In this document: piece by piece, positions 1-64,000 of the stretch
How positions within the stretch are numbered: the stretch's first letter is position 1
Layout of the letters: the number at the start of each line of letters is the position of its first letter
Source of the DNA: Candidatus Nomurabacteria bacterium
GTDB taxonomy: Bacteria > Patescibacteriota > Saccharimonadia > Saccharimonadales > CAIOMD01
NCBI GenBank assembly: GCA_020631975.1
Contig: JACKGO010000008.1
Span: 72,446-136,445 of the forward strand
DNA length: 64,000 nt
Reading direction: 5' to 3'
Notes under the pieces: generated by a model
Told to the model about the DNA's origin: nothing
Seen by the model: the letters and a program-made list of their open reading frames with translations, nothing else
The model's database searches: none
Made by a program: the position numbers and the translations under genes

Positions 1-1509
1 TTAATGGACCAGTGGTTTATTAGTATGCAAAAACTAGCTGCACCCGCCATAAAAAATTTACAAAATAAAGAAATTACATTTTACCCAGCCAGTAAACGGC
101 AGCAAGTGATTACCTATTTACAATCTGTCAAAGATTGGAACATCAGCCGGCAAATCGCATGGGGTATACCTATTCCTGCATTCCAAAACATTAACGACCC
201 AGACGATTGGATATTCAACACATCGGTAGACCAAGAAGTCATAGAGTTAAACGGCCAACATTATCGACGTGACCCTGATGTATTTGACACCTGGTTTAGC
301 AGCGGACATTGGCCATTTGTGACGCTTGGCTATCCAGACAGTCAAGATTACAAAGATTTTTACCCCAATAGTGTTATGGAAACAGGCCAAGATATTTTAT
401 ACCAGTGGGTGGCCCGCATGATTTGTATCGGTCTATATGTAACAGGTAAGGCACCATTTAAAGACGTTTACCTGCACGGCATGGTACGGGCACAAGACGG
501 CAAAAAAATGAGCAAGAGTTTGGGGAATGTTATTGACCCTAACAATGAGCTGAGTACATATGGTGCAGATGCCGTACGCGTTGGTATGATAGCTGGTAGA
601 ACGGCTGGCTATAGTGCGGCGTATGCACCCAGTAAAGTGCTTGCCGGCCGAAACTTTTGTAATAAACTTTGGAACATAGCACGGTACTGCGAAACCGTAC
701 TGGGGCCAGATTTTTCACGTGAAAACCTAAAAGCATCGTCGCTTGCAGATAACTGGATTATTGACCGGGCAAATACGGTTATTACAGACGTTAGCAAGTT
801 ACTAGACACGTATCGCTTTAGCGAAGCGTACGACCGCGTTTACCACTTTGTGTGGGACGACTTTGCCGACTGGTACGTAGAAGCCAGCAAAGCGCAACTT
901 AACAAAAATGTGTTGGCGTACGTTTTAGAAGTTGCTCTTAAAATTACGCATCCGTTTGCACCATTTGTGACAGAAACTATTTGGCAAACACTTAGTTGGA
1001 AACAAGAGGAACTATTAATTCGCGCTAGCTGGCCTACTGTAGTAAAAGTAGATGAAAAAGCGGCAACTAATTTTACCGATATTAAAAATATTGTGACTGA
1101 AATACGGTATATAAGTAGCGCGTTGGACGTTAAAAACCCAAGTTTGTACTTTACGAATAATTCATTCCTAAAAGATAACGCTGATATTATCGCCAGATTT
1201 GGGCGGCTAGAAAGGGTAGGGGAAGTAGAGTCGGGCAGGGGACTACACCTTACAACTACCAAACACAACTGTTGGCTAGACATAGATTTGCATACCGCAA
1301 AAGTGTACGTCACAAAATTACGTGTCGCCAAAGAGGAAAAACGTGCACTCATTGAACGGTTGCAACAACGCTTACAAAACAAGGCATATACGCAAAAAGC
1401 ACCAAAAGCCGTTGTGCAACAAACTAAAGATCAAATGTTGCACGAAGAAGAACTCTTAAAAAAACTAGAAGCCGAGCTTACTACTTTTGAAACACTCAGC
1501 CAAAGTTAA
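1..1509 (+). CDS. valS: valyl-tRNA synthetase, C-terminal ~500 aa (5' end lies outside the window)
   Basis: Frame is open to the window edge. KMSKS loop (GKKMSKSLGNVIDP), DWNISRQIAWGIPIP motif, anticodon-binding region and C-terminal coiled coil typical of ValRS. Confidence 0.85.
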   Translation, partial: LMDQWFISMQKLAAPAIKNLQNKEITFYPASKRQQVITYLQSVKDWNISRQIAWGIPIPAFQNINDPDDWIFNTSVDQEVIELNGQHYRRDPDVFDTWFSSGHWPFVTLGYPDSQDYKDFYPNSVMETGQDILYQWVARMICIGLYVTGKAPFKDVYLHGMVRAQDGKKMSKSLGNVIDPNNELSTYGADAVRVGMIAGRTAGYSAAYAPSKVLAGRNFCNKLWNIARYCETVLGPDFSRENLKASSLADNWIIDRANTVITDVSKLLDTYRFSEAYDRVYHFVWDDFADWYVEASKAQLNKNVLAYVLEVALKITHPFAPFVTETIWQTLSWKQEELLIRASWPTVVKVDEKAATNFTDIKNIVTEIRYISSALDVKNPSLYFTNNSFLKDNADIIARFGRLERVGEVESGRGLHLTTTKHNCWLDIDLHTAKVYVTKLRVAKEEKRALIERLQQRLQNKAYTQKAPKAVVQQTKDQMLHEEELLKKLEAELTTFETLSQS

Positions 1510-1523
1510 CATATTTTAATAAG

Positions 1524-1560
1524 CTAAAGAAAAGCCCCCGATATCGCTCGGGGGCAGGCG
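1524..1560. terminator. hairpin terminator between convergent valS and the small minus-strand gene
   Basis: Stem gcccccga (1534-1541) pairs with tcgggggc (1548-1555). A-rich run upstream, so there is a T-run on the minus strand. Confidence 0.6.
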
Positions 1561-1574
1561 TTTGGGGGCAGTGG

Positions 1575-1817
1575 TCATACCATGCCCTTGTAATGGAGCA
1601 TGTGTTGCTTGCCGGTGAATTGAATGGCTTCGTCCATACTGACAACCGGCAGATTGTTCCATCGGCTGCCTTTGGGCAACATCTGCCCGTTGGACGAGTC
1701 GACCGCGTAAGCGATCTTCGCACCACAACTGCAGTGCGTTATGCCGCAGATAAAGTTCATCTGGTGGCAGGCGGTCTCGCTGTTTGTGCGATACACCAAC
1801 ACCCACGTTTCTGGCAT
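1575..1817 (-). CDS. small Cys/His-rich hypothetical protein (80 aa)
   Basis: Internal Met of track ORF 1575..1847 is preceded by a perfect AGGAGG (plus-strand ctcctcct at 1820-1828). Contains CHQMNFICGITHCSCG. Followed by the terminator at 1524-1560. Confidence 0.5.
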   Translation of the reverse strand: MPETWVLVYRTNSETACHQMNFICGITHCSCGAKIAYAVDSSNGQMLPKGSRWNNLPVVSMDEAIQFTGKQHMLHYKGMV

Positions 1818-1888
1818 TGCTCCTCCTAGTGTGGAAAAACATAGCACTGTGCTGCATAAAATATTATATAATATTCAGTCTTTTTAGT

Positions 1889-2764
1889 CTAGCCTTCGTA
1901 GGCAAGGGCTTCTATGATGCGCTTGGCGCCTTCTTCTGGGCGATAATCATCAAACCACAGTACGTGCCACCCAAGCCGTTCCGCAGCCATCAGGTTGGGC
2001 CTGCTATCGTCTATAAGTAATATCTCTGCCGGTTCACAGCCTGCCATATCTTGAGCTGCTTGGTATATTTCTGGTTCTGGCTTAATGTACCCAGCTTCTG
2101 ATGAATCTATAATGGCATCGTACGCAACATCAGGCAAAATATGTGTTTGTAGCATTTGCTGTAACAATCCCGGCATAATGTTAGTCATAAGCCCTATTTT
2201 GTAGTGATCTGCTACCCACGCAACACATTCTTTGAGTTCGGTGATTGGTTCTATATTGGCAAGATAGTATTTACCCCAGTCTATTGATGGGACACCAATG
2301 CGTTTTGCCAAAATTGAGTTAAATTCTTCTGTTGGCATTTGGCCCTTGCAGATATCATCGTTATAGTGCCAAAACATTGCCTCTATACCATCTGCAGACG
2401 CACCAGTATCGGCTGAAATTTGTGTAAAAGCACGCTGAAAAAAACGTACCAATGTACCATTGACGTCAAAGTACACAAACCGAACGCCATTTTTGGCAGT
2501 TTGGTACTGTTTTGCGGGTGCTGCAGGTGCTTGTGTTGTGGTAATACCCGTTAAAGCTTCTACGGTGGTACCCGTAACGGCGGCAATTGTTGCTACAGTA
2601 AAAACACTTGGTGTCTTTATAGCACCACGTTCAATTTTTGCTAAGGTGCTATACGACAAATTTGCAGTATTACAAAGTTCCTGCTGCGTAAACCCAGCCG
2701 CTTTTCTAGCAGCAGCGATTGCCTGCGCTAATATTAATTCTTGGTTAGGACCCACCTCTGACAT
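1889..2764 (-). CDS. fusion protein: N-terminal XRE-type HTH plus C-terminal HAD-superfamily hydrolase
   Basis: HTH_3-like QQELCNTANLSYSTLAKIERG. HAD motif I variant FDVNGTL and motif IV-like LLIDDS. A P/A-rich linker joins the two parts. Confidence 0.8.
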   Translation of the reverse strand: MSEVGPNQELILAQAIAAARKAAGFTQQELCNTANLSYSTLAKIERGAIKTPSVFTVATIAAVTGTTVEALTGITTTQAPAAPAKQYQTAKNGVRFVYFDVNGTLVRFFQRAFTQISADTGASADGIEAMFWHYNDDICKGQMPTEEFNSILAKRIGVPSIDWGKYYLANIEPITELKECVAWVADHYKIGLMTNIMPGLLQQMLQTHILPDVAYDAIIDSSEAGYIKPEPEIYQAAQDMAGCEPAEILLIDDSRPNLMAAERLGWHVLWFDDYRPEEGAKRIIEALAYEG

Positions 2765-2947
2765 TACTTATTATTCTAGCACGATACGGCTAGTAGTATA
2801 CAAATATTGCAAATTAATCTATATTATCGGGCTTGTATTGCAACGAAATAACCGTTGGGTATGAGCAACGGTACACGCATTGACATCCACTACCAAGCCA
2901 AACACACTACTCATCCTCAACACTTTAAATAAATGCTTCTTTTGCAT

Positions 2948-2991
2948 AAAACACATATATTTAACACGGTCGTGTTAAATATATGTGTTTT
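2948..2991. promoter_or_regulatory. perfect palindrome with 21-nt arms (A-tract / stem / T-tract) in a divergent intergenic region
   Basis: aaaacacatatatttaacacg (2948-2968), gt, cgtgttaaatatatgtgtttt (2971-2991). Lies between the HTH-HAD gene and pyrH. Either a bidirectional-terminator-like hairpin or an operator. Confidence 0.6.
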
Positions 2992-3080
2992 TGGTTGTGT
3001 ATTATTAAGGTTGTTACTGGTTTAGTATATGTACGTATGCAATCAAACGAAAGTGTCTATTTAATAGCGAGGAGGAAATA

Positions 3081-3788
3081 GTGCAGCAAAGAGTTATGTT
3101 AAAAATTTCGGGTGAACAATTAGGGTCAGATGAATACACGTTTGACCTTAACTACGCAACCCGTGTAGCCAGTGTAGTCGTCGCGTTACAAGAGGCTGGC
3201 CATAAGGTTGCGTGTGTTATGGGTGGGGGTAATGTTGTGCGCGGTAGTAAGCTACACGCCAATGGCTTTACTAATCAAGTTATTGCAGATCAAATGGGAA
3301 TGCTGGCGACTGTACAAAATGGGTTATTTTTAGCAGAGACACTCAAGCAACAAGGCCTAAACAATATACGACTCTACAGTAATATACCTGTTGAGTCTGT
3401 ATGTGAACGCTTTAGCTACCAGAATGCTGAAGTTTTGTTAAGTAATGGGGGAGTTGTTTTGATTGCGGGTGGCTTGGGCAAGCCAGGTTTTACGACAGAT
3501 ACTGGCGTGGTCGCACAAGCATTTGAGCTGCATTGTCCGATTGTTATAAAAACCACTAAGGTAGATGGTGTGTACGACAAAGACCCAGAGCACCATTCTG
3601 ATGCCGTGCGATATGAACGTATTGCTTATAGTGATGTGCTCGCAAATAAACATATAGCAGTAATGGACAAAGCCGCCATGGCGTTTGCTGCCGACAAGGC
3701 AATCACAATAGGCATTTGCCAACCTAACCCACAAGATGTGTTAGCGCTGCTAGGGGGCGACACGAGCCGTGGCACTTTAGTTAGCTAA
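3081..3788 (+). CDS. pyrH: uridylate (UMP) kinase
   Basis: GTG start with GAGGAGG 6 nt upstream. MLKISGE...GGGNVVRG amino-acid-kinase fold motifs, ~235 aa. Confidence 0.9.
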   Translation: MQQRVMLKISGEQLGSDEYTFDLNYATRVASVVVALQEAGHKVACVMGGGNVVRGSKLHANGFTNQVIADQMGMLATVQNGLFLAETLKQQGLNNIRLYSNIPVESVCERFSYQNAEVLLSNGGVVLIAGGLGKPGFTTDTGVVAQAFELHCPIVIKTTKVDGVYDKDPEHHSDAVRYERIAYSDVLANKHIAVMDKAAMAFAADKAITIGICQPNPQDVLALLGGDTSRGTLVS

Positions 3789-3791
3789 CCA

Positions 3792-4448
3792 CTAAGTTGT
3801 AAATTCTGTTTCAATTTCTACAAATGTGGTCTGCCGAGCATACGCATCAAGCAGCTCATCAACACCAGGCGATAAACGACATCTATCTATCGCGTTTATA
3901 TCGTAAAAAGCACCTTTGGATTTCAGGAGGATGTCGTTTGGTACAGCAACTCGTATAAGTAGTCCGATGTAGTCAGAAATGACACAGCCATGCTGCCTCA
4001 CGACAACATGTGCGGTTCCAAAATAATCAAATTCTATAGACTCAGCCGTCTCACACACCCGTTCGAAAAACTCTCTTTTAGCAGCGGCAAATACTGTTTC
4101 GTCTCGATGCATTTTACCGATGACCAAGCCGCCCATACCTATAAACGGCTGTCGGTGTTTAATTCTAATAAGTACCTGCCCATTCTGATTTATTACAAAC
4201 AATATCGTAAGTACCTGCGGCTGGGAACGCTCTTTTTTTAATGTTGTACTGTGTCTTGCGGCATAGGCAAGCCCTTTATTAGCAAGTGTATAAAAACCAT
4301 CTACTTTTGCAACATACCCAAAAAACAAAAGCTGTTTTAAGTGATACTGATATAAATTACTCTCTACACGTGGTGGGCGCATATCTTTATTACGAAGTGT
4401 CTTAGCTTGTGATAGTTTGTCAAGTATATATAATTGAATATAATGCAT
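3792..4448 (-). CDS. winged-HTH plus Nudix-like domain protein
   Basis: N-terminal wHTH-like segment (LYQYHLKQLLFFGYVAKVDG). Nudix-box-like GKMHRDETVFAAAKREFFERV, approximating Gx5Ex7REUxEE. Confidence 0.5.
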   Translation of the reverse strand: MHYIQLYILDKLSQAKTLRNKDMRPPRVESNLYQYHLKQLLFFGYVAKVDGFYTLANKGLAYAARHSTTLKKERSQPQVLTILFVINQNGQVLIRIKHRQPFIGMGGLVIGKMHRDETVFAAAKREFFERVCETAESIEFDYFGTAHVVVRQHGCVISDYIGLLIRVAVPNDILLKSKGAFYDINAIDRCRLSPGVDELLDAYARQTTFVEIETEFTT

Positions 4449-4570
4449 TGATATAATAATAACAGTTTATTAATGGTATTATTGTCAACTTTATTTGAGT
4501 CAATACTATTTTTCTATATTCGTTCTTATCCTTGTAATAGAATTACACTGTAATCAAGGAGATTAAAAAT

Positions 4571-5158
4571 ATGCGCACACCCGAAAGTATTGTTCTAGTA
4601 GACATGGATGGTGTCATGGCAGATTTTGATGGAAAGGTTCTTCAGGATCTCGAAGATTTGTACCCACACGTGCCAATACCACACCCAAGAAATAGCTTTT
4701 ATATAGATGACGACATGGCGCCAGAACACAAACCAATTGTGCGTGAAATTATATCAAAGCCTGGTTTTTTTACGCAGTTAGGTGTTATTGAGGGAACCCA
4801 TCAAGGCTGGGAATTACTACTAGACGCTGGCTACACACCACAAATATGCAGCGCACCACTCAGAAAAAACCCAACCTGCGAGCAAGATAAACTTGCATGG
4901 CTAGAAGAGCACTTCGTTCCACAATTTGGGCATTGGGTTATAGACACAGCCATCATTACCAAAGATAAGGCAAGTTGTAGCGGGCTAGCAATTATCGAAG
5001 ACCGACCAGAAATTAAAGATGCCCATAGAGCAGAATGGAAGCACGTTGTATTTGACCGAACCTACAACCAAGATGCACGATCGCCGTACAGACTAGACGG
5101 CTGGAAAGATCCGTTTATCATCCCACTATTACGAACCATTGAACAGGAGGTGCTATGA
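4571..5158 (+). CDS. HAD-superfamily 5'(3')-deoxyribonucleotidase-like protein (NT5C-like)
   Basis: N-terminal VLVDMDGVMADF (DxDxV nucleophile motif). Size ~195 aa. AGGAG RBS. Confidence 0.65.
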   Translation: MRTPESIVLVDMDGVMADFDGKVLQDLEDLYPHVPIPHPRNSFYIDDDMAPEHKPIVREIISKPGFFTQLGVIEGTHQGWELLLDAGYTPQICSAPLRKNPTCEQDKLAWLEEHFVPQFGHWVIDTAIITKDKASCSGLAIIEDRPEIKDAHRAEWKHVVFDRTYNQDARSPYRLDGWKDPFIIPLLRTIEQEVL

Positions 5159-5412
5159 GCGAAACTTATGAGGTGCCTTCTGAAGGTTATGAAAAAAGGC
5201 TTGCGTGGGCAGAATACCGTGTAGATAATTTAGTAGCAAAATACTTAGCCATGGCAGATAGAGAATATGCGAAATTCAGAGATGATAGTTGGGATTCTGA
5301 CATTGCTGGCGCATGGTTCACCAAAGAAATGTTAGACGCAAGAAGAAAATACGAACTATATATAACGGTCGCTCACGATATTGCATCTATTATGGGCAAA
5401 GACACAACCTAG
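5155..5412 (+). CDS. hypothetical protein (85 aa), translationally coupled to the nucleotidase gene
   Basis: ATGA start/stop overlap at 5155-5158. No recognisable motif. Confidence 0.5.
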   Translation: MSETYEVPSEGYEKRLAWAEYRVDNLVAKYLAMADREYAKFRDDSWDSDIAGAWFTKEMLDARRKYELYITVAHDIASIMGKDTT

Positions 5413-5414
5413 TA

Positions 5415-5876
5415 TTAGGCGTGATGGTACCCAGTGCCTTTGTTTATCTGTGTGGCCCTGTAGAGCTGCTCTACCAGCAATAAACGTACTAATTGGTGTG
5501 GGAATACTAACGAAGACAAAGACCACACCCAGCTCGCTCGTGAGCGCACGGTGTCATCAACACCATATGCACCGCCAATAATGATGGCTATGTTACGCAC
5601 GGCGTGTAGTTGCATAACATTTAGCTTGGCTGCAAGGGCAGGTGAGCTGATTTGCTCACCGCGCTCGTCCAGTAGCCACACCATATCACTCGGTTTAACA
5701 ATCTGTAACAGTTTTTGTGATTCTTGCTTGCGGGCAGCTTGGGCTGCAAGTGAGCTGGGTGAAACATAACGCCATTCTAGTGTCATAGCAGCTTGTATGC
5801 GCTGTTGGTACGTTTCTATAAGTGTTTTTATGGCTGTATCATGCTTTTTACCAATAGTGATGATGGTAATTTTCAT
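5415..5876 (-). CDS. rlmH: 23S rRNA (pseudouridine1915-N3)-methyltransferase, SPOUT family
   Basis: MKITIITIGK..., IIIGGAYG, C-terminal FPHQLVRLLLVEQLYRA...YHH. Confidence 0.9.
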   Translation of the reverse strand: MKITIITIGKKHDTAIKTLIETYQQRIQAAMTLEWRYVSPSSLAAQAARKQESQKLLQIVKPSDMVWLLDERGEQISSPALAAKLNVMQLHAVRNIAIIIGGAYGVDDTVRSRASWVWSLSSLVFPHQLVRLLLVEQLYRATQINKGTGYHHA

Positions 5877-6059
5877 CTAGTTTGCCATGCCAGCTACAAA
5901 GTCAAAAACAGACCAAAATATTACAAACATAAACACAAACCCAAGTATCGTTACTACAATAGAAGCTCTTGTGTTGCTACCTGTTTGCTTCATCACGACA
6001 TTATATAGCCATGCGCTACCGCCTATGGCAAATAAAAGTGCAGCTACCCAAGACGCCAT
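5877..6059 (-). CDS. small two-TM membrane protein
   Basis: 60-aa hydrophobic ORF packed between HIT and rlmH with abutting or overlapping stop/start codons. Confidence 0.5.
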   Translation of the reverse strand: MASWVAALLFAIGGSAWLYNVVMKQTGSNTRASIVVTILGFVFMFVIFWSVFDFVAGMAN

Positions 6060-6463
6060 TATTCACCCCCTTTGATATACAATTTTTGAGCCATTGCAGC
6101 AAGACGAGCATGATCAGGCTCTTGTTGCATTCTATTTGCATTATAAAAATCATTGGCTACATTACAAGGAATAACATGGACATGAGCATGCGGTACATCA
6201 AACCCTTCAACACGCAAACAAGCACGGGTGGCAGAAAGTGCCGATTTTACTTGTTTCGCAACCTTTTGTACGGTATTAAATAACGCGGCGTAATCTTCTG
6301 GGCTTAAATCATCAAAATGGTCTACTTGTATTTTGGGTACTACGAGTACGTGGCCTGGCTGGATAGGATAGATATCTAAAAAAGCTATGGTTTTGGTATC
6401 TTCATACACTTTATGGCAGGGTATTTCGCCTTTAATAATTTTTGTAAAAATACTGTCTTGCAT
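6059..6463 (-). CDS. HIT (histidine triad) family protein
   Basis: Histidine triad HAHVHVIP and the N-terminal IFTKIIKGEIP motif. Confidence 0.9.
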   Translation of the reverse strand: MQDSIFTKIIKGEIPCHKVYEDTKTIAFLDIYPIQPGHVLVVPKIQVDHFDDLSPEDYAALFNTVQKVAKQVKSALSATRACLRVEGFDVPHAHVHVIPCNVANDFYNANRMQQEPDHARLAAMAQKLYIKGGE

Positions 6464-6465
6464 TG

Positions 6466-7134
6466 TTAATCCTCTACGCTGCCGTCTGCGCCATCTATTA
6501 ATAAATCGTGCACTTTTTTGGCTTGGTCTATGTGAAGACCGGGTATGTAGGCTTCTGATTTTGATTTAAGCACCCCTGTATCAATTGGTGCTCCTGTTGC
6601 GCTACCGGCAGTTTCTATACTAATACGTGCAAAACCAAATATACGGTCTAACACAGTACGTTCTATATTGACGTTTTGTATTTGCTCGTACGGCAAAGAT
6701 ACTTGTCGTTTATGAATCACACCAGATTCTATCTTTAAACCATCTTCGTTAATTTCGTAGGAAAAATTATTATACACAAATAAAGACGTAAGTAAGAGTA
6801 TTAAAAAGTAGCCCATAAGACCAAATACAAAAGGGTACGGCTGTAGTGCGGCGCCTACCAGCAACAACATAAACATTAGAAAAGTTTTACCAAAATAGCT
6901 TACAAAGAAGAAGAATATACCATCACCCTGTAAGTTCTGCTTGGGTATATATGCAACATGTTCACGCAACGCCTGTTTAGGGAGCTGACGCACGAGCTGC
7001 GGATGCTCTACGGGTGGTTCTTGAGCTCTAAAAACTGCTGAAGCGTGGCCATGAGTTGCTGCACCACACTGGGTGCAATAATTGGCACTCGCCGGCACCA
7101 AATTGCCACAGTTACTGCAATATATTTGATTCAT
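6466..7134 (-). CDS. zinc-ribbon plus membrane bPH (YdbS/YdbT-like) domain protein
   Basis: N-terminal CSNCG...CTQCG zinc ribbon, two TM helices, and a PH-like segment LKIESGVIHKRQVSLPYEQIQNVNIERTVLDRIFG. Confidence 0.7.
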   Translation of the reverse strand: MNQIYCSNCGNLVPASANYCTQCGAATHGHASAVFRAQEPPVEHPQLVRQLPKQALREHVAYIPKQNLQGDGIFFFFVSYFGKTFLMFMLLLVGAALQPYPFVFGLMGYFLILLLTSLFVYNNFSYEINEDGLKIESGVIHKRQVSLPYEQIQNVNIERTVLDRIFGFARISIETAGSATGAPIDTGVLKSKSEAYIPGLHIDQAKKVHDLLIDGADGSVED

Positions 7135-7205
7135 ATGTACAGTTTATCACTTTGGGGCGTTGGTGCTTGAAATAATTATCATGACAGATGATAATAAACA
7201 GCCGA

Positions 7206-7295
7206 GGAGAGGTGCAAGAGTGGTTGAATTGGCTTGTCTCGAAAACAAGTGAGCCAGCAATGGTTCCGAGGGTTCGAATCCCTCCCTCTCCGCCA
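7206..7295 (+). tRNA. tRNA-Ser (anticodon CGA), CCA encoded
   Basis: Hand-folded: acceptor GGAGAGG/CCTCTCC, anticodon arm CTTGT-CTCGAAA-ACAAG, long variable arm, T-arm GAGGG-TTCGAAT-CCCTC. Confidence 0.9.
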
Positions 7296-7353
7296 ATTTG
7301 TGAGCCCCGCTTTTATGCGGGGTTTTCAAATTGCTGTGAAAAGTGCATTCGAA
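7281..7353. repeat. tRNA-Ser 3' end plus downstream flank; an inverted homolog lies at 14986-15059
   Basis: The 26-nt block aaattgctgtgaaaagtgcattcgaa (7328-7353) is identical to the reverse complement of 14986-15011. The hairpin and the tRNA 3' end are also similar. Confidence 0.7.
7303..7327 (+). terminator. intrinsic terminator after tRNA-Ser(CGA)
   Basis: ccccgc (7305-7310) pairs with gcgggg (7317-7322), followed by tttt. Confidence 0.6.
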
Positions 7354-7540
7354 CCCGATAGGGTGAAAACTGCCAGTGGCAGTTTGCAAGGCCGGAAACC
7401 CTACGCACGAATGTGCCAGAGTTGAGGCGGGGCCGAAACCGATTGCCAATTGATTGGCAGTAGGATTGTGGCCGAATCCCCCTTTACCAACAGATAAGTG
7501 AAGCAATATAAAAAGCCCTAGACAAACTAGGGGTTTTTAC
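7350..7540 (+). other. structured intergenic segment with its own terminator; possible small RNA of unknown class
   Basis: Local hairpins (aaactgcc/ggcagttt, tgcca/tggca). Ends in the bidirectional terminator ccctag-acaaa-ctaggg plus ttttt (7515-7538). No credible ORF. Confidence 0.2.
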
Positions 7541-7541
7541 A

Positions 7542-7618
7542 TGGTACACCCGGCGCGATTCGAACGCACGACCTCCTGTACCGCAAACAGACGCTCTATC
7601 CAGCTGAGCTACGGGTGC
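7542..7618 (-). tRNA. tRNA-Arg (anticodon GCG), CCA encoded
   Basis: Hand-folded reverse complement: GCACCCG acceptor, D-arm GCTC-AGCTGGATA-GAGC, anticodon loop TTGCGGT, T-arm GTGCG-TTCGAAT-CGCGC. Confidence 0.9.
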
Positions 7619-7652
7619 TTATAAGCAATGGTTACTATACCAGATTAAACGG

Positions 7653-7892
7653 CTACTTACCAGGGTTATTTTGCTTTTTAGCAAGGATAATAATACCCAC
7701 AACTGGTCCAACAATAAATAACAATACTGCTACTGTGCCTGCCAACCAACTTACAATGTTTATAAGTGAAGCTATAACATTATCTTCTGCACTAAAGAAT
7801 AATCTAATAATTACTTGTAACATGGCCATGGCTACAAGTAACGTAGGCCCAGAAAAAATCCACAGTAACCCTTTGGCGGTGCTGCTCATCAA
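7653..7892 (-). CDS. small membrane protein (79 aa)
   Basis: Two hydrophobic helices. Start overlaps the stop of the upstream gene (7889-7892). Confidence 0.55.
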   Translation of the reverse strand: MMSSTAKGLLWIFSGPTLLVAMAMLQVIIRLFFSAEDNVIASLINIVSWLAGTVAVLLFIVGPVVGIIILAKKQNNPGK

Positions 7893-8476
7893 AAGCGCAG
7901 TCTACTACTTAGTTTGTCAGCAAAATCACGTCTTTTTTGGTCGTATGGTACAAATTTACCGAGCGCATCTACAACCAGATCAATCTGATCTGGGGAAACA
8001 TATACCGTAAGGGGCACACTTAATTTCTTTTGTAATAAAAGCTGTATATACGGTATGCCTTCTTCGTTAATAACAGAAAAACTCTTTATTGCATTAAACG
8101 AATATAATTTGTTGCCAATTTGTATGCCACTTGGTGTAATTTCGTACTGTAAAGTTCTTGGCTTAGCGGCTCCGTACACACCAAACAAGGCTGCCATAAC
8201 AAAGACAACAGCTACCGATAATAGTTGCCGTGTAAACACAAACACTACTGCAGCCAGTACAAGAGCGCCACCAACTAAAGTAAAGTACCATTTAGCGCTT
8301 TTATCGTGTTGTACAAATTCAGACGCACTCCAGGCTACAATTGAACCATTTTGAGCAGCGTCATACTGCTGGAAAGATTCTGGGGATGATTGGTCACCAT
8401 CTTCTACTAAATTGCCAGATGTGTAGTTCCATTGCTGAGCAGGGGGTTGTTGTTGCGACGGGTCATTAGGGTTCAT
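7889..8476 (-). CDS. membrane protein with Q/P-rich N-terminus, two TM helices and a C-terminal soluble domain
   Basis: Long ORF with hydrophobic pair WYFTLVGGALVLAAVVFVF / LLSVAVVFVMAALFGVYG. No catalytic motif recognised. Confidence 0.6.
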   Translation of the reverse strand: MNPNDPSQQQPPAQQWNYTSGNLVEDGDQSSPESFQQYDAAQNGSIVAWSASEFVQHDKSAKWYFTLVGGALVLAAVVFVFTRQLLSVAVVFVMAALFGVYGAAKPRTLQYEITPSGIQIGNKLYSFNAIKSFSVINEEGIPYIQLLLQKKLSVPLTVYVSPDQIDLVVDALGKFVPYDQKRRDFADKLSSRLRF

Positions 8477-8549
8477 CTAATGCTTATTTTACACGCTAAT
8501 GGCTATAATTGAATACATTTTGGCGTTCGAGCATACTTCACTTTGCCAT

Positions 8550-8576
8550 AAAATATACCCCAGACAAGCTGGGGCT
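8550..8576 (-). terminator. orphaned terminator, inferred to be the native terminator of tRNA-Ser(UGA) before element insertion
   Basis: ccccag (8558-8563) pairs with ctgggg (8569-8574), T-rich on the minus strand. Lies immediately outside the left att core at 8584. Confidence 0.5.
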
Positions 8577-8583
8577 CATTTTA

Positions 8584-8729
8584 TGGCGCAGTTTTACAAC
8601 CGAGCTAGAACCCATTTTGGCGCAAATGCCTGACGCACTGGCCGAAAACCCCAAAAAACTCCTCGCCTGATTTTCTGAAAGATTTCCCCCGCCGAATTTT
8701 GGAAATTGAGAGGAGTTTTTGGGGTTTTA
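8584..8729. repeat. arm A (146 bp), perfect inverted repeat of 9928-10073
   Basis: Base-by-base reverse-complement match read by eye. Contains an internal ~19-bp stem (aaaaccccaaaaaactcctc / gaggagtttttggggtttt). Confidence 0.9.
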
Positions 8730-8754
8730 GACGCTCTACTATGACAACCGGTCA

Positions 8755-8783
8755 TTGACATAAGAGCAATAATGTGCTAGTAT
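8755..8783 (+). promoter_or_regulatory. sigma70-like promoter for the Fic gene
   Basis: TTGACA (8755-8760), 17-nt spacer, TAGTAT (8778-8783), with TGc extended -10. About 50 nt upstream of the ATG. Confidence 0.5.
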
Positions 8784-8835
8784 CTTAAGCAGTCTAACTA
8801 TAAAATAAAAATACAAGAAAATCGAAAGCTAAACC

Positions 8836-9918
8836 ATGTCGAACGAGATAGTTTCCCATAAAGACAACCGCGCAGAAGATATTACAGAGTTTTTCAACTC
8901 CCAAGAGCAACTCAAAGACTCTACACAGCGTCGTGATTACTTTGAGCACCTAGATGAAAACGAGTTCCTTGATCTTGTCCAACAAACTGCGGGACTTGTA
9001 CGAACTGGTAAGGTAGAAAACCAGCATTTTGATGGCGAAACGGTCGGGTTAATGACGCATGAAGTGCCCGACCAGCGGGAAAAAGAGCAACTTTTGCGCG
9101 ATACATGGACAGTAGCAAAAGAGTTTTTGAGTGATGCCGAAATTCCCGATGAAGATGCACTGGATTATGCTGCACTTACGGTTGCTGGTGGCTTACTGTA
9201 TGCACACCCATTTATGGATGGCAACGGTCGCACTAGTCGAACACTCTCGTACATGATTGCTCGTGGTAACGGTGATAAGCAGGAGTTGCACGACATACTT
9301 GCCGAAACTGGCGGTGGCCGTAACTGGCAAGTCGCACCAGTGCCTCTAGTGACGAGCGGTCAGTCGGTGTTTGAGGGCAAGCAACCGAAATCGATTGAAT
9401 GGGAAGATACATTTGTTGGCGAGGCAGAAGATGCGCTCGGTGGTGCTATTGCCAACAGTAGATATAAAGACGCGATTATTAGAAAGTTTATCGAAAAATA
9501 CGGTGAGTTAGCCGGAGAGCAGATTAAAGGAAGTTCGTTACAGCATGAAGATGGAACTTCTACGCTAAATGGTGAAGAGTTTATTGCCAAACTTGTTAAC
9601 GATCCAGAGGCGGGCATGACAAATGCGGATGAATTGATGAAGTTACATCGTGAAGCCCGCGCCGATTATGTTCACCGGTTTCTTAAAGCAATGCAGCTGA
9701 AAGAAAAGACACAGCTTCGTAGAATCCGCCAAGGAGATTTTGAGATAACCGACCAAGATGATGAATTCCAGAGAGGGCGTAAGCAAACAATCATTAAAGA
9801 GTTTGGAAAGCGTTCCGTTAATGGATTGTTGACACCTGCCGAGCAGCAACTCGTACAGCACCGTTCGTACTCACGAATACGTCATGGGAAAGAACGGGAC
9901 GAAGATATCGCCGCTTAA
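8836..9918 (+). CDS. Fic (filamentation induced by cAMP) domain protein
   Basis: Canonical Fic motif HPFMDGNGRTSR (HxFx[DE]GNGRxxR), 360 aa. Confidence 0.9.
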   Translation: MSNEIVSHKDNRAEDITEFFNSQEQLKDSTQRRDYFEHLDENEFLDLVQQTAGLVRTGKVENQHFDGETVGLMTHEVPDQREKEQLLRDTWTVAKEFLSDAEIPDEDALDYAALTVAGGLLYAHPFMDGNGRTSRTLSYMIARGNGDKQELHDILAETGGGRNWQVAPVPLVTSGQSVFEGKQPKSIEWEDTFVGEAEDALGGAIANSRYKDAIIRKFIEKYGELAGEQIKGSSLQHEDGTSTLNGEEFIAKLVNDPEAGMTNADELMKLHREARADYVHRFLKAMQLKEKTQLRRIRQGDFEITDQDDEFQRGRKQTIIKEFGKRSVNGLLTPAEQQLVQHRSYSRIRHGKERDEDIAA

Positions 9919-9927
9919 CGGCGATGA

Positions 9928-10073
9928 TAAAACCCCAAAAACTCCTCTCAATTTCCAAAATTCGGCGGGGGAAATCTTTCAGAAAATCAGGCGAGGAGTT
10001 TTTTGGGGTTTTCGGCCAGTGCGTCAGGCATTTGCGCCAAAATGGGTTCTAGCTCGGTTGTAAAACTGCGCCA
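9928..10073. repeat. arm A' (146 bp), inverted partner of 8584-8729; also acts as a large hairpin after the Fic stop codon
   Basis: Perfect reverse complement of arm A. Shares the cgcca core (10069-10073) with arm B. Confidence 0.9.
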
Positions 10074-10203
10074 CAAGCAAACTTTTTTGGAAATTGCCGT
10101 CCGCATGGGCGGCTTTTTCTTTGGCTGCGCGGAGCGCCAGCCAGATGTTTTCAGGGGGGAAGTGGGAGCTGGGGCGCGGCTGGAGCCGCGCTTTTTTGGT
10201 TGT
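10069..10203. repeat. arm B (135 bp), perfect inverted repeat of 11757-11891
   Basis: Base-by-base reverse-complement match. Contains a terminator-like gcgcggct-gg-agccgcgc followed by tttttt. Confidence 0.9.
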
Positions 10204-10355
10204 CCGCCATAGGCGGATTTCTGGTAAAATAAGAGTGGACACAAGTTAATTTTCGGAAATTCCGTTTTTTGTAGGCTTTAATAGCCGTCTCGTACAATCT
10301 GGGATTTCCTAGCTTGTGTCCAGCGAGGCGGCTATTTAAGTTCTAGGGGGTAGCG

Positions 10356-12023
10356 ATGGCTGAAAAATATTTCATTTATGCTCGCAAGAGTACCGATGTC
10401 GAGGACAAACAAGTTTTGTCTATCGAGGCACAGATAGCGGAGTTGAAAAAGTACGCCAAAGATAACCAACTAACAGTAGTAGACACTGTTATCGAAAAGA
10501 AGTCCGCCAAAGTGCCGGGACGCCTCAAGTTTGGCGCAATGCTTACTCGAATTGAAGCTGGTGAAGCCAGTGGAGTTATCTCGTGGCACCCTGACCGATT
10601 GGCAAGAAATAGTATAGACGGCGGACAGATTGTCTATCTGCTCGACCAAACGCACCTGCAATCGCTCAAGTTTCCGACATTTTGGTTTGAAAATACCAGT
10701 CAGGGTAAGTTTATGCTGTCTATTGCGTTTGGTCAGAGCAAATACTACATCGACAACCTCGCGGAGAATACGAAGCGTGGTTTGCGCCAGAAAGTACGGC
10801 GGGGCGAGTTTCCGGGGCTTGCGCCTGTTGGGTATATCAACGACGTGCGCATACATACGATTATTACTGACAAACGCCGCGCCCCAATCATCGCGCAAGC
10901 CTTTGAGTTGTATGCTCTCGGCGGTAGCCGCCTGCAAGATATTGCCAAATTTCTGGCAGATAAGGGTGTGAAAACGAGGAGCGGCAAGCACCTCACAAAA
11001 GATATGGTGAAGAAAATACTGACCAATCCTATCTACTACGGACATTTTAAGTATGCTGGCGAGGTACATGAGGGCAAACATACGCCGATTATTAGCAAGA
11101 AGCTGTTTGACTATGTACAGGCGACGCTAGAACGACGCGGACACAAGCGCAAGGGCGCGAACGCGCCCCAAGCCTTGTGCGGCTTGTTGACTTGCGGCGG
11201 GTGCAATATGGCGATTACTGCCGAGAAAAAGATAAAATACCAGAAAAACGGCAATGTACATGAGTATATTTACTACCGTTGTTCAAGGAAACATAAAACG
11301 ATTGCTTGCAAAGAGCCGACCATAACCGAACCCGACCTTGTCGCACAGCTTGCCGACATCTTGCAGGACTACGCCCTGCCGAAGTCGTGGGCGGTAGAGC
11401 TAGAAACAATGCTCGCAGAAGACGAGAAGAAAGCAGAACAAAGTTCTGCGGTGTTTATCACTGACACACAAAACAAGATACAGAGCTTGCAGAGCAAGCT
11501 CCAGCGACTACTCGACAGCTACCTAGACCAAGATATTGACCAACATGCGTACCGTGCCAAGCAAGCCGAGTTGATGAGCCAAAAGAAGTCGCTGGAAGAA
11601 CAAACCAGCAAGCTGACGCTTGCCGCCAATAGTTGGGTTGAACCTATGCGACAGTGGCTCAAAACGGCGATTTCTCTCTGTGAAATCGCAAAATGTGCCG
11701 AGCCAGCGGCAATGAAACAGGCTTTTAGCGAAATTGACGGATTGAACCTGTTTTTAACAACCAAAAAAGCGCGGCTCCAGCCGCGCCCCAGCTCCCACTT
11801 CCCCCCTGAAAACATCTGGCTGGCGCTCCGCGCAGCCAAAGAAAAAGCCGCCCATGCGGACGGCAATTTCCAAAAAAGTTTGCTTGTGGCGGAGAGAGTG
11901 GGATTCGAACCCACGGTACCGTTGCCGGCACGCATGTTTTCAAGACATGTTCCTTCAACCACTCGGACATCTCTCCATACAGGTAGTAAGTATACCAAAT
12001 GTGATGTTGTTGCTAAAGCATAA
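10356..12023 (+). CDS. large serine recombinase (resolvase domain, recombinase domain, zinc ribbon, coiled coil)
   Basis: N-terminal YARKSTD...SIEAQ and HPDRLARN. Zinc ribbon CGLLTCGGC...YYRCSRK. The last ~90 aa are encoded by arm B' and then the antisense of tRNA-Ser. Confidence 0.9.
   Translation: MAEKYFIYARKSTDVEDKQVLSIEAQIAELKKYAKDNQLTVVDTVIEKKSAKVPGRLKFGAMLTRIEAGEASGVISWHPDRLARNSIDGGQIVYLLDQTHLQSLKFPTFWFENTSQGKFMLSIAFGQSKYYIDNLAENTKRGLRQKVRRGEFPGLAPVGYINDVRIHTIITDKRRAPIIAQAFELYALGGSRLQDIAKFLADKGVKTRSGKHLTKDMVKKILTNPIYYGHFKYAGEVHEGKHTPIISKKLFDYVQATLERRGHKRKGANAPQALCGLLTCGGCNMAITAEKKIKYQKNGNVHEYIYYRCSRKHKTIACKEPTITEPDLVAQLADILQDYALPKSWAVELETMLAEDEKKAEQSSAVFITDTQNKIQSLQSKLQRLLDSYLDQDIDQHAYRAKQAELMSQKKSLEEQTSKLTLAANSWVEPMRQWLKTAISLCEIAKCAEPAAMKQAFSEIDGLNLFLTTKKARLQPRPSSHFPPENIWLALRAAKEKAAHADGNFQKSLLVAERVGFEPTVPLPARMFSRHVPSTTRTSLHTGSKYTKCDVVAKA
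11757..11891. repeat. arm B' (135 bp), inverted partner of 10069-10203
   Basis: Perfect reverse complement of arm B. Its last 5 nt are the CGCCA 3' end of tRNA-Ser(UGA). Lies inside the recombinase ORF. Confidence 0.9.
11887..11976 (-). tRNA. tRNA-Ser (anticodon TGA), copy 1, CCA encoded
   Basis: Hand-folded: acceptor GGAGAGA/TCTCTCC perfect, anticodon loop CTTGAAA, T-arm GTGGG-TTCGAAT-CCCAC. Confidence 0.85.
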
Positions 12024-12111
12024 TATGTGTATTTACTGACGATAGTTGTGGGCATTAGAGTAAGGCATAGTAAGCTCAAGGTTAGTAGCTCAATAGAAGG
12101 TTGCGTTTTAG

Positions 12112-12963
12112 TTAGAGATTTAGATTAAGCATGTCTTCACATAAAACAATTACCGCTTTTTTGTTTACGGGTTCTTTTGTATAGCCAAGCTGAGTACCAA
12201 CTTCTTGTGACATCCTATCGAATATATCAACCATACTAAGTGTTGCTTGCCATATTTCTTTTTTTTCACTAGTTGCGCTAATACTATTTATCTCATTTGC
12301 AAAATCAATATCCATAAGCTTTTCTAAATTTCTGCCGTGAACGCCATAGTTAATGCTCCAGTTGTTACTAAGACCCACATACCATGAAAGCATTCTCTCG
12401 AATGATTCATATCGTATAGCGCTTAATAGCATATACCTAGCAAAGGCCGTTTCTCCACGACGCAAGCTTTTTGCTATATAGGGTAAATCCCAATAAAAGC
12501 CATCTACAGTTTCATAAAATTCCCTCTCAGTTGGTTTGGTAACTATGTATTTTTTTAAAGTAGGGTGTACTATTTTGGATTCTATATTATCTTTATCTAT
12601 AATTATCTTGTATCCGTTATTATAGTCTGTGCTATCAAAGTGCTGATTATCAATAATTTGAAAGTCAACCCTAGGAAAGTCTTTAAAAACAACCAGCCTG
12701 GTAAGACTACCCGGAGCAAAGCCAGCATTTCTTGGCATGAGTGGCCACTTTACTAATGTTTGTCCAAAATAGTCTAACCAGTCATCGCTGTTAAATAAAT
12801 GTAAATCTTTTACGATTAATTCTACGTCATAATCTGATAGCTTATCTGGTTTTGAGCTTTTACTGACTCGAGAGCTAGTCAATATCATTGCTCTTACATT
12901 ATCGTTTTGAGTGCCCCAGCGTTCTAACTTTGAAAGTACATCTTGTTCATTGGTTTCAAACAT
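12112..12963 (-). CDS. ant(6): aminoglycoside 6-nucleotidyltransferase, ANT(6)/AadK-type (streptomycin adenylyltransferase family)
   Basis: 283 aa, collinear from memory with B. subtilis AadK. Examples: SDYDVELIVKD...DDWLDYFG versus QDYDISYFVTD...DQWLEIFG, and PTEREF...YIAKSLRRGE versus PTAREF...YVVKGLARNE. Confidence 0.8.
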   Translation of the reverse strand: MFETNEQDVLSKLERWGTQNDNVRAMILTSSRVSKSSKPDKLSDYDVELIVKDLHLFNSDDWLDYFGQTLVKWPLMPRNAGFAPGSLTRLVVFKDFPRVDFQIIDNQHFDSTDYNNGYKIIIDKDNIESKIVHPTLKKYIVTKPTEREFYETVDGFYWDLPYIAKSLRRGETAFARYMLLSAIRYESFERMLSWYVGLSNNWSINYGVHGRNLEKLMDIDFANEINSISATSEKKEIWQATLSMVDIFDRMSQEVGTQLGYTKEPVNKKAVIVLCEDMLNLNL

Positions 12964-13148
12964 GATTCTAGTATAATTTATAACTTACAATTATAGATAT
13001 TTTTGTTTTTAGAATAAGAAAGAGAAAGAGGCATGAACGCACGATGCTAGACTGGCTTTTCTATTCCAACATCTAACTAAAGTTTTGTTCAAATCAGATA
13101 GCTTTGACAGAATTCTAAACACTCTGCTCGGGTTTTAACCTAATTATT

Positions 13149-13206
13149 ACAGCAATTTAAAAACCCCGCAAATACGGGGATCTTAAATTGGCGGAGGAGG
13201 AGGGAT
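13149..13206. repeat. 58-bp direct repeat (tRNA-Ser 3' end plus hairpin flank), partner at 15002-15059
   Basis: acagcaatttaaaaaccccgcaaat...attggcggaggaggagggat. About 5 mismatches between the copies by eye. Confidence 0.8.
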
Positions 13207-13278
13207 TCGAACCCTCGGTACCGTTGCCGGCACGACGGTTTTCAAGACCGTTTCCTTCAACCACTCGGACACCTCTCC
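13189..13278 (-). tRNA. tRNA-Ser (anticodon TGA), copy 2, chimeric acceptor stem
   Basis: 5' strand GGAGAGG but 3' strand CTCCTCC, identical to the 3' end of tRNA-Ser(GCT). This gives an A5:C68 mismatch and a G6:U67 wobble. Confidence 0.75.
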
Positions 13279-13332
13279 GTACAACAAGATAGTATAGCAA
13301 AAAACTACACAAACACTAAAAAGCGTAAAATC

Positions 13333-14262
13333 TCACCCCAAATGCGACTTTTCCGTAACTTTCGCTAGTTCCAGTGTAGCAGTCTCCGGATTATCTTTAT
13401 AATATTGCTTGAATTGAGCTGGGGTCATCATGTCAGGTAACCCCATATGCCATCTACGGTTAATGTAGTGTTTGGTAAATCTGTTGGCTCGTTCCTGTAG
13501 TTCTGCGATGTCTTTTTGTTGGTATTCGCCCCTTGGGAAGCATTCGCTTCTGAGAGATTTGTTGAAGTTTTCAATATGGCTTTGTTCGTTCTTCTTGTAC
13601 GGACGGCTATAACGATGCTCACTGACAGCCTCAACAGCCTCTCGGAAGGTTGTTTGGAACTCGGAGCCGTTATCCGACTGGTGCAATACTGTACGCCCGT
13701 AGAAGGCGTTGTGGATGGCAAAAGCCCCGGCTCCGGTGTTCATCTCTAGGTTAGTACCAATTACTACACTTGGTTCCTTCGTGAATATGTCTATGGCTGT
13801 ATATGCATAGACACCGCCACCCAGGTCTACTGTGTCGTGTTCGATTACTTCTCTTGGGGCAGAAGCTGCCACGAGAGCTTTATGTTTCTTGTAGCGCCGT
13901 ACGCCAACAGCCGCCTTGGTGAAACGTCTGTGAAGATAACGGTAGATAGTGGATAAAGCCAGGCTAATGCCATGGTTTTCTTTGAGTTCTTTACGTATCT
14001 TAGCGCCACACCAGCCAAACTCATTTCTAATGTCTACTATCTTTTGGATGGTGGTTTCTGGTATTTGAGCTTTGGGGCGACGGTGCTTGGCGGTGGTCTT
14101 GCGCTTCAGAAACAACCGGATGCCGATCTGTTTGATCTTTCTTAGCCAACGGTAGACAGTAGCCCTATCGCGGGATACTACCTGAGCTATTTGGTTGATG
14201 GTAGATTCAGCTTGGTACATATTCCATGCTGTTTCGTAGATTGTTAGTGTACGCTTAGTCAT
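13333..14262 (-). mobile_element. IS481-family-like DDE transposase gene (309 aa); IS ends not identified
   Basis: N-terminal HTH (ATVYRWLRK). rve-type core with D (HDTVDLG), D (HQSDNGSEF) and E (SHIENFNKSLRSE). Fills the ~1.05-kb gap next to the tRNA 5' end. Confidence 0.75.
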
Positions 14263-14333
14263 AGCGACACTCCTTTCTTGATGTTTAGTTTGATACCTAA
14301 ACGAAAGTATACGGAGTGTTGCTACCTTTTAGC

Positions 14334-14804
14334 TTACTTTTGTCGCATTTTTAGTGGGAATTTTCCGAAAGGGGCAGTAGCTGGATTGCTGCATTCATAG
14401 ACAGCTTGTATGGCCGGCGTTGAAGGGTTAGCGTATGCAACAAAAAAATCTAATGTACAGTACGTATTGGCAACCTGCTTATAAGCATAGGCATCTGGAT
14501 ACCAATCTTTTCCAGATAGCACATCTTTAAACCATTGCTTAACTTGTAGCTCTTGGTCTTCGCGCTGTGTCCAACCCTGAAACTGTAACTGTGAACTAAG
14601 CTTGTCTGCAACATCTACAGCAGTGTCTTTTTTTACTTGGGTATCAAATGGCATATACGCCTTGTTGGTAACGACACAAGAATAATTACTTGCTTCACTA
14701 CATACAGTAGTTGATTCTATGTTTTCAAAGCCTAGTAGGGCGAGTGGCTTTCCAAGGGCGTTATATTCGCGTGTAAATGTTTTTTGGGTATTATGTTTTA
14801 CCAT
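14334..14804 (-). CDS. hypothetical protein (156 aa)
   Basis: Uninterrupted ORF with no recognisable motif. Confidence 0.5.
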   Translation of the reverse strand: MVKHNTQKTFTREYNALGKPLALLGFENIESTTVCSEASNYSCVVTNKAYMPFDTQVKKDTAVDVADKLSSQLQFQGWTQREDQELQVKQWFKDVLSGKDWYPDAYAYKQVANTYCTLDFFVAYANPSTPAIQAVYECSNPATAPFGKFPLKMRQK

Positions 14805-14822
14805 AAAGTTATTAATAGAGCT

Positions 14823-14912
14823 TCAGATATTAAGTAACATAATGCTCCCTATAAGCAAAAAAATTACACCACTAATAGCGAGCCACGTATGTTTGTTTTT
14901 TGACCCTTTCAT
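14823..14912 (-). CDS. possible 29-aa single-TM peptide (MKGSKNKHTWLAISGVIFLLIGSIMLLNI)
   Basis: Short ORF just upstream of 14334..14804 on the same strand. Below the ORF-track size cutoff. Confidence 0.3.
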   Translation of the reverse strand: MKGSKNKHTWLAISGVIFLLIGSIMLLNI

Positions 14913-15001
14913 ATCAGTATTATATATGTTTTCTTACCACAATAATGTAAAACCCCACACATATTAAGATTCTTATGTAGTCGGTTTCGAATGCACTTTT
15001 C

Positions 15002-15059
15002 ACAGCAATTTAAAAACCCCGCAAATGCAGGGATTTTATATTGGCGGAGGAGGAGGGAT
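15002..15059. repeat. displaced tRNA-Ser 3' fragment (15042-15059) plus flank; direct partner of 13149-13206
   Basis: tggcggaggaggagggat matches the 3' 18 nt of the tRNA-Ser genes at 13189 and 15215, then diverges (gctttcag). Confidence 0.8.
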
Positions 15060-15214
15060 GCTTTCAGTGCGCAGCAATCTTACTCTAAACGAGTTTCTGC
15101 GTGAGATTGCTTGGCGCCCGAAGCCCTCGCTATCGCCAGCTAAAGCTGTCGAGCTCGGGTTCAAATCCCTGCTACAGTAAATCAAGACACCCCCATAAAG
15201 GGGGTGCTTTGATT
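15060..15214. other. 155-bp unassigned spacer between complete tRNA-Ser(GCT) and its displaced 3' fragment
   Basis: Contains stem gcaatct/agattgc, a T-arm-like gggttcaaatccc, and a bidirectional hairpin caccccc-ataaa-gggggtg. No credible ORF. Confidence 0.3.
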
Positions 15215-15307
15215 TGGCGGAGGAGGAGGGATTCGAACCCTCGCACCAGGTTGCCCCGATCTAACGATTTAGCAAACCGTCCCCTTCAGCCACTTGGGTA
15301 CTCCTCC
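15215..15307 (-). tRNA. tRNA-Ser (anticodon GCT), CCA encoded
   Basis: Hand-folded: acceptor GGAGGAG/CTCCTCC, anticodon arm ACGGT-TTGCTAA-ATCGT, long variable arm, T-arm GAGGG-TTCGAAT-CCCTC. Confidence 0.9.
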
Positions 15308-15370
15308 ACTACTAGTGGTAGCTGACAGCTTAAAATTATAGCAGTTAGCAGCTCCTTTTAAAAGAATTTT

Positions 15371-16039
15371 CTAAGGTGTTCTCGCAACGACAGCCACGCG
15401 AACCTCTTGGGCTCCTGCTTTGTATAATAATTTTACTGTAGCGTCTATTGTAGCCCCAGTTGTCACTACATCATCAACTATAAGAAGTTTTTTACCTGCA
15501 ACGTGCCCAGCTATCGGGCGGAACGCATTCGCCAATTGTTTTTTTCTGGTGGGCCTGTCTGCGCCCTTTTGCGTAACAGATGTTACGCGCACTAATGTTT
15601 CTATTACTTTACGCTTTTGCATTTTGGCAAGTGCTTTTGTAACGGCTTGCATATGGTTAAAACCACGCTCTCTGATGTGGCTACCTGTTGCGGGTACATA
15701 TGTAAGCACGTAATCTGAGTCTAGATAGGGTATATTGAGTTGCAAAAAATAGGCAATATCTTTTGCAGCCGAACGTTTATAGTCGAATTTGTACGCCTTG
15801 ATGAGCTTTTTAATAGCTCCTTGGTAATCTGTAGCAATGTATACGGCAATTGGTGCAGATGAACTTTTATGCTGTTGGCATGGGTTGTTATGTTTTGTAG
15901 CTTTGCCACATACATAACAAATACTTGGTAGGGTAGGTAACGTAGCTGCGCATGACTTACACAAAACTGCGCCCTCAGCATTACACACAACACATTGATG
16001 TGGTGCGACTAGTGATAGGGCGGTATCTAAAATGTTCAT
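15371..16039 (-). CDS. comFC: ComF family protein (phosphoribosyltransferase domain with N-terminal Cys cluster)
   Basis: CVVCNA...CKSC...CYVCG zinc-finger-like N-terminus. PRTase motif LLIVDDVVTTGATI. Confidence 0.85.
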   Translation of the reverse strand: MNILDTALSLVAPHQCVVCNAEGAVLCKSCAATLPTLPSICYVCGKATKHNNPCQQHKSSSAPIAVYIATDYQGAIKKLIKAYKFDYKRSAAKDIAYFLQLNIPYLDSDYVLTYVPATGSHIRERGFNHMQAVTKALAKMQKRKVIETLVRVTSVTQKGADRPTRKKQLANAFRPIAGHVAGKKLLIVDDVVTTGATIDATVKLLYKAGAQEVRVAVVARTP

Positions 16040-16155
16040 GTTGTAATAATTATGTTGTGAATATAGCTATTAAAGTTGCTATCTACTCTGTATGTCAGTT
16101 ATAATCTCATGTAAAGATAAAAAATCAAATCTTAAAAAGCTGCAAATAAATAATC

Positions 16156-16638
16156 GTGGAGGGTAACATGGCACGACGTACGGCAGACGATGATCTGTTA
16201 ATGGAAGAAGAGCTAACGGCTGCGTTTTTGGGTGATGAAGATCTAGTATCTCCAGCTGCCGCACCAGCGCAACCAGTCGCAGAAGAAGAAGAATGGGACG
16301 AAAACGAACCAATCTTAGGACAATTGGCGGTTGATGTATACGAAACAAAAGAAAAACTTGTTGTTAAGGCACGAACTGCTGGCGTTAACAAGAACGATCT
16401 AGATGTGAGTATTGCAGACAACACCTTAAGCATTCGCGGGACACTATCTGCGGGTGGCGAAGAAGACGTAGAAAACTACCACTTGCAAGAATGCTACTGG
16501 GGCGAATTTTCTCGTAGCTTAGTACTACCTGTGCCAGTAAAAGAAGATGAAATTGAAGCTGTTTTAAAAGACGGCGTTCTAACCATTAGCTTTACAAAGG
16601 TACAGCAAGACACGGTTAAGAAAATTCAAGTTTTATAA
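16156..16638 (+). CDS. Hsp20/alpha-crystallin small heat-shock protein with acidic N-terminus
   Basis: LAVDVYETKEKLVVKARTAGVNKNDLDVSI...LTISFTK alpha-crystallin domain. Confidence 0.9.
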   Translation: MEGNMARRTADDDLLMEEELTAAFLGDEDLVSPAAAPAQPVAEEEEWDENEPILGQLAVDVYETKEKLVVKARTAGVNKNDLDVSIADNTLSIRGTLSAGGEEDVENYHLQECYWGEFSRSLVLPVPVKEDEIEAVLKDGVLTISFTKVQQDTVKKIQVL

Positions 16639-16657
16639 GTAGTTGCTAAAGTAAAAA

Positions 16658-16687
16658 AGACTTCTGGGTAAAACTAGAAGTCTTTTT
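16658..16687 (+). terminator. hsp20 terminator
   Basis: agacttct / agaagtct stem followed by ttttt. Confidence 0.6.
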
Positions 16688-16691
16688 ATAT

Positions 16692-16722
16692 GTAAAAATC
16701 CCCCTTTTGTAAAAGGGGGATT
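16692..16722 (-). terminator. terminator of the pilin operon
   Basis: aatccccctttt / aaaagggggatt perfect stem, with a T-run on the minus strand. Confidence 0.6.
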
Positions 16723-16746
16723 ACTTAACGTTTGGTGTGCAGCTAT

Positions 16747-17166
16747 CTAGGATGCTGTGTTGGCAACGTTGCCAAGTACAAACTTCACAATAACCTGCGC
16801 AAGCGCCACGATGATAAGACCTACTATTGCGTACAATATGGTGTTCTTTGCAGAAGTAACGCTACCGGCATCACCACCGCTGGTAATGTAGCGGAAACCG
16901 CCATAGATAATCATGATGACAGAAACAACACCAACAACCCAAGAAAAGATATTAATGATGAGGTTTACCGTATCATTAACACCTTCTGATGCTTCGTCAT
17001 TGATATTTGTACAGTCGCCAGCAGTGTTAGGTGCTTGCAAGTTTGCGCCACCACACAGGCCACTTTGAATATCACTTTGAGCAATTGCTATAGCAGGAAC
17101 GGTCAATGGAGCGAGCATACCTACAGCTGTGAATGCCGCTATTATTAATGTTTTTAGTCTGTTCAT
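16747..17166 (-). CDS. VirB2/TrbC-like T4SS pilin paralog 1 (139 aa)
   Basis: Signal peptide, variable Cys-containing region, conserved core IINIFSWVVGVVSVIMIIYGGFRYITSGGDAGSVTSAKNTILYAIVGLII (TM-loop-TM). Confidence 0.75.
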   Translation of the reverse strand: MNRLKTLIIAAFTAVGMLAPLTVPAIAIAQSDIQSGLCGGANLQAPNTAGDCTNINDEASEGVNDTVNLIINIFSWVVGVVSVIMIIYGGFRYITSGGDAGSVTSAKNTILYAIVGLIIVALAQVIVKFVLGNVANTAS

Positions 17167-17250
17167 GTAAATTCCTTATTTAACGTTAGCTTATGATACT
17201 TTTTTACCATATATTAATGTTTTTGTAAATATATAATCGTTCGTTCACTA

Positions 17251-17457
17251 TTTAGGTTACATTACCAAGCACAAAAAGCACAAGTACTTGCGCGAGTGCG
17301 GCGATTACCAAACCAACCAGTGCATAGACAATGGTATTTTTGGCGCTTGTTACTTTACCAGCATCACCCCCGCTAGTGATATACCGAAAACCACCAAATA
17401 TGACCATAATGACCGATACCACACCAACGATCCATGAAAAGATGTTGATGATGTCTT
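17251..17457. repeat. ~207-bp direct repeat (3' halves of pilin genes 2 and 3), partner at 17645-17851
   Basis: Near-identical by eye, with about 4 substitutions. Offset 394 bp. Confidence 0.85.
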
Positions 17458-17623
17458 CTACCAGAGTGTTAACTTTTGCTGGTGCGCTGCCCGCACATTG
17501 GTCACCGGTACATGTAGCTTCGACACCTTTTTTTATCTGTGCATAGCTCGTAGTAGTTGTAAGTACAGGGCCTACGAAAGCAAATGTTGCGAGTGCTGCT
17601 AGGCCTATTAAAAACGCTTTCAT
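17252..17623 (-). CDS. VirB2/TrbC-like T4SS pilin paralog 2 (123 aa)
   Basis: Same architecture. C-terminal 68 aa identical to paralog 3. Confidence 0.75.
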   Translation of the reverse strand: MKAFLIGLAALATFAFVGPVLTTTTSYAQIKKGVEATCTGDQCAGSAPAKVNTLVEDIINIFSWIVGVVSVIMVIFGGFRYITSGGDAGKVTSAKNTIVYALVGLVIAALAQVLVLFVLGNVT

Positions 17624-17644
17624 TTTTTTACTCCTTTATTTATC

Positions 17645-17851
17645 TTTAGGTTACATTACCAAGCACAAAAAGCACAAGTACTTGCGCGAGTGCCGCGATT
17701 ACCAAACCAACTAGTGCATAGACAATGGTATTTTTGGCACTGGTTACTTTACCAGCATCACCCCCGCTAGTGATATACCGAAAACCACCAAATATGACCA
17801 TAATGACCGATACCACACCAACGATCCATGAAAAGATGTTGATGATGTCTT
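17645..17851. repeat. ~207-bp direct repeat, partner of 17251-17457
   Basis: See partner entry. Confidence 0.85.
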
Positions 17852-18044
17852 GCACGAGGTTGTTTGCTTTTGCCTTAACACCTATTTTATTGCCCTCGCT
17901 GTCGTACTGCTGGCAGTTACCATCCGGACACGTAGCATTGATGCCATCTGTTACTGGGCTAGCGTATATGGGTAAACTCAATGCTGGCAGGGCAGCGGCA
18001 CTTAGTCCAAACACTGCTACGATTACTAAAAAGAGTTTTTTCAT
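17646..18044 (-). CDS. VirB2/TrbC-like T4SS pilin paralog 3 (132 aa)
   Basis: Same architecture. Variable region carries CPDGNC. Confidence 0.75.
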   Translation of the reverse strand: MKKLFLVIVAVFGLSAAALPALSLPIYASPVTDGINATCPDGNCQQYDSEGNKIGVKAKANNLVQDIINIFSWIVGVVSVIMVIFGGFRYITSGGDAGKVTSAKNTIVYALVGLVIAALAQVLVLFVLGNVT

Positions 18045-18057
18045 TTTATATCCTTTA

Positions 18058-18459
18058 TTAGTTTAATAACTTTGCTATTGCAAATAATATCAACCGATTT
18101 GCTAATACAACAACCACTAACCCAACAAGTGAGTACAATATAGTCTGCCGCCCAGTTGCTGCCTTTTGCGGTTCACCAGCGCTGGTAATGTACTTAAAAC
18201 CACCAAATATAACCATAAAAACTGCAAGCGCACCTGCTACAAAAGATAATATATTAATTATTCTCTTAATAAGAATTAGTATTGCGTTATCGCCCGGGTC
18301 GGCGTCACTACCTTTATCGTAGCCTTTACATAGTGAACTGGTTGGGTTGTTTTTGCACACTTCGGTTAAATCTTCTGTTGCGCTCGCAGCCATCGCTAAA
18401 GGACTTATGGTCAAAAAAAGTAGTGCTGTGGCGAATAAAGATGTCAAAAACATTTTCAT
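18058..18459 (-). CDS. VirB2/TrbC-like T4SS pilin paralog 4 (133 aa)
   Basis: Signal peptide, CKNNPTSSLC, core INILSFVAGALAVFMVIFGGFKYITSAGEPQKAATGRQTILYSLVGLVV. Confidence 0.7.
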   Translation of the reverse strand: MKMFLTSLFATALLFLTISPLAMAASATEDLTEVCKNNPTSSLCKGYDKGSDADPGDNAILILIKRIINILSFVAGALAVFMVIFGGFKYITSAGEPQKAATGRQTILYSLVGLVVVVLANRLILFAIAKLLN

Positions 18460-18468
18460 ATGTATGTG

Positions 18469-18747
18469 CTACGTCACCCTATTAAATATAAACAGAACAA
18501 TGACTTGGGCAAAAAATATTACAACCAACCCCGCTACGGCATATATAATCGCACGGCGAGCTTGGGCAACCTTTTCTGAATTACCCTGCGAAATAATCAG
18601 TTGTATACCAGAATAGACAACCATAATGACGGCAACTGCTCCAAAAATAGCGAGAACGTAATTTAAAATCGTGCCAAAACTATTTGTGTTTGTTTTTGGT
18701 AAATAATCAGAACTAATTATTGCTGAAAATGTGTATAAAATATTCAT
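18469..18747 (-). CDS. VirB2/TrbC-like T4SS pilin paralog 5 (92 aa, short N-terminus)
   Basis: Core LNYVLAIFGAVAVIMVVYSGIQLIISQGNSEKVAQARRAIIYAVAGLVV. No obvious long variable region. Confidence 0.65.
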   Translation of the reverse strand: MNILYTFSAIISSDYLPKTNTNSFGTILNYVLAIFGAVAVIMVVYSGIQLIISQGNSEKVAQARRAIIYAVAGLVVIFFAQVIVLFIFNRVT

Positions 18748-18749
18748 AT

Positions 18750-19259
18750 TTAGGCGAGTCCTCCGGCAATAAAGCCAACTATTTGCGACGCGATAACTGC
18801 AATTACCATACCTACCAAGGCATTAAACAGCGTTGTTCTGGCAGCGGCAATTTTTTGCGGTTCACCATCGCTCGTAAGTAATTTAAAACCGCCCCAAATA
18901 ATCATCACTACAGCAATAACGCCTGCTACATATAGAAGGATATCAAATATCCCCATAAGTATTAGAATAATGACTGTTCCACCTAGGCCATCTGTTTTAA
19001 TTTCACATTGCCCATTTACTTTTTGCCCCGGCAAGTACTGATACCAGGTTGGAAGAGGCAGACCTCCGCTACCTGGCCGGCATTTATTACCTTCTGCCTG
19101 TATGTTTGCTTCTGTTCCATCTGCTTGACGGGGGTTTTCTGGATTATCTGATTGCGCAACAACATGCACCGTAGACGGTACTATACCTAGCACAGCAATA
19201 CCCATACTTGGTACGAGTAATAGTGCTAGGCTTGTGAGAACTTTGGCAACGAGCTGCAT
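18750..19259 (-). CDS. VirB2/TrbC-like T4SS pilin paralog 6 (169 aa from Met at 19259)
   Basis: Start chosen at MQLVAKV (signal-like), overlapping the upstream stop (TAATG). Core FDILLYVAGVIAVVMIIWGGFKLLTSDGEPQKIAAARTTLFNALVGMVI. Confidence 0.7.
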   Translation of the reverse strand: MQLVAKVLTSLALLLVPSMGIAVLGIVPSTVHVVAQSDNPENPRQADGTEANIQAEGNKCRPGSGGLPLPTWYQYLPGQKVNGQCEIKTDGLGGTVIILILMGIFDILLYVAGVIAVVMIIWGGFKLLTSDGEPQKIAAARTTLFNALVGMVIAVIASQIVGFIAGGLA

Positions 19260-19633
19260 TAAAACACGCCCCCCGGTATTAACCACTGTATAAAGGCGTA
19301 CAAAAAGAAGTAGGCCACTAAACCAAATACAACGTTCCATATTTTTTCTTTAGCCGCTTGTACGTTTTGTGCGTTGTCTCTTGCTGTCATGTACTGTATG
19401 CCTGCCCACGCAATCATGACAGAACCACCAGCTAATATTGTTACAGAAAGCACATTAATAAAAAATTCTATCCATTTAATTATTGGGTTATCTTTAATGT
19501 CAGATGCAGTAGTTTGACCATTAGTTGGTGAAGGCTGTTTTAAGCCCTGCGCATAGGCAGCTTGTGTTGCAGGCATGGTAGTACCGCATAAACTTGCCGC
19601 TGCAATTGCTAAAATAAATAATGTTTTTTTCAT
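19259..19633 (-). CDS. VirB2/TrbC-like T4SS pilin paralog 7 (124 aa)
   Basis: Signal peptide, core FINVLSVTILAGGSVMIAWAGIQYMTARDNAQNVQAAKEKIWNVVFGLV. Confidence 0.65.
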   Translation of the reverse strand: MKKTLFILAIAAASLCGTTMPATQAAYAQGLKQPSPTNGQTTASDIKDNPIIKWIEFFINVLSVTILAGGSVMIAWAGIQYMTARDNAQNVQAAKEKIWNVVFGLVAYFFLYAFIQWLIPGGVF

Positions 19634-19826
19634 TTTTAATCAATATACTTTACCCACTTATTAAACCATAAAATTAGCTTGTAATACACAGTCTACTTTT
19701 ATATATAGTGCTACGCATTGTAATTCACTAGCTTTATAAATCTATTACAATTAATGCATGGTGTCATTTTACCTGTAGAGACTTTTGCTCAAAATGCAAT
19801 AAAATGGTAAATTTTATATAGTAGTT

Positions 19827-22658
19827 ATGCTATTAAAACAAACCCAGAAGACTCTTAAACTACTTTTACCATTGTTGGTAATTTTTGCTTTTGCTATGAC
19901 TCATTTTTCTACTGTTGCATTTGCGGCAGGTGATTATGTAGATGTAGACCGTGACAACACCTTATTTTATTACAATGCTGACAAAAATGTTTTTCTCGCC
20001 GTCAGAGATGGTAATATAGTTATCTTTGGCAAAGAGGCTGGTAATGATAATGGATGGAAGCAAAAGGTCGACCTTTACGGCAAGGGTACTATAGACTGTT
20101 CTTCACGTATACAGATAGATAAAGCTATCAATCCAAATATTTTTAACCCTCTCGTAAATAGAGCTGTGCTCTACGAAGCTGGAGGAAACAACTGTGCGGA
20201 CGAAAACTATCATCAAGGTGCAATTGATCTACAGAATGAAGATGAATCAGTTACAAAGGCAGCCCAAAATATTAACTGGGGTAACGAACCGCTCGGCTGC
20301 CCTAAATTCGGTAATATACCAAATAACGCTAATAAAAAAGATCTCAATTATAACTGCCCAAACGGTGGTGCGGTTATAAAAGGCGTATATGACAAAAATG
20401 AAAAAATTGATACACCACGACTAGCAAGTGCTAACGCAAGTGCTTGTGGTGATGTAGCAGGTGCTTTTGGGTGGTTAATATGCGAACCTGCCGAGAAAAT
20501 TGGAGATTTTACCATGTGGTTCGAAAAGCAACTGTATACTTTGTTGCACATAAATGAACTGCCCTTGGCTGCTGATGGTGGTGTTTACCAAGCTTGGGCA
20601 AGTATTCGAACTGTGGCAACAACAGTATTGGTGCTCGTGGCGCTTGTTGCAATTGCCTCCCAAATATTTAATTTTGATTTTATTAGTGCCTATACTATTA
20701 AAAAAATAATACCCAAAATAGTTATCGCTACCATTTTGATTTTCACATCGTATTATCTTGCAGCAATGGGTATTGCGTTTGTGAATGCGCTTGGTGATGG
20801 CGTAAATGCTCTTATTTTGGCGCCTTTTCCTGATTTAATGGACGCTTATAATCAAAACGAAACGATATCTTTTGTACTTAGCAATATTTCTGGTATTGGT
20901 GGTGGAGAAGCTGGGGTTGCGGGTGGCATAATTGTAGGCGCAGGTATAGCAGCAATAGGTGGGGCTGGATTGTTCGGGTTGCTCATACCAATTATACTTG
21001 TAATAGGCGCGGTGGTTGTCGCGTTTATTACACTTGTACTAAGAAAAGTATTTATATTAGCACTCGTACTCATTATGCCCCTTGCAATTGTGGCATGGAT
21101 ACTGCCTGGTACGCAAAAATGGTTTGATAGCTGGTGGAAGCTCTTTTCTAAACTACTCCTTATGTACCCATTAGTCATCGGCTTGCTCGCAGTGGGTAAG
21201 GTAGCTGCATATTTAATAGCTACCGGCACAGAATCAGTTACAGCTGCTGCACTACCACAAGTATGGAATGTTTTGGCTGTGAATGGGCAGGCATCTATAG
21301 TTATTCTAATGGTGCTGATAGCTTATTTTGGCCCCTACTATTTTATTCCAAGTATGTTTAAAACAGCAGGTGGTGTGTTTGGAAAAATCACCAGTGGCAT
21401 GCAAAGCTTTGGAAGTAAATACGCACGTAAAGGCGGCGAAGCGTCAAGTAAGTGGGTTGGTGATAGAGCAGCCTCGAGATATAGGCCAGGTGCAAAGGGA
21501 GCACGAAAGTTCATTGGAAACTCTGCCATTAGATTGGGTACTGGAAAATTACTACCCACCCAATCAGGTGCACGCGCAATAGCTAGCCGCGGTGTAAACT
21601 TTGAAAAAGAAAGATTGCAGCAAGCTGAGTTTCTGCATGGCCAGGCCGAAAGATCTATGGATCACAACACATATTTAGACTATCTTGAAAAAACAGGATC
21701 AAGCAGAAGCATATATGACAGACAAGCTGCTCACAATATACTCGTTAGGCAAAAGGGCTATGATCAGCTAGAAAGATTGCGTGATAGAAACGGAGAAGAA
21801 GAGTGGAATAGGATGATAAGTGTAGGCGATACATACTCAGCTATCAAATCAACAAATAGGAGTGTACTAACATCTGATACTGCACTGGCCATAGAAGACG
21901 GTAGTATCTTTGATGACACTGAAGAAAAGAAGCAATTATTAAATAAGTACTATAATGCGGCACGTTCTCAAGGTGTTACTAACCTAAGCCAAGATGAGTT
22001 CGTAACTGACCTAAAGACTAGGGCAGGAACTAAAGACGCTGTCAGAGAAGCGAGAAAGGTTGACAAGGCAAAAATAATTCAGGAGATGAGTGGTGACGAG
22101 ATTATAGCTTCACATGATAGCATTTACTTTAGTCAAGACTTTGATAGTGATGGAAAGCCAAAACCAGATAAAATTCATAACGTTCAGTTTATGTCTGATG
22201 CATCAAAAGAGAGTATAGCTATCAATCAGAACCTAGTTGGTCGCGCAACTGCTACAGCAAAGCGAGAGCTTGGCCTTTCTGGCGGAGGCGGTGGTTCTGG
22301 TGGTGGTGGTAACTCAGGTCCTAGTTCTGGCGGAGGCGGTGGTTCTGGTGGTGGTGGTAACTCAGGTCCTAGTTCTGGCGGAGGCGGTGGTTCAGGCCAA
22401 TCGGCACCAGCAGGACCCGGATATGTAGCACCAATGCCACCGCCAACACCGGGAACAGCCTACACAGGACTAACGCCACCAGCAGCACCAGCAAAGGTAG
22501 TCCTAGACGAGACTTCAATCAGAGAATTGGCCAATAATGTAAGAGAGTCAGGCGGCAAAGGTTTGTCCAAAGAAGATAGAAGAGATATATCGCAAGAAAC
22601 CGCTGAAAGAATAGAAAACATCGAAAGAACCAGGAACGACGATGGACCCCCGGTATAG
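19827..22658 (+). CDS. VirB6/TrbL-like polytopic T4SS membrane protein with large N-terminal exodomain and G/S-rich C-terminal tail (943 aa)
   Basis: Signal/TM, ~230-aa Cys-containing soluble region, then at least 6 hydrophobic helices (residues ~260-520), then a long hydrophilic tail with GGGGSGGGGNSGPSS repeats. Confidence 0.65.
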   Translation: MLLKQTQKTLKLLLPLLVIFAFAMTHFSTVAFAAGDYVDVDRDNTLFYYNADKNVFLAVRDGNIVIFGKEAGNDNGWKQKVDLYGKGTIDCSSRIQIDKAINPNIFNPLVNRAVLYEAGGNNCADENYHQGAIDLQNEDESVTKAAQNINWGNEPLGCPKFGNIPNNANKKDLNYNCPNGGAVIKGVYDKNEKIDTPRLASANASACGDVAGAFGWLICEPAEKIGDFTMWFEKQLYTLLHINELPLAADGGVYQAWASIRTVATTVLVLVALVAIASQIFNFDFISAYTIKKIIPKIVIATILIFTSYYLAAMGIAFVNALGDGVNALILAPFPDLMDAYNQNETISFVLSNISGIGGGEAGVAGGIIVGAGIAAIGGAGLFGLLIPIILVIGAVVVAFITLVLRKVFILALVLIMPLAIVAWILPGTQKWFDSWWKLFSKLLLMYPLVIGLLAVGKVAAYLIATGTESVTAAALPQVWNVLAVNGQASIVILMVLIAYFGPYYFIPSMFKTAGGVFGKITSGMQSFGSKYARKGGEASSKWVGDRAASRYRPGAKGARKFIGNSAIRLGTGKLLPTQSGARAIASRGVNFEKERLQQAEFLHGQAERSMDHNTYLDYLEKTGSSRSIYDRQAAHNILVRQKGYDQLERLRDRNGEEEWNRMISVGDTYSAIKSTNRSVLTSDTALAIEDGSIFDDTEEKKQLLNKYYNAARSQGVTNLSQDEFVTDLKTRAGTKDAVREARKVDKAKIIQEMSGDEIIASHDSIYFSQDFDSDGKPKPDKIHNVQFMSDASKESIAINQNLVGRATATAKRELGLSGGGGGSGGGGNSGPSSGGGGGSGGGGNSGPSSGGGGGSGQSAPAGPGYVAPMPPPTPGTAYTGLTPPAAPAKVVLDETSIRELANNVRESGGKGLSKEDRRDISQETAERIENIERTRNDDGPPV
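22281..22394 (+). repeat. 48-bp tandem repeat, about 2.4 copies, encoding GGGGGSGGGGNSGPSS
   Basis: ggcggaggcggtggttctggtggtggtggtaactcaggtcctagttct repeated at 22281, 22329 and (partial) 22377. Confidence 0.9.
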
Positions 22659-22667
22659 GATAGATGT

Positions 22668-23789
22668 ATGGCGACATATAAAGTAATACAAGACGTAGAA
22701 GCAGAAGATAAGATACTAGGGCCCCTAAGCCTAAAGCAGCTTATCTTTGCCGCTATTGCGGCAGGTTCTATATTTATTGCTTTTAGGATTGTGGTTGCAA
22801 CTGGGGTTATATACACTGCTATTCCGTTTTTGCCATTTATATTAGTTTTTGGCGTGTTGGCGGCACCTCTTGGGCGTGACCAGCCAACAGAAATGTGGTT
22901 GGCGGCACAAATACGTTTTTACACCAAGCCGAGGGTCCGTATATGGGACCAAAGTGGTATTAAAAACTTAGTGAACATTACTGCACCTATAAGAATAGAA
23001 AAAATTTACACCGATGGCTTAAACCAAAATCAAGTGCGTAGTCGGCTAAAAGCACTTGCTTCTACCCTAGATAGCCGTGGCTGGGCGGTAAAGAACGTAG
23101 ATGTAAATATGTATACCACGCCTGGCTACGCCCAATTTAATTCTGATAGAATTATAGACCCGGTTAGCTTGCCAATAACTGTCAGCGACATAGATGTGCG
23201 TGCTTCTGACGATATTTTAGATGTAGCAAACAATGATACCGCCCAGCATTTTGATAACCTTATGCAAACGGCAGCACAGACCCATCATCAAGAATTAATG
23301 GCAAAAATACACAGCGCTGCAGCGCAGCAACCAAGTGCAGCCTTGCCTCGTAACGATGCAGATGATGACGCCCTAAACTATACGCCACCAGCAGCTACAC
23401 CGCCTTCATATGACACACCACCGCCCCAACAACAAGCTACCATACCTACAGATCAGCCCATACATGAAATTACCCAAGAAGATGAACAAAAAATTATCGA
23501 ACACGCTAAACTCGAACGCCAACGCTCTGAAGTACAATATGCATCGCATCATAAAGTTGTCCTAACACCTCAGCAGCAAGCAGATTTAGCAAAACAGCAA
23601 GCACTTAAAGACCAAGAACAAGCCAAAGAGGCAGCAGAAAGCCAGCCCTCCCAGCAGACACACCTTTCAAAGACTGATACAATAGAACTTGCTAATGCTA
23701 ACCTGAAGGTATCTACAATTGCTGGTCTTGCCAAGCATAAAACACAAGAAAAGCAGGACCCAACAGAAGTTGTAGTGAAGCTTCATTAA
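22668..23789 (+). CDS. PrgI/VirB3-like T4SS membrane protein with long Q/P-rich C-terminal extension (373 aa)
   Basis: N-terminus YKVIQDVEAEDKILGPLSLKQLIFAAIAAG followed by two TM helices, as in PrgI-family proteins of monoderm T4SSs. Confidence 0.6.
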   Translation: MATYKVIQDVEAEDKILGPLSLKQLIFAAIAAGSIFIAFRIVVATGVIYTAIPFLPFILVFGVLAAPLGRDQPTEMWLAAQIRFYTKPRVRIWDQSGIKNLVNITAPIRIEKIYTDGLNQNQVRSRLKALASTLDSRGWAVKNVDVNMYTTPGYAQFNSDRIIDPVSLPITVSDIDVRASDDILDVANNDTAQHFDNLMQTAAQTHHQELMAKIHSAAAQQPSAALPRNDADDDALNYTPPAATPPSYDTPPPQQQATIPTDQPIHEITQEDEQKIIEHAKLERQRSEVQYASHHKVVLTPQQQADLAKQQALKDQEQAKEAAESQPSQQTHLSKTDTIELANANLKVSTIAGLAKHKTQEKQDPTEVVVKLH

Positions 23790-23819
23790 GGGGTGGGACC
23801 CTCGTTATAGCCCATAAGA

Positions 23820-24677
23820 ATGTACCCAGATCAACAAAATCAACAACCAGTTGCACAAAATCAGTATGGACCGCCGGCTGCCGGGATGCCTCAACCTGGC
23901 GCACCCGTTGTAGGGCAGATGTCGGCATCTTCCAACGAAGCCGCCACTGCGCCCAAAAGCAACCCAAATAGTACCCAAAACGTGCTACAAATTGCAGAAA
24001 TAAGAGACGGCGTGGCCATTATGAATGATGGGTCGTTTAGGTCGGTACTAATGTGCCGGAGCATTAATTTTGACCTTATGAGCCCAGAAGAACGCGAAGG
24101 CGTAGAATACGCCTACCAAAACTTTTTAAATTCGCTGTATTTTGAAGTTCAAATACTCGTTAGGTCAAGTAAAGTAGACATTCGGCCATACCTAGAAAAA
24201 TTAGATAAAATACGCTCCGAGCACGACAACATGCTCCTAGGTGTTTTGATGGAAGATTACATAAACTACATAGCAGCGCTCGCCGACCAAACCAATATAA
24301 TGGATAAAAAGTTTTACATTGCTATTCCGTTTTACAGCAGCCTAGACACCCGAAAGGTTGCCCAAGCCAGCAAAAGTGTACTTACAACCATATTTGGCCA
24401 CAAAGAACAGGTAGTAACGATAGACGAAGCCACCTTAGAGGCTGCCAAAACAGAACTGAAAAACCGAGCCCAAACGGTGCTTTCTGGGCTCATGCAATGT
24501 GGTGTACAAGGTGCTGCACTAGATACCCAAGAACTAATTGAGCTTTATTATGACGCCTACAACCCAGATACTGCCACCCGCCAGCCCCTAAAAAACTTTG
24601 CAGATTTAACTGCGCCGGTGGTAACTAAAGGGCAAGGTAATGCTGCCCAGCCAAACCTAGATAGGGAGATGCAATAA
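23820..24677 (+). CDS. T4SS-associated protein resembling a VirB4 N-terminal domain; Q/P-rich N-terminus (285 aa)
   Basis: IAEIRDGVAIMNDGSFRSVLMCRSINFDLMSPEEREGVEYAYQNFLNSLYFEVQILV pattern. Stop abuts the virB4 start. Confidence 0.4.
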   Translation: MYPDQQNQQPVAQNQYGPPAAGMPQPGAPVVGQMSASSNEAATAPKSNPNSTQNVLQIAEIRDGVAIMNDGSFRSVLMCRSINFDLMSPEEREGVEYAYQNFLNSLYFEVQILVRSSKVDIRPYLEKLDKIRSEHDNMLLGVLMEDYINYIAALADQTNIMDKKFYIAIPFYSSLDTRKVAQASKSVLTTIFGHKEQVVTIDEATLEAAKTELKNRAQTVLSGLMQCGVQGAALDTQELIELYYDAYNPDTATRQPLKNFADLTAPVVTKGQGNAAQPNLDREMQ

Positions 24678-26555
24678 ATGGGTCTTTTTAAGAAAAAAAA
24701 GCAGCAGCTTGACCCTGTGGCGCTTGCCGAACAACAACGTTTGCAAGAACAACAAGAAGTTCAGGCGGCATTCCAAAAAGGTGTTACTGCACTCCGTGAC
24801 TTTATTGCACCAAGTAGTATTGAATTTAGTAGTAGTTATTTTCAGATTGGTACCCGTTTTGCACGGACTTACTACGTTTTTGGCTACCCCAGGCAAATAC
24901 ACACAGGCTGGATAAGTAGCTTTGTAAATATAGACGAAGTAGTCGATTTATCGTTATTTATTTACCCGGTAGAAAGCCAAGTTGTACTAGAAAACCTACG
25001 TAAAAAAGTATCACAGCTAGAGGCTGGCCTACAAATAGATGCCGAAAAAGGTAGGGTACGCGACCCAGGTAAACAAGCCGCCATACTAGACGCAGAAGAA
25101 CTGCGCGATAAACTACAGGTTGGTGAAGAAAAGTTCTTTCGGTTTGGTATGTATTTTACCGTGTATGGCAACTCGCTAGATGAACTCGATTTTGTAAGCC
25201 ACAAGATAGAATCTATGCTTGGCCAACAGTTGGTGTTTAGTAAACCTGCCAGCGCCCAGCAAGAACAAGGTCTAAACAGCACAATTCCACAATTTGTAGA
25301 TCAGTTGCAAATTAGAAGAAATATGAACACCGGCGCTATTGGCACCAGTTTTCCGTTTACCAGTGCCGATTTAAGTGACGATCACGGTATTTTATATGGC
25401 ATAAATATGCACAACAGTGGCTTGGTGATATTTGACCGCTTTAGCCTAGAAAATGGCAATAGCGTTGTATTTGCTAAATCTGGTGCAGGGAAAAGCTTTG
25501 CCGTAAAGCTAGAGGCTTTGCGTAGCCTTATGTTGGGTGTAGAAATATTTATTGTAGACCCAGAAAACGAATATGAACGTATGAGTGAAGCAGTTGGTGG
25601 GGCATACGTAAAACTCAGCCTAAATTCGCCAACCCGTATTAACCCGTTTGATTTACCACTAGTCGTAGATACAGAAGAAGCAGATAATGCCTTGCGCAGT
25701 AACCTTATAACCTTACATGGACTGTTGCGTTTGATGATGGGTGGTGCACAAGCCCAAATGGCCGCCAGCCAAGGTTCGGTGGTTGCACCAGCGCTTAACC
25801 CAACAGAAGAAGCAGATTTAGACGCCGCGCTATTAGAAACCTACGCTAAAGCGGGTATCACCAACGACCCATTAACCCATAACAGTACCCCGCCAACCAT
25901 CCACGATTTATACGACACCTTGCTGCATATGGGGGGCACAGGTCCACAACTTGCCCAGCGACTACGCAAATATACCACTGGTACGTTTTCTGGTATTTTT
26001 AGCCAGCAAAGTAACGTAGATATTAACAACCCGTTTGTCGTGTTTAATATTCGTGACCTAGAAGATGAACTACGCCCCGTGGCAATGTATATTGTGCTTA
26101 ATTACATTTGGAATAAAACAAAGTCAGATCAAAAAAGGCGAATGCTAGTAATAGACGAAGCCTGGCAACTGATGAAATACGAAGATAGCGCCAGTTTTAT
26201 GTTTAGCTTAGCTAAAAGAGCCCGTAAGTATAATTTAGGAATCACCACTATTTCGCAGGATGTAGAAGACTTTATGAGTTCACGCCTTGGGCGGGCCATT
26301 GTGGCTAATGCATCTATGCAAATTTTACTAAAACAATCTGTAAGTGCCGTAGACGTATTGGCAGATGTCTTTAAGCTCACATCAGAAGAAAAAAAGCGCC
26401 TCAGCCAGTTCCCGGTTGGGCAAGGACTCTTCTTTGCTGGGCAAAGTCACGTGCATATACAAATTGCTGCCAGCCCATCAGAAACAAGCCTTATAACAAC
26501 CAACCCAGAACAAATAAAACTACTCGAAGACCAAGGCCAAATACCCGTCAGATAA
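24678..26555 (+). CDS. virB4: VirB4/TrsE-family T4SS ATPase (625 aa)
   Basis: Walker A FAKSGAGKSF, Walker B MLVIDEAWQL. N-terminal YFQIGTRFARTYYVFGYPRQIHTGWIS typical of VirB4/TrsE. Confidence 0.9.
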   Translation: MGLFKKKKQQLDPVALAEQQRLQEQQEVQAAFQKGVTALRDFIAPSSIEFSSSYFQIGTRFARTYYVFGYPRQIHTGWISSFVNIDEVVDLSLFIYPVESQVVLENLRKKVSQLEAGLQIDAEKGRVRDPGKQAAILDAEELRDKLQVGEEKFFRFGMYFTVYGNSLDELDFVSHKIESMLGQQLVFSKPASAQQEQGLNSTIPQFVDQLQIRRNMNTGAIGTSFPFTSADLSDDHGILYGINMHNSGLVIFDRFSLENGNSVVFAKSGAGKSFAVKLEALRSLMLGVEIFIVDPENEYERMSEAVGGAYVKLSLNSPTRINPFDLPLVVDTEEADNALRSNLITLHGLLRLMMGGAQAQMAASQGSVVAPALNPTEEADLDAALLETYAKAGITNDPLTHNSTPPTIHDLYDTLLHMGGTGPQLAQRLRKYTTGTFSGIFSQQSNVDINNPFVVFNIRDLEDELRPVAMYIVLNYIWNKTKSDQKRRMLVIDEAWQLMKYEDSASFMFSLAKRARKYNLGITTISQDVEDFMSSRLGRAIVANASMQILLKQSVSAVDVLADVFKLTSEEKKRLSQFPVGQGLFFAGQSHVHIQIAASPSETSLITTNPEQIKLLEDQGQIPVR

Positions 26556-26636
26556 GATATGGTAACCAGATTCTGTACCATGCGCATTCATCGTGTTTAT
26601 GGTATACTATAAGAGAAAATTGGGTAAACAACTCGC

Positions 26637-29573
26637 ATGCCAAAAACACTAACAAATCCAGACAACAAAGAAGGTACAAATAGCGACCCTAAAGAGGGTC
26701 AATTTGATGATAGTTATTGGGAAAATAAGTTTCGATCTCCCGCTATAGATGATTCTGATAAAAACATTTCTAGTTCTAGTTCTGCACAAGGTGATTCATC
26801 TCTTGCAGAAACAGAAACCCAACAAGAATCAGCTAACTCTAATTCTTTATACTCGACAGACGATAGTGAATCACAATTCATTCGTTCATCAATGAAAGAA
26901 AAAAGTAAGTTTTATTTCGCATTAATCAAAAAGAGAAAATCACTCCTATTTATTTTTGCAATAGCTGTTCCAACACTGGCATTTGTTGTAGGTTCGCTTG
27001 GACCGCTTAAATTTCTGCATATGTCCGAAATGCTCCAAGATCTTAGTTTTAGTAACCAAGAGATATCTATGTCTCATAGAATCCGTAATTTAGTCGTATA
27101 TTCACAGCTAGCTAGAGGTGGCGATGGAAAGCTTGAAAATACTCGATTAGGCACAATAGAAGCTTATAGAGCTGGGAAAATAGATAAAAAATTAGCAAAA
27201 AGTGGCCTGAAAATGGAATATTCGAGACCAGGGGGCAAATTTGAAAGGATTACACTTAATTTAGATGACATGCCTGATGATTTAAAACAAGATTTAAAAG
27301 GTGTAAAATCTGATGCTGACAGGAATGCAAAAATTGCCAAAAAGTTTGGTGTAGATATTAAATCAATTGAAAGATCCGGGAATGTGATATCAATTAAAGC
27401 TGGTGGTACGTTCAATAATCGTACAATAATACATAAAATGCTGGCTATTTCGCCTGATTTTGATAAAAGAGCTGCTGCGTGGGCTGCGAGACCATTGATA
27501 AAAAGGTCGAACGCGACTTATAATCCTAATACCAAAATAAGAGAAGCTGTAAAATCGTCTGCCGCTGAAACATATAAGAAGTTTCAAGACAGTCGCAGGG
27601 CACGACTAGCAAGTGCAACTAAGGATGTTGACCTTCATGGTAAGAGTGGTAGTAAATTGTTTAAGGAAATAGCGTCAAAAACAGTGACTTCGGTAGGTCA
27701 GATTGTGACTGAAGCAGGCACGATAATTGGTGCAGTTGTAGCGGTCGTACAGCTAAGTTGCACTGTTCGTGATTCTGCTGACCAAATAGCAAATATACAA
27801 ACTCTTAATAAGGTAATGCCAATGATGAATGCTGCAAACGAACTTATTTCAGTTGCTAGTAAAATGAAAGCAGGTGATGATATTGATTCAGAGTTTTTAA
27901 ATAATTACAGCAAAAATTTTAATTCTTCTGACAATGGGGTTGATGGCAACTGGAATAACGCTACTTTAATAAAGTACGCAAACAGCGTAAGCAGTGGTGT
28001 TCCTATTAATGATGACTATGAAACGGAGCAGACGTTTCAACGATATCCCGAACTTGATCCAAATAATAAAAAATTCATTCAGAAGGCAAACAATATTATT
28101 GAATTTGCTGACACCCAATACAATCAAGCAATGCTATCAATACCTATGTTTGGACAAATTATACAAGCATATAACGCTTTACCTTTGGACGATATAAAAC
28201 CCACTGATTTAAGTTGTGGTGTGGTTAATTTGCCTGGCGATATATTAATGAAAGTAGTAGATACAGTTGGAGGTTATAGCCCTCTTTATCAAATCGTTAA
28301 AGGGAAGTTCGAAGAATTGGGTAATGCAATAATTGGCTGGATTGCTGGTTCTGCAATTGACTTAACTGAAGATAAATATGCTGGAGCACCCTATGCAGAA
28401 GCGGTATTCTTGGGTGGAAGATATATGGCGAATGAATCGTCTATGAGTATGGGTGGGCAACCATTAACTGATGCGCAAGAGGTTAAACAAAACGAGATTG
28501 TAAGAGAGTATAGAGCCATTAATGACGAGCGCAATTTTATTGCAAAAATGTTTGATATTAAAGATTACCGTAGTCCGGCAGCACAAGTAGCAAGCAGTAT
28601 TTATGCACAAGACTCTCTTGAAACAGTAGCAGCTATTCCTCAAAGAACATTGTCCAATATTAATAGTGTGTTATTTAAAAAAGTAAACGCCGCACCACCG
28701 CCATCACAAGTATTTTATGGCGTCCCTATGGTTGGTTTTGATCTAGATAGATTAGATAAAGATGCATATGAAAACCCTTATATAAATGCCGAGTATGTAT
28801 ACGATAACTTAAGTAATGATCCTGATAAAAAAGCTCATTTCGAAGAATGCACCGGAATAGAAATAACTGCCAATTATGACTTTATAACACACTCGTACGA
28901 AGACGAAAATAATCCTACCGCTTTATATCTACAACCAGATTATGAATCTAGATGTAAAGACATGGATACAGATGAAGTATTGTTTCGTACTAGATTACTC
29001 GCATTTGACACCCTAACACTAAAAAGCTTTAGTTGTCTCGAGTTTGATGATGAAGAATCATGCAAAGAATTATTACCCTACGACACCAACAACGAAGACA
29101 CTGGCGACGGCGAGGAAGACTCACAAGATAAATTTGTTTGGCCGCTCAAAACCGACATTAAAATTAACTCGTGCTTTAATCAACCCCTGAGTAAAGGACC
29201 CCACCCTGGACTGGACTTTTATGCAAACATGAACACACCCGTATTTGCAGTCGCCAGCGGCGAGGTTGTCGGCCAATTAGGCGGTTCATACGGCATAGTT
29301 GAAATCAAACACAATGATGAACTTTACTCTGTATACGAACACTTGAGCAGCATTGATGTAAGAAAGGGGCAAAAAGTAGACACGGGGCAAAAAATTGGCT
29401 CATCGGGCCAGACCGGATCACCTGGTGCTCCGCATCTACACTTTGGGTTTACAAAAGATGTAAGCGTATTTGCGTACGCACAAATGGGTCAAGGGAAGAT
29501 AATTAACCCGCTTAGGTATTTAAATGACAACCAAGACTATAAACAGTGCTCAGCAAAGCCGGAAATTCAATGA
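26637..29573 (+). CDS. 978-aa membrane-anchored protein with C-terminal M23 (LytM-type) peptidase domain
   Basis: TM at about residue 100 (LLFIFAIAVPTLAFVVG). C-terminal HPGLDF...EHLSS...GSPGAPHLHFG M23 metallopeptidase motifs. Confidence 0.8.
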   Translation: MPKTLTNPDNKEGTNSDPKEGQFDDSYWENKFRSPAIDDSDKNISSSSSAQGDSSLAETETQQESANSNSLYSTDDSESQFIRSSMKEKSKFYFALIKKRKSLLFIFAIAVPTLAFVVGSLGPLKFLHMSEMLQDLSFSNQEISMSHRIRNLVVYSQLARGGDGKLENTRLGTIEAYRAGKIDKKLAKSGLKMEYSRPGGKFERITLNLDDMPDDLKQDLKGVKSDADRNAKIAKKFGVDIKSIERSGNVISIKAGGTFNNRTIIHKMLAISPDFDKRAAAWAARPLIKRSNATYNPNTKIREAVKSSAAETYKKFQDSRRARLASATKDVDLHGKSGSKLFKEIASKTVTSVGQIVTEAGTIIGAVVAVVQLSCTVRDSADQIANIQTLNKVMPMMNAANELISVASKMKAGDDIDSEFLNNYSKNFNSSDNGVDGNWNNATLIKYANSVSSGVPINDDYETEQTFQRYPELDPNNKKFIQKANNIIEFADTQYNQAMLSIPMFGQIIQAYNALPLDDIKPTDLSCGVVNLPGDILMKVVDTVGGYSPLYQIVKGKFEELGNAIIGWIAGSAIDLTEDKYAGAPYAEAVFLGGRYMANESSMSMGGQPLTDAQEVKQNEIVREYRAINDERNFIAKMFDIKDYRSPAAQVASSIYAQDSLETVAAIPQRTLSNINSVLFKKVNAAPPPSQVFYGVPMVGFDLDRLDKDAYENPYINAEYVYDNLSNDPDKKAHFEECTGIEITANYDFITHSYEDENNPTALYLQPDYESRCKDMDTDEVLFRTRLLAFDTLTLKSFSCLEFDDEESCKELLPYDTNNEDTGDGEEDSQDKFVWPLKTDIKINSCFNQPLSKGPHPGLDFYANMNTPVFAVASGEVVGQLGGSYGIVEIKHNDELYSVYEHLSSIDVRKGQKVDTGQKIGSSGQTGSPGAPHLHFGFTKDVSVFAYAQMGQGKIINPLRYLNDNQDYKQCSAKPEIQ

Positions 29574-29613
29574 TATCCTATGAACAACTACATCAAATTA
29601 TTAAATAGAAATT

Positions 29614-31428
29614 ATGAAAGTCACTCAAACCAGTATGAAAATATCTAGAATTATTCAATTTATTGTGCTGGCGGTTTTTGTTTTTAGTTTAGGATTAAAC
29701 ACGGCTTATGCCGAAGACAAACCTACTACCCAAGACATGATAAATAAAGGCATTTATTATTATGACCCGGTTGTTGCATGCATTGACCCAGACGAAGCAG
29801 ATGAAGCACAGGAAGTTGGATCTGTGTTGTTTGTAGGCGATTCAATTTTGGTCGGAACACAAGATGCAATAAAAAATAAACTAATCGATCAAAATATCGC
29901 AAGCGATAGAATAATCTTTGACGGTGAAGTATCTCGCTCTATCAACAAAAAAGGCCAAAGTGATGGGGAGAGCGGCATAGACGCATTAAAGAAAAACAAA
30001 AATATAATAAAAAATGCCAATACGGTAGTTGTTGAATTGGGTACAAATGGCGGCATTCAAAAAGACGATGTAAAGAAATTGATTGATACAATAAAAGATA
30101 TTAATAAAAAGGCAAGCATATATTGGGTTAATATTGGTGTAACACGTGATGATTTGGATAAAATAGAAAAGGATAGCAACAAAGTACTAGATGACACTTA
30201 TAAAGATCAAGGGTTTACTATCATAGACTGGGCACAAGAGGTAACTAACGCAAACAAGCAATCAATTACACTACTGGAGGATGGTGTACACACGAATGAA
30301 AAAGGTAAGAATGCTCTGGCTGAAATCATAACAAATAAAATTAAAGATAGCGCTACTCAGCCGCTTTCATCATTTAGCTTGAACACGAACTATAACACTA
30401 AAACCACAACCGGTCGTGCTGCAAAAATATGGGCCTATTTAACAAGTGACGAAGGTCTACAATTAACGCCAGTCCAGGCAGCCGGTGCTTTGGGTAACCT
30501 CGAGCAAGAAAACTCGTTATTTCACCCAAAGGTTACCCAAGGTGGCGGCAGATCAAATGAGGTCATTGTGGATGGTTCAACCGGATATGGAATTATGCAA
30601 TGGACTAGCTCAGGTAGACAGCAGGGATTAAAAAGTCATGCCGAAAAAATAGGTAAAAGTTCTGGTACTCTTGACGCTCAACTGTCCTACATAAAACATG
30701 AACTTAATAATGGCTATGAAAGTACCCTAGATCGTTTAAAAGAAGTTAAAGACGACCCTATAGAAGCCGCCTTTGTATGGCATGGTGCTGGTAATTTTAA
30801 CATCCCGGGATTAACACCAACACCCGGCTTTGAGAGCTCTGGTGACACCGAGAGTGTAGTCAGAACCGAAAGGGGCGGTAGTGCAAAAAAATGGCTTAAT
30901 AAATTTGGCGATAAAAATTTGCAATACTCCTCAGATGATACCGATTGTTACCAGTCAATAGACAACTCAGATATCGGCGTAGAGGGTTCAAAAATTTACA
31001 CCGACAGCCCTATGTCAATACCAAAAGGTAAGCAAGTCGCCGAACAAGCCAAGCGCTGGGCAAAAAACGACCCTAATTGCGGCTTTCACGGCAGCAATGG
31101 TTGCACAAGGCAGTGCCTGGGTATTGTTTCTGATTTATGGAAATCAGTCGGTAAGGGTATGGTGAGTGGTGAAACTGCCTGGGACGCCTATAAAAGATAC
31201 AGAGACAATGGTTGGGTCAACAAAAATAAAGAAATACCAATCGGCGCTATTATGTGGTCTGCAGAAAAGGGTAACGAAGGAGACGGCCATGCCTACACTT
31301 ACATTGGGAATGGTTTAATTGCATCCAACGATATAGAAGAATCTGGGAAATACTCAATAGTATCAGCGGATGAAATAGAAAAAAAGTGGGGACATACGTT
31401 CTATGGATGGAGTGAGTGGCATGGATAA
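29614..31428 (+). CDS. secreted three-domain cell-wall hydrolase: SGNH esterase, phage-tail-lysozyme-like domain, NlpC/P60- or CHAP-like domain
   Basis: Signal peptide. LFVGDSILVG and EDGVHTN (SGNH blocks I and V). AAGALGNLEQENS...GYGIMQWT (lysozyme-like). NGCTRQC...DGHAYTYIG (Cys/His papain-like). Confidence 0.7.
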   Translation: MKVTQTSMKISRIIQFIVLAVFVFSLGLNTAYAEDKPTTQDMINKGIYYYDPVVACIDPDEADEAQEVGSVLFVGDSILVGTQDAIKNKLIDQNIASDRIIFDGEVSRSINKKGQSDGESGIDALKKNKNIIKNANTVVVELGTNGGIQKDDVKKLIDTIKDINKKASIYWVNIGVTRDDLDKIEKDSNKVLDDTYKDQGFTIIDWAQEVTNANKQSITLLEDGVHTNEKGKNALAEIITNKIKDSATQPLSSFSLNTNYNTKTTTGRAAKIWAYLTSDEGLQLTPVQAAGALGNLEQENSLFHPKVTQGGGRSNEVIVDGSTGYGIMQWTSSGRQQGLKSHAEKIGKSSGTLDAQLSYIKHELNNGYESTLDRLKEVKDDPIEAAFVWHGAGNFNIPGLTPTPGFESSGDTESVVRTERGGSAKKWLNKFGDKNLQYSSDDTDCYQSIDNSDIGVEGSKIYTDSPMSIPKGKQVAEQAKRWAKNDPNCGFHGSNGCTRQCLGIVSDLWKSVGKGMVSGETAWDAYKRYRDNGWVNKNKEIPIGAIMWSAEKGNEGDGHAYTYIGNGLIASNDIEESGKYSIVSADEIEKKWGHTFYGWSEWHG

Positions 31429-32989
31429 CAATATCTATATAAGCAGTACTAATAGTAATCCAAAAAACCATACTCTATCGTTAATTATTAAAATTGTTGT
31501 TTCAATAATAGTATTATCAGTAGTTTTAATTATATTGTTTTTCATAAGCACTAGGGGTTATTTAAGTGTAACTTCAAATAACACAAAAGTATCCCTGTCT
31601 TTAGTTAATCAATTTAGTCAAAAAGATGTAGGAAATTATACTGATGGCAATAAAATGCTCATAAAGAAAAACGACTACACGCTTTTGGTACATAGTGCTA
31701 ATAAATCATATATTAGCAGCGTTAATACCAAAGGGTTTTTTCAACACACTAACGTTAATGCTCAATTAACACCGTCAGTTAAATCCAGCGTCATCGCAAC
31801 AAATCCATATCAATGTACATTTACCATGAACGATATTGTTTATAGTCATTGGTGTTTAGACAATTCAGAATATGATGGTCAAAACAATCAAGAAACTTCG
31901 CTGAAAAAACAGTATTTTGACAGCACTAACGAGGTAATACAAACTAAAGATTTTGTGTTTTTATCAAATAACCAAAAACTGTTAAGTCTGGCGCAAGTAA
32001 GCAAAAATGAAGTTTGGATGATAATAAAAACTTACCCAGTTGTGGACGATGCCGAAACGTCTCAAGAACCGTTTATTGAATTAAGAAAATATATTAATGG
32101 TGACTTTGGATCGCCGATTGACACACGAAGCATTGATAGTATCGAGTTAGGTAATATTAAACCTTATCAAGAAGGCTATGTTCTATATAGTAAAGATTCC
32201 GTGACTGCATACTATCTTGAAAGCTTTGACTCCACGATGCAACCAATATCATTTGAACAATTACCTAAACTAGACGACTATGGTTTTGATATTGTTGTTG
32301 CCGGAGATTACATAACATACTATTACAAAAATAGGCTTAGAGATTCAGGGTCGGATAATAAACCACAAAAACTATCAATTAGCAGTGTTTATAAATTAAA
32401 AGAAAAAAATACATATATAACAAACTATGAGTATACGTCCGCATTTGTTTGCCAGAAAGATACGTTATGCATATTCCTTAAGGATAAAAGTGAGTTCATT
32501 ATTCAAAATAATAGTAGTCGTACTTTATTCAAAGTTTCTGATTACTTGCCTTATAAAAATAAAGTGATTTTAAACATGATGAATAATGTTGTTATATATG
32601 ACATAGAAACTAATAGTGGTTTTATTGCTTATGAGGGTAGCTCTGATACCAATATATGTGGCATGCAAGTAACTTTAGACTCCATTAGGACATGTGTGGA
32701 TTCTGAATTAACAGATGATACATATGCATTACAATTAGATACTTCGCAATCAGAAACAGTTAATTTATTACATGGCCTGGGCGTTATAAGTAAAAACAAT
32801 CATGTAGATTATGTATCAGCTATTGGCAATACAATCATTATTAACACCAATATCATTGCTGAATATAATGAGGATACTAAAACATACAAAACTGATGCTA
32901 GTGAAAAAGATTATGCAACAAAACTTATCATGCAAAGTGTGTCGGATGCCGGTATAGATCCAAGTCTATACAATATTGTTATAAACTGA
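31403..32989 (+). CDS. membrane-anchored hypothetical protein (528 aa; alternative start at 31421)
   Basis: N-terminal TM (LSLIIKIVVSIIVLSVVLIILFFI). Visibly AT-rich. No recognisable motif. Confidence 0.55.
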   Translation: MDGVSGMDNNIYISSTNSNPKNHTLSLIIKIVVSIIVLSVVLIILFFISTRGYLSVTSNNTKVSLSLVNQFSQKDVGNYTDGNKMLIKKNDYTLLVHSANKSYISSVNTKGFFQHTNVNAQLTPSVKSSVIATNPYQCTFTMNDIVYSHWCLDNSEYDGQNNQETSLKKQYFDSTNEVIQTKDFVFLSNNQKLLSLAQVSKNEVWMIIKTYPVVDDAETSQEPFIELRKYINGDFGSPIDTRSIDSIELGNIKPYQEGYVLYSKDSVTAYYLESFDSTMQPISFEQLPKLDDYGFDIVVAGDYITYYYKNRLRDSGSDNKPQKLSISSVYKLKEKNTYITNYEYTSAFVCQKDTLCIFLKDKSEFIIQNNSSRTLFKVSDYLPYKNKVILNMMNNVVIYDIETNSGFIAYEGSSDTNICGMQVTLDSIRTCVDSELTDDTYALQLDTSQSETVNLLHGLGVISKNNHVDYVSAIGNTIIINTNIIAEYNEDTKTYKTDASEKDYATKLIMQSVSDAGIDPSLYNIVIN

Positions 32990-34088
32990 TGGTGTTGGCG
33001 TGCTGGGCAAAATCTTTTGCCACAACGTCAGCATCGGTAGTGGTAATAATTGTTTGGTGGTCGGTTAGATATGTTGTAAGCGCTTTGCGGCGTGCACCGT
33101 CTAGTTCACTAAAGACATCATCAAGCAGCACTAGAGGCTTTGTGTTGCGCGTTTCATTAAGTAAGGAAACTTCTAGCAGTTTAAGACTCAAAACTAGTGT
33201 GCGTGTCTCTCCGCGGCTAGCAGCCACCTTGGCAGCAGTATTGTCTATATATAAGCTAATATCTTCTCTGTGTGGGCCATAAGACGTAAAGCCACGTTCT
33301 ATATCTTGTGCTAAATTTGATTCTAGTTTACTAAGTAATTCTGATTCGTACGATGAAATAGCAAACGGTGTATTATACTCAACCAAAACAACTGTTTTTT
33401 TTGTGGCAACTGTACTGTAAATGTCACTAATTTGTTCGTTAAAACCACTTATCAGTGCGTGGCGAGCCGCTACAATATAGCCCGCGAGTTCGCTGAGCCG
33501 AATATTCCACACAAATACTTGATCTTTAATGGTGGATGCCCGTTGTTTGAGTAAATTATTACGTTGCATAAGCGCCCGTACGTAGTGCCGCTTTATACTT
33601 GCGAACTGTGGGTCTATGGTTGTGAGAATATCGTCTATAAATTCCCGGCGAAGCTCTGGTGAGCCTGTAAGTAGGCGCATATCTTCTGGTTCAAACAGCA
33701 CGACTGGTAAAATATCTTCAAATTTAAGCCGCTGGCGGTGCACTTCATTTACAGTGTAGCGTCGCTTCACAATGTCGCCGACCCTTTCTAGGCTGACACT
33801 TCGTTTTCTGTTTGCAAGCATGGCTTCTATACGGGCCCAAGGTTTTTCTTGCATAATAACATCTTGCATACTAGCTCTGTATGGGCTGGCACCAGACAAG
33901 AGCAAGACTGCTTCTAGTAAATTGGTTTTACCACTCGCATTTGGGCCTACTACAATATTCACAGCAGGTGAAAGCTCGACCGCAAAATCTTCGTACGACC
34001 GAAAGTGCTGCAGTTGCAGGCTTGTTAGATGATTGATAGTAGATAATGGATTATAGATATCAGACATTATGCGGCCTAAGTAACCCAT
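32979..34088 (-). CDS. recF: DNA replication and repair protein RecF
   Basis: Walker A GPNASGKTNLLEA, SMC-like signature, position downstream of dnaN. Confidence 0.9.
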   Translation of the reverse strand: MGYLGRIMSDIYNPLSTINHLTSLQLQHFRSYEDFAVELSPAVNIVVGPNASGKTNLLEAVLLLSGASPYRASMQDVIMQEKPWARIEAMLANRKRSVSLERVGDIVKRRYTVNEVHRQRLKFEDILPVVLFEPEDMRLLTGSPELRREFIDDILTTIDPQFASIKRHYVRALMQRNNLLKQRASTIKDQVFVWNIRLSELAGYIVAARHALISGFNEQISDIYSTVATKKTVVLVEYNTPFAISSYESELLSKLESNLAQDIERGFTSYGPHREDISLYIDNTAAKVAASRGETRTLVLSLKLLEVSLLNETRNTKPLVLLDDVFSELDGARRKALTTYLTDHQTIITTTDADVVAKDFAQHANTISL

Positions 34089-34416
34089 GAAGTAGTTTAT
34101 GAGTACTATTTGCTTTGTGTAATAGTTCTTTATATTCTAATTTAGTTATAAATTGTAGATCTTTGGCTATAATTAGTTGGTTTTTTACTTCGTAACATGA
34201 ACCATCTGTTATTATCCAAAAGTGTTTATTATCTTTAGCACTAGAACTACTAAATCCTTCTGCAATATTAGATGTTATAGATGCACTTGCTCGTTTTAGT
34301 TGTGAAGTAAGTCCGTAAAGTTCTTCTTTAGGAAACCGAGAACAAGCATCATGTATAGAAAGCACTACACCGTAACCCTCTTGCCAGACCCTTAAATCTG
34401 TAAACGACGTTATCAC
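34060..34416 (-). CDS. four-helix-bundle protein (23S rRNA intervening-sequence protein family)
   Basis: LRVWQEGYGVVLSI...FPKEELYGLTSQLKRASASITSNIAEGF family signature. Overlaps the recF start by 29 nt. Confidence 0.8.
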   Translation of the reverse strand: MITSFTDLRVWQEGYGVVLSIHDACSRFPKEELYGLTSQLKRASASITSNIAEGFSSSSAKDNKHFWIITDGSCYEVKNQLIIAKDLQFITKLEYKELLHKANSTHKLLHGLLRPHNV

Positions 34417-34453
34417 TTATCTAGTATCCAATATCTAACATTCAATATCTAGT

Positions 34454-35548
34454 CTACGATTTAAGCGGCATTACTAGATAGGTTTGCCCGGCGGCCTCTG
34501 CACTTGTAATAACAAATGGTTCTAACTTACCGTTAAAGCCTATAGTAACCTCTTTGGTTCCTATAGTATTGAGTGCATCTAGCAGGTAACGAGAATTCAG
34601 CGTTACTTCACCAGCGCCTTCTACGTGTGCGGGTGCCTTAGATGAGTTTTCACCCAATTGTGATGCAATAGAGGTAATACTTACGACTTTTTCTTCGTCG
34701 TCTACCTTTAGGGTAACGCTACCTGCGCTTTCGCGGGCAAATAGGCTTGATACTTTTGTAATAGACACAAGTTCATCACGGGCTAGTGTAGCGGTTGTGC
34801 TGTAGGTTCGTGGAATAAGTTTTTTGTAATCTGGGTAGGTGGCGTCTATAAGGCGCGTTACCAGTTCTATATCACCAGCTTTAAACAATACTTGTTGTGC
34901 GTCTGCTGTGACAGACACGTTATCTATGGTATCTGGCAAAATTCGTAAGAGTTCTTGCATAGCATCTGCCGGCACAAGAAGTGATATTTCTTGGCTAGTT
35001 TTAATGAGTTTTTTTTCTGCTAATCGGTAACTATCTGTTGCGGCTGCAAACAGTGCTCCATTCACTGTGTGTATATACAACCCCGTTAAAACAGGGCGCG
35101 ATTCGTCATTGCTCGCAGCAAACACCACCTGGTGTAAGCCTTTTTTACATTCTTTAGTAGGGATATTCCAGCTAACAGACTCTGCAAGTTCTGGAAACGA
35201 CGGAAACTCATCTGCCACTACACCGTTAATAGTCGAGCTGTATTGATCGGTGCTGATATGTAATTTATTATCTGTAAGCTCTAGATCTAGCACACCACCA
35301 GGTAAGCTAGAAATATATTCTTGCATGAGGCGTGCCGGTACCGTTATAGCACCTTCTTCTTTTACTTTAGAGCCTATTTTTTCTGTTATGGCAATTTCTA
35401 GGTTGGTAGCAGATAGACTAAGCCGGCCATCAATTGTCTTAATAAGTACATTATTAAGTATCGGTAGGGGGTTGCGATTAGCCATGGCAATCTTGGCAAC
35501 ATTAGATAATGCTTTACTAAGATTTTCTTGAGTAACTTGTAACTTCAT
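34454..35548 (-). CDS. dnaN: DNA polymerase III beta sliding clamp
   Basis: MKLQVTQENLSKAL..., 364 aa three-domain clamp, position downstream of dnaA. Confidence 0.95.
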   Translation of the reverse strand: MKLQVTQENLSKALSNVAKIAMANRNPLPILNNVLIKTIDGRLSLSATNLEIAITEKIGSKVKEEGAITVPARLMQEYISSLPGGVLDLELTDNKLHISTDQYSSTINGVVADEFPSFPELAESVSWNIPTKECKKGLHQVVFAASNDESRPVLTGLYIHTVNGALFAAATDSYRLAEKKLIKTSQEISLLVPADAMQELLRILPDTIDNVSVTADAQQVLFKAGDIELVTRLIDATYPDYKKLIPRTYSTTATLARDELVSITKVSSLFARESAGSVTLKVDDEEKVVSITSIASQLGENSSKAPAHVEGAGEVTLNSRYLLDALNTIGTKEVTIGFNGKLEPFVITSAEAAGQTYLVMPLKS

Positions 35549-35805
35549 ATTACGAGTTTCCTTTCTTAAATATATTATATGTAGTAGTAGTTATAGGGCC
35601 TGTGTATACTGTGTAAAACGAACCATAAACTGGGGTGATTTGCATACATTTATTGTGCATATACTGTGAAATGGCTGAGTACATAATAGGGTATAAGTTT
35701 GCGAAATTATAGCCCGTTTGTTTGGCCTGTGTATACTGTGTAAAACGAGCCAGACTTATCCTCTTTTTATACACATATCTTTGCACCATTAATCCACAAC
35801 CTATA
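35549..35805. promoter_or_regulatory. dnaA-dnaN intergenic DnaA-box cluster (candidate oriC part)
   Basis: 25-bp direct repeat ggcctgtgtatactgtgtaaaacga at 35597 and 35724, each with tgtgtaaaa (reverse complement TTTTACACA). Also TTATACACA at 35767-35775, TAATCCACA at 35790-35798, and an AT-rich stretch at 35565-35595. Confidence 0.55.
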
Positions 35806-37194
35806 TTACGCATATAACCGTTCCTTAATTTCGTTTACTTGGTCTTTTAGTACGCTGTCAAAATGTAATTCTTTTTGGATCTTTTCTACCGAATGTATTG
35901 CTGTGGTGTGATCTTTTCTACCAAGTTCATGAGCAATTTTAGGAAAACTAAGATGCAGCTCGCTACGAAGAAGGTACATCGCTACTTGCCGTGGCACCAC
36001 GATGTCTTTATCGCGTTTGGGGCTGAGTATTTCGTCTATGCCTATTTGGAACTGTTTGGCGGTCCGTTCTACAATTTGTTTAGCAGAAACGTGTTTTGGC
36101 CGTGACTTTATACTGCCAAATAAACCAGCCGCTATTTGCACATCTGGTATGAGACTGCGCATTTCACAAAAGGCAAGCAGTTGGTTTAGGGCGCCTTCTA
36201 GTTCGCGCACGTTACTCTGAAAGTGATTCGCTAAAAATTCCACGACGTCTTGGGGAAGTTCAACTTCGTGCTGTACGGCTTTGTTTTGTAATATAGCGCA
36301 GCGGGTTTCAAAATCTGGCGTGCCAATATCTACAATCATGCCCCACTCAAAACGGCTCCGTAGGCGCTCTTCTAGGGTAGGTATAGATTTTGGTGGCTTA
36401 TCGCTACTTATAATAATTTGCTTGTTTGCTTGGTGCAGTGCGTTAAAAGTGTGAAAGAACTCTTCTTGAGTTTTTTCTTTGCCGGCAATAAATTGCATGT
36501 CGTCTACAATAAGCACATCGGCACTGCGGTAATGGCCTGCAAAATCGGTAATTTTTTTATAGCGAATAGCGTCTAAAAATTCTTGCACAAATTGTTCGCT
36601 GGTTATATAAACGACACGCGCTTTTGGGTTATTGGCGAGCACGCCATTACCTACCGCTTGAATAAGGTGGGTTTTACCAAGCCCAACACCACCGTACACA
36701 AACATAGGGTTGTATTTGGTGCCAGGGTTGTGTGAAATCGCTTGGCAGGCTGCATAGGCAAGTTCGTTATTTGACCCAACAATAAAACTATCAAAAGTGT
36801 AGCGTTCATTTAATCCTTGGCGGTACGAATGGGTAACCGAATTTGAGCCATTTTGCTGACTAATTGTTGTTTGGGTTTGTGGCTTGGCTGTTTGTGTTAC
36901 TACCACCGTATCGTCTTGATTACTTTTTTTACTCGTAGGTGGCGAAATGCCGGCGTGAATTTTAAATTCTAATACGGTACCTTGGTTTGCATATTTAACC
37001 ACAAGTTCATCTAGCAGGGGTTTAAACTTTTTTTCTAATTGTTGTTTTGCAAATATGTTCGCAACCCCAATAACTACTTTATTATCTTCGCTGCGTAGCA
37101 CACGGGTATTTTTAAACCACGTTACGTAACTACCCCTAGACACAGACAGTTCAACCTCTCCAAGTATGGCTTGCCATAATGTATCGTCTTGCAT
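35806..37194 (-). CDS. dnaA: chromosomal replication initiator DnaA
   Basis: AAA+ Walker A GGVGLGKTHL, box VII, C-terminal DnaA-box-binding HTH (DHTTAIHSVEKI). Confidence 0.95.
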   Translation of the reverse strand: MQDDTLWQAILGEVELSVSRGSYVTWFKNTRVLRSEDNKVVIGVANIFAKQQLEKKFKPLLDELVVKYANQGTVLEFKIHAGISPPTSKKSNQDDTVVVTQTAKPQTQTTISQQNGSNSVTHSYRQGLNERYTFDSFIVGSNNELAYAACQAISHNPGTKYNPMFVYGGVGLGKTHLIQAVGNGVLANNPKARVVYITSEQFVQEFLDAIRYKKITDFAGHYRSADVLIVDDMQFIAGKEKTQEEFFHTFNALHQANKQIIISSDKPPKSIPTLEERLRSRFEWGMIVDIGTPDFETRCAILQNKAVQHEVELPQDVVEFLANHFQSNVRELEGALNQLLAFCEMRSLIPDVQIAAGLFGSIKSRPKHVSAKQIVERTAKQFQIGIDEILSPKRDKDIVVPRQVAMYLLRSELHLSFPKIAHELGRKDHTTAIHSVEKIQKELHFDSVLKDQVNEIKERLYA

Positions 37195-37515
37195 GTGCTA
37201 GACGCTCCCCTCTGTATTGCGTTAATGTTGCTGTCTATTAGTGCGATTACTACTAACTATACAGGACGCGTTAATAGTTTTCCACAGTTTGGTTGAAATA
37301 TTTTCTTAATTATAGTGAAACTACCAAAAACAGAGGTCATAGTTATTCACAACGCCATGCAACAGTAAAGAAATAGTGGATAACTTACATAAATATGTGG
37401 ACAAACGAGGCTGCAAACTAGGTTATTCGTGTATTTTTTACTAAGCGTCGTAATGCTTATGTATCTGTTGGTACTTGAGTAATTTATGCGTGCGTGGTAT
37501 AGTATTCAGTTGATT
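37195..37515. promoter_or_regulatory. rpmH-dnaA intergenic DnaA-box cluster (candidate oriC part / dnaA promoter region)
   Basis: TTTTCCACA at 37278-37286, TTATTCACA at 37343-37351, agtggataa (reverse complement TTATCCACT) at 37375-37383, tgtggacaa (reverse complement TTGTCCACA) at 37396-37404. Confidence 0.6.
37475..37503 (+). promoter_or_regulatory. sigma70-like promoter of rpmH
   Basis: TTGAGT, 17 nt, TATAGT, with TGg extended -10. Confidence 0.45.
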
Positions 37516-37653
37516 ATGCCTAAACGAACTCATCAACCAAAAACTCGTAAGCGAGCACGGGCACACGGCTTTATGAAGCGCATGTCTAGCCGCGCTGGCC
37601 GTTTAACGCTTAAAAGACGCCGCCTAAAGGGCCGCGTTAAAATTTCTGCGTAG
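37516..37653 (+). CDS. rpmH: 50S ribosomal protein L34 (45 aa; below the ORF-track cutoff)
   Basis: Own translation: [45 protein letters not shown]. Canonical position upstream of rnpA. Confidence 0.9.
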
Positions 37654-37717
37654 AATTTACCCAATTAACTGCTCGTAAAAGAGAGTATAATCTACTATTA
37701 AGTAAGTAGAACCATTT

Positions 37718-38065
37718 ATGATAGCAAAAAAACATAGATTTTACGGCCAAGGCGGTATTCGCTATATAAACAGAAAAGGATCTACCGTGCGTGGATCGCT
37801 CTTTACTGTGCGTTACGTGCCGAATAAGCGGCCAGCGTCGTATCGGGCTGCTGTGGTGGTAAGTAAAAAAGTAACTAAGTCTGCACCAAAAAGAAATCGT
37901 ATACGAAGGCGTTTGTACGAACTTATGCGTACCGAAATGGGTGCCCGAGTTTTAGGTTACGATATTGTTATTATTGTCTTTAGCGATAAGCTTGCTACGA
38001 TGCCACCCCAAGAACTAAAGGCTCATTTATCTGAAGTTTTGGCGCAAGTAGGCGCTACTTCGTGA
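37718..38065 (+). CDS. rnpA: ribonuclease P protein component
   Basis: Basic 115-aa protein with KAVKRNRIRRRL-like motif (SAPKRNRIRRRLYE). Synteny rpmH-rnpA-yidC. Confidence 0.9.
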   Translation: MIAKKHRFYGQGGIRYINRKGSTVRGSLFTVRYVPNKRPASYRAAVVVSKKVTKSAPKRNRIRRRLYELMRTEMGARVLGYDIVIIVFSDKLATMPPQELKAHLSEVLAQVGATS

Positions 38066-38082
38066 TACACTGGTAGGTAAGT

Positions 38083-39090
38083 ATGTTTCAATTCATTGGT
38101 AGCTTATTCAACGCACTTGTTGGAAGGCCAGTATTTAATCTATTAATTATTATTATAGCGCTACTGCCTGGCCACAACTTTGGTGTTGCTATTATTATCT
38201 TTACAATTATTGTACGGTTGGCGCTGTATCCGCTCCTTAAAAAGCAGCTACATCATGCTATGGCGATGCGCAAATTACAGCCAGAGATTAAACGAATTAA
38301 AAAAGAATCTAAGGGCGATAAGCAAAAAGAATACGCTCTGATGCAAGAGCTGTATAAAGAACGCGAAATTAAGCCGCTGGCGTCTATTGGTATTTTATTG
38401 GCCCAGCTACCCATACTGCTGGCATTGTTTTACGCAATTTCTAAAATTACACAAAATCCAGAAACAATTGTGAGTAACGGCTATTTTTGGGTAGAAAAAC
38501 TCCCATATATTCAGCAGTTAGCAGCTGGTACAGAAACATTACACACTGTATTCTTGGGTTTTATAGACCTGGCGCGTCCGGCGGTAGATAATTCAGTTAT
38601 TTACTGGCCAGCCATGCTACTTGTGGTAGCGAGTGTTATCACTCAGTATATTCAGAGCAAACAGCTTATGATGACAGACAAAAATGCTCGTTCGCTCCGC
38701 CAAATACTAAAAGATAGTGGCAGCGGTAAAGAGGTAGACCAAACAGAAGTTCAGGCAGCTACCAGTAAGTTTACCTTGTATATCATTCCGTTCTTTTTGT
38801 TTGTTGTGGCCATTAACTTAGCATCGGCGTTATCGTTGTATTGGTTTGTTGGCGCATTAGTGGCGATTGTTCAGCAACGCCGTATTTTGCAACAAGATGT
38901 AACCGAAATGGAAGCATCGGTAGATGGTAAAAAAGTAGAAGCAGAAGTAATATCTAAAGAACCAGCCGTTAAGGTAGATAAAAAAACCGGTGTTAAAACC
39001 TACGTTAAACAAGCAGCACCAGAAACTCCTAAACCAAAAAAATCTACCAAATCTACTAAGCGCAAAGCGAAGTCAAAAAAGAGGAGGTGA
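38083..39090 (+). CDS. yidC: membrane protein insertase YidC/Oxa1 family with Lys-rich tail
   Basis: GVAIIIFTIIVRLALYPL...KLQPEIKRIKK motifs and synteny. Confidence 0.9.
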   Translation: MFQFIGSLFNALVGRPVFNLLIIIIALLPGHNFGVAIIIFTIIVRLALYPLLKKQLHHAMAMRKLQPEIKRIKKESKGDKQKEYALMQELYKEREIKPLASIGILLAQLPILLALFYAISKITQNPETIVSNGYFWVEKLPYIQQLAAGTETLHTVFLGFIDLARPAVDNSVIYWPAMLLVVASVITQYIQSKQLMMTDKNARSLRQILKDSGSGKEVDQTEVQAATSKFTLYIIPFFLFVVAINLASALSLYWFVGALVAIVQQRRILQQDVTEMEASVDGKKVEAEVISKEPAVKVDKKTGVKTYVKQAAPETPKPKKSTKSTKRKAKSKKRR

Positions 39091-39599
39091 CCATGAACGA
39101 TTCAATAGAAGAAGCTATACAATATGCTAAAAAATATCTAGAAGATTTATTGTCTTTTTTTGGGTTAAATACAGAAGTCCATGCCACGGCAGAAGACGAC
39201 GTTATAGAACTATCGGTCCCTAGTACCCACATGAACGGCTTTTTAATAGGCCAGCGGGGCGATACCATGCGTGCCTTGCAGTATATGGTAAGCATGTCGC
39301 TTAGGAGCAAGCAGTACGCTTACACACGCGTGAATGTGGATATTGCAGATTATAAAAAACATCGTCAAGACCGCATTGCAGAAACGGCTCTAGAATGGAT
39401 TAACCAAGTAAAAGAAACCAACGAACCACTAAGCCTAAAGCCTATGAATGCGGCCGATAGACGCATTGTGCATAAAGTAGCCGCTGAATATTCGTTAGAA
39501 ACGGTGTCAGAAGGCGAAGGCCGCGACAGACACATTATTATAAGGCCACCAGCTAGCACAGAAGAACCTAGTGCAGACCCAGAAGCACTTGCCGACTAG
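39087..39599 (+). CDS. jag: Jag/KhpB-like RNA-binding protein (KH plus R3H)
   Basis: R3H motif RRIVHKVAAEY...GEGRDRHIIIRP. Overlaps the yidC stop. Confidence 0.85.
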   Translation: MTMNDSIEEAIQYAKKYLEDLLSFFGLNTEVHATAEDDVIELSVPSTHMNGFLIGQRGDTMRALQYMVSMSLRSKQYAYTRVNVDIADYKKHRQDRIAETALEWINQVKETNEPLSLKPMNAADRRIVHKVAAEYSLETVSEGEGRDRHIIIRPPASTEEPSADPEALAD

Positions 39600-39660
39600 G
39601 CCGACAAGCCTATACATAAATAGTACACATACATAAGAGTAATCACGCCTAAAAAGGTGG

Positions 39661-40197
39661 TTATTTCTTGCTTTTTTTCCTACGCTTCGCTGGATTGTTT
39701 TTGGTACTTTTTTTACTTTTCTTTTTTGGTAATTTCTTGGAAGTGCTTTTTGCACCGTCATTCGTAACCACTGCGGTTGTATCAGTTTTATTTGCATCTT
39801 TGTTTTCAGCATTCGTAGCAGATGCATTGGCTTGGTTTTCACCAGAAGGTTGCGATGAGCGCGCATACAAAATAGCAGGGCTAATTAAAACGGCAAATAG
39901 CAACAGCGACATAGCAACCCAACGAAAGTCTGATTTCGTAGCCGATACCGTAGAATCGGCAGGTGCACCAATAACAGTTAAGCGTTGATTTGGGGTGTTT
40001 TGGAGCACCTCTGCACCAGCGTTTTGAGTAATGTTGCTGGCAGGTTGGTTAGTGCCATTTTTTTGAAAATAATCACCACTTACCGATTGTTGTACATCAC
40101 TGGATGGCGTGCCGGTGTTGATAGATTGTTCGGCCGTAGCAGGCGCACTTATAGTAAGCACACCTAACAGCACAAAACTAAATAGAACTTTTTTCAT
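39661..40197 (-). CDS. secreted/anchored hypothetical protein with C-terminal TM and K-rich tail (178 aa)
   Basis: Signal peptide MKKVLFSFVLLGVLTISAPATA, low-complexity S/T/N/Q region, TM WVAMSLLLFAVLISPAILY. Confidence 0.6.
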   Translation of the reverse strand: MKKVLFSFVLLGVLTISAPATAEQSINTGTPSSDVQQSVSGDYFQKNGTNQPASNITQNAGAEVLQNTPNQRLTVIGAPADSTVSATKSDFRWVAMSLLLFAVLISPAILYARSSQPSGENQANASATNAENKDANKTDTTAVVTNDGAKSTSKKLPKKKSKKSTKNNPAKRRKKSKK

Positions 40198-40245
40198 ATA
40201 TATAATAGTATGACCTAAAAATTACAAAACAACAAAATATAGTAG

Positions 40246-41343
40246 CTACATCCCCAGGGCTTCTTCGTACACGGCTACAGATTGCGTAGCCATGCGGTTC
40301 CAGCTAAATGTTTTAGCGTGGTGATAGCCCTTGGTAGTAAGTTTTTTACGCAAGGCACTATCGCTAATTACTAAATCTATTTTTTTGGTCATTTCTAGTG
40401 TATTGGTTGGGTCAAAATATTCTGCTGCATCACCATATACTTCTGGTAAGCAGGTTGCGTTACTGCTTACAACGGGTGCACTATGCAGCATCGCTTCTAA
40501 CCCTGGTAAGCCAAACCCTTCACTTAAAGAAGGAAAGATGTACGCTTGGCAGTTTTGGTACAACCAGCGTAGCTCGCCGTCGGTTACAAAACCGGTAAAA
40601 ATAATGTCTTCTGCCACACCCAACTGCTGGGCATAGTCTACATACGTAGCGTGTATAGGATCTTTTTTACCAGCAAGCACTAACCGTAAGCTGGGATGCT
40701 TCTTTTTTAATGCACTAAAGGCTTTTATAAGCCGGCTGAGGTTTTTGTGGGGCTGTGGCCGGCCAACATACATAATAAAAGATTTACCAAGTAACGCGGG
40801 TAGCGCTTTTGCAGGTTCTTTAAATTCATCGGCTGCTTCTAGGGTAGTAATAATTTTATCAGGACTAATTTTTGTAAACTGCGTAACGTCTTTTTTTACA
40901 TATTCTGTTGGCGTTATAAGTAATTTATTTTTACGAGCGGCAATTTGTATAACCAACCAGTAAGCAGGTAGTTTTGCCCAATATATCCAAGCTGGTTTAT
41001 TGGGGTTTTTATAGCGCACGGTTGTTAAATCGTGAAACGTGCTAACTGACCTACCAAAATACAATATTGGTTGTTGAATCATCGCAAAATGCACTAAATC
41101 TGGCTTTAGCTTGTATAACATTCTGGCGTACCCCAATTGTTCGCCAAAGGTGAATTCTTTGTATTTACAACTTAGCTTAGAAAAGTTTTTGGCACTTGGT
41201 TGCCACGTATCAAAATCTTTTGGTGTTAGCAGCACAATATACTTATTGGCGGTATCTGTTTTTTGCAAATAATGCAGCAGACGCTCTACGTAGCGGCCAG
41301 TGCTGGTTCTTAATTCACGCGCATCTATTACTATTTTTGCCAT
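40246..41343 (-). CDS. glycosyltransferase family 4 (GT-B, GT1 superfamily)
   Basis: C-terminal motif FPSLSEGFGLPGLEAM. Confidence 0.85.
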   Translation of the reverse strand: MAKIVIDARELRTSTGRYVERLLHYLQKTDTANKYIVLLTPKDFDTWQPSAKNFSKLSCKYKEFTFGEQLGYARMLYKLKPDLVHFAMIQQPILYFGRSVSTFHDLTTVRYKNPNKPAWIYWAKLPAYWLVIQIAARKNKLLITPTEYVKKDVTQFTKISPDKIITTLEAADEFKEPAKALPALLGKSFIMYVGRPQPHKNLSRLIKAFSALKKKHPSLRLVLAGKKDPIHATYVDYAQQLGVAEDIIFTGFVTDGELRWLYQNCQAYIFPSLSEGFGLPGLEAMLHSAPVVSSNATCLPEVYGDAAEYFDPTNTLEMTKKIDLVISDSALRKKLTTKGYHHAKTFSWNRMATQSVAVYEEALGM

Positions 41344-41352
41344 TATGCTTTA

Positions 41353-44178
41353 TTATACGCGGTTTTTAGCAGCTATGAGCCGGTAGAACGTAACAGACGT
41401 TATGAAAACGGCAGTGGCAACCATCAAATACACCCACCAGCTTGTGGCTGTACGTTCGCTGAGTGGTTTGCTTTCAACGGCACTACTTACGCCTGCAACC
41501 TGTGTATTGGCGTTTTGTGAGCGTGTAGGTGTAGGGTTAGTTTGCTGTGGGGTATCTTGTGTAGTAGCTGTGTTTGCAGTGGGAGTGTTTTGCACCGGTG
41601 CACTATTTACAGGGTTAAATGGGATCGTGCTGGTTGCTACAGATAGTGATGTAGGGGGTTCATTGCTGATAAATTGTGATAGCGGCGCAGATTCAGATTG
41701 TATTAGCTCTTTTTCTGCTGGTTGTGTTGGAGTAGGTGGCAGATCAATAAAGCCGTCACATGCATCATCTATACCATCTTGGTCTACATCTGTGTTTGAC
41801 GGTTCGCCAATTAGGCATAGCTCTTGGTCGTTTGGCACGCCATCGCCATCTATATCTGCTTCGCTCGCTGCCACATACACAATCTTCTGAATATCAATAT
41901 CCTCACCATTGATAGTTTTGCCAACAAGATGCAATGTGTGAAAGCCAGCAGGAATATCGTCAGGAATATGTATGGTAGCAGATATATTACCATCATCATC
42001 ACTAATAGCTGACCCAACGTTTCTTGGCTCTGAATACATCACTAAACTAAAATTGGTATTGGGGGTTGTGCCATATTGCTGGGTACTAGCGATGATTGAT
42101 GTATCTTTGCCTTGCCATAAAACATCTTCTGCAAAACTGTCATCATATAAATATTGCGATTGATCTGAATAGTCAAAATCATCAATCGTGTCTTGCAAAA
42201 ATGCATCTAACTCTGGTGAAGCTGCACGGACATTTTGTAGTATTGGGTCCGGCATATTAATACTAAAAGATTGTGTCTTTTCTTGAATCACTTTTGCGTA
42301 CATCACGTGCCCAATAATATTTGGGTGGTAACTTTCTTGAGCCAGTGGTCCACCATTACCAATAATGTATGCAATCTCTTTAGGCAAACCAGATGTATTA
42401 CCAGCAGTTAAACCATTAGCTGCAGCTAAGTTACTATCAACTTCGCACAACCTTCTGCCACTAAAGGCGTCTTCTGTATCTATGTATACAACACCCGCTT
42501 CTAGGCTTGCTTTTTTAATGACAGAATTTAAGTAACTTATTAATTTGTTAGAAAATGCAATTTCTTTATTAGACAGCGCAACATTTTTAGCACAATTACC
42601 GTTTTCTTTAGCAATCTGAGGGTAGCCAATAACATATAATTTTGTTTGTGGGCTGCTAGATTTTACTTCTGTATATGTAGTTACAAGGTCTTGGTAGGTG
42701 TTTTGTATAATAGATACTAACTGTTTACGCTGCTGGGTAGACGAGTAACAATCTATGGTGCCAGAAACACACGTAGATACTATCTTAGAAAAACCTATAT
42801 CATTACCACCAATAGAAAGTGTAATTAAACCAGGTTTATAGTAAGTTAAAAAATCGTGTTGACGTCTATTGCCTACGATAAAGTTCGTATATATATAATT
42901 AGAAAAACTTTTATCTAAGAAGCCTTTCGCTTGTGGTTTGTCGTCTATATAGTCCTTATTTCCAATATCAAAAATATCCTTTACCTTAGCACCGCTACAT
43001 GCCACGGATTCTGTGTCCCCTGCGGCGCCTTTATTAGCAATAATATAAGGGTACGATAGCATTGCCAGGTGGCACATATTGGTTCCGTATATATCTGTAC
43101 CGTCTTTATAATTGTATACACCTTCGCCAGAAGCATACGAATCACCCATCGCTAAATAATCTAAAGCACGCTTCTGTACACTGCCTTCGCTAGTAGCATA
43201 TACTTTTTTCAGGGTAAAATGTTGATTATTTACCCAATCTTTATATGCATAAAAGCTAATCGTATTTTCGTTTTCAAATTGCAGGTACCGGAATTGGTTC
43301 TGCAGATATAAATTAGATATGCTGTTTGTAATATCAGATGTGATATTACGCGAGCTACAGCCGGCATCTTGACCTCGTTTGGCAGTACTGTTTGTGCAAG
43401 TATTTGTGTCTATTATTTCTAGTTTATTTTCTCTGCCTGTGTATACGGCTACGTACCGCCCACTTTCAGAAATTGCGAGCATTAGTTCTGGCGAATACCC
43501 ATTTTTGCTGTAGTAGCCAGTACGCAAGTACTGAATAGTATTTGTGACAAGATTATATTTATATATACCGTTACCATTTTGGCTGACTACCCAAGTGTTG
43601 TCTGCAGACGTATTTAAATAGTAGTCAGAAAACAAGTAGGTATTATTTGCATCATCTATAAGGTTATACTGGTCGGTGCTAGTAATGTACACAGTCGTAG
43701 GCGTCTTTTGGTAGTCTGTGATTGCTTTGCTAAAAGCATTTTTAATAATTCTAAGCCGAGCAGAAGATTGTTTACCTTGTATTTCTAGCATACTACTACT
43801 GCCATCTAGTGGTATAAGTTTGCTAGATTGGTTAAGCTTATTAATCACCGGATTTAGCACAGTACCACCTAAAGTTACCATTTTGGCATCGTGAGTTAGT
43901 TTGTACCCGCTAGTATGAACTGTACAAACTGTTTGTTGGGTGCCTGTTTTGTTGCTATAGCTATCGTTGCTACAAGGCCTTTCACTTAATAGATTTGCCG
44001 GTAAGTTACTTTGGTTGTAGGACGTGCCTGCAGATACCGTAACACCTTGTTCCGTATTCCAGTAAGGTGTGCTAGCAATTGCCATGGCGTAGCCAGTAAA
44101 TAGAATAGCAGCAGTTCCTACAACAACCAGCAATAAAACAAATAGTCGCGCTTTATTCTTTACTAAATACACATACAT
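41353..44178 (-). CDS. 941-aa surface protein: SGNH/GDSL hydrolase domain, thrombospondin type-3-like Ca-binding repeats, C-terminal TM anchor
   Basis: GDSL block LAMGDSYASGEG, later block SYHPN. DIDGDGVPNDQE and DVDQDGIDDACD repeats. T/P/Q-rich stalk and terminal TM WWVYLMVATAVFITSVTFY. Confidence 0.7.
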   Translation of the reverse strand: MYVYLVKNKARLFVLLLVVVGTAAILFTGYAMAIASTPYWNTEQGVTVSAGTSYNQSNLPANLLSERPCSNDSYSNKTGTQQTVCTVHTSGYKLTHDAKMVTLGGTVLNPVINKLNQSSKLIPLDGSSSMLEIQGKQSSARLRIIKNAFSKAITDYQKTPTTVYITSTDQYNLIDDANNTYLFSDYYLNTSADNTWVVSQNGNGIYKYNLVTNTIQYLRTGYYSKNGYSPELMLAISESGRYVAVYTGRENKLEIIDTNTCTNSTAKRGQDAGCSSRNITSDITNSISNLYLQNQFRYLQFENENTISFYAYKDWVNNQHFTLKKVYATSEGSVQKRALDYLAMGDSYASGEGVYNYKDGTDIYGTNMCHLAMLSYPYIIANKGAAGDTESVACSGAKVKDIFDIGNKDYIDDKPQAKGFLDKSFSNYIYTNFIVGNRRQHDFLTYYKPGLITLSIGGNDIGFSKIVSTCVSGTIDCYSSTQQRKQLVSIIQNTYQDLVTTYTEVKSSSPQTKLYVIGYPQIAKENGNCAKNVALSNKEIAFSNKLISYLNSVIKKASLEAGVVYIDTEDAFSGRRLCEVDSNLAAANGLTAGNTSGLPKEIAYIIGNGGPLAQESYHPNIIGHVMYAKVIQEKTQSFSINMPDPILQNVRAASPELDAFLQDTIDDFDYSDQSQYLYDDSFAEDVLWQGKDTSIIASTQQYGTTPNTNFSLVMYSEPRNVGSAISDDDGNISATIHIPDDIPAGFHTLHLVGKTINGEDIDIQKIVYVAASEADIDGDGVPNDQELCLIGEPSNTDVDQDGIDDACDGFIDLPPTPTQPAEKELIQSESAPLSQFISNEPPTSLSVATSTIPFNPVNSAPVQNTPTANTATTQDTPQQTNPTPTRSQNANTQVAGVSSAVESKPLSERTATSWWVYLMVATAVFITSVTFYRLIAAKNRV

Positions 44179-44193
44179 TGTCTATAGAATAAA

Positions 44194-44862
44194 CTATACC
44201 TCAGGGTAAATTCTATAGTATTTTACGTGTTTACCACAGCTGATGCCTACACTAGTATTATGTGATCCGTCTACATTTGACGATTCATTATAGCTGGTCC
44301 AGCTGGTACAACTAAAATTGCTGTATGTATAATTATTTTTTGACCAATCCATCTCTACTGAACCTGAAATTTCTGTAAAGTTAGGTTGTTGCTCGTATTC
44401 TATTACATAGAGTTGTCTTGTTTTATCTGTGACTTTTTTGGCTAAAGCTAAGGCCTCATCGCTACTGTTTGTTAAATAAGTTAGGTATATACGTACACTG
44501 CACGCTGCGTCAACTTGACCATATGCATATTTCTCACTCTTATAGCTACAACTCTTTAGGGTATCTGTGGATGCTGGTGGTCCAAGCTTGTCTATAATTG
44601 CGCTGCTTAAGTTTTGTACTTCTTTTTCTGCCTGCGAAAACTGCCACTTTATTAGCGTTGTATAGCCAAACCAGCCTAACGCAACAATCGTAACAACGGC
44701 TAATAGGCTAATCAGGATATGATGCTTCACCCAACCAAGTAGACCATTCAATGTATCTAATATAATACCTTCAGACTGGGCAGGGCGAGACTTAACTTCT
44801 TTGGTAGATGATTTCTTTGCGCGTGGCTTTTTTGTAGTAGGTTTAGTTTTTTTAGTAGGCAT
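44194..44862 (-). CDS. membrane-anchored hypothetical protein, paralog 1 (222 aa)
   Basis: K-rich N-terminus and a TM helix. First 134 aa identical to paralog 2, C-terminal ~80 aa unrelated, last 10 aa (VKYYRIYPEV) shared. Confidence 0.65.
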   Translation of the reverse strand: MPTKKTKPTTKKPRAKKSSTKEVKSRPAQSEGIILDTLNGLLGWVKHHILISLLAVVTIVALGWFGYTTLIKWQFSQAEKEVQNLSSAIIDKLGPPASTDTLKSCSYKSEKYAYGQVDAACSVRIYLTYLTNSSDEALALAKKVTDKTRQLYVIEYEQQPNFTEISGSVEMDWSKNNYTYSNFSCTSWTSYNESSNVDGSHNTSVGISCGKHVKYYRIYPEV

Positions 44863-44879
44863 TAGCGGTATTATAGCAA
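44482..44879. repeat. 398-bp direct repeat (5' part plus 17 nt of leader of the paralog genes), partner at 45264-45661
   Basis: Aligned by eye at offset 782. One mismatch seen (44853 a versus 45635 g, synonymous). Confidence 0.9.
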
Positions 44880-44972
44880 TGCGCGCTAATTAATGCCCGT
44901 TAGAACAATGACTTGAACCAATAGGTACGGTTTATTATCTATTGTACTAAGGCAGTTTATATACTGTATAGA

Positions 44973-45644
44973 TTATACCTCAGGGTAAATTCTATAGTAT
45001 TTCACAGGTTTACCGCAGCTAATACTCACAGACACATTTTTAGATGATTCGCCAGTTTCAATGTAGCCATTAAACTTAACATTACTACTACAACGAAACC
45101 CTTTTTCTGAAAATACACTGCTCTCCTGATAAACTTCACCACTGTTTTCATTTTCAACAAATTTATTATTTGCATGGTAACTAATGGCATGCACTTTAGA
45201 AGCTGTAGCAGATACCATATTGGCAATATTGATTGCTTCACTTACATCTTTAACATCATATATCAATAAAACTCGTACACTGCACGCTGCGTCAACTTGA
45301 CCATATGCATATTTCTCACTCTTATAGCTACAACTCTTTAGGGTATCTGTGGATGCTGGTGGTCCAAGCTTGTCTATAATTGCGCTGCTTAAGTTTTGTA
45401 CTTCTTTTTCTGCCTGCGAAAACTGCCACTTTATTAGCGTTGTATAGCCAAACCAGCCTAACGCAACAATCGTAACAACGGCTAATAGGCTAATCAGGAT
45501 ATGATGCTTCACCCAACCAAGTAGACCATTCAATGTATCTAATATAATACCTTCAGACTGGGCAGGGCGAGACTTAACTTCTTTGGTAGATGATTTCTTT
45601 GCGCGTGGCTTTTTTGTAGTAGGTTTAGTTTTTTTGGTAGGCAT
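44973..45644 (-). CDS. membrane-anchored hypothetical protein, paralog 2 (223 aa)
   Basis: See paralog 1. Confidence 0.65.
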   Translation of the reverse strand: MPTKKTKPTTKKPRAKKSSTKEVKSRPAQSEGIILDTLNGLLGWVKHHILISLLAVVTIVALGWFGYTTLIKWQFSQAEKEVQNLSSAIIDKLGPPASTDTLKSCSYKSEKYAYGQVDAACSVRVLLIYDVKDVSEAINIANMVSATASKVHAISYHANNKFVENENSGEVYQESSVFSEKGFRCSSNVKFNGYIETGESSKNVSVSISCGKPVKYYRIYPEV

Positions 45645-45661
45645 TAGCGGTATTATAGCAA
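45264..45661. repeat. 398-bp direct repeat, partner of 44482-44879
   Basis: See partner entry. Confidence 0.9.
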
Positions 45662-45700
45662 ATATACTGTAGTAACAACTAGGATGTCAGGCTTGTTTTA

Positions 45701-45877
45701 CTACTCTTCGTCTACGCCGGCCAGGCACTCTTGGCAGATGCCTAGTTGCCTTGTCCACTGTACGAACGTTTTGTGTCTGCGATCTTCTGCGCCTGCAATA
45801 TCTTCTTGGTAATAGTTAAACGACAATCTTGGGTGGACACATTCTGCAATACTAATGGGGCAATTTACTACATTCAT
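45701..45877 (-). CDS. small Cys-rich protein (58 aa; below the ORF-track cutoff)
   Basis: Own translation: MNVVNCPISIAECVHPRLSFNYYQEDIAGAEDRRHKTFVQWTRQLGICQECLAGVDEE. Start lies 3 nt after the stop of 45880..46608. Confidence 0.45.
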   Translation of the reverse strand: MNVVNCPISIAECVHPRLSFNYYQEDIAGAEDRRHKTFVQWTRQLGICQECLAGVDEE

Positions 45878-45879
45878 AA

Positions 45880-46608
45880 CTAATCTACAGCTATTGTGCT
45901 TACCATTTCTTCTATAAGTTCTGTACTACTACTCTGTGTGTTGTCTTGGGTGTATTGCACAGTTACTGTAGTTTGCTTGCCCTTAACAACATACAAATAG
46001 GTTGTTTGGCTACCATCGTTGTATACGTACTTTTTTGCCACCTCGCCATTTTTTAGTGGTATGTCGTTGGCTGGCATGTAGCTGGCAAGTAATACTGGGT
46101 CTGCACCGTAGGTGATAACTACGTTTGCATTGCCACTATAGCGCCCAGTTTTGTTCACCAGCTGGGCAGGGTTGGATTGCTTGTATTCTTGGCAGCCGCC
46201 CATACAAGATACAAGTGTTTCTTTGCCACCTTTTTGTACAGCGTAAGATTCGTAGTTCCAGCCATCTACCAGCTTAACAGTGTAGGATTCGTCGTCTGGT
46301 ATGTACAACAACCAGGCATCAGAACTCAGCTCTTCTTGTGGTGGTTCTGGCTGTATTACTTTTTGGTTGGGGTTAGTAAAACTTTTACTATCGGCCACGC
46401 ATTGTTCTGGGTAACTTTGTAGTATTTTGGCATCTTTATCTAGGACACATTCAGCAAAATTAGTAGGAGTCTTTTGTTCTTGAATAATCGCCCAAATTAC
46501 TAACGCAACAATTGTAAACAACAGTACGCTCAATAGCCCAACAAGAAAAGTTAATAGCTTTCTGGTTTTTTTTATACTTTTTTTTGCCTCTTTAAGCTCT
46601 TTATCCAT
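45880..46608 (-). CDS. membrane-anchored hypothetical protein (242 aa)
   Basis: N-terminal TM LLTFLVGLLSVLLFTIVALVIWAII followed by a soluble domain. No motif recognised. Confidence 0.6.
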   Translation of the reverse strand: MDKELKEAKKSIKKTRKLLTFLVGLLSVLLFTIVALVIWAIIQEQKTPTNFAECVLDKDAKILQSYPEQCVADSKSFTNPNQKVIQPEPPQEELSSDAWLLYIPDDESYTVKLVDGWNYESYAVQKGGKETLVSCMGGCQEYKQSNPAQLVNKTGRYSGNANVVITYGADPVLLASYMPANDIPLKNGEVAKKYVYNDGSQTTYLYVVKGKQTTVTVQYTQDNTQSSSTELIEEMVSTIAVD

Positions 46609-46696
46609 CTTTTTAGTATAACAGAGTAATAAACACGTTATGCTTAAGCTTTTGTTTGCAATATAGTGTTGTACAATATATGTAACAGGAGAATGA

Positions 46697-46897
46697 ATGA
46701 ATACGACACCAGAAACTAAACCAGCTAATCCAGGATCTTATAATGAATTCTGCGATACTAAAGATTTTCGTGACAGAAACGAGGCAATGGGCGCATATAC
46801 ACTAGAGTTAGCTGCCTATAGACAGGCTCTAGCAGATTATTACGGTGTTAGCCTAGATGATTTACACGCTGGAAAGTTTAATGCTAAAGCTGGTTAA
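46697..46897 (+). CDS. small hypothetical protein (66 aa)
   Basis: AGGAG-like RBS (caggagaatgaATG). No motif. Confidence 0.45.
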   Translation: MNTTPETKPANPGSYNEFCDTKDFRDRNEAMGAYTLELAAYRQALADYYGVSLDDLHAGKFNAKAG

Positions 46898-47406
46898 CGA
46901 TTGTAATCATCGGCTACGCGTACAATATCAGATTCATCTGATGGATTGGCAATATCTGTGTGCTGCCATATTTCTGCAACTACACCCCAATTATTAAGAC
47001 CAATTAAGCGATGTCTTTTTAGCGCAGAGAACTGAATTAACTCGCCCTCATTAAGCTCAACGGTTTCTGCTGGTTCAGTATCGTCGTCGCTTAATTTAAT
47101 CCCAACAATACCCTCTAAAACTCGCCAATGTTCGGCTCTACGGTAATGATATTGCCAGCTTAAACGTTCGCCTGGTTGAACAATTAAATATTTGGGGCTT
47201 AAACTTTCAAATGTTTCAAATTGATCTTTAATATCCGCAAAATACATATCTATAAAAGCTTCCGCATTACTATTGGCTAATCTAAAATAAGCACCCCATG
47301 GTTTGGTAAAATTAGTATCTACAATTCTAAAACCAATTTCATCAATCATTGATTTTAATTTCTTTATTTGTACTTTTTTATCTGCAACCATCAAGTATGA
47401 CTCCAT
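46894..47406 (-). CDS. cupin-domain protein, mannose-6-phosphate isomerase (type II) like
   Basis: KPWGAYFRL...LSWQYHYRRAEHWRVLEG...RHRLIG cupin motifs. Confidence 0.7.
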   Translation of the reverse strand: MESYLMVADKKVQIKKLKSMIDEIGFRIVDTNFTKPWGAYFRLANSNAEAFIDMYFADIKDQFETFESLSPKYLIVQPGERLSWQYHYRRAEHWRVLEGIVGIKLSDDDTEPAETVELNEGELIQFSALKRHRLIGLNNWGVVAEIWQHTDIANPSDESDIVRVADDYNR

Positions 47407-48527
47407 AAATTGTTTATTCTATTCAAAAAATCCTTAGAACTATTTTCCCAACTAAACTTTTCTAGTAAGCGAGGGTACTTAGAGACAATGTTTTTGCGAA
47501 GTTCATCATCATCTATTAACTGTACTATTTTCTTTGCAATATCCTGGGGATTATCCTTATTAAAATATACAGCCGCGTCTTGAGCGATTTCTTTAAATAC
47601 AGCTATGTTGCTAAGAGCTAGCGGTGTTCTGTGTTGCATAGCTTCAATAATTTGCATTCCAAAACCTTCGTAGTGCGAGGGATAAACATAAACATGAGCA
47701 TTTTCAAATAAAGCACTTTTTTCAGAAGCCGAAACATATCCGGTTTCTACTATATCTACTCCTTTACTGGCGAATTCATTAATTTTTTGCCTTAAGCGTT
47801 CATCTTTCCAGCCTTTATTGCCACTAATTACAAGAGAGTAATCATTTGATATGTATTGCATAGCTTCTACTAAAGTTTCCAAATTTTTTCTCACTTCTGC
47901 CGTCCCCAAGAATAGAATGACTTTTTTGCCGACCACACCTTTGGGTAGTTTTTTTTCTGAAAACCTATGATTGACTACGGGCGGAGTAAGTACACAGGTA
48001 TTTTCTGAACAATAAACATCTTTGACCCGAGTCTCCGTGAACTTAGAAACACAAACAACGAGGTCGCTTCTTTTGATTACCTTTGGCATAATTTTGTTAA
48101 GATATTCCGAATTTTTCTCTGTCAAATACTCTGGATGGTCAATAAAGCATAAATCATGAGTAACTACTATTTGTCTAGTCTTCTTTAAAGAAGGATAAGA
48201 TACATAGTTAGGATAAAGGTGTAAATCATATTTATTATTAAGAAAAAGTTCTATTGGGAACTGTATTCCAAATAATCTGGCAATTGGTCTTATGGCAATT
48301 CCAGGAAAGTGTTTTATTTCAATAAATTTTATGTATGGATACTGTGACTTGATATTTATTTTTTTTCTGCCAGCAAAATTAAAATAAAATCCGTATATAT
48401 CATAGCCTTCTTCAGAAAGATGCTTAGCTAGGTACTCTGTGTAAAGGTTAATACCAGATTTTTTTACTTCAAGCAAAGGCCCAGTATCTAATAGAATAGA
48501 CGGTTTTGGGTTTTTAGTGTTCTTCAT
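47391..48527 (-). CDS. glycosyltransferase family 4
   Basis: YPSHYEGFGMQIIEAM motif. Confidence 0.85.
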   Translation of the reverse strand: MKNTKNPKPSILLDTGPLLEVKKSGINLYTEYLAKHLSEEGYDIYGFYFNFAGRKKINIKSQYPYIKFIEIKHFPGIAIRPIARLFGIQFPIELFLNNKYDLHLYPNYVSYPSLKKTRQIVVTHDLCFIDHPEYLTEKNSEYLNKIMPKVIKRSDLVVCVSKFTETRVKDVYCSENTCVLTPPVVNHRFSEKKLPKGVVGKKVILFLGTAEVRKNLETLVEAMQYISNDYSLVISGNKGWKDERLRQKINEFASKGVDIVETGYVSASEKSALFENAHVYVYPSHYEGFGMQIIEAMQHRTPLALSNIAVFKEIAQDAAVYFNKDNPQDIAKKIVQLIDDDELRKNIVSKYPRLLEKFSWENSSKDFLNRINNLWSHT

Positions 48528-48555
48528 AGCGTATATTATAAGGTATAATTAGCTA

Positions 48556-49371
48556 TTGATGCAGACTATAAGTAAAATCAAAAGTAGATATAGCTATTCT
48601 TGGATCTTGCTACAAGAATTAGTCAGAACAGAATTCAAACTAAAATATCAAGGCAGTGTGCTTGGGTATGCGTGGACGTTACTTAGGCCCTTGGCCTTAT
48701 TCGTTGTACTCTATCTTGTTTTTGTGAAGTTTTTGAGGGTAGGGGGCGATATACCATATTTTCCTATATACCTTTTACTTGGTATTGTTTTATGGAACTT
48801 TTTTTCTGATCTCACAAATGGGGCAATTGGTTCAATTGTATCCAGGGGTGATTTAATACGTAAAATCAACTTTCCAAAATATATAATCGTTGCCTCTACT
48901 TCAATATCTGCCCTTATTAATCTAGGCATAAATCTAATAATAATATTTACATTTATGGTAATATTCGGCTCTAACCCAAGCGTAAGTGCGGTTGTTATTT
49001 TACCTTTATCTATAGGTGTAATCTTCTTAACCGGTATGGGTATAGGGTTTATACTTTCTGCACTGTTTGTGCGCCTAAGGGACCTAAATTATATTTGGGA
49101 AGTAATAATGCAAGCAGGATTCTACGGTACGCCGATTCTGTATCCACTTCAGATATTGCCCGAATATGTTCAGAAAATATTAATGTTAAACCCGGTAGCC
49201 ATCGGTATACAAGAGGCACGGAATACGTTAATAACTCGGGACACTATAACCGCATATGATCTTTATGGTAGCTTCATTGGCTATTTACCATTGCTAATAA
49301 CATTAACGCTTGTGGTTTTTGGTGCGTTATTTTTCAGGAGTCGTTCTAAGGGCTTTGCGGAGGAGATATAA
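48556..49371 (+). CDS. ABC-2 type polysaccharide/teichoic-acid export permease (Wzm/TagG-like)
   Basis: Six-TM ABC-2 pattern with N-terminal ELVRTEFKLKYQGSVLGYAWTLLRPL. ATG at 48559 is an alternative start. Confidence 0.85.
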   Translation: MMQTISKIKSRYSYSWILLQELVRTEFKLKYQGSVLGYAWTLLRPLALFVVLYLVFVKFLRVGGDIPYFPIYLLLGIVLWNFFSDLTNGAIGSIVSRGDLIRKINFPKYIIVASTSISALINLGINLIIIFTFMVIFGSNPSVSAVVILPLSIGVIFLTGMGIGFILSALFVRLRDLNYIWEVIMQAGFYGTPILYPLQILPEYVQKILMLNPVAIGIQEARNTLITRDTITAYDLYGSFIGYLPLLITLTLVVFGALFFRSRSKGFAEEI

Positions 49372-50598
49372 GTGAAACCAAAAGATTATGTAGTTAAAGT
49401 CAAGAACGTGTCAAAGCATTTTATTCTTCCGCATGAGAAAAAAACGTCCGTTAAATCCTTGTTTACGTCACTCTTTAGACATAATGGTTATAGTACAAAG
49501 CAGAAAGCGCTTAAGCAAATAGATTTTACTGTAAAAAGGGGTGAGTTCTTTGGAATCGTAGGGCGCAATGGTAGCGGTAAGAGTACTTTACTAAAAATCA
49601 TTGCTGGGATTTATCAACCAACGACTGGTACCGTAAAAGTTAATGGTAGATTAGTAACATTTATTGAACTTGGCGTGGGGTTCAACCCAGAGTTGACTGG
49701 TCGAGAAAATGTATATCTAAATGGTTCTTTACTAGGCTTTACTAGAAAAGAAATTGACGAGATATACGATGACATTGTTGAATTTGCAGAGCTAGAGGAT
49801 TTCATGGACCAAAATTTAAAAAATTATTCATCCGGCATGCAGGTACGTTTAGCGTTTTCGGTCGCCATCAAAGCAAAGGGAGACATACTAATTCTTGATG
49901 AAGTGTTAGCCGTTGGTGATGAAGCCTTTCAGCGAAAATGTGAGGAGTACTTTAAAGAGATAAAAAAGGATACGACAAAAACAGTAATATTAGTAACTCA
50001 CAATATGGGCGCCGTCAGAAAGTTTTGCGATAGGGCTATGATGATACGAAATGGCAAAATTGCTATTTTAGGCACTCCGGAGGACGTGGCCAATGAATAC
50101 ACCCAAGAAAATTTTAAGTCAACCAGAGATATTGCAAGTGATAAAGATGCTAGTGATGGCCTGAGTGATCGAGTACCATACTTTAAGGTATTGCCAGTTT
50201 CCAAAAGAATATTAAGCAATGAAGACACACTGGTATTTGATATAGAGTATGAAGTGACTGACGACACTCCTGTTCGTGTGTTCTTTTCTATTATTGAAGA
50301 AATGCGTGCGTTTACCATATTGGCGAATGGCACAATGCCAATTAAGGGTAGGGGAAAGCATCGGTTAACTTACAAGTTGCCGTTAAAGTATTTCAATGAC
50401 TCAGACTTATATGTAAACGCAGTAATTGATGAGGTAGACTCAAAAAAACGCATTGCTTTCACTAATTCATCTAACTCATGCAGATTTGCAGTCAGAAACA
50501 AGGTTAGTGACAATGGTTTGCTCAGAAAAGATAACGATATACACGGTAATTGGATTGACTGTAAGGAATATTGTTATAACTTAAAAGAAATAAATTAA
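49372..50598 (+). CDS. ABC polysaccharide export ATPase (Wzt/TagH-like) with ~160-aa C-terminal extra domain
   Basis: Walker A GRNGSGKST, signature YSSGMQVRLAF, Walker B ILILDE. The C-terminal extension has no ATPase motifs. Confidence 0.85.
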   Translation: MKPKDYVVKVKNVSKHFILPHEKKTSVKSLFTSLFRHNGYSTKQKALKQIDFTVKRGEFFGIVGRNGSGKSTLLKIIAGIYQPTTGTVKVNGRLVTFIELGVGFNPELTGRENVYLNGSLLGFTRKEIDEIYDDIVEFAELEDFMDQNLKNYSSGMQVRLAFSVAIKAKGDILILDEVLAVGDEAFQRKCEEYFKEIKKDTTKTVILVTHNMGAVRKFCDRAMMIRNGKIAILGTPEDVANEYTQENFKSTRDIASDKDASDGLSDRVPYFKVLPVSKRILSNEDTLVFDIEYEVTDDTPVRVFFSIIEEMRAFTILANGTMPIKGRGKHRLTYKLPLKYFNDSDLYVNAVIDEVDSKKRIAFTNSSNSCRFAVRNKVSDNGLLRKDNDIHGNWIDCKEYCYNLKEIN

Positions 50599-50859
50599 TT
50601 AATGTATTCGAACATTAACAATCAATGGCAAGAGGGTGATAGCCATTGTGTTTATGTCGTTTTATTAATGATGAGCATAGTGATATGCCGCTAAATATGT
50701 AGTTATTTGATCGGTAAAAAGAATACAGTATTCTAATTACAGAATGTACCAATGTATCTTATAATAAGATAGTAAAATAATAAATTGTTGTACTAAACTC
50801 TAACTCTTATAAGAATAGAAGATCAACTTGTTATATCGTAGTTATAATGAAAGGAAGTC

Positions 50860-52491
50860 ATGAAAACAACCCCTAAAAGACTAATTAAAGCGGCAGCACC
50901 TCATGGATCAGTAGTTCTCTATAGGAATCTAAAGCTTAAACTAGACAATAATTTCAAAAATCGTTCAGAGACAAAAGTATCCAAAAGAAAACTTATGGAA
51001 ATGATTAAATCTGCAAAAAAGATTGAAACACAAATTCATCCAAAAATTATTGTAAGCCTTACAAGTCACGGCCATCGATTAGAAAGTACTGCTCCACTAG
51101 CGATTGCATCGCTTTTTAACCAAACAGTATTGCCAGATAAAATCATACTTTGGCTTGCACATGATGAAAAACAAACATCTTCTTTAATTAAGCTACAGAA
51201 ATTAGGACTAGAGATAAAATTCACAAATGATATAAAGTCTTATAAGAAGCTAATACCAGCATTAAAAGAGTTTCCAGAAAGCACTATAATCACCGTCGAT
51301 GATGATGTTCTTTATCCAAAAGACTGGCTGGAAAAAACAATGATCGAACATGCCAAGCAACCGAATGCAATAATATTTAATAGAGGCAGAGAGATGCTAA
51401 TAAAAAATGGACATGTTCAGCCGTATACAGATTGGCAATTAGTAACAACTGACCATAATAATCATCACTTATTTCTACCTACTGGAATAGGTGGAGTACT
51501 GTACCCACCAAGCTCACTTGACAGTAGAGTGATGAAAGAAAGTTTATTCAAGAAGCTAGCACCACTCGCAGACGACCTTTGGTTTTGGGCTATGGCTGAA
51601 TTAAAGGGTACAAAAAGAGTTTTGGTAAAAGATGGTTTTAGTGACACATTATCTTATGAGCTTGATAATAACAATAGTGAAAGATTATCTATAGTAAATG
51701 TTGATCGAAATAGCCCTAATAATAATGACACTCAATTAGCTAAAATATTAAGGTATTTCCCTGACTTATATAAAAAAATTGGCGCGAACCAAGATCAAAA
51801 TATCGCTAAAGTTATACACAATAATATAGTTACCCAATTTAACATAACAAACCAAAATGATTGGATTCAAAGAATACAGAGTACTACGGGACAGTTTTAT
51901 GAAATTGGGATGCTCATAGACATAGAGAAAAGACTTAAAATATCAGAAAATAATGTCATAATAGATGCCGGTGCATATATAGGAAATCATTCTTTGTTTT
52001 TTGCGACTCATTGCAATGCGAGTAAAGTGATATCATTTGAGCCATCTAGCGAGTCATATAAGTCATTACAAAATAATATTGAGTTAAATGATTTGGATAA
52101 AAAGATACAAGTTTACAATTTTGCGTTAGGTGATAAGATCGATAAAGCCGAAATAAAAGTTGTCGATAAAGATAATAAAGGTGCAACAATGGTTAAAATG
52201 GCGAGCAAGGGGGACGTAAAGGTTGTTACGCTTGATGGTTTTCTACTCAAAGACCTGTCCAAAATTGATTTAATTAAAGTTGATGTAGAAGGTATGGAGA
52301 TACCTCTGCTAAAAGGCGCACTCAAAACAATAGAAAAATTCACACCATTATTATATATTGAGGCGTTCGAACAGAGTCGTTTAAATGAAGTATTAAAAAT
52401 ATTATCACCGCTTGGATATAGTATTGTTGATGTCTTTAATGCAACACCAACTTACCTATTCATGCATAAAGACAAGCTAGCGCATACTTGA
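50860..52491 (+). CDS. bifunctional glycosyltransferase-like (N) plus FkbM-family methyltransferase (C)
   Basis: N: IIVSLTSHGHRL...TVDDDVLYP. C: IIDAGAYIGNHSLFFA...FEPSS...IDLIKVDVEGMEIPLLKGA (FkbM pattern). Confidence 0.7.
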   Translation: MKTTPKRLIKAAAPHGSVVLYRNLKLKLDNNFKNRSETKVSKRKLMEMIKSAKKIETQIHPKIIVSLTSHGHRLESTAPLAIASLFNQTVLPDKIILWLAHDEKQTSSLIKLQKLGLEIKFTNDIKSYKKLIPALKEFPESTIITVDDDVLYPKDWLEKTMIEHAKQPNAIIFNRGREMLIKNGHVQPYTDWQLVTTDHNNHHLFLPTGIGGVLYPPSSLDSRVMKESLFKKLAPLADDLWFWAMAELKGTKRVLVKDGFSDTLSYELDNNNSERLSIVNVDRNSPNNNDTQLAKILRYFPDLYKKIGANQDQNIAKVIHNNIVTQFNITNQNDWIQRIQSTTGQFYEIGMLIDIEKRLKISENNVIIDAGAYIGNHSLFFATHCNASKVISFEPSSESYKSLQNNIELNDLDKKIQVYNFALGDKIDKAEIKVVDKDNKGATMVKMASKGDVKVVTLDGFLLKDLSKIDLIKVDVEGMEIPLLKGALKTIEKFTPLLYIEAFEQSRLNEVLKILSPLGYSIVDVFNATPTYLFMHKDKLAHT

Positions 52492-52628
52492 CTGTTTTAA
52501 TAAGCGTTTATATATAAAATTATATAATCAACAATACACACATATTTCTTTTTATGCATATTAATCTTTAGATTATTTTCCTCAGCTCAAAACATCACTA
52601 AAAATTAAATAATGGTAGAATAATTACT

Positions 52629-53711
52629 ATGAATATCGTAATGGCATCTGATAATAATGGCGTTGAAATGCTAGCGGTTACTCTTTACTCAACAATTAAG
52701 AATAACATTAAAGATAATATTAATATTTTTATAATCCATACTGACATTTCCGCTACTAACCAAAAAGAAGTTTGTAAGTTAGAATCAATAAGAAAAAATA
52801 TTAATATTAAATTCTACAAAATAGATAATAGCTTCTTTAGTGATGTTGAACTTACCAATCAAACTGTTAGTATGCCAGCTTATTATAGGTATTTTGCTCC
52901 TGATATATTAAAAAATGAAGATAGGGTACTATATATGGATTTTGATATGCTATGTATCGATAGTCTATCTCATCTCTATAACATTGATATGCAAGATAAT
53001 TACATTGCTGCCGTTGAAGATTATTACGTTTCTAGCACGGGTGATTACCCAGGTTTTAAGGCAGGAATAAGATTTAATAGCACGGATGTATATTATAATT
53101 CTGGATTGTTATTGATGGATTTAAATAAATTAAGAACTAGCGGTATCATGGATGTGTTTTGGAGAAACATCAGAAATAAGACCAAAATTATACCAAAAAA
53201 ATATAATATATTTGCAGATCAAACCATAACAAACATTACTTTTAAAAATAAAATTTTACAATTAGATTATAGATACAATGCGGTAGTTTCAGTATTTAAG
53301 TATCGACATTTAGACAACCCAGCAATTATTCATTTTTCTGGTAGGGATAAGCCTTTTACTTGTTATGATGATTTTTCGGCAAAATACAGTGATATATATT
53401 ATGACTATTACGTAGAATGTATGTCAGTTTTGGGTAGGGATGCTTCTAAATTACTAAAAAATGCTATGAGGAAATTAGGACTAGAAACGAATAATGCAGT
53501 TGATAATTTAAAGATCTCTCAAAAACTTGCAAAAGATAAGAGTAACCACGTACAGGAACTTTTAAAGCAATTAGAAGAAGAAAAAAAAATAAAAGAAGAA
53601 AAAATAAAAGAATTAGAAGATCATATATACATTATGGAAAATTCAAAATCATGGAAGATAACAAAACCAATAAGAAATATTAAAGAACTCAAAACAAAGA
53701 TCAAGAAGTAA
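52629..53711 (+). CDS. glycosyltransferase family 8 with C-terminal coiled coil
   Basis: GT8 pattern (YYRYFAPDIL, LYMDFDMLC DxD, YNSGLLLMDL, IIHFSG). Tail EEEKKIKEEKIKELE...SKSWKITKPIR. Confidence 0.8.
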   Translation: MNIVMASDNNGVEMLAVTLYSTIKNNIKDNINIFIIHTDISATNQKEVCKLESIRKNINIKFYKIDNSFFSDVELTNQTVSMPAYYRYFAPDILKNEDRVLYMDFDMLCIDSLSHLYNIDMQDNYIAAVEDYYVSSTGDYPGFKAGIRFNSTDVYYNSGLLLMDLNKLRTSGIMDVFWRNIRNKTKIIPKKYNIFADQTITNITFKNKILQLDYRYNAVVSVFKYRHLDNPAIIHFSGRDKPFTCYDDFSAKYSDIYYDYYVECMSVLGRDASKLLKNAMRKLGLETNNAVDNLKISQKLAKDKSNHVQELLKQLEEEKKIKEEKIKELEDHIYIMENSKSWKITKPIRNIKELKTKIKK

Positions 53712-53739
53712 TTATTCCTCAAGTGGTATAATGTAGATT

Positions 53740-55014
53740 GTGAATTTAAAGAATAATAGTAGTAATTTATATTTTGATGTTACCCAATTAGTACATTGGT
53801 CCGGTCCAGTAGCTGGTATACCAAGAGTAATGCTTGAGCTTGCAAAAAGATTTAAGCAGGATAATACAATTTACGTCAGCTGGGTTAAAGAAATTAAAGC
53901 ATATTGTGTAGTAAATCTAGAAGAAACTTTAATGAGAGAAAGCGGTATTATCTATGAAAGTGCTAACCATGCCAGCGCATCAAGTAGCAAATCTAGCATA
54001 AAGAAGCAGACTAAGCGAGTTGCAAAAGCTATTGTATATAGAACGAAATATATTCATCCAGAATTGCCAAATAAAATCATAAGTAAGCACGCATTAGTTA
54101 AGGCACATAACTATACCGTACCAGACATTAAACATAATGATATTGTTTTTATACCTTGGGGGGAATGGTGGGATGAAAATTTTCTTTTAATGCTAGAAAA
54201 TTTTCATAATCAAGGAGTAAAGCTTTCTACAATCATTCATGATGTAGGCCCTATAGTGACACCACATTTATCTGCGCATTCTACAGAAAGTCTTACGAAC
54301 TACTGTAAACGAATAGTTCCGATTTGCGATATAGTGTTTGTAGTATCAAAAAATACAAAAAAAGATTTAAGCAATTGGCTTGTGAGCAATAAAATACCCG
54401 TACCAAAGATTTCGGTCTTTAGACTTGGTGATAATTTTGAAATAAAAGAGCCAAAAACACTAAGTAAAAAAGATAAGATAAGTACAAGCAAGCCGTTTAT
54501 TATGTCAGTTGGCACTATTGAGTTAAAAAAGAATCACATGCTACTTTATTATGTGTATAAACTTGCCATCACTAAGAGCATTAAACTTCCGGACCTTTTT
54601 GTAGTAGGTAGAGAGGGGTGGAAAGCAGACTATTTCATAGATATTGTCACAAATGACCCAGATGTTAAAGATAAAATTCACGTTCTCCGTGGGGTAACTG
54701 ATGAAGAATTGGCCTGGCTCTATAGTAAAAGTGTGCTAACCGTTTTACCTAGTATGTATGAGGGCTGGGGGATACCCATTGCAGAAAGCCTTGCGTATGG
54801 TGTACCAAGTTTAGCAAGTAATGTAACTAGCATGGTAGAGATTGCGCCAGGCATAACGAAACACTTTAATCCATATTCCACCGATGACTGTCTAAAAGCG
54901 ATTTCTGATATGATTAGTAGCATTGATATACAAAAAAAGCGTGCAAAAACATATAGAATGTATTCTTGGGATGAATCTTATTTACAAATATGTAAGGAAT
55001 TAGAAAAGATATGA
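53740..55014 (+). CDS. glycosyltransferase family 4
   Basis: PSMYEGWGIPIAESLAYGVP motif. Confidence 0.8.
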   Translation: MNLKNNSSNLYFDVTQLVHWSGPVAGIPRVMLELAKRFKQDNTIYVSWVKEIKAYCVVNLEETLMRESGIIYESANHASASSSKSSIKKQTKRVAKAIVYRTKYIHPELPNKIISKHALVKAHNYTVPDIKHNDIVFIPWGEWWDENFLLMLENFHNQGVKLSTIIHDVGPIVTPHLSAHSTESLTNYCKRIVPICDIVFVVSKNTKKDLSNWLVSNKIPVPKISVFRLGDNFEIKEPKTLSKKDKISTSKPFIMSVGTIELKKNHMLLYYVYKLAITKSIKLPDLFVVGREGWKADYFIDIVTNDPDVKDKIHVLRGVTDEELAWLYSKSVLTVLPSMYEGWGIPIAESLAYGVPSLASNVTSMVEIAPGITKHFNPYSTDDCLKAISDMISSIDIQKKRAKTYRMYSWDESYLQICKELEKI

Positions 55015-56171
55015 ATGTTATAAAAGTATTACACGTCACCACTCACGACGAAGATTGTGGTATTGCTAAGTATCAGCAAAACTACATTGATTCGTTCACA
55101 AAAAACTACCCGGAGATTGAAAATCAGATTTTCGAATACTCACCAAATAAGACCAAGACTATGAATGAGGCCCAGTTTAATGAAGCTTTGGGTTTGTTTA
55201 AGCAGCAGATAGCCAATTATGACATCCTGCACATTCAGCATGAATTTGGGTTCTTCCAGCATAACGAACTTGAGCAGTACGTAAAATTTGCAAAAAAAAT
55301 GCACAAGAAGGTTATTTTTACTGTTCACACATCACCGGATGTAGTAATCATTATTCCAAAACTTGGAGGCATTGGGCCAAGAAGTATTTATAAATATTTA
55401 CGTGAAAGAAGGCACGCAAACGAATTAATAAAAAGACACGTTATACCTCTCAGGCTGGCTGATATTGTCTTAGCCCATAACGAACTTACAATAAAATCTT
55501 TATTAGAATTTGGAGTTGCTAAAGATAAAGTTATCAGAATAAAGCACCCTATACCTAATCTTATTAGTAGACTTAGTAGCGATGAAATAAAATCAAAACT
55601 AGATTACCATGAAGGTGATATAATTTTTGCTTGTGTAGGTTTTATGCACAAACATAAAGGTCTTTTTGACGCAGTTAAGGCTCTAAACTATCTACCGCAC
55701 ACCTATAAATTGGCTATAATTGGAGGTGTGCATCCTTTTAGTGATTCAGCCGATATCTATAACAAAATTACAGATTTAATAGTTCAGTATAATTTACAGG
55801 ACAGGGTATATATTACAGGATTCATTAAAGAAGATAATCGCTTAAATTCCCTTATACAGGAAGCTATTGTGTGCGTTTATCCTTATGATGGTGTTTATTA
55901 CGGCAAGACTTCATCGGGGGCTCTAAACTTAGCTTTTGCCAACAGTATGCCGGTAATAGCATACCCAACTGCAACAATCAGGGAAATCGCAGAAGATTCA
56001 AAAGGTGCCGCAGTACTTACTGATACGTTCAGTTATTACGAGCTTGCACGAAAATTATTAACAACTAACTTTGAAGAAAAAAGGCAACAGTCGGTGAAAT
56101 ATGCCAAGATTATGTCGTGGAATATGCAAACATCTAAACTAACAAAAATTTATAAAAGTATTATTGACTAA
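55011..56171 (+). CDS. glycosyltransferase, GT-B (GT4-like)
   Basis: ATGA overlap with the upstream gene. GT-B C-terminal pattern (GKTSSGALNLAFANSMPVIAYP). Confidence 0.65.
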   Translation: MNVIKVLHVTTHDEDCGIAKYQQNYIDSFTKNYPEIENQIFEYSPNKTKTMNEAQFNEALGLFKQQIANYDILHIQHEFGFFQHNELEQYVKFAKKMHKKVIFTVHTSPDVVIIIPKLGGIGPRSIYKYLRERRHANELIKRHVIPLRLADIVLAHNELTIKSLLEFGVAKDKVIRIKHPIPNLISRLSSDEIKSKLDYHEGDIIFACVGFMHKHKGLFDAVKALNYLPHTYKLAIIGGVHPFSDSADIYNKITDLIVQYNLQDRVYITGFIKEDNRLNSLIQEAIVCVYPYDGVYYGKTSSGALNLAFANSMPVIAYPTATIREIAEDSKGAAVLTDTFSYYELARKLLTTNFEEKRQQSVKYAKIMSWNMQTSKLTKIYKSIID

Positions 56172-56576
56172 TGTTTTTAAATATGAGGTTTTTATAAATA
56201 AAATAATTCCATACGACTATAATAATAACTGTAATGAATTTTGCCACGTAGCCTGGTAAAGATATATAGTTTGAAAGTATATAAATTAAATAACTACTTA
56301 ATAATATATTAAAAACTGCCAATAAGCTGTAAAAACTAACTGCGTATATTTTTTATACTTATATATGTTTTTACTAAACGACCATTGTCTATTTCCTAAG
56401 AAACTTACTATAAACCCGATAATAAAACTCAATACATTAGATGTGACAATGTTTAAATCTACTAAATAATAGAGTACTATGAAAAATACATACTCACTTA
56501 TAAACGCCATGCCACCTACTAGTAAATATTTTATACCGCTATTTAATTTTGAAGACATATTTCTATTATAGATCAT
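56161..56576 (-). pseudogene. gtrA: GtrA-family flippase-like gene interrupted by a frameshift at a 6-nt homopolymer
   Basis: The 92-aa ORF (56298..56576) stops early. A second frame continues ...FYSLLAVFNILLSSYLIYILSNYISLPGYVAKFITVIIIVVWNYFIYKNLIFKN to a stop at 56161. Adding one A in the A6 tract (plus-strand T6 at 56349-56354) joins the frames. Confidence 0.6.
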
Positions 56577-56609
56577 ACTAATTGTAGATTTGTTATAATC
56601 ATATATGAC

Positions 56610-57308
56610 ATGAGGGTATGTATAATAATTCCAGTTTATAATGAGGGTTCAGTAATTTTAAAAACAATAAAATCTATACAAAATGAACTTCAGCAAATAG
56701 AGCACTTAATTGTAGTGGTAGACGATGGTTCAGCTGATAACACAGATACACAAGCTAGAAAAGCAAAAGGAGTGATTGTAATTAACCATCTTATGAATAT
56801 GGGGGCTGGTGCAGCGACGCGTACAGGTTTGAGGTATGCTAAGAATAACAGTTTTGATTTTGTTGTCACAGCCGATGCTGATGGACAGCATTTGCCAATG
56901 GATATTAAAAAAGTACTTAAGAGTTGTATGAATAAAGACGCAGATATGGTAATTGGCAGTAGATTAATAAATATCGCAAAAGGCATGCCTTGGTATAGAA
57001 GGCTTGGTAATAAAGGCCTAAACTACGTTACGGCACTGATTTTTGGCATAAATGTTACAGATTCACAATCTGGATTAAAAGCTATAAACAAAAAAGCTAT
57101 AAATTTACTAACTTTTGATTCCAATAGGTTTGCGTTTAGTTCAGAAATGATTTGGAGAGCAAAAAGATGCAATCTACGCATTAGTGAAGTTCCAATACAG
57201 GCCGTTTATACACAATACTCATTAACAAAAGGACAGAGTAATTGGGGGGCAATTGATATAATAAGACAGTTAATAAAAAGAAGATTGATCAGGCTGATTA
57301 ATGGATAA
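56610..57308 (+). CDS. GT2 polyprenol-phosphate glycosyltransferase (GtrB/DPM1-like)
   Basis: IIIPVYNE...VVVDDGSADNT...ADADGQH motifs. Confidence 0.85.
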   Translation: MRVCIIIPVYNEGSVILKTIKSIQNELQQIEHLIVVVDDGSADNTDTQARKAKGVIVINHLMNMGAGAATRTGLRYAKNNSFDFVVTADADGQHLPMDIKKVLKSCMNKDADMVIGSRLINIAKGMPWYRRLGNKGLNYVTALIFGINVTDSQSGLKAINKKAINLLTFDSNRFAFSSEMIWRAKRCNLRISEVPIQAVYTQYSLTKGQSNWGAIDIIRQLIKRRLIRLING

Positions 57309-57654
57309 GTATACTTTATTATTAATACTGAACTTGCCTATTGCATTAATGGGTTTGCTTGCAGTACTAGAACAATATCATAAGAAGCGAATAGGCAAAA
57401 TATCTCTCATATTAAAAACCATGTTTTGGCTTTCTGTCATTATTGGCCTACTATTTTCAGATACACTATATGAATATTTAGTAGCTAACAGTCTAACTGA
57501 TAGTACGCCGTTAAGTATAATGGACGTTGTATTAATTACAGGCTTGAATGTATCTCTAGTAATGCACTCAAGCCAATTCATAAAATTGGACAATCTTGAA
57601 AGACAAATTAATGAACTTCATGAAATATTATCAATTAAGCTTTCAAAAAAATAA
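57301..57654 (+). CDS. small membrane protein (DUF2304-like position after GtrB-like GT2)
   Basis: Three hydrophobic helices plus a C-terminal amphipathic tail. Overlaps both neighbouring genes. Confidence 0.5.
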   Translation: MDKYTLLLILNLPIALMGLLAVLEQYHKKRIGKISLILKTMFWLSVIIGLLFSDTLYEYLVANSLTDSTPLSIMDVVLITGLNVSLVMHSSQFIKLDNLERQINELHEILSIKLSKK

Positions 57655-58898
57655 TGAACATAAAAATATTTAGTACTAATAAAAGCTTATTATTAAAAGT
57701 TAGTCTGATATTCTTTGCTACTATAGCGTATCAATTAGACATAGACTATATATACACAATAACATTATTGGCAATTCTTTATATCTCTATTCCTAGGATA
57801 GGAGTAATAAAGAGTAAATTGAGCATATTAATTACATCTTTGTTAGTATATTTTTCTCTTATACAGTTATCAGCAGCAATACAATTTATGCTATTTAGAA
57901 ATGGTGGATTTGAAGCTATAGTAATAACGAATGCGATTCTCATTATAATTTGCATAGTATTGTTTGAAAAAAAGAATAATGAAAAGATCCCAATTTTCAA
58001 CCAACAGGATATGATCTCGTTTATGATCTTTGCGATGTTTTTACTACCTTTTGCTTATATTGCAGTAAAAAAAGGTACATATGAGGCTATTACTAATATA
58101 GGCGGTATTCAGGTAGTCGATTCTACTGTGCATTATGATTCATTGGGCTATGAAGAGACTAGGGGGGGATACCAATATAATAAGAGTTATTATCCGAGGG
58201 GATTTCATGTTTCAACATCGCTTGTCCAATCAGACCTAGGTGTAGTACAGCGTGACTCAAGTTGGAAGACGAACGCTCTAATATACGCTCTGCAGTATCT
58301 TATTTTTGCAGCATTACTAGTGTATAGCACCATATATTTAGCTACTACTTTGTTAAAATATTTTTATCAAAATAGTAATAAAAAGTCATCAACTTACGAA
58401 TATTTTACGTTAGGTATAACATTAGCAATTCCATTATTGTTACTTTACCTTTTTCTATTTGTCCAGCAGGGGTTCTTAAATTATTTTTATGTATCTGCAG
58501 CTATATTATTCGCTTCAACGTTTCTATTTTTAGAAAAAAGAAAAACAATAGGTGAATTGTTGATTTCTAATAGCTTCATAGACAAGATACCATTGGTGTT
58601 CTTTATTTTAATTACAATAGGAGTTTCATACAGTTGGCCGATATTTACCCCAGTATTATTACTTATCATTTTATTAAGTCTTTTAAGTGTAGATAAATTT
58701 AGCATAAGAAAAATAGCTCATATATTGAATTCAAAAAATATTCTCATATTTATTCTAATACTATTCCATCTAGTTGCAATCTATTTCCAGATTCATTACG
58801 ATGCTAAAAATGGGCTAGAAGCAACAGGCGCGCTCAGTAGTTTTAATAGTTTCTTTTTTTACAATATTTTTCATAGGAATTTTATTCTTATATCTTGA
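57654..58898 (+). CDS. polytopic membrane protein (GT-C/GtrC- or polymerase-like), possibly the 5' part of a split gene
   Basis: At least 10 hydrophobic helices. ORF ends 38 nt after a T7 tract (58854-58860). Confidence 0.55.
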   Translation: MNIKIFSTNKSLLLKVSLIFFATIAYQLDIDYIYTITLLAILYISIPRIGVIKSKLSILITSLLVYFSLIQLSAAIQFMLFRNGGFEAIVITNAILIIICIVLFEKKNNEKIPIFNQQDMISFMIFAMFLLPFAYIAVKKGTYEAITNIGGIQVVDSTVHYDSLGYEETRGGYQYNKSYYPRGFHVSTSLVQSDLGVVQRDSSWKTNALIYALQYLIFAALLVYSTIYLATTLLKYFYQNSNKKSSTYEYFTLGITLAIPLLLLYLFLFVQQGFLNYFYVSAAILFASTFLFLEKRKTIGELLISNSFIDKIPLVFFILITIGVSYSWPIFTPVLLLIILLSLLSVDKFSIRKIAHILNSKNILIFILILFHLVAIYFQIHYDAKNGLEATGALSSFNSFFFYNIFHRNFILIS

Positions 58899-58923
58899 TA
58901 ATAATATCAAACTGAAACAAAGA

Positions 58924-59604
58924 ATGAATGTATTAAACGTCGTTATACCGTATGTACTATTAATCGCATTTCTTATGTTAGTACAGTATTATCTAGTAGG
59001 TGAATCCAGGTACTATCTTATAAAAAGCTCTATAATAATGGAGCTTATATTATTTGCTATATTAGTGCCATATTTTATATATCGTGCAAATATACAAAAT
59101 AAAAATCATATGTTAATAGTATATTTACCTGTATTAATGTCATTTCTTACTCTGACATCCATAGGCTACACAAAAACACCATTATTAGAGATTAGGTCAC
59201 TTTATCGTGACTATAACAGCATTAGTAAGCCAAATTACTATGATGAAGATATATCAAAAATAATCCCATTAGCAGTGAACGAGAAATTGCATGACTATAA
59301 TCTTATAGTTCTTCATGCGGACAATAATGGAAACCTATATTCTCATGCGCAGATATCTCGATGGGTAAATGCTATGGGTGTAGCAGATTCATCTAATCCA
59401 AGCTGTTTCTATAACGCATTTAATGAGCTTGCATATACTTCTAATAGCGTTGATAAAGATAATAAGATGATTAAATATATTAAAGAATGTTCTAATCAGC
59501 AGATGCATAAAAACAATGATTACTATATTATTACTGATTCAAATTCTGTAAATATACTTCAGAATAAAATAGATAAAATAGATAATATAAAATACATATT
59601 TTAG
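58924..59604 (+). CDS. membrane protein with C-terminal soluble domain, possibly the 3' part of the same split gene
   Basis: Its frame is open back to 58819 and encodes a TM-like VVLIVSFFTIFFIGILFLYL. Removing one T from the T7 tract fuses it to 57654..58898. Confidence 0.5.
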   Translation: MNVLNVVIPYVLLIAFLMLVQYYLVGESRYYLIKSSIIMELILFAILVPYFIYRANIQNKNHMLIVYLPVLMSFLTLTSIGYTKTPLLEIRSLYRDYNSISKPNYYDEDISKIIPLAVNEKLHDYNLIVLHADNNGNLYSHAQISRWVNAMGVADSSNPSCFYNAFNELAYTSNSVDKDNKMIKYIKECSNQQMHKNNDYYIITDSNSVNILQNKIDKIDNIKYIF

Positions 59605-61421
59605 AATTTTGACAAGTCAACTATAGCTGGCCCATTGTTAAGCCTACCATTACCCCACCATGTTTCAAATACAAATTTATCGTAACTAGTATAGACATTT
59701 TGATATTTCCCATCTGAACTCTTCTCTATGTCTGTAATTCCATTCTGAGATATATGTATAAGTCTTCCTTCAGTTACTTCTTTTCCGTTGCCCCACCAAA
59801 GCTCGCGTACATAGCTTCCATCAGCAATGTACAGTTGATGCACACCGTTAGTAATATTTTTCTCAATTGCTACATTTTTTCTACCGCTCGGAGTAGTGGC
59901 CAGTTGAGCTGCATTACTAAATTTACTATTTTGACGCCACCATGTTTCATATACAGCATTATCAGTTGCCGTATATAAGAGTTCGGTACCATCTGTTAAA
60001 TTTTGCTTTTCAATATCTACAATCTTATTCATAGGCAATACTTTTATACGCTCAATACTACCGTTAACAGGCCATTTCATTCTATATACTTCATAAGGCG
60101 TAGCAACATATACTTCATCTAGACCTAAAGTATCTTTTGCTTTAACCATGTCTACAGCATTTGTAATATTCCATAGTCTAAACCCACCACTTATTGCAGT
60201 AGAATCCTTCCACCAGTATTCATAAGGACCATCATTCGCAAGTACGTACAATTTGAAGACTGTTTCATTATTTTCAATAATCGTTTCATAAATTATTTTC
60301 TTAATATTTTCTTTACTAAGCACCTTAATGGGTTGTCCAAAATTTGAATTAACACCTTGCATTTTGTAAACAGCGTTTGTTGTCGCAAAATATATTGTTT
60401 GGGTGACTCCATCACGTTCATTAATTTTTGTGAAATCCTTTATTTCACCATCCGGAGAATAGAGTATAGTTTTCTTCTGCACACCGTTACTACCAGGCCA
60501 TGAGAACATATCTATTTGCGTTTTTGTACTTGTAAATAACTGTTGAGTATTTGCAATGCTTGATTTAACAATCTGCTTCACTCTGTAGTTATCTCCTGCC
60601 AACGTACCACCGAACCAATCGTTAAAGTATCTCCAAAAGTTTCTATTACCATAAGCGCCACAATCGGCGCTACCATACATATTTGATAAGGCACCAGCGT
60701 TTGGTTGGTAAGGGGTGTAGTTATAAAGGGCGGCGGTTGCAGGGTTCTCTATAAATACTTGCGAGCCACCACAGGCTGCATTAGGACTGTATTGTATATA
60801 GCGTGATACACCCGCTTTGAAATTGTAGCTATTAGGGTAAGCGATATATCTTTTAAGTTGCCACGCGGCACTAGATACTTGATTATAAAAACCATAGTAT
60901 TGGGCATCGCAAGGTGCGGTATCTGGGCAAGCATAGCCCATAGCTTTTTGATACTGCACGTTCCAAGGCCAATTATCTGTGACTAAACCTTGTTCTTTTT
61001 GCAGCATTACAATTAAAACTTGTGGGTTAATACCATACTCTTGAGCAACGTCCCATATTATTTGGGCGGCAGACTTGCCACCGGGGACATTGTAGGTTGG
61101 TCTTCCCGCATTATTTTCTTTTGTATTTATATTTTCTTTATACTCTTTTAGGCACGTCCAGGGTGGCTGATAACTTGGGTTGCTACTCGCTCGCCACCTG
61201 TCACAGGTGGGGACTTTAGCATCTAGGAACTGCTGTATTTGCTGTGCCGTCATAGAATTTTTATTATAAAAGACAGCATCGTCTATAATGCGCCCAGCTT
61301 TCCAATCGTTTGCAGTAACTGCATGTGCTTTTTGGGGTAAGGCAACTGGCAGCAGAATAGTAATCACTAAAAATACCATTGCAGCTGTAAAAGCCTTGTT
61401 TTTTAAGTGCTTAGCAAGCAT
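59601..61421 (-). CDS. secreted protein: conserved N-terminal domain plus about 6-7 Trp-rich beta-propeller-like repeats (lectin-like)
   Basis: Signal peptide (...PQKAHA). Repeats of the form LY.AT..AVYE.WW (LYTATDNAVYETWW, VYTSYDKFVFETWWGNG, LYIADGSYVRELWWGNG, LYVLANDGPYEYWW, VYVATPYEVYRMKW, IYFATTNAVYKMQG). Confidence 0.6.
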   Translation of the reverse strand: MLAKHLKNKAFTAAMVFLVITILLPVALPQKAHAVTANDWKAGRIIDDAVFYNKNSMTAQQIQQFLDAKVPTCDRWRASSNPSYQPPWTCLKEYKENINTKENNAGRPTYNVPGGKSAAQIIWDVAQEYGINPQVLIVMLQKEQGLVTDNWPWNVQYQKAMGYACPDTAPCDAQYYGFYNQVSSAAWQLKRYIAYPNSYNFKAGVSRYIQYSPNAACGGSQVFIENPATAALYNYTPYQPNAGALSNMYGSADCGAYGNRNFWRYFNDWFGGTLAGDNYRVKQIVKSSIANTQQLFTSTKTQIDMFSWPGSNGVQKKTILYSPDGEIKDFTKINERDGVTQTIYFATTNAVYKMQGVNSNFGQPIKVLSKENIKKIIYETIIENNETVFKLYVLANDGPYEYWWKDSTAISGGFRLWNITNAVDMVKAKDTLGLDEVYVATPYEVYRMKWPVNGSIERIKVLPMNKIVDIEKQNLTDGTELLYTATDNAVYETWWRQNSKFSNAAQLATTPSGRKNVAIEKNITNGVHQLYIADGSYVRELWWGNGKEVTEGRLIHISQNGITDIEKSSDGKYQNVYTSYDKFVFETWWGNGRLNNGPAIVDLSKF

Positions 61422-61969
61422 TATTGTTTTACCTCTATTGTTTGCTGTGCGGTACCACTACGGTCTACACTTGTTACTGTTACTGCAAGGTTCCAACTTC
61501 CAGGAGTGAGTTCACCAATAGGTATGTCTAGAGCCTCACAATTGTAATAGGTGCCAGCGTTTACCACATTTTTTACATATTCTTTGCTTGAGCTTCCATT
61601 TGTTAGTGAGATAGTGCAGGTTCCTGTGGTCACGTCTGTTAAAAGAACCCTTACTACAACTGGGCCACCTATATTATCTTGGCCTGCAGCTGTAAGAACT
61701 ACATTAATGGGGGCACCGGTTGAAGCTGGTGCTTTGTTTTGATCTATGGTGCCATCTAGCTTTTTCTGGTTTGTCTCGTCACTGTCTGTTGGGTTTGCTG
61801 GGGTATATTGCACATCATTTACTGGGCGTGGTGCTACGACAACAGTCGCAATAGGCTTGGTATAGAAGTTGGTTATTTGTAATTTTTCTAGGACTACCAA
61901 TATAAAAATCACAGCAAGTGCAATGATCGCCGATATATAAATGATTTTAAATATTTTGGAGTTTTTCAT
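61421..61969 (-). CDS. membrane-anchored hypothetical protein (182 aa)
   Basis: N-terminal TM IIYISAIIALAVIFILVVL followed by a beta-rich soluble domain. Start/stop overlap with the downstream gene. Confidence 0.55.
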   Translation of the reverse strand: MKNSKIFKIIYISAIIALAVIFILVVLEKLQITNFYTKPIATVVVAPRPVNDVQYTPANPTDSDETNQKKLDGTIDQNKAPASTGAPINVVLTAAGQDNIGGPVVVRVLLTDVTTGTCTISLTNGSSSKEYVKNVVNAGTYYNCEALDIPIGELTPGSWNLAVTVTSVDRSGTAQQTIEVKQ

Positions 61970-62053
61970 ACTTTTTTATTTTATCTTATATATTTAAACA
62001 CTACCACATTATTATCTGTTTTGTCAATGTTATTATTCAAAATATGTTGTAAA

Positions 62054-63418
62054 TTAATAGCTACGACCAACACCCAAATATTTGAATCCTAACAACTTAA
62101 TATAGTCTGTGTCATAGTAGTTTACTGCGTCTACCAATAATACACCATCACAATTAGATAGCTCATCGGGATAGCCTAAATACTGGAATTCTGGCCAGTC
62201 TACAGCTATAAATATCGCGTCTTTATTTTTAATAGCATCTTTTGTGCTTTTTGAAAGATTTACGTTTTTGCGTAAATCTTTTTTAGCCTCATCCATGGCC
62301 CGTGGGTCATAAGCTGTTACTATTGCGCCAGCTTTGTCAAGTATGTTTGCTATCTTAACGCCAGGAGATTTACGGGCATCGCTGGTGCCCGCTTTGAAGG
62401 CCAAGCCCAATACAGCAACGTTTTTACCTTTTAGTGTACCCATAGCTTTCTTAGCCTTTTTAGTAATATAGCTGGGCATGCTTTCGTTGATATCTTGCGC
62501 AGCTGTCATTATGGACATGTCAATTCCGTATTGTTCGGCGCTTCTTATTAATCCACTTACGTCCTTAGGGAAGCATCCCCCACCATAACCACGCCCAGCA
62601 TTTAGGAATGATCTGCCAATGCGTTTATCTTCGCCAACAGCATCCATGACTTCTCTTATGTCTGAACCTGTAGCATCTGCAAGTTTTGCTATAGAGTTGG
62701 CAAAAGAAATTTTTAGTGCCAAGAATGCATTTGCCGTTACTTTAGTTAGTTCTGCACTATTGCGTGTTGTGATAATATACTTACCAGGTTTATTTTTGGC
62801 AGGTTTAATGTTAGCAATATTCGCTAACTTTTCACGTTTTTGTTCTACAGATTTATATGTATCTAAAACAGTTTTTGCTGCGAGTTTACTATTACTGCCT
62901 ATAACAATTCGATCAAAGTATAACGTATCTATTATTGCTGTACCTTCACGCAAAAACTCTGGGTTGGATGCGTATTTAATATTACATCCATTTTCATGGA
63001 ATATATCTTCTATTTTTTGACCGGTTCCTACCGGCACAGTACTCTTTTGAACAAAAATACAATTATTTTTAGCCTGCATAGCCACTAGCTCTGCGACTTC
63101 ATAGACGTATCGTAGATTTGAGCTGCCATCAGGGTTTTCTGGTGTCCCTACGCAAGAAAATATAATGTCTGATGAGTCTAATACTGTATGAGCATCGCTG
63201 GTAATCGTTAGATATTTATAATTTAAGGCATAACTCAATAACTCGTTTACGCCTGCCTCAAAGAAAAATGATTTGCCGGTTTTTAGTGTCTTTAAACGTT
63301 TATCGTTATTTTCAATCAGACTGACTTTATAACCTGTATTGGCTAGTACTACAGCTGTACTAAGGCCTACATAACCAGCACCAATAACAGCAATGTTTTT
63401 GATATTTTTGCTTCTCAC
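62054..63418 (-). CDS. UDP-glucose/GDP-mannose 6-dehydrogenase family (nucleotide-sugar dehydrogenase)
   Basis: Rossmann IAVIGAGYVGL. Catalytic-Cys region GYGGGCFPKD. Confidence 0.9.
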   Translation of the reverse strand: MRSKNIKNIAVIGAGYVGLSTAVVLANTGYKVSLIENNDKRLKTLKTGKSFFFEAGVNELLSYALNYKYLTITSDAHTVLDSSDIIFSCVGTPENPDGSSNLRYVYEVAELVAMQAKNNCIFVQKSTVPVGTGQKIEDIFHENGCNIKYASNPEFLREGTAIIDTLYFDRIVIGSNSKLAAKTVLDTYKSVEQKREKLANIANIKPAKNKPGKYIITTRNSAELTKVTANAFLALKISFANSIAKLADATGSDIREVMDAVGEDKRIGRSFLNAGRGYGGGCFPKDVSGLIRSAEQYGIDMSIMTAAQDINESMPSYITKKAKKAMGTLKGKNVAVLGLAFKAGTSDARKSPGVKIANILDKAGAIVTAYDPRAMDEAKKDLRKNVNLSKSTKDAIKNKDAIFIAVDWPEFQYLGYPDELSNCDGVLLVDAVNYYDTDYIKLLGFKYLGVGRSY

Positions 63419-63510
63419 TATCTGTTAATTATAACATATTTGATCGCTATAACATTATACAGAATAATATTGGGAGATATTGATTGCCAAAGGATGTATA
63501 ATATTTAATC

Positions 63511-64000
63511 ATGATTACTGTAATTATTGCGGGGGGTTCGGGGACTCGTTTGTGGCCTCTTTCTACTTCCGACTATCCAAAGCAGCTATTAAAATTAACT
63601 AACGACAAATCAATGGTGCAGAACACTTACGAACGGGCAAGGGCTATATCTGAGCACGTATATATAGTGCCCGACATTAGTCACGCGCATCATATAAAAG
63701 AGCAACTTAGCGATGTGGATGATGATCATTTTGTGGTTGAACCTGGTAGGCGCGGTACAGCTAATGCTATTGTTGCTGCCCTAGTCCACATCGCTAAAAA
63801 GCGTGGTGCCGAAGAACCCATCGCTTTTGTGCATGCAGATCATCATATTCGTGACCTACATGGTTTTACACGTTCTTTTATGACAGCTGCAGAAGTATCC
63901 AGTAGCAGACACGAAATTGCTTTGATTGGCATAGAGCCAACGTATCCAGCGGTAGGATTTGGATACATAGAGCGTGATGGTGAACTTGATGAGTACAGGG
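63511..64000 (+). CDS. mannose-1-phosphate guanylyltransferase-like nucleotidyltransferase (3' end outside the window)
   Basis: Own translation from ATG 63511: MITVIIAGGSGTRLWPLSTSDYPKQLLKL.... Not in the ORF track because it runs off the window. Confidence 0.85.
   Translation, partial: MITVIIAGGSGTRLWPLSTSDYPKQLLKLTNDKSMVQNTYERARAISEHVYIVPDISHAHHIKEQLSDVDDDHFVVEPGRRGTANAIVAALVHIAKKRGAEEPIAFVHADHHIRDLHGFTRSFMTAAEVSSSRHEIALIGIEPTYPAVGFGYIERDGELDEYR

Follow-up and report, generated by a model that had tools for sequence, protein, structure and literature searches.

Seven consecutive small genes on the minus strand of the analysed stretch of DNA (the window, 64,000 nucleotides) are a genuine array of genes for VirB2-like pilins. 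The array belongs to a monoderm-type (MPF-FATA-related) type IV secretion system (T4SS) encoded near the chromosomal origin of an uncultured Saccharimonadales bacterium (Saccharibacteria/Patescibacteria). All seven open reading frames, encoding products of 92–169 aa, lie exactly where an earlier reading of the sequence alone (the sequence-only reading) had placed them (Table 1). Its description of tightly packed or overlapping genes ending in one terminator was also borne out: from the promoter-proximal end onward, the intergenic spacing is −1, 2, 9, 13, 22 and 85 nt, the start ATG of W6 overlaps the stop of W7 by 1 nt, and a single terminator-like hairpin was found. W6 has 169 aa if its second ATG is taken as the start; the first ATG in frame, at 19340, would lengthen it to 196 aa. 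The divergent region between the array and the virB6-like gene presumably contains the promoters of both operons.

Table 1. Pilin genes, regulatory elements and neighbouring T4SS genes in the window
Feature	Position	Strand	Characteristics
Terminator-like hairpin	16700..16718	-	CCCCTTTTACAAAAGGGGG, then T-run; closes the pilin array
W1, array position 6 (distal)	16747..17166	-	139 aa; CGGANLQAPNTAGDC; most conserved member
Promoter-like element	17201..17229	-	in the 85-nt spacer before W1; TTTACA (17229-17224), 17-nt spacer, TGG+TAAAAA (17209-17201)
W2, array position 5, copy b	17252..17623	-	123 aa; CTGDQC; lineage-specific extra gene
W3, array position 5, copy a	17646..18044	-	132 aa; CPDGNC
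W4, array position 4	18058..18459	-	133 aa; CKNNPTSSLC
W5, array position 3	18469..18747	-	92 aa; core only: two TM helices
W6, array position 2	18750..19259	-	169 aa; longest N-terminal ectodomain; Cys60/Cys85
W7, array position 1 (promoter-proximal)	19259..19633	-	124 aa; most divergent member
Divergent intergenic region, pilin array / virB6-like gene	19634..19826	.	weak consensus matches only
Polytopic membrane protein, extended VirB6/TrbL-like	19827..22658	+	943 aa; multiple hydrophobic helices in translation
PrgI-family (VirB3-like) protein	22668..23789	+	373 aa; PF12666 38.3 bits
TrsD/TraC-like protein, resembles VirB4 N-terminal region	23820..24677	+	285 aa; sub-threshold NCBIfam TrsD, CD1110
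VirB4-like ATPase	24678..26555	+	625 aa; PF19044 99.5 bits; AAA_10 46.4 bits
M23 peptidase (978 aa) and GDSL esterase/phage-lysozyme2 protein (604 aa)	26637..31428	+	cell-wall-active

The seven proteins are mutually homologous. In a leave-one-out HMM comparison, each scored 46–137 bits against the profile of the other six, the maximum of 200 shuffles being 9.7 bits; W7 gave 46 bits, and its shuffles did not exceed 9.5. The gathering cut-off of Pfam PF18895 (T4SS_pilin), 26.6 bits for the whole-protein score, was passed by six of the seven at 41.4–49.4 bits (W1 48.9, W2 47.8, W3 46.0, W4 42.2, W5 49.4, W6 41.4), and W7 fell slightly under it with 24.9 bits. Scores for PF04956 (TrbC/VirB2) stayed below the cut-off of 27.9 bits, with W2 the best (25.1 bits, E 2e-5) and the remainder at 15–24 bits; this is a related family, membership of which is not demonstrated for the array proteins. 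All seven cover the full 80-residue model of NCBIfam NF045849 (27.5–32.7 bits, E 4e-8 to 2e-6) at scores below its equivalog cut-off of 40 bits. Database homologues have PF18895 on record, often PF04956 too, and bear the source names 'pilin' or 'Type IV secretion system pilin'; W1 is 99% identical to P0001, named 'pilin' by NCBI. A profile search of PDB sequences gave nothing relevant to the array pilins, and tblastn of W2 against 72,556 plasmids gave nothing meaningful and no close plasmid-borne relative in that collection. The profile similarity, together with co-location with virB4/virB6-like genes, upholds the assignment to VirB2/TrbC-like pilin paralogs made in the sequence-only reading.

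The conserved TM-loop-TM core noticed earlier was recovered by alignment and hydropathy as a C-terminal region of two hydrophobic helices and a short connecting loop, and in the AlphaFold2 model of W1 it is a hairpin (helices 56–95 and 100–137, 4-residue loop, pLDDT above 90). A Foldseek search of the PDB with the AlphaFold2 model found no match at E ≤0.001, the top ones being unrelated helical hairpins; this search is uninformative because the fold is too simple to discriminate. A signal peptide had been attributed to all seven proteins. Hydropathy agrees for six of them, which have a signal-peptide-like segment plus two TM helices, but not for the 92-aa W5, where two TM helices only were found. 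The leader and two helices of a VirB2-like protein are predicted for the array by hydropathy and AlphaFold2 with W5 as the leaderless member, and the topology and incorporation of W5-type proteins are therefore uncertain. Ectodomains of 26–64 aa precede the hairpin in the six signal-bearing proteins, the signal-peptidase cleavage site (A-x-A / Y-A-Q) having been put by eye. All four cysteine motifs quoted earlier are present, and W6 has an additional pair (C60/C85). That most members carry such a pair is correct for the ectodomains of W1–W4 and W6; W5 contains no Cys, and W7 none in its mature part. Identity to W1 within the array is 25–54%.

On the other side of the divergent region lie the VirB6-like, PrgI, TrsD, VirB4 and cell-wall-hydrolase genes, with recF-dnaN-dnaA beyond. 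The VirB4-like gene starts 5 kb from the array, and PrgI and TrsD are situated between it and the VirB6-like gene. Its product is 81–88% identical to homologues from Saccharimonadales MAGs, and its closest relatives all come from Saccharibacteria/Saccharimonadales MAGs. Neither the whole 943-aa protein nor its TM region gave a TrbL match in hmmscan; its assignment as VirB6-like rests on the record of PF19590 (TrbL_3) for a same-length product of the 99.8% identical contig L081, on its position and on its polytopic character. The TrsD/TraC-like protein has PF26593 (TraC-like) on record and weakly matches a Mycoplasma ICE VirB4 model. The M23 peptidase and the GDSL esterase/phage-lysozyme2 protein play a VirB1-like role. 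Of the larger ORFs of the window that were scanned, none was recognised as encoding a relaxase or a coupling protein. The co-distribution with virB4 and virB6 envisaged earlier was confirmed, since the genes are linked both here and in every related Saccharimonadales locus with a long enough flank.

Comparison with 52 related loci from Saccharimonadales MAGs reveals a stable arrangement. Six genes in fixed order were found in 37 of them, seven genes in five and nine in one. Positional orthology is 85–100% at positions 1–3 and 6 (W7 98%, W6 99.9%, W5 85%, W1 93%), and the W5 orthologues have a median length of 100 aa. W1 has the highest cross-genome score (116 bits), and its core is 65% identical across species. 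Positions 4–6 constitute a distal subfamily with recurrent duplication, and the extra genes of the seven- and nine-gene arrays are of the W1, W2 or W3 type. In the window, W2 and W3 share a 206-nt 3' core at 98% identity, with four synonymous differences and 100% identity at the protein level; the similarity ends abruptly upstream, and the N-halves are unrelated. W2, the seventh gene, is a lineage-specific, recent duplicate of the position-5 gene, and this duplication accounts for the presence of seven genes here. The near-identity of the two cores may have been kept by recent duplication or by gene conversion. Contig L084 is seemingly without W2, owing either to a genuine deletion or to collapse of the 206-nt repeat during assembly.

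The N-terminal regions had been called hypervariable. This stands insofar as they cannot be aligned among the paralogs and are less conserved between species than the cores (25–35% vs 39–65%), but it does not extend to orthologues, in which the Cys pair is kept in 33–37 of 38 cases at positions 2, 4, 5 and 6 (W6 33/38, W4 37/38), or to strains. Between variants at 99.4–99.8% identity most substitutions are synonymous, and the three that alter an amino acid are all in N-regions; the few substitutions give this comparison low power. A search for switch-like inverted repeats, a phase-variation switch, an invertible element or a silent cassette found none.

The spacer before W1 is conserved and contains a putative promoter recognised only by comparison of orthologous spacers, a generic sigma-70 scan not having flagged it. 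The motif TGnTAnAA occurs in 32 of 48 equivalent spacers of related arrays vs a background of 0.048 per 130 nt, and TTGnnn-N13-16-TGnTAnAA in 29 of 48 vs 0.0075 per 130 nt. Because of this conserved element of its own and the best-conserved sequence, the W1 type is the likeliest major subunit, and the other proteins would be minor ones. The proximal paralogues, apparently translationally coupled and without obvious promoters, are more likely to be low-abundance specialised subunits, e.g., for initiation, tip or adaptor functions.

In our opinion, it is quite probable that the locus as a whole encodes a monoderm-type T4SS with an array of VirB2-like pilins, assembled in the VirB2/PrgF style from fixed paralogues, of which W1 is the likely major one. 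According to this paradigm, the pilins would enter the membrane, be cleaved by signal peptidase and then be drawn out again, with the VirB6-like protein as the platform and VirB4 as the power source for their polymerisation into a short pilus or tube. Its lumen would be lined by the charged inter-helix loop (F-R/K-Y-I-T-S-G-G-D/E), and the disulfide-stabilised N-terminal segments would be exposed outside, towards the host bacterium. The comparative data suggest that the array consists of six ancient, positionally conserved paralogues and is no rapidly shuffling cassette.

The sequence-only reading had left a choice between a heteropolymeric filament and interchangeable variable tips. The comparative data, including positional orthology and the mostly synonymous strain changes, tend to favour specialised, co-assembled subunits over interchangeable variable ones or an antigenic-variation cassette. 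A more specific form of the former can be offered only tentatively, as a possibility we rate well below even: a heteromeric filament of the Saccharibacterial T4SS built from six ancient, fixed VirB2 paralogues with distinct structural roles. W1, expressed from its own promoter, would form the shaft, and the coupled proximal paralogues, including the leaderless core-only one, would serve as initiator, adaptor or tip in place of the missing VirB5. Contact with the host would be tuned as the distal subfamily diversifies through duplication and gene conversion of the cores. To our knowledge, every characterised conjugative or T4SS pilus is a homopolymer of a single VirB2, to which a VirB5 tip may be added, and we know of no filament seen for any Patescibacterial T4SS.

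It is rather unlikely that the paralogues are interchangeable major pilins that diversify the exposed filament surface, matching different host strains or evading host defences, as was proposed for the VirB2 paralogues of Bartonella and Anaplasma (as cited in PMC12102498). The unalignable and less conserved N-segments, the recurrent duplication in the distal subfamily, the W2/W3 core joined to different N-halves and the location of all three strain differences agree with such a role, and adaptation to different host strains has been suggested (PMC12102498). However, orthology at positions 1, 2, 3 and 6 is stable although the VirB4 proteins are only 81–88% identical, the array is a single co-oriented unit with no switch-like repeat or cassette found, the Cys pairs are conserved, and the changes between strains, at the low power mentioned, are mostly synonymous. 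Moreover, the array is essential in Southlakia (PMC12857230, PMC10633639).

Still less probable, in comparison with the preferred assembly of a tube or pilus, is the absence of any extended pilus, the proteins being small integral-membrane subunits of a T4SS channel or a short wall-spanning conduit with N-domains that have a local function where epibiont and host meet. Two strongly hydrophobic helices occur in each of the seven proteins, cell-cell distances in epibiosis are small, and we know of no pilus observed for monoderm T4SSs; a short or transient structure was also suggested in the PrgF preprint (bioRxiv 10.64898/2025.12.18.695078). This reading differs from the main explanation solely in filament length, but the family homology is to pilus-forming proteins, and six conserved paralogues seem too many for simple channel lining. 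Finally, it is hardly credible that Sec secretes the proteins as small effectors destined for the host: the signal-peptide-like N-termini of six members and the label 'putative effector genes' in a TM7x transcriptome preprint, where three were up-regulated in stable symbiosis (bioRxiv 10.1101/2022.03.25.485537), are opposed by two long hydrophobic helices per protein, meaning membrane retention, by profile matches to pilin families and by one member without a signal peptide.

The array had been set against the premise that monoderm-type T4SSs normally lack VirB2 pilins and Gram-negative systems encode one. This premise is contradicted by the literature and is outdated, because pilin arrays and Gram-positive PrgF have already been published, and VirB2-like pilins in multi-gene arrays are on record as a typical trait of Patescibacterial T4SSs (PMC12102498, PMC10633639, PMC12857230, bioRxiv 10.1101/258137). 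An array of 4–6 secreted VirB2-like proteins was first noted by McLean (2018/2020, bioRxiv 10.1101/258137), and the pilin array was found to be essential in Ca. Southlakia epibionticum by Wang (2023, PMC10633639; reviewed in PMC12857230). Quinonero-Coronel (2025, PMC12102498) catalogued 441 Patescibacteria arrays of 2–11 genes, abundant in Saccharimonadia, with a mean within-array pilin identity of 25% and a maximum of 54%, and mentioned several virB2 paralogues in some Gram-negative systems (Bartonella, Anaplasma). VirB2-like PrgF was reported in most Gram-positive conjugative T4SSs and is needed for pCF10 conjugation (ter Beek 2025, bioRxiv 10.64898/2025.12.18.695078). The array is therefore a further example of a feature noticed in 2018, whose essential role was shown in 2023 and of which a catalogue appeared in 2025. 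Our additions are the fixed six-gene order, the position-5 duplicate, the promoter-like motif before the last gene and the synonymous strain differences.

Saccharibacteria are obligate epibionts, and the T4SS including the pilin array is among the few machines essential for their growth on the host. The locus adds no new system, but its comparative pattern, i.e., the fixed order of six paralogues, the conserved promoter-like element, one leaderless member and the concerted evolution of duplicated cores, narrows the hypotheses for the cultivable Southlakia ML1 and TM7x, and makes the orthologue of the W1 type the first protein to consider as a shaft subunit.

Among known systems, the Patescibacterial VirB2 arrays, defined as 2–11 tandem pilin genes (or with one non-pilin interruption) plus VirB4 in the genome (PMC12102498), are matched by seven contiguous genes and a VirB4 with Saccharimonadales relatives. 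Common to both are tandem PF18895/PF04956-type genes by virB4, prgI, trsD and virB6 near dnaA; the 100% identity of the W2/W3 core exceeds the published maximum of 54%, but concerns the core alone, and nothing categorical separates them. PrgF(B2) of pCF10 is likewise a small two-TM hairpin with a short charged loop, encoded upstream of virB6/prgI/virB4, and hhalign of a 49-sequence profile against it gave a marginal match (probability 22%, E 9e-4, 59 columns) in which the two helices and the loop coincide. However, PrgF is single-copy, has 75 aa, no signal peptide or ectodomain and no PF18895 match, and only W5 resembles it in architecture. Mbov_0395/MMCAP2_0565 of Mycoplasma ICEs, the NF045849 family, is single-copy, going by the family name. 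The VirB2 paralogues of Bartonella and Anaplasma are likewise tandem and diverged in a host-associated bacterium, but these are diderm, effector-translocating systems read as antigenic variation, whereas positional orthology and mostly synonymous strain changes were found here. By its published description, the likeness extends to Ca. Southlakia epibionticum ML1 (T4SS locus SEML1_0006-0019), which has a Gram-positive-type T4SS cluster without recognisable relaxase or coupling protein; its six divergent, structurally similar VirB2-like pilins correspond to the modal six-gene array among the relatives of this window, which belongs to a different genus and has seven genes via the position-5 duplication.

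Seven minus-strand ORFs follow one another at 16747–19633 and were named W7 to W1 from the promoter-proximal to the distal end. Their spacing in this order is −1, 2, 9, 13, 22 and 85 nt, and a hairpin with a T-run lies behind the last of them, which agrees with the tight packing and terminator-like end described in the sequence-only reading. The mutual homology it proposed was also confirmed: the C-terminal core, some 70 residues long, is alignable across all seven pilins, and in leave-one-out HMM searches each scored 46–137 bits against the profile of the other six, whereas 200 shuffled versions of each protein never exceeded 9.7 bits. Two generalizations of that reading need to be narrowed. 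A signal peptide was ascribed to every gene; hydropathy gave a signal-like N-terminal segment together with two long hydrophobic segments in six of the seven, and only the two core segments in W5. Cysteine pairs were ascribed to most of the variable N-terminal regions (N-regions), and the motifs quoted were found in W1–W4, with a further pair in W6, but W5 has no cysteine and W7 none in its mature part.

Features of the pilin array and of the divergent T4SS genes
Feature	Position	Strand	Description
W7	19259–19633	−	124 aa
W6	18750–19259	−	169 aa, counted from the ATG overlapping the W7 stop
W5	18469–18747	−	92 aa
W4	18058–18459	−	133 aa
W3	17646–18044	−	132 aa
W2	17252–17623	−	123 aa
Promoter-like element	17229–17201	−	TTTACA-N17-TAAAAA, TGG ahead of TAAAAA (sequence reading)
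W1	16747–17166	−	139 aa
Hairpin and T-run	16718–16700	−	G+C-rich, 3′ of W1
Polytopic protein	divergent from array		943 aa; TrbL_3 on record for a near-identical contig
PrgI-family protein	divergent from array
TrsD/TraC-like protein	divergent from array
VirB4-like ATPase	divergent from array
M23 peptidase	divergent from array		978 aa
GDSL/phage-lysozyme protein	divergent from array

In the Pfam profile search, six of the pilins scored 41–49 bits with PF18895 (T4SS_pilin; cut-off 26.6 bits), and W7 reached 24.9 bits, so the proposed likeness to T4SS pilins was borne out for six of the seven. Matches to PF04956 (TrbC/VirB2) were sub-threshold (15–25 bits). The AlphaFold2 model of W1, based on 49 aligned sequences (mean pLDDT 77.5), contains a signal helix (residues 3–22), a short helix (34–41) and a hairpin of helices 56–95 and 100–137 joined by a four-residue loop, with pLDDT above 90. 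Neither a Foldseek comparison of this model with the PDB nor a profile search of PDB sequences with the pilins gave a significant match; both results are uninformative, and a blank is to be expected because the two-helix fold is so simple. The database protein P0001, 99% identical to W1, is called "pilin" in NCBI naming. By homology and context, the seven proteins are pilin subunits of a Saccharibacterial T4SS.

This context is found on the opposite strand, where the VirB6-like, PrgI, TrsD/TraC, VirB4, M23 peptidase and GDSL/phage-lysozyme genes run divergently from the array, with recF, dnaN and dnaA beyond them. Our own hmmscan gave no TrbL_3 match for the polytopic protein, and no coupling protein or relaxase was found among the larger ORFs of the window scanned. 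VirB4 is 81–88% identical to proteins from many Saccharibacteria/Saccharimonadales MAGs, and the same seven pilin genes occur on metagenomic contigs with 99.4–99.8% array identity. The VirB4 function is apparently divided between two genes (23820–26555): the 285-aa TrsD/TraC-like protein looks like the N-terminal portion of a CD1110-type VirB4, and a 625-aa P-loop ATPase follows directly (start codon at 24678, no gap).

Several other loci of the window were recorded. An ANT(6)/streptomycin-adenylyltransferase-family gene (12112–12963, minus strand; PF04439, 198 bits), whose product has only about 28–29% identity to the plasmid-borne ANT(6)-Ia/Str of Enterococcus and Staphylococcus, lies between two divergent tRNA-Ser(tga) genes (11887–11976 and 13189–13278) and is flanked by a large serine recombinase (10356–12023), the ORF of which overlaps the first of these tRNA genes, and by an IS481-like transposase (13333–14262). 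GC content is 0.50 at 10–12 kb against about 0.41 nearby. The region 10356–14262 is possibly a mobile element, integrated in a Saccharibacterial genome, that encodes a putative aminoglycoside-modifying enzyme. A Fic/DOC-family protein of 360 aa (8836–9918) is encoded just upstream of the recombinase, and a zinc-ribbon and bacterial PH-domain protein (6466–7134) close to tRNA-Ser(cga) and tRNA-Arg(gcg). The cluster of glycosyltransferase, ABC-transporter, FkbM-methyltransferase and UDP-glucose-dehydrogenase genes at 40246–63418, which includes a 941-aa GDSL-domain protein (41353–44178), is probably a surface polysaccharide locus; GC falls to 0.29–0.35 at 50–60 kb, a possible sign that the glycan locus was horizontally acquired or is variable.

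An HMM built from the seven pilins matched 52 of 80 related loci, always on the strand opposite virB4. Exactly six genes were present in 37 arrays, seven in five and nine in one; smaller numbers mostly reflect arrays broken off at contig ends. Among the 37 six-gene arrays, the best match of a protein in every other genome stood at the same position in 98%, 99.9%, 85%, 54%, 50% and 93% of cases for positions 1 to 6, respectively, positions 4–6 forming a closer subfamily. This positional orthology indicates that the six paralogues arose long ago and have kept their order. Surplus genes of the other seven-gene arrays and of the nine-gene array are at the distal end with W1 as best match; that of the window is a duplicate of position 5, represented by both W3 and W2.

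The last 206 nt of W2 and W3 are 98% identical, with four differences, all synonymous, and no similarity was found between the two genes upstream of this stretch. The strain contig L082 carries the W3 bases at the four W2 sites, which suggests ongoing gene conversion, the alternative being an assembly artefact across the repeat. A six-gene variant, L084 (GCA_040773605.1, contig JAXGVU010000111.1), apparently lacks W2, its W3 N-half being joined straight to the W1 spacer; either this polymorphism is genuine or the contig was misassembled. Contigs L083, L084 and L086–L089 of the same species show breaks or seeming recombination within the repeat, with a truncated 83-aa gene in L083, and the same two explanations apply to them.

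The spacer 5′ of the last gene has a median length of 74 nt in related arrays versus 6 nt or less elsewhere. TGnTAnAA occurs there in 32 of 48 arrays (background 0.048 per 130 nt) and TTGnnn-N13-16-TGnTAnAA in 29 of 48 (background 0.0075 per 130 nt), the latter about 30 nt upstream of a AAGAAAGG-type ribosome-binding site. The element is promoter-like, of extended −10 type, and conserved in most related arrays; no mention of it was found in the available text of the literature on these systems.

Between species, cores are 39–65% identical versus 25–35% for N-regions, and at each of positions 2, 4, 5 and 6 the Cys pair is kept in 33–37 of 38 orthologues. Most substitutions among near-identical strains are synonymous, and all three amino-acid changes are in N-regions. 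By analogy with the VirB2/PrgF paradigm, the pilins would enter the membrane, undergo leader cleavage, be extracted with energy from VirB4 and assemble into a polymer on the VirB6-like platform. Its lumen would be lined by the conserved charged loop, and the N-terminal segments, probably disulfide-bonded, would face outwards. The comparative data favour a model in which six fixed paralogues divide the labour between them, with the W1 type, best conserved and putatively separately promoted, as the likeliest major subunit. A cassette for antigenic variation or host range has less support; even so, duplication and N-terminal replacement are seen in the distal subfamily and could tune host contact. 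The array may encode a truly heteromeric T4SS pilus.

The identification as a T4SS pilin array is correct, and the feature was known already. McLean et al. (bioRxiv 10.1101/258137) described in Saccharibacteria a syntenic array of 4–6 small signal-peptide proteins related to VirB2, adjoining VirB4/VirB6. Wang et al. 2023 (PMC10633639) showed the pilin array of the T4SS to be essential in Ca. Southlakia epibionticum, where it has six genes, and pointed out the contrast with Gram-positive T4SSs. Quinonero-Coronel et al. 2025 (PMC12102498) applied PF04956 and PF18895 to 3,035 Patescibacterial genomes and catalogued 441 arrays of 2–11 pilin genes in 383 assemblies, commonest in Microgenomatia and Saccharimonadia, with a mean within-array identity of 25%, and remarked on their closeness to dnaA. 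The six sequence-divergent pilins of Southlakia are a highlight of the field in a 2025 review (PMC12857230). Multi-gene pilin arrays are therefore a published feature, present in literature and databases, to which this locus from an uncultured Saccharimonadales species adds a further example. According to ter Beek et al. (bioRxiv 10.64898/2025.12.18.695078), PrgF of pCF10 is VirB2-like and essential for conjugation, and most Gram-positive conjugative plasmids encode a VirB2-like protein. In view of PrgF and the published arrays, the premise that pilins are unexpected in monoderm T4SSs is out of date. All seven proteins also match, over the full length, NF045849, the NCBIfam family of Mycoplasma ICE pilin-like conjugal transfer proteins (27–33 bits, cut-off 40).

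Follow-up and report, generated by a model that had tools for sequence, protein, structure and literature searches.

The closest described counterparts of the locus analyzed here are the Southlakia epibionticum ML1 type IV secretion system (T4SS; SEML1_0006-0019) and the "Sec-secreted array"/T4SS of Nanosynbacter lyticus TM7x. For S. epibionticum, the same gene order was reported together with essentiality by Tn-seq (Wang et al. 2023, Cell; PMC10633639); a relaxase and a coupling protein were missing, and the pilins were essential. In the part of that source that lays out the cluster, the order is recF, the lysozyme gene 0006, 0007, VirB4 (0008), PrgI (0010), the VirB6-like genes 0011 and 0013, the pilins (0014-0019), hsp20 (0020), and comFC (0021), and among its tabulated rows for 0006-0020 every gene listed is scored essential except 0012, with 0009 and 0017 carrying no score. 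The system has been presented as the first T4SS that its own bacterium was shown to need for survival. Nearly all Saccharibacteria have it, close to the replication origin, and in a huge uncultured radiation it is near-universal.

On a broader scale, T4SSs were surveyed in 3,035 Patescibacteria genomes, including their closeness to dnaA (Quiñonero-Coronel et al. 2025; PMC12102498). The VirB4 proteins of Patescibacteria form a monophyletic clade nested in MPF-FATA. The systems of this clade combine a FATA-derived VirB4, an adjoining TrsD, PrgI/VirB3, VirB6, and VirB2 arrays of 2-11 genes, are located near dnaA/dnaN/rnpA, and have no relaxase; a distant homologue of the coupling protein (T4CP, VirD4) is encoded elsewhere in most Patescibacteria genomes. 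Co-option of the pilins from diderm systems was left as a possibility in the same work. The literature already contains the proposals of effector delivery, of attachment, and of uptake in the manner of ComB, as well as the oddity of a monoderm core joined to a pilin array (PMC10633639, PMC12102498, PMC11665869, PMC12857230).

The locus described below is the known chromosomal T4SS of Saccharibacteria, and the interpretation given in a first-pass annotation of the sequence, although correct, had already been published. In its full form, including the mechanism proposed below, our reading is very probably right: a Saccharibacteria version of the Patescibacteria-clade T4SS, vertically inherited, chromosomal, descended from MPF-FATA, placed close to the replication origin, and with a gene order orthologous to that of SEML1_0006-0019. 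The window (the whole 64-kb stretch of DNA analyzed) adds one more intact instance and a few small details, namely a VirB4 in two pieces, a repeat of variable length in the tail of VirB6, and genes resembling pilins in the closest relatives on monoderm plasmids, and it raises no question beyond those framed by published work.

Extent and organization of the locus

All four open reading frames previously proposed as a minimal T4SS core were found on the plus strand at 19827-26555. These limits were too narrow, however, as the actual unit spans 16747-32989, with the addition of a seven-pilin array (16747-19633, minus strand) and of three genes 3' of VirB4, which extend it to 32989. The plus-strand operon is made of seven co-directional genes that overlap or are separated by gaps of at most 82 nt, and the seven-gene pilin operon diverges from it. 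All genes of the cluster are intact. A pilin operon divergent from the core had been noted before; its orientation held, and its identity could be sharpened to VirB2-type T4SS pilins (PF18895) instead of type IV pilins.

The overall order is comFC-hsp20-pilins-VirB6-PrgI-TrsD-VirB4-(variable hydrolases)-recF-dnaN-dnaA. The cluster is chromosomal and close to dnaA (35806-37194), with 2.8 kb between this gene and the end of the T4SS operon. A promoter and terminator scan of the 16-34 kb region found no enrichment over shuffled sequences.

Core translocation genes

The first gene of the plus-strand operon (19827-22658) encodes an extended VirB6/TrbL-like polytopic membrane protein of 943 aa, which starts with a signal/TM segment and continues with an extracytoplasmic, beta-rich N-domain of ~220 aa bearing two invariant Cys, at least five TM helices by TM scan, and a cytoplasmic tail of ~440 aa. 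Precomputed Pfam annotation placed PF19590 (TrbL_3) on this protein and on 30 of 32 homologues, and a Foldseek search of its AF2 model against the PDB returned R388 TrwI/VirB6 as the top five matches (probability 0.91-0.97, E 0.14-0.34). With our own hmmscan, no match was obtained in Pfam or NCBIfam, relaxing the Pfam threshold to E=10 did not help, and a sequence search of the PDB yielded only Gly/Ser-linker matches. The mismatch between precomputed Pfam and hmmscan, seen here and for the TrsD-like protein, may stem from a different Pfam version. The assignment as VirB6-like with an extracellular N-domain, already made in the first-pass annotation, is consistent with these data, on evidence weaker than that for the other core genes (precomputed Pfam and Foldseek matches of weak E-value). 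A 48-nt tandem repeat is located at 22277-22420, within the cytoplasmic tail. This repeat varies in length.

The identities earlier given to the other three core genes, namely a PrgI-like protein, a VirB4-N-like protein, and a VirB4 ATPase with Walker motifs, were borne out by profile and structure searches. The PrgI/VirB3-like protein (22668-23789, plus strand, 373 aa) matched PF12666 in Pfam well above the cutoff (residues 5-92, E=2e-9, 38.3 bits against 27). It has an N-terminal PrgI domain with two to three TM helices, followed by an A/Q/P-rich extension of ~280 aa, and its length is kept among relatives (median 370 aa). Next is a TrsD-like protein of 285 aa (23820-24677, plus strand), which corresponds to the N-terminal domain of a FATA-type VirB4 encoded as a gene of its own. 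It aligned to positions 2-104 of the 752-position CD1110 VirB4 profile of NCBIfam (E=2.2e-6) and to the TrsD model NF041427 (E=6.9e-5), carried PF26593 (TraC-like) in precomputed Pfam, and had an AlphaFold (AF2) model whose top 14 PDB matches were all R388 TrwK/VirB4 (probability 0.97-1.00). Nothing useful was retrieved with hmmscan against Pfam at E up to 10, nor any match by sequence search of the PDB with either the single sequence or a profile. No similarity was found by hhalign between the alignments of this protein and of the window's own VirB4, in keeping with the complementary, non-overlapping parts of full-length VirB4 that the two cover.

The VirB4 ATPase itself (24678-26555, plus strand, 625 aa) is of the MPF-FATA type. 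It scored 362.9 bits against the NCBIfam family "VirB4-like conjugal transfer ATPase, CD1110 family" (cutoff 325), spanning profile positions 178-734 and so complementing the TrsD-like protein, and it matched the C-domain of the VirB4 of the Firmicute Thermoanaerobacter (PDB 4AG5) at E=1.2e-48, compared with 2.5e-6 for R388 TrwK. P-loop_TraG, AAA_10, and DUF87 were the Pfam matches. The Walker A motif is AKSGAGKS (aa 266-273; 25473-25496) and Walker B is MLVIDE (aa 489-494; 26142-26159). When compared with 72,556 plasmids, this VirB4 reached at most 38% identity, the closest being from Firmicutes and Actinobacteria (28-38%). The CD1110 score, the 4AG5 match, and these best plasmid matches place the protein in the monoderm MPF-FATA group, and by sequence the closest plasmid VirB4s fit a FATA origin.

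Pilins and cell-wall hydrolases

The minus-strand operon begins with a divergent VirB2-like pilin of 124 aa (paralog 1, 19259-19633), which matched PF18895 at E=2.2e-5, just under the cutoff (24.9 bits against 26.6), with a layout of signal peptide and two TM helices like the others. The remaining six VirB2-like T4SS pilin paralogs all passed the PF18895 cutoff: paralog 2 (18750-19259, E=1.6e-10), of 169 aa in the gene calls of metagenome contigs (L001-L004), with the longest ORF reaching 19340; paralog 3 (18469-18747, 92 aa, E=4.9e-13; NF045849 E=1.8e-6); paralog 4 (18058-18459, 133 aa, E=8.6e-11); paralog 5 (17646-18044, 132 aa, E=5.5e-12; TrbC E=4.7e-5; NF045849 E=4.5e-7); paralog 6 (17252-17623, 123 aa, E=1.5e-12; TrbC E=2.1e-5); and paralog 7 (16747-17166, 139 aa, E=7e-13; NCBIfam Mbov_0395 pilin-like E=1.1e-7), which has a signal peptide and two C-terminal TM helices. 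Pairwise identity among the seven is 19-68%, the highest value being that of paralogs 5 and 6, whose 3' 229 nt are 95% identical. The exposed N-terminal parts are variable and the TM cores conserved.

Downstream of VirB4 (26637-29573, plus strand) is a membrane-anchored protein of 978 aa with a TM helix at 103-121 and a C-terminal M23 peptidoglycan endopeptidase domain (Pfam Peptidase_M23, residues 855-941, E=4.7e-23). It is a predicted functional analogue of VirB1, and its position equals that of the essential peptidase SEML1_0007, as far as the ML1 cluster is covered in the source (PMC12102498). The following gene (29614-31428, plus strand) encodes a secreted multi-domain cell-wall hydrolase of 604 aa, with an SGNH/GDSL esterase domain (Lipase_GDSL_2, E=3.6e-5) and a phage-tail-type lysozyme domain (Phage_lysozyme2, E=4.1e-24). 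Its C-terminus, read by eye and with no database match, looks Cys/His NlpC-like. In the portion of the ML1 description concerned, its counterpart is SEML1_0006, which bears PF18013. The operon ends with a single-pass membrane protein of 528 aa (31403-32989, plus strand; TM at 31-49) with an S/T/N-rich exterior, which had no match in Pfam or NCBIfam and is poorly conserved, being matched in four of the 41 full loci described below.

Conservation and comparison with known systems

Synteny was evaluated across other Saccharibacteria species, in 41 loci of full length. All 41 had PrgI, TrsD, and VirB4, whereas 40 had recF and dnaN, 39 had pilins, and 38 had the VirB6-like gene. All pilin ORFs were upstream and on the opposite strand in 38/41 loci, with a median of six pilin genes per locus, and the T4SS block stood between hsp20 and recF-dnaN-dnaA in 38-41 of the 41 species. 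A conservation survey across Saccharibacteria, as had been suggested, thus finds the locus at a fixed position, and this fixed order points to a vertically inherited chromosomal machine and not an integrative conjugative element (ICE). In the 80 Saccharibacteria species with the best matches, VirB4 identity was 81-87%, compared with 57-74% for DnaA and 55-78% for DnaN of the same loci, a comparison biased by the choice of these loci as the 80 best VirB4 matches. As a proxy for placement in the Patescibacteria clade, identity to the VirB4 of at least 80 Saccharibacteria species was 81-88%, against the plasmid maximum of 38%. Identical VirB4 proteins were found on 23 metagenome contigs.

The likeness to ML1 is one of gene order and annotation. 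In the part of the source covering that cluster, comFC, hsp20, divergent PF18895 pilins, VirB6-like, PrgI, TrsD-like, VirB4, the peptidase, the PF18013 lysozyme, and recF near the origin are all shared, and neither locus has an adjacent relaxase or T4CP. The two loci differ in pilin number (six in ML1 according to the same part of the source, seven in the window) and in the VirB6-like genes, of which ML1 has two, flanking a non-essential NTF2-like (VirB8-fold) gene, and the window only one, with no recognizable NTF2-like gene. The terminal 528-aa membrane protein is a further feature of the window. From the Patescibacteria-clade T4SS (PMC12102498) there is no substantive difference: TrsD-like and PrgI genes directly upstream of virB4, a VirB6/TrbL-like gene (on the weaker evidence given above), and a PF18895 array were found, and the window is one further instance.

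The Gram-positive MPF-FATA systems (pGO1 Trs, pCF10 Prg, and the C. difficile CTn/CD1110 family) share TrsD, PrgI, and a VirB6/PrgH-type polytopic protein with the window, and in both, large multi-domain wall hydrolases replace VirB1 and there is no VirB7/9/10 outer-membrane core. Those systems differ in having a relaxase, T4CP, oriT, and mobile elements, and classically adhesins instead of a multi-gene VirB2 array, while the window locus is chromosomal, fixed, and without DNA-processing genes nearby. The most similar plasmid VirB4s are those of Embleya sp. NBC_00896 (NZ_CP108778, 38%) and of the 898-kb plasmid of Pontibacillus sp. ALD_SL1 (NZ_CP062975, 37.6%). Both loci have the core order of the window, with pilin-like gene(s), VirB6/TrbL-like, PrgI, TrsD-like, and VirB4, but only one or two pilin genes against seven. 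A tblastn search with one pilin against all plasmids had given nothing at 1e-3, probably owing to the short protein and low-complexity filtering; local tblastn without the filter revealed pilin-like ORFs in both fetched loci. As in the window, a large M23 peptidase directly follows VirB4 on the Pontibacillus plasmid, and neither a T4CP nor a relaxase adjoins the locus. The Embleya plasmid differs by having a T4CP, a replication-relaxation protein, and NlpC/P60, and is therefore truly conjugative; its PrgI and TrsD-like parts are apparently within one 349-aa CDS. That the Pontibacillus plasmid could be a mislabelled epibiont genome was rejected, as its WxL, DUF916, TnpB, chemotaxis, and flagellar genes look like those of a Bacillota megaplasmid.

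Proposed function and alternative explanations

What the analysis shows is the set of parts and how far it is conserved. In the mechanism we propose, the VirB6-like and PrgI/VirB3-like proteins would form a membrane translocon, on which the two-piece VirB4 (TrsD-like N-domain and ATPase) would dock to power assembly. The M23 peptidase and the esterase/lysozyme/NlpC-like hydrolase may breach the wall of the epibiont itself or that of the host, and the seven Sec-exported VirB2-like pilins would polymerize into a pilus or conduit touching the host bacterium, with paralog diversity possibly tuning host range or surface properties. Since neither a relaxase nor a coupling protein was found with the machine in the 64 kb, DNA conjugation by it is most likely absent, although a T4CP could be encoded elsewhere in the genome, as in most Patescibacteria. 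Transfer of proteins to the host, or of macromolecules from the host to the epibiont, is more likely, and such transport would explain why the orthologue is essential for epibiotic growth, a requirement established by Tn-seq for the S. epibionticum orthologues.

A conjugative element integrated in the chromosome, intact or in decay, with relaxase, T4CP, and integrase lying outside the four-gene core, would account for a VirB4 of the conjugative Gram-positive CD1110 type and for the full conjugative set, with T4CP and relaxase-like gene, of the closest plasmid locus (Embleya). The core genes earlier said to flank the locus without an integrase were indeed found, but 5.5-9.5 kb upstream of the T4SS there are genes for a large serine recombinase and a transposase of the IS481 type, together with a tRNA-Ser(tga) that is duplicated. 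This island (8.5-14.3 kb, ~6 kb) does not bound the T4SS: the syntenic core genes tRNA-Ser(gct), comFC, and hsp20 stand between them, and the Fic and ANT(6) genes of the island are missing from 86/86 related loci, while the T4SS keeps its position. The recombinase, tRNA-Ser repeats, and IS as att ends of a T4SS-bearing ICE were rejected on the basis of this synteny and of the absence of the island in relatives; the T4SS has neither integrase/att boundaries nor a patchy presence. A Pfam scan of every ORF of 271 aa or longer in the 64-kb window, 29 in number, gave no T4CP or relaxase, in agreement with what the first-pass annotation had reported. The intact genes and the identical VirB4 proteins of the metagenome contigs also speak against a mobile or decaying element, which on the sequence evidence of synteny is largely refuted and exceedingly unlikely. 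The earlier view of a chromosomal, domesticated, non-conjugative T4SS is supported by the synteny with hsp20/comFC/recF/dnaN/dnaA, the lack of T4CP and relaxase, and the distance of VirB4 from plasmid homologues. An origin of the 138-149-nt inverted repeats as assembly artefacts was unsupported, the Fic-recombinase-ANT(6) arrangement being found in contigs of at least five independent samples.

Two other functions can be set against transport of proteins or macromolecules. The VirB2-like pilus could be an adhesion organelle that attaches the epibiont to its host with nothing translocated, as the multiple pilin paralogs with variable exposed parts would suggest and as conjugative pili, which serve mainly as attachment organelles, would allow; yet Saccharibacteria already attach via type IV pili and dedicated adhesins, and a channel is suggested both by the presence of hydrolases devoted to the wall and by the extended form of VirB6, with its large tail in the cytoplasm. 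Neither point is decisive, and we consider adhesion alone improbable. DNA uptake together with comFC, in which DNA of the host would be imported to transform the epibiont or to supply nucleotides, was raised in a 2024 perspective article and has a precedent in Helicobacter pylori ComB, which is likewise a chromosomal T4SS without relaxase or T4CP that does not serve conjugation. The gene comFC is 0.7 kb beyond the pilin array, an adjacency that repeats in relatives and in the described part of the S. epibionticum cluster, but it forms a separate transcription unit, with the oppositely oriented hsp20 in between. Moreover, competence in S. epibionticum relies on type IV pili and ComEC, dispensable for growth, and deletion of comEC ends competence with viability unaffected, whereas the T4SS is essential. 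ComB is also a diderm VirB2-4/6-10 system, homologous only through the shared VirB core; the cluster lacks a ComB-type VirB7/VirB9/VirB10 core with VirB2-4, 6, and 8, as would be predicted for a monoderm, given that no VirB7, VirB9, or VirB10 domain was found in any cluster ORF with Pfam or NCBIfam and likewise no VirB8-like component was identified in the cluster. ComB-like uptake is thus very improbable.

Within the preferred reading of a transport machine, the direction could be import, with a feeding conduit carrying host nucleic acids or macromolecules to a nucleotide-auxotrophic epibiont instead of effector export, an idea already published as speculation (PMC11665869; bioRxiv 10.64898/2026.06.21.733656). 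Separately, the whole package (VirB2-like pilin, VirB6, PrgI, split VirB4 with TrsD, and M23 hydrolase) may have come down as one intact unit from a monoderm plasmid lineage like those of Embleya and Pontibacillus, the two supporting loci, in which case the pilin would not have been co-opted from diderm systems. Taken jointly, these two proposals are rather doubtful.

Composition of the core apparatus

The first-pass annotation had described a minimal type IV secretion system (T4SS) core of four genes, and all four open reading frames are present on the + strand at exactly the coordinates claimed. By its sequence, the last of them (24678-26555, 625 aa) is unambiguously a VirB4 ATPase. PDB entry 4AG5, the C-terminal domain from a Firmicute VirB4, is matched with E=1.2e-48 and R388 TrwK with 2.5e-6, and the protein scores 362.9 bits, above the curated cutoff of 325, with the CD1110-family NCBIfam model for VirB4-like conjugal transfer ATPases. 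The Walker motifs were also found as described (A, AKSGAGKS, aa 266-273; B, MLVIDE, aa 489-494).

The 285-aa protein encoded immediately before it (23820-24677, + strand) matches positions 2-104 of the same 752-position CD1110 profile, as well as the TrsD model, and the ATPase covers positions 178-734, with no overlap. The Mbov_0397 profile is likewise shared out consecutively and without overlap, positions 97-233 falling to the TrsD-like protein and 290-893 to VirB4. In the AlphaFold model of the smaller protein, the top 14 PDB matches are all R388 TrwK/VirB4 (probability 0.97-1.00). Its label as VirB4-N-like is borne out both by the N-terminal profile match and by these structural matches, and the two genes (23820-26555) look like a single VirB4 split in two pieces. 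A profile-profile comparison of the TrsD-like protein with the VirB4 of the window detected no similarity, because the two proteins cover different parts of the VirB4 profile.

The 373-aa PrgI-like protein (22668-23789, + strand) carries, as had been proposed, a PrgI/VirB3 domain (residues 5-92) that passes the Pfam cutoff, and a low-complexity extension of ~280 aa comes after it. Least secure of the four is the assignment of the 943-aa VirB6-like protein (19827-22658, + strand), for which our Pfam and NCBIfam scans returned no match. The precomputed Pfam annotation places PF19590 (TrbL_3) on it and on 30 of 32 homologues, and the five best PDB matches to its model are all R388 TrwI/VirB6 (probability 0.91-0.97), with weak E-values and a TM-score of about 0.4-0.47 on the target. 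Its layout agrees with the first description, comprising a signal/transmembrane segment, a beta-rich N-domain of ~220 aa and at least five transmembrane helices. The N-domain holds two invariant cysteines, and the cytoplasmic tail extends for ~440 aa. Within this tail, a 48-nt tandem repeat at 22277-22420, in three copies of which two are identical, encodes SGGGGGSGGGGNSGPS. The repeat is length-variable, since near-identical alleles from metagenomes are either 927 or 943 aa long, a difference of exactly one unit. Two families, PF19590.5 (TrbL_3, 19827-22658) and PF26593.2 (TraC-like, 23820-24677), are given by the precomputed Pfam annotation for the two proteins and for their homologues, whereas our own hmmscan recovered neither at E-values up to 10.

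Extent of the unit

The extent first proposed, 19827-26555, proved too small, as it leaves out a pilin array upstream and three further genes 3' of VirB4. The latter lie on the + strand with gaps of at most 82 nt, or overlap. Directly after VirB4 comes a membrane protein of 978 aa with an M23 peptidase at its C-terminal end, then a secreted protein of 604 aa combining a GDSL esterase, a phage-tail lysozyme and a Cys/His NlpC-like end, and lastly a single-pass membrane protein of 528 aa without recognisable domain. The operon then adjoins recF, dnaN and dnaA, all three on the opposite strand.

Divergent from the operon and upstream of it, seven pilin genes occupy 16747-19633 on the - strand. 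All seven fall in PF18895, the VirB2-type "T4SS_pilin" family, and are not type IV pilins; their products share a layout of signal peptide plus two C-terminal transmembrane helices, with pairwise identities of 19-68%. Paralogs 5 and 6 have in common a 3' segment of 229 nt that is 95% identical (17251-17479 and 17645-17873), so that the C-terminal transmembrane core is identical, while the 5' parts, corresponding to the exposed region, have diverged. The pattern points to duplication or gene conversion in the recent past, accompanied by diversification of the exposed region.

A chromosomal rather than a mobile system

The first reading of the locus as a chromosomal, domesticated apparatus gains support from a shared gene order and from the lack of DNA-transfer genes in the window. 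As had been stated, neither a type IV coupling protein (T4CP) nor a relaxase was found when all 29 open reading frames of 271 aa or more in the window were scanned against Pfam. Scanning one genome per bacterial species, we found relatives of the VirB4 in at least 460 species, and the best 80 of these by VirB4 are all Saccharibacteria, at 81-88% identity. Gene order was compared in the 41 loci having full 10-kb flanks, where it runs hsp20, pilins (opposite strand), VirB6-like, PrgI, TrsD-like, VirB4, hydrolases, recF, dnaN and dnaA. PrgI, TrsD and VirB4 are present in 41/41, recF and dnaN in 40/41, the pilins in 39/41 (median six genes per locus) and the VirB6-like gene in 38/41; the hydrolase genes between VirB4 and recF are variable and span 4.7-8.5 kb. 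VirB4 is better conserved in these loci than DnaA (57-74%) or DnaN (55-78%), a contrast inflated by the picking of the loci on VirB4 similarity.

A search of 72,556 plasmids gave its best VirB4 matches in Firmicutes and Actinobacteria, at only 28-38% identity. The two plasmid loci whose VirB4 comes closest have one or more VirB2-like pilin genes directly 5' of the VirB6-like gene. The Pontibacillus megaplasmid NZ_CP062975 (comparison locus L087:7483-17036) carries two PF18895 genes followed by TrbL-like, PrgI-like, TrsD-like and VirB4 genes and a large M23 peptidase, with flagellar genes next door and no adjacent T4CP or relaxase. The Embleya plasmid NZ_CP108778 (L088:7577-18420) has a pilin-like open reading frame (unannotated, 176 aa, L088:7577-8107), TrbL_4, PrgI, VirB4, a T4CP, a relaxase-like gene and NlpC/P60, and one of its coding sequences, of 349 aa, holds both the PrgI and the TrsD-like matches. 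These two loci, which are not a survey, hint that the pilin arrived together with the ancestral monoderm system.

The claim that integrases are missing around the locus has to be modified: a serine recombinase and an IS481-type transposase do lie nearby, and the part that stands is that they do not bound the T4SS. They belong to a small variable island at 8581-14262, upstream of the conserved block, with tRNA-Ser(gct), comFC and hsp20 lying between it and the T4SS. Its Fic gene (8836-9918) is flanked by an inverted repeat of 149 nt (99% identical) and its large serine recombinase (10356-12023) by one of 138 nt (99% identical), the inner arms of the two meeting at about 10070. There are two copies of tRNA-Ser(tga), 83% identical over 113 nt, the first (11887-11976) overrun by the recombinase reading frame and the second (13189-13278) followed by the transposase (13333-14262). 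The - strand gene at 12112-12963 encodes a member of the ANT(6)/streptomycin adenylyltransferase family (PF04439, E=1.6e-58); its identity to the ANT(6)-Ia/Str proteins of plasmids is no higher than 28-29%, so it is no clinical resistance gene of recent acquisition. GC content rises to 0.48-0.50 over 9-12 kb from a background near 0.40, and the Fic and ANT(6) genes were found in 0 of 86 related loci. The island recurs with the same flanks in at least five independent metagenome assemblies, one of which lacks the IS; several metagenome contigs end at its repeat junction, and it could be an invertible-segment system. The island is a separate small insertion, and the T4SS locus itself, as judged from its genes and their order, is a system fixed in the chromosome that descends from monoderm conjugation machinery, and not an integrative and conjugative element.

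Relation to published systems and possible function

Every element of the first-pass observation and its interpretation is already published. The T4SS of Southlakia epibionticum (SEML1_0006-0019) was likened to Gram-positive conjugative systems, with essential pilin subunits and without recognisable coupling or relaxase proteins, and protein export or another role was proposed for it (Wang et al. 2023, PMC10633639). Its gene order is as in the window: the tables of that paper give recF, a PF18013 lysozyme (0006), 0007, VirB4 (0008), PrgI (0010), two VirB6-like genes (0011 and 0013), six PF18895 pilins (0014-0019), hsp20 (0020) and comFC (0021). Among the genes from 0006 to 0020 in the rows consulted, all are tabulated as essential save 0012, with no score shown for 0009 and 0017. 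Strain ML1 of this species has a lone VirD4 homologue at a distant position. Across 3,035 Patescibacteria genomes, the VirB4 clade is monophyletic and nested in MPF-FATA, a class of Gram-positive conjugative T4SS; TrsD, PrgI and VirB6 adjoin VirB4, VirB2 arrays number 2-11 genes, relaxases are almost absent, and the T4SS is often near dnaA, dnaN and rnpA (Quiñonero-Coronel et al. 2025, PMC12102498). A 2025 T4SS review (PMC12857230) and a 2024 perspective (PMC11665869) make the same points, add that competence (ComEC) is dispensable and the T4SS essential, and air the idea of ComB-like uptake. A 2026 preprint on another ultrasmall parasite, which feeds on host RNA, describes tubular structures at its contact site that may be T4SS pili.

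We regard the identification of the locus as this chromosomal T4SS as very probable, and any specific substrate as much less certain. What the analysis establishes is the set of components and how well they are conserved; going by the protein families, the VirB6-like and PrgI/VirB3-like proteins would form a membrane channel and the two-piece VirB4 would power assembly. The M23 and esterase/lysozyme/NlpC-like enzymes may open the peptidoglycan as stand-ins for VirB1, and the pilins may build a surface filament or conduit reaching the host cell. With neither a relaxase nor a dedicated coupling protein in the 64 kb, conjugation is unlikely; protein export into the host and import of host macromolecules are both live options.

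Other features of the window

Between recF and dnaN, a gene of the "23S rRNA intervening sequence protein" family (34060-34416, - strand; PF05635, E=2.6e-33) shows a weak bAvd-like match. Only some 10 of the 86 related loci contain it, and in two of the comparison loci (L023 and L072) it is placed elsewhere, inside the T4SS cluster. A large surface-polysaccharide cluster (40246-63418) encodes several GT1/GT2/GT4/GT8 glycosyltransferases, an ABC-2 exporter pair, an FkbM methyltransferase, a UDP-glucose dehydrogenase and a 941-aa GDSL-domain protein. The GC content at 51-59 kb is very low (0.29-0.35).

Follow-up and report, generated by a model that had tools for sequence, protein, structure and literature searches.

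Two large cell wall hydrolases are encoded directly behind virB4 in a chromosomal type IV secretion system (T4SS) locus, one a membrane protein of 978 amino acids (aa) with a C-terminal M23 metallopeptidase domain and the other a Sec-exported protein of 604 aa with three predicted enzymatic modules. We consider it likely that this pair represents the wall-cutting module of the T4SS associated with epibiotic life in Saccharibacteria, in a role like that of VirB1, PrgK, or CwlT. The hydrolase pair is a known and conserved feature of Saccharibacteria, of which this locus is one more instance. What this analysis adds is the conservation of its layout, the shuffling of its catalytic modules, and a divergence far above that of VirB4.

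The T4SS locus and its operon

The window, i.e., the whole stretch of 64,000 nucleotides analyzed, contains the following T4SS-related and bounding genes.

16747..19633, - strand, six paralogous VirB2-like T4SS pilin genes (Pfam T4SS_pilin, PF18895, in 6/6 open reading frames [ORFs], E values from 7e-13 to 2e-5)
19827..22658, + strand, first gene of the operon, VirB6-like polytopic membrane protein of 943 aa with six hydrophobic segments
22668..23789, + strand, PrgI-family (VirB3-like) protein of 373 aa (Pfam PrgI, E 2e-9)
23820..24677, + strand, TraC-like protein of 285 aa (NCBIfam conju_CD1110, profile positions 2-104; homologs with PF26593, TraC-like)
24678..26555, + strand, VirB4 ATPase of 625 aa (P-loop_TraG, E 2e-28; NCBIfam conju_CD1110, 363 bits, cut-off 325)
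26637..29573, + strand, slot 1, 978-aa type II membrane protein with C-terminal M23 peptidase
29614..31428, + strand, slot 2, 604-aa Sec-exported three-enzyme protein
31403..32989, + strand, slot 3, 528-aa membrane-anchored protein, the final gene before recF (26-nt overlap with the 604-aa gene)
32979..37194, - strand, recF, dnaN, and dnaA, chromosomal origin region at the edge of the locus (Pfam)

A first-pass annotation had reported two large hydrolase genes directly downstream of virB4, and both ORFs were indeed recovered on the + strand with precisely the boundaries reported, in the order virB4, 978-aa gene, 604-aa gene, 528-aa gene, recF, dnaN, dnaA. Only 81 nt precede the 978-aa gene and 40 nt the 604-aa gene. 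Because of these short gaps and overlaps, and since no terminator signal above chance was found on the + strand between virB4 and recF, the hydrolase pair belongs to the T4SS operon.

Membership of VirB4 in the CD1110 conjugative family, together with its PrgI, TrbL_3/VirB6-like, and TraC-like partners, identifies the system as a T4SS of the Gram-positive (MPF-FA/FATA-like, monoderm) type. Its locus is chromosomal and oriC-proximal. The TrbL_3 domain (PF19590) is carried by positional homologs of the 943-aa VirB6-like protein. Judged by its profile match, the 285-aa TraC-like protein is a counterpart of the N-terminal domain of CD1110-type VirB4, implying a split VirB4. The pilin genes are transcribed divergently from the T4SS operon. 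The same pilin array occurs in two related loci (L006 and L007) and has been described in Southlakia epibionticum (PMC10633639). No relaxase or coupling protein (VirD4) was recognized among the window ORFs scanned.

The membrane-anchored 978-aa protein

The slot 1 protein is organized as follows.

26637..26933, + strand, residues 1-99, Ser/Asp/Lys-rich tail (S 20%, K 10%, D 10%; pLDDT <35; KKRK before the membrane helix)
26934..27008, + strand, residues 100-124, single membrane anchor (Kyte-Doolittle mean 1.86)
27009..29111, + strand, residues 125-825, predominantly helical ectodomain and conserved family core
29199..29459, + strand, residues 855-941, M23 (LytM/lysostaphin-type) metallopeptidase (Pfam Peptidase_M23, E 4.7e-23)

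The N-terminal 99 residues are probably a disordered cytoplasmic tail, and a transmembrane-like segment is similarly placed in 47 of the 48 slot 1 proteins compared. The ectodomain had no match in Pfam, NCBIfam, or the PDB, was detected with a custom HMM in 29 of these 48 proteins, and was modeled by AF2 with low confidence over its ~700 aa (mean pLDDT 47). The protein family was restricted to Saccharibacteria-type contigs.

The M23 domain scored 81.7 bits against a Pfam cut-off of 28.7. Its HxxxD and HxH motifs and the central His are all present (HPGLD with H856 and D860, YEH with H902, and HLH with H933 and H935) and align to solved M23 enzymes. Pgp3, DipM, ShyA, and lysostaphin were among its PDB matches (E ~1e-13), and Foldseek likewise returned M23 structures.

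The exported 604-aa protein

The slot 2 protein is 100% identical to NCBI KC871_03670 from a Candidatus Saccharibacteria bacterium, where it is annotated from Met8, and this identity assigns the locus to such an organism. Four segments can be distinguished.

29614..29712, + strand, residues 1-33, signal peptide (cleavage after ...NTAYA and before EDK; hydropathy 6-34)
29809..30363, + strand, residues 66-250, SGNH domain like those of peptidoglycan O-acetyl enzymes (S77, N145, D223, H226)
30397..30921, + strand, residues 262-436, phi29 gp13-type lysozyme, Phage_lysozyme2 (E299, GYGIMQWT)
31015..31425, + strand, residues 468-604, divergent, predicted papain-like domain of the NlpC/P60-CHAP type (C501, H559, D573; custom HMM match to residues 468-603)

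The signal peptide contains no lipobox Cys. With 24.8 for Pfam GDSL_2, the SGNH module remained under the gathering score of 32.9, and its fold and family placement were based on PDB profile matches and Foldseek. It matched the C-terminal domain of OatA (6wn9) with E values of 4e-8 as a single sequence and 4e-12 as a profile, with alignment of the GDS (S77), ELGTNG (N145), and DGVH/DGxH (D223/H226) blocks. The top fold match was PatB (7tjb, E 7e-7), and OatA and Ape1 were listed too. Most likely, this module strips O-acetyl groups from MurNAc, although its nearest relatives, OatA and PatB, are O-acetyltransferase domains. It may instead act as a lipase or another esterase; TesA/lysophospholipase L1-type esterases are likewise among the fold matches, and a homolog bears such a name in one source. 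Because an acyltransferase-3 or MBOAT partner that could supply acetyl groups is neither fused nor adjacent, hydrolysis appears likelier than transfer.

Pfam Phage_lysozyme2 matched residues 268-431 (E 4e-24; 85.8 bits, cut-off 28.2), and phi29 gp13 (3csq) was matched with an E value of 8e-16, with E299 and GYGIMQWT aligned. E299 is invariant across 13 relatives.

The C-terminal Cys/His domain had no significant sequence match in Pfam or the PDB, falling below the Pfam thresholds of both NLPC_P60 and CHAP, and AF2 modeled residues 441-604 with a pLDDT of <50. An exhaustive profile search with this domain retrieved 209 relatives. Among the 70 that were aligned, the Cys (C501) and His (H559) were invariant and the Asp (D573) nearly so, and the same stretch was matched by NLPC_P60 in 28 and by CHAP in 22. 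Its counterpart in S. epibionticum has been placed in the ECOD group "Cysteine proteinases" (PMC10633639). By the conserved residues and profile matches of its relatives, we assign the domain as a divergent NlpC/P60-CHAP member missed by standard annotation. A module of this kind, 59-67% identical, also stands at the C terminus of three slot 1 homologs (P0019, P0026, and P0028).

HMM and profile searches agreed with all four domain assignments of the first-pass annotation (M23, SGNH, phage lysozyme, and Cys/His papain-like). The catalytic residues are present on alignment in each module, and we thus predict intact catalytic sites in all four.

Conserved layout, shuffled modules

We compared 86 related loci and found the arrangement of virB4, a large membrane protein, a secreted hydrolase, and recF to be conserved. 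In more detail, an order of virB4, large transmembrane protein, hydrolase with signal peptide, one or two small proteins, and recF was found in 5 contigs reached via homologs and in 36 complete metagenome loci out of 80. The position of the pair between virB4 and recF is retained in 36/36 complete loci, and the recF-dnaN-dnaA boundary recurs in these 36.

Within this fixed frame, catalytic modules are shuffled both inside the slot 1 and slot 2 genes and from one of these genes to the other, and module content differs strongly among strains whose VirB4 proteins are ~80% identical. Identity between relatives amounts to 13-33% for the proteins of the hydrolase pair versus 77-95% for VirB4. In the closely related locus L002, VirB4 is 95% and DnaA 92% identical to the proteins studied here; the slot 1 proteins share an M23 domain of 34% identity and are otherwise unrecognizable as relatives, and the VirB6-like protein, despite the similarity of VirB4, is just 35% identical. 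Slot 3 proteins of the two loci are 31% identical, and elsewhere this slot is filled by unrelated proteins, some with PEGA or Big_5 domains. Individual modules seem to be exchanged by recombination, because one and the same protein has an SGNH module 42% but a lysozyme module 84% identical to its L002 counterpart. Such shuffling and fast divergence fit adaptation to the host wall, without proving it.

No peptidoglycan-cleaving domain was recognized with Pfam and module HMMs in 33 of the 48 slot 1 proteins, 2 of which had only an Exo_endo_phos domain and 31 nothing. The conserved function of slot 1 may thus be nonenzymatic. Lysozyme and M23 modules are fused, in the exact architecture of gp13, in five related loci. 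The gp13-type lysozyme also occurs in staphylococcal phage tail lysins and, together with CHAP, in Enterococcus plasmid proteins.

Relation to known systems

The closest described counterpart is found in S. epibionticum ML1, where SEML1_0006 (glucosaminidase, Phage_lysozyme2, and cysteine proteinase) and SEML1_0007 (C-terminal DD-peptidase fold) follow the virB4 gene SEML1_0008 (Wang 2023, PMC10633639). Compared by published domain assignments, not by alignment, the two pairs occupy the same two slots immediately behind virB4, in an oriC-proximal T4SS locus that is the same in both. In each pair, a ~1,000-aa protein with a C-terminal wall peptidase is accompanied by a ~600-aa protein of three modules, with Phage_lysozyme2 in the center and a predicted papain-like cysteine domain last. 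The present pair thus shares with the SEML1_0006/0007 type its locus position and its combination of a large membrane wall peptidase with a secreted Phage_lysozyme2/cysteine peptidase protein. They differ in that the secreted enzyme opens with a glucosaminidase there and with SGNH here, and in that the C terminus of the large protein has a Hedgehog/DD-peptidase (M15B/VanY) fold there and an M23 domain here. SEML1_0006 and SEML1_0007 were both essential for epibiotic growth by Tn-seq (PMC10633639, Tables S1/S2) and have been proposed as a replacement of VirB1 (Quinonero-Coronel 2025, PMC12102498). The Tn-seq result belongs to another species, whose proteins hold different modules.

The first-pass annotation had argued that T4SSs carry one modest hydrolase and that the pair therefore represents excess firepower. 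This premise does not hold for T4SSs of the Gram-positive type, for which PMC12102498 describes hydrolases of two or three domains as usual, e.g., PrgK (pCF10), TraG (pIP501), CwlT (ICEBs1), and TcpG (pCW3). Like the proteins studied here, these are encoded in T4SS operons, are exported or membrane-anchored, and combine a glycan-cleaving domain with a peptidase (CHAP, NlpC/P60, or LytM); according to the same paper, they are required to cross the thick wall. In contrast to them, the glycosidase here is of the phi29 gp13 type (PF18013) rather than SLT, the activities are divided between two genes and joined by that of an SGNH module, and the system has VirB2-like pilins but no recognized relaxase or coupling protein in the scanned part of the window. 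Membership in the CwlT/Tn916 Orf14 type was rejected, as the PDB profile matches included zero CwlT-type chains, although the combination of lysozyme and NlpC resembles CwlT.

The top solved relative of the lysozyme module, phi29 gp13, shares with it GNxQxE and GxGxxQWT, and gp13 also pairs a lysozyme with M23, a pairing spread here over two genes. Unlike gp13 and the staphylococcal tail lysins, the proteins described here are not virion proteins; they are chromosomally encoded, belong with a T4SS, and are either exported by Sec or anchored in the membrane. The SGNH module resembles the OatA C-terminal domain, PatB, and Ape1 in its aligned catalytic Ser, Asn, and Asp-x-x-His blocks, with all three among the fold matches, but stands without an acyltransferase-3 or MBOAT partner. 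X-Tfes of Xanthomonas and Stenotrophomonas include peptidoglycan hydrolases of a T4SS that targets neighboring bacteria (PMC8262851, PMC10933484). They are cytoplasmic, recognized by VirD4 through a C-terminal signal, and paired with immunity proteins, unlike the present proteins with their Sec-type N-terminal signals. Membership among X-Tfe-type effectors was rejected, since both proteins have Sec-type signals and neither VirD4 nor an immunity family was recognized among the scanned and neighboring ORFs, respectively.

A model for the hydrolase pair and its alternatives

In the model that we favor, the one helix of the 978-aa protein would anchor it beside the T4SS machine, leaving the disordered tail in the cytoplasm, and the ~700-aa helical ectodomain would extend the predicted-active M23 endopeptidase into the wall. 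The 604-aa protein would be released into the wall zone after Sec export. Its SGNH module would remove the O-acetyl groups of MurNAc, which block muramidases, its gp13-type lysozyme would cut glycan strands, and its NlpC/P60-CHAP module would cut stem peptides. Together, the two proteins could open a local hole through which a VirB2-like pilus or channel is assembled. As this monoderm cell is attached to a Gram-positive host, the wall of that host could likewise be within range of these extracellular enzymes where the two cells touch. Free module swapping and extreme divergence among close relatives suggest that selection comes at least partly from outside the cell. Own wall and host wall are not separable as targets from sequence alone.

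A possible, though not our preferred, explanation is that the enzymes are offensive weapons that serve solely to breach or digest the host wall where the cells touch, beyond the needs of the cell's own wall. The modules are of the phage tail-lysin type, which act from outside, and the five loci with the exact gp13 architecture strengthen this parallel. Both slots are hypervariable and their modules vary strongly between strains with ~80% identical VirB4, an SGNH de-O-acetylase is sensible only against an O-acetylated target wall, and growth on a host depends on the orthologous slots (PMC10633639). However, coculture essentiality cannot separate a self from a host target, because growth occurs only on hosts. 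Every monoderm T4SS requires such enzymes for the wall of its own cell, and conjugative ones also carry hydrolases of two or three domains that attack the wall of the donor itself (PMC12102498), so that the number of domains proves nothing. Moreover, one of the two enzymes is tethered to the producer's membrane, and a search for adjacent immunity genes, as the first-pass annotation had suggested, recognized none among the ORFs neighboring either gene.

It may be speculated, more tentatively still, that the pair of slots behind virB4 is an exchangeable wall-opening cassette and contributes to host range, with modules recombined to puncture a given host peptidoglycan chemotype from outside in the manner of a phage tail tip. 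The modules of such a cassette would comprise M23, VanY/M15B, NlpC/P60-CHAP, C39-like, amidase_3, gp13-type lysozyme, glucosaminidase, and SGNH de-O-acetylase. This census and the hypervariability fit the idea. If it is true, the SGNH module found here would point to a host whose wall is O-acetylated.

It is improbable that the proteins are housekeeping autolysins for growth, septation, or swarmer cell release that merely lie beside T4SS genes. Division autolysins typically contain M23, NlpC/P60, amidase_3, and glucosaminidase domains, the NCBIfam matches include DipM, MepM, and NlpD, and a reduced genome may hold few other hydrolases. Against this stand the virB4-recF position kept in all complete loci and in S. 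epibionticum, the tight spacing or overlap within the operon, and a divergence unexpected between strains with 95% identical VirB4. We regard nutrient harvest as similarly doubtful. In this scenario, the enzymes would liberate muropeptides, amino sugars, or, if SGNH were a lipase or esterase, acetyl or acyl groups from the envelope of the host, for uptake by an epibiont unable to synthesize them. A function in acquisition has been suggested for the T4SS (PMC11665869), and the TesA/lysophospholipase L1-type fold matches of the SGNH module would agree with it. Yet, by sequence, peptidoglycan O-acetyl enzymes rather than lipases are the nearest relatives of this module, nothing at this locus links the products to an uptake system, and the fixed coupling to virB4 favors a role in building the machine.

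Both genes had been described as visibly more AT-rich than virB4. The difference is real, with GC contents of 0.379 (978-aa gene) and 0.402 (604-aa gene) compared to 0.433 for virB4, and GC3 values of 0.287, 0.350, and 0.382, respectively, but it is small, and the M23, lysozyme, and NlpC modules have the GC content of virB4 (0.44). Low GC is limited to the noncatalytic parts (disordered tail and ectodomain) and the SGNH module. Recent acquisition of both genes as foreign DNA, which their lower GC and GC3 might suggest, is highly improbable, given the virB4-like catalytic modules, a mean GC content of 0.394 for the whole window with other native regions as low as 0.30, and an ancient and general synteny; the AT-richness does not indicate foreign origin.

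Implications for Saccharibacteria

The role of the T4SS in Saccharibacteria has been described as completely unknown (PMC11665869), even though this system is conserved throughout the group and was essential in the single species examined. Among the parts of the locus, only the wall hydrolases have a readable biochemistry, and the residue-level map of their four catalytic modules provides targets for mutation and enzyme assays that address the question of self wall versus host wall. Should the type of module follow the chemistry of the host wall, the hosts of uncultured Saccharibacteria could be predicted from it.

The hydrolase pair in the T4SS operon

The first-pass annotation had reported two long open reading frames (ORFs) downstream of virB4, and both match its coordinates exactly and lie on the plus strand. 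Below, slot 1 denotes the large membrane-protein gene right after virB4, slot 2 the secreted hydrolase gene that follows it, and slot 3 the last gene before recF.

Genes of the T4SS region (window coordinates, strand)
16747-19633, -: six tandem VirB2-like pilin paralogs, divergent from the operon
19827-22658, +: VirB6-like polytopic membrane protein, 943 aa, upstream of the hydrolase pair
starts 23820, +: TraC-like protein, 285 aa (NCBIfam CD1110-type VirB4 profile, N-terminal part)
24678-26555, +: virB4 (NCBIfam CD1110 family)
26637-29573, +: slot-1 hydrolase gene, 978 aa (ORF)
29614-31428, +: slot-2 hydrolase gene, 604 aa (ORF)
31403-32989, +: slot-3 gene, 528 aa (ORF)

Both hydrolase genes belong to the T4SS operon. 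Gaps of 81 nt separate virB4 from the 978-aa gene and of 40 nt the 978-aa from the 604-aa gene, which in turn overlaps the 528-aa ORF by 26 nt. The genes for the VirB6-like protein, PrgI (VirB3-like), and the TraC-like protein lie upstream of virB4 in the same direction, and the plus-strand run stops at the opposite-strand genes recF, dnaN, and dnaA. A scan of the window for promoter- and terminator-like sites gave a count not above that of shuffled sequence and placed none between virB4 and the hydrolase genes. A 100% identical NCBI protein has Candidatus Saccharibacteria bacterium as its source.

VirB4 is of the conjugative CD1110 family (NCBIfam, 363 bits versus a cut-off of 325). The 285-aa TraC-like protein covers positions 2 to 104 of this profile and the 625-aa ATPase positions 178 to 734; since the former corresponds to the N-terminal part of a CD1110-type VirB4, the ATPase is split. 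The split VirB4 (23820-26555) is also found in related loci. The coordinates listed for the last two pilin ORFs, 18750-19340 and 19259-19633, overlap, and one pilin start codon is therefore probably mis-set.

A conserved T4SS region of Saccharibacteria was described by McLean et al. (PMC7427843), and in Southlakia epibionticum growth on the host requires the T4SS cluster SEML1_0006-0019, as Wang et al. showed by Tn-seq (PMC10633639). This T4SS is like Gram-positive conjugative systems, with essential pilins and without a recognizable coupling protein or relaxase (PMC10633639). Following virB4 (SEML1_0008) and preceding recF are SEML1_0006 (643 aa), which combines a glucosaminidase, a Phage_lysozyme2, and an ECOD "Cysteine proteinases" domain, and SEML1_0007 (1113 aa), with a C-terminal Hedgehog/DD-peptidase fold; both were scored essential (PMC10633639). 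Thus, the gene pair is already known for this T4SS. Quinonero-Coronel et al. proposed that the S. epibionticum peptidase and lysozyme homologs directly downstream of virB4 may act as VirB1, and pointed out that monoderm VirB1 equivalents are larger and multidomain (PMC12102498). The first-pass premise that a T4SS carries one modest hydrolase therefore fits Gram-negative VirB1 but is wrong for the Gram-positive-type class. The window differs from S. epibionticum in possessing an SGNH module where SEML1_0006 has a glucosaminidase and an M23 domain where SEML1_0007 has the Hedgehog/DD-peptidase fold. In the published accounts consulted on the Saccharibacterial T4SS, we found no description of the exact combination of M23 with SGNH-lysozyme-NlpC.

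Domain architecture of the two hydrolases

The 978-aa protein carries an M23 domain at residues 855 to 941 (Pfam E 4.7e-23), which by phmmer matches the solved Pgp3, DipM, ShyA, and lysostaphin (~1e-13); alignment of the HPGLD, YEH, and HLH motifs places the zinc/catalytic residues at H856, D860, H902, H933, and H935. Residues 1 to 99 form a Ser/Asp/Lys-rich tail, probably cytoplasmic and disordered, and a hydrophobic helix (100-124), with KKRK just before it, leads into an ectodomain of ~700 residues, predicted as mostly helical in a low-confidence model, and then into M23. A second transmembrane helix was considered at residues 353 to 371, but in distant homologs that stretch is short and its hydrophobicity lower. 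Because it is not of membrane length in those homologs and would place M23 in the cytoplasm, we interpret the protein as crossing the membrane once, with most of it extracytoplasmic. The AF2 model (mean pLDDT 47) gave fold matches to M23 only, and the ectodomain was thus left unclassified. A 752-column match of this model to the cyanophage pre-ejectosome chain 9k2v_A (rmsd 36) is meaningless at such confidence.

The 604-aa protein starts with a classical signal peptide (residues 1-33, cut after AYA) without a lipobox and should therefore be released outside the membrane. Its SGNH module, at residues 66 to 250, matches Pfam GDSL_2 at 24.8 bits, under the threshold of 32.9. The closest solved sequences come from OatA, a peptidoglycan O-acetyltransferase, and represent its extracytoplasmic domain (6wn9, 6vjp; E 4e-8 for a single-sequence search and 4e-12 for a profile of 13 sequences); alignment via GDS, ELGTNG, and DGxH gives the catalytic set S77, N145, D223, and H226. 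The AF2 model (mean pLDDT 61) is usable for the SGNH and lysozyme modules only, the C-terminal domain remaining below 50; in its confident part, the SGNH fold matched PatB best, with OatA and the esterase Ape1 also listed. The closest solved relative of the lysozyme module, which spans residues 262 to 436 (Phage_lysozyme2, Pfam E 4e-24), is the tail-tip protein gp13 of phi29 in its N-terminal domain (3csq, E 8e-16); the module keeps the motifs GNxQxE and GxGxxQWT, with E299 invariant in 13/13 relatives. In the linker after it, C445 is likewise invariant in all 13, including relatives whose C-terminal modules are M23, M74, or C39-like, and may form a disulfide with another conserved Cys, at about residue 56.

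Residues 441 to 604, called a Cys/His papain-like domain in the first-pass annotation, matched nothing in Pfam or among PDB sequences at a significant level; chance matches to a thiol-disulfide protein and to Sen2 were not significant, nor was CHAP at E 0.07 for one homolog. Exhaustive hmmsearch with a five-sequence profile of the domain against 1.84 billion representatives (E up to 0.001) recovered 209 relatives. In an alignment of 70 of these, one Cys (C501) and one His (H559) are invariant and an Asp (D573) is nearly so; 28 of the 70 match NLPC_P60 and 22 CHAP, and in individual proteins these matches overlie the stretch found by the profile. These alignments place the domain in the NlpC/P60-CHAP superfamily, as a divergent branch, and the original call was right. 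HMM searches and alignments likewise bear out the M23, SGNH, and phage-tail-lysozyme-like assignments, which were unusually accurate, and the catalytic residues of all four modules are present on alignment.

Conserved slots, exchanged modules

Word-indexed protein searches yielded only 7 to 14 relatives per query, and the census was therefore taken from a metagenome scan with VirB4. From a scan of genome contigs, the slot-1 alignment recovered a single gene, an unrelated M23 gene of Bacteroides. Five contigs reached through homologs share the gene order from the pilins to dnaA, and the scan with the VirB4 alignment added 80 loci (VirB4 77-86% identical). Complete from virB4 to recF were 36 loci, 32 from the scan and four from the homolog contigs. 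All 36 have virB4, a protein of 822 to 1293 aa, one or two smaller proteins, and recF; in nearly all, the second slot encodes a protein of ~280 to 830 aa with a hydrophobic N terminus. Counting partial loci as well, 47 of 48 slot-1 proteins have a transmembrane-like segment within the first 190 residues.

Pfam families in the slots
Slot 1 (48 proteins): VanY, 7; M23, 6; Exo_endo_phos, 2; no Pfam family recognized, rest
Downstream slots (82 proteins): Phage_lysozyme2, 18; GDSL_2, 10; M23, 6; Amidase_3, 6; CHAP, 6; PEGA, 5; C39_2, 4; Glucosaminidase, 3; NLPC_P60, 3; SLT_2, 1

According to module HMMs built for this analysis, the SGNH-lysozyme-NlpC architecture occurs in the window and in L002, a contig with a related locus, only, while SGNH-lysozyme was found in six loci, lysozyme-M23 (the gp13 architecture) in five, and lysozyme-NlpC (CwlT-like) in one. 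An M23 anchor together with a secreted SGNH-lysozyme-NlpC protein is rare among relatives. Some slot-1 homologs carry at their C termini a module 59 to 67% identical to NlpC of the 604-aa protein, after M23 in P0019 and P0028 and without M23 in P0026; modules thus move between slot-1 and slot-2 genes. The two slots are conserved; their modules are shuffled.

On two slot-1 proteins (one at L007:9352-13197, another related locus), Exo_endo_phos is added to or replaces the wall peptidase; here the scaffold bears an activity that is not directed at peptidoglycan. Fusions of a gp13-type lysozyme and CHAP (~445 aa) are also carried by many Enterococcus, Lactiplantibacillus, and Lactococcus plasmids, for example at 6836-8173 of the Enterococcus faecium plasmid CP063606.1 (L008), where almost all neighbors are unannotated.

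Identity between the window and L002
VirB4, 95%
DnaA, 92%
DnaN, 90%
Lysozyme module, 84%
TraC-like, 80%
NlpC module, 66%
PrgI, 64%
SGNH module, 42%
VirB6-like, 35%
528-aa protein, 31%

The L002 slot-1 protein (L002:6847-10017, 1056 aa) has the same layout of disordered tail, one transmembrane helix, long ectodomain, and M23, but resembles the 978-aa protein detectably only in M23, with 34% identity over 106 residues. More distant genomes, unlike L002, keep a recognizable homolog of the 978-aa protein (28-34% identical). The L002 protein could represent either xenolog replacement or extreme divergence. The 48 slot-1 proteins are 12 to 33% identical to that of the window. Together with the values for L002, this range portrays a nearly frozen cytoplasmic motor and fast-changing, partly replaced parts outside the membrane; the exposed parts of the machine, the VirB6-like protein (19827-22658) included, seem hypervariable as a group.

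Base composition

GC content
Genes: virB4, 0.433; 978-aa gene, 0.379; 604-aa gene, 0.402; 528-aa gene, 0.312
Modules: M23, lysozyme, and NlpC, 0.44; disordered tail of the 978-aa gene, 0.35; its ectodomain, 0.37; SGNH, 0.35
Whole window: 0.394

The AT-richness noted for the two hydrolase genes relative to virB4 is real, but only modest. Low GC tracks weakly constrained or exchanged segments. Import of whole foreign genes was rejected, as the M23, lysozyme, and NlpC modules are close to virB4 in GC.

Other features of the window

A probable mobile island (8836-14262) adjoins the pilin array:

8836-9918: Fic-domain gene
10356-12023: large serine recombinase, local GC ~0.50 versus 0.39 for the window
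12112-12963, -: streptomycin/aminoglycoside adenylyltransferase gene (Pfam Adenyl_transf E 2e-58), GC ~0.35
13333-14262, -: IS481-type transposase

A gene of the antibiotic-resistance type is unusual in a Saccharibacterium; megablast against plasmids returned short fragments only. A second large SGNH/GDSL protein (41353-44178, -, 941 aa; GDSL_2 E 1e-10 at residues 344-579) is encoded next to glycosyltransferase genes, has a homolog at the same place in L002, and could be relevant to (de-)acetylation of envelope polymers. A probable surface-glycan locus occupies the low-GC segment 47391-59000 (0.29-0.35), where an FkbM-type methyltransferase and an ABC-2 exporter pair are encoded together with GT4 and GT8 glycosyltransferases; in composition it stands apart from the remainder of the window.

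Self wall or host wall

We consider it likely that the pair is the VirB1 equivalent of this T4SS, which would open peptidoglycan so that the channel or pilus can be assembled. The SGNH module would take off O-acetyl groups that block lysozyme, the lysozyme would cut glycan, and NlpC and M23 would cleave stem peptides and cross-links. On a monoderm cell that sits on a Gram-positive host, the host wall could also lie within reach of these extracellular enzymes. The first-pass interpretation, an attack on host peptidoglycan, is partly supported; that the host wall is the main target appears possible but rather doubtful. Phage-tail-type modules, module exchange, and hypervariability would be expected if the host wall were a target; however, they are also expected for any surface-exposed protein under phage or host pressure, similar modular diversity exists in monoderm conjugation systems, and the premise of excess firepower fails for T4SSs of this class. 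Nor was an adjacent immunity-like gene, sought as a companion of the pair, recognized: the downstream 528-aa membrane-anchored protein has no family match, and its slot is filled by unrelated proteins in other loci. Since the variability fits both readings and no immunity-like gene was recognized, we favor the VirB1 role, with which action on the host wall is not mutually exclusive.

The hydrolase pair itself was already known; added here are its module map, a hidden branch of the NlpC/P60-CHAP superfamily, and a pattern of swapping and divergence, which provide concrete handles on what this essential T4SS does.
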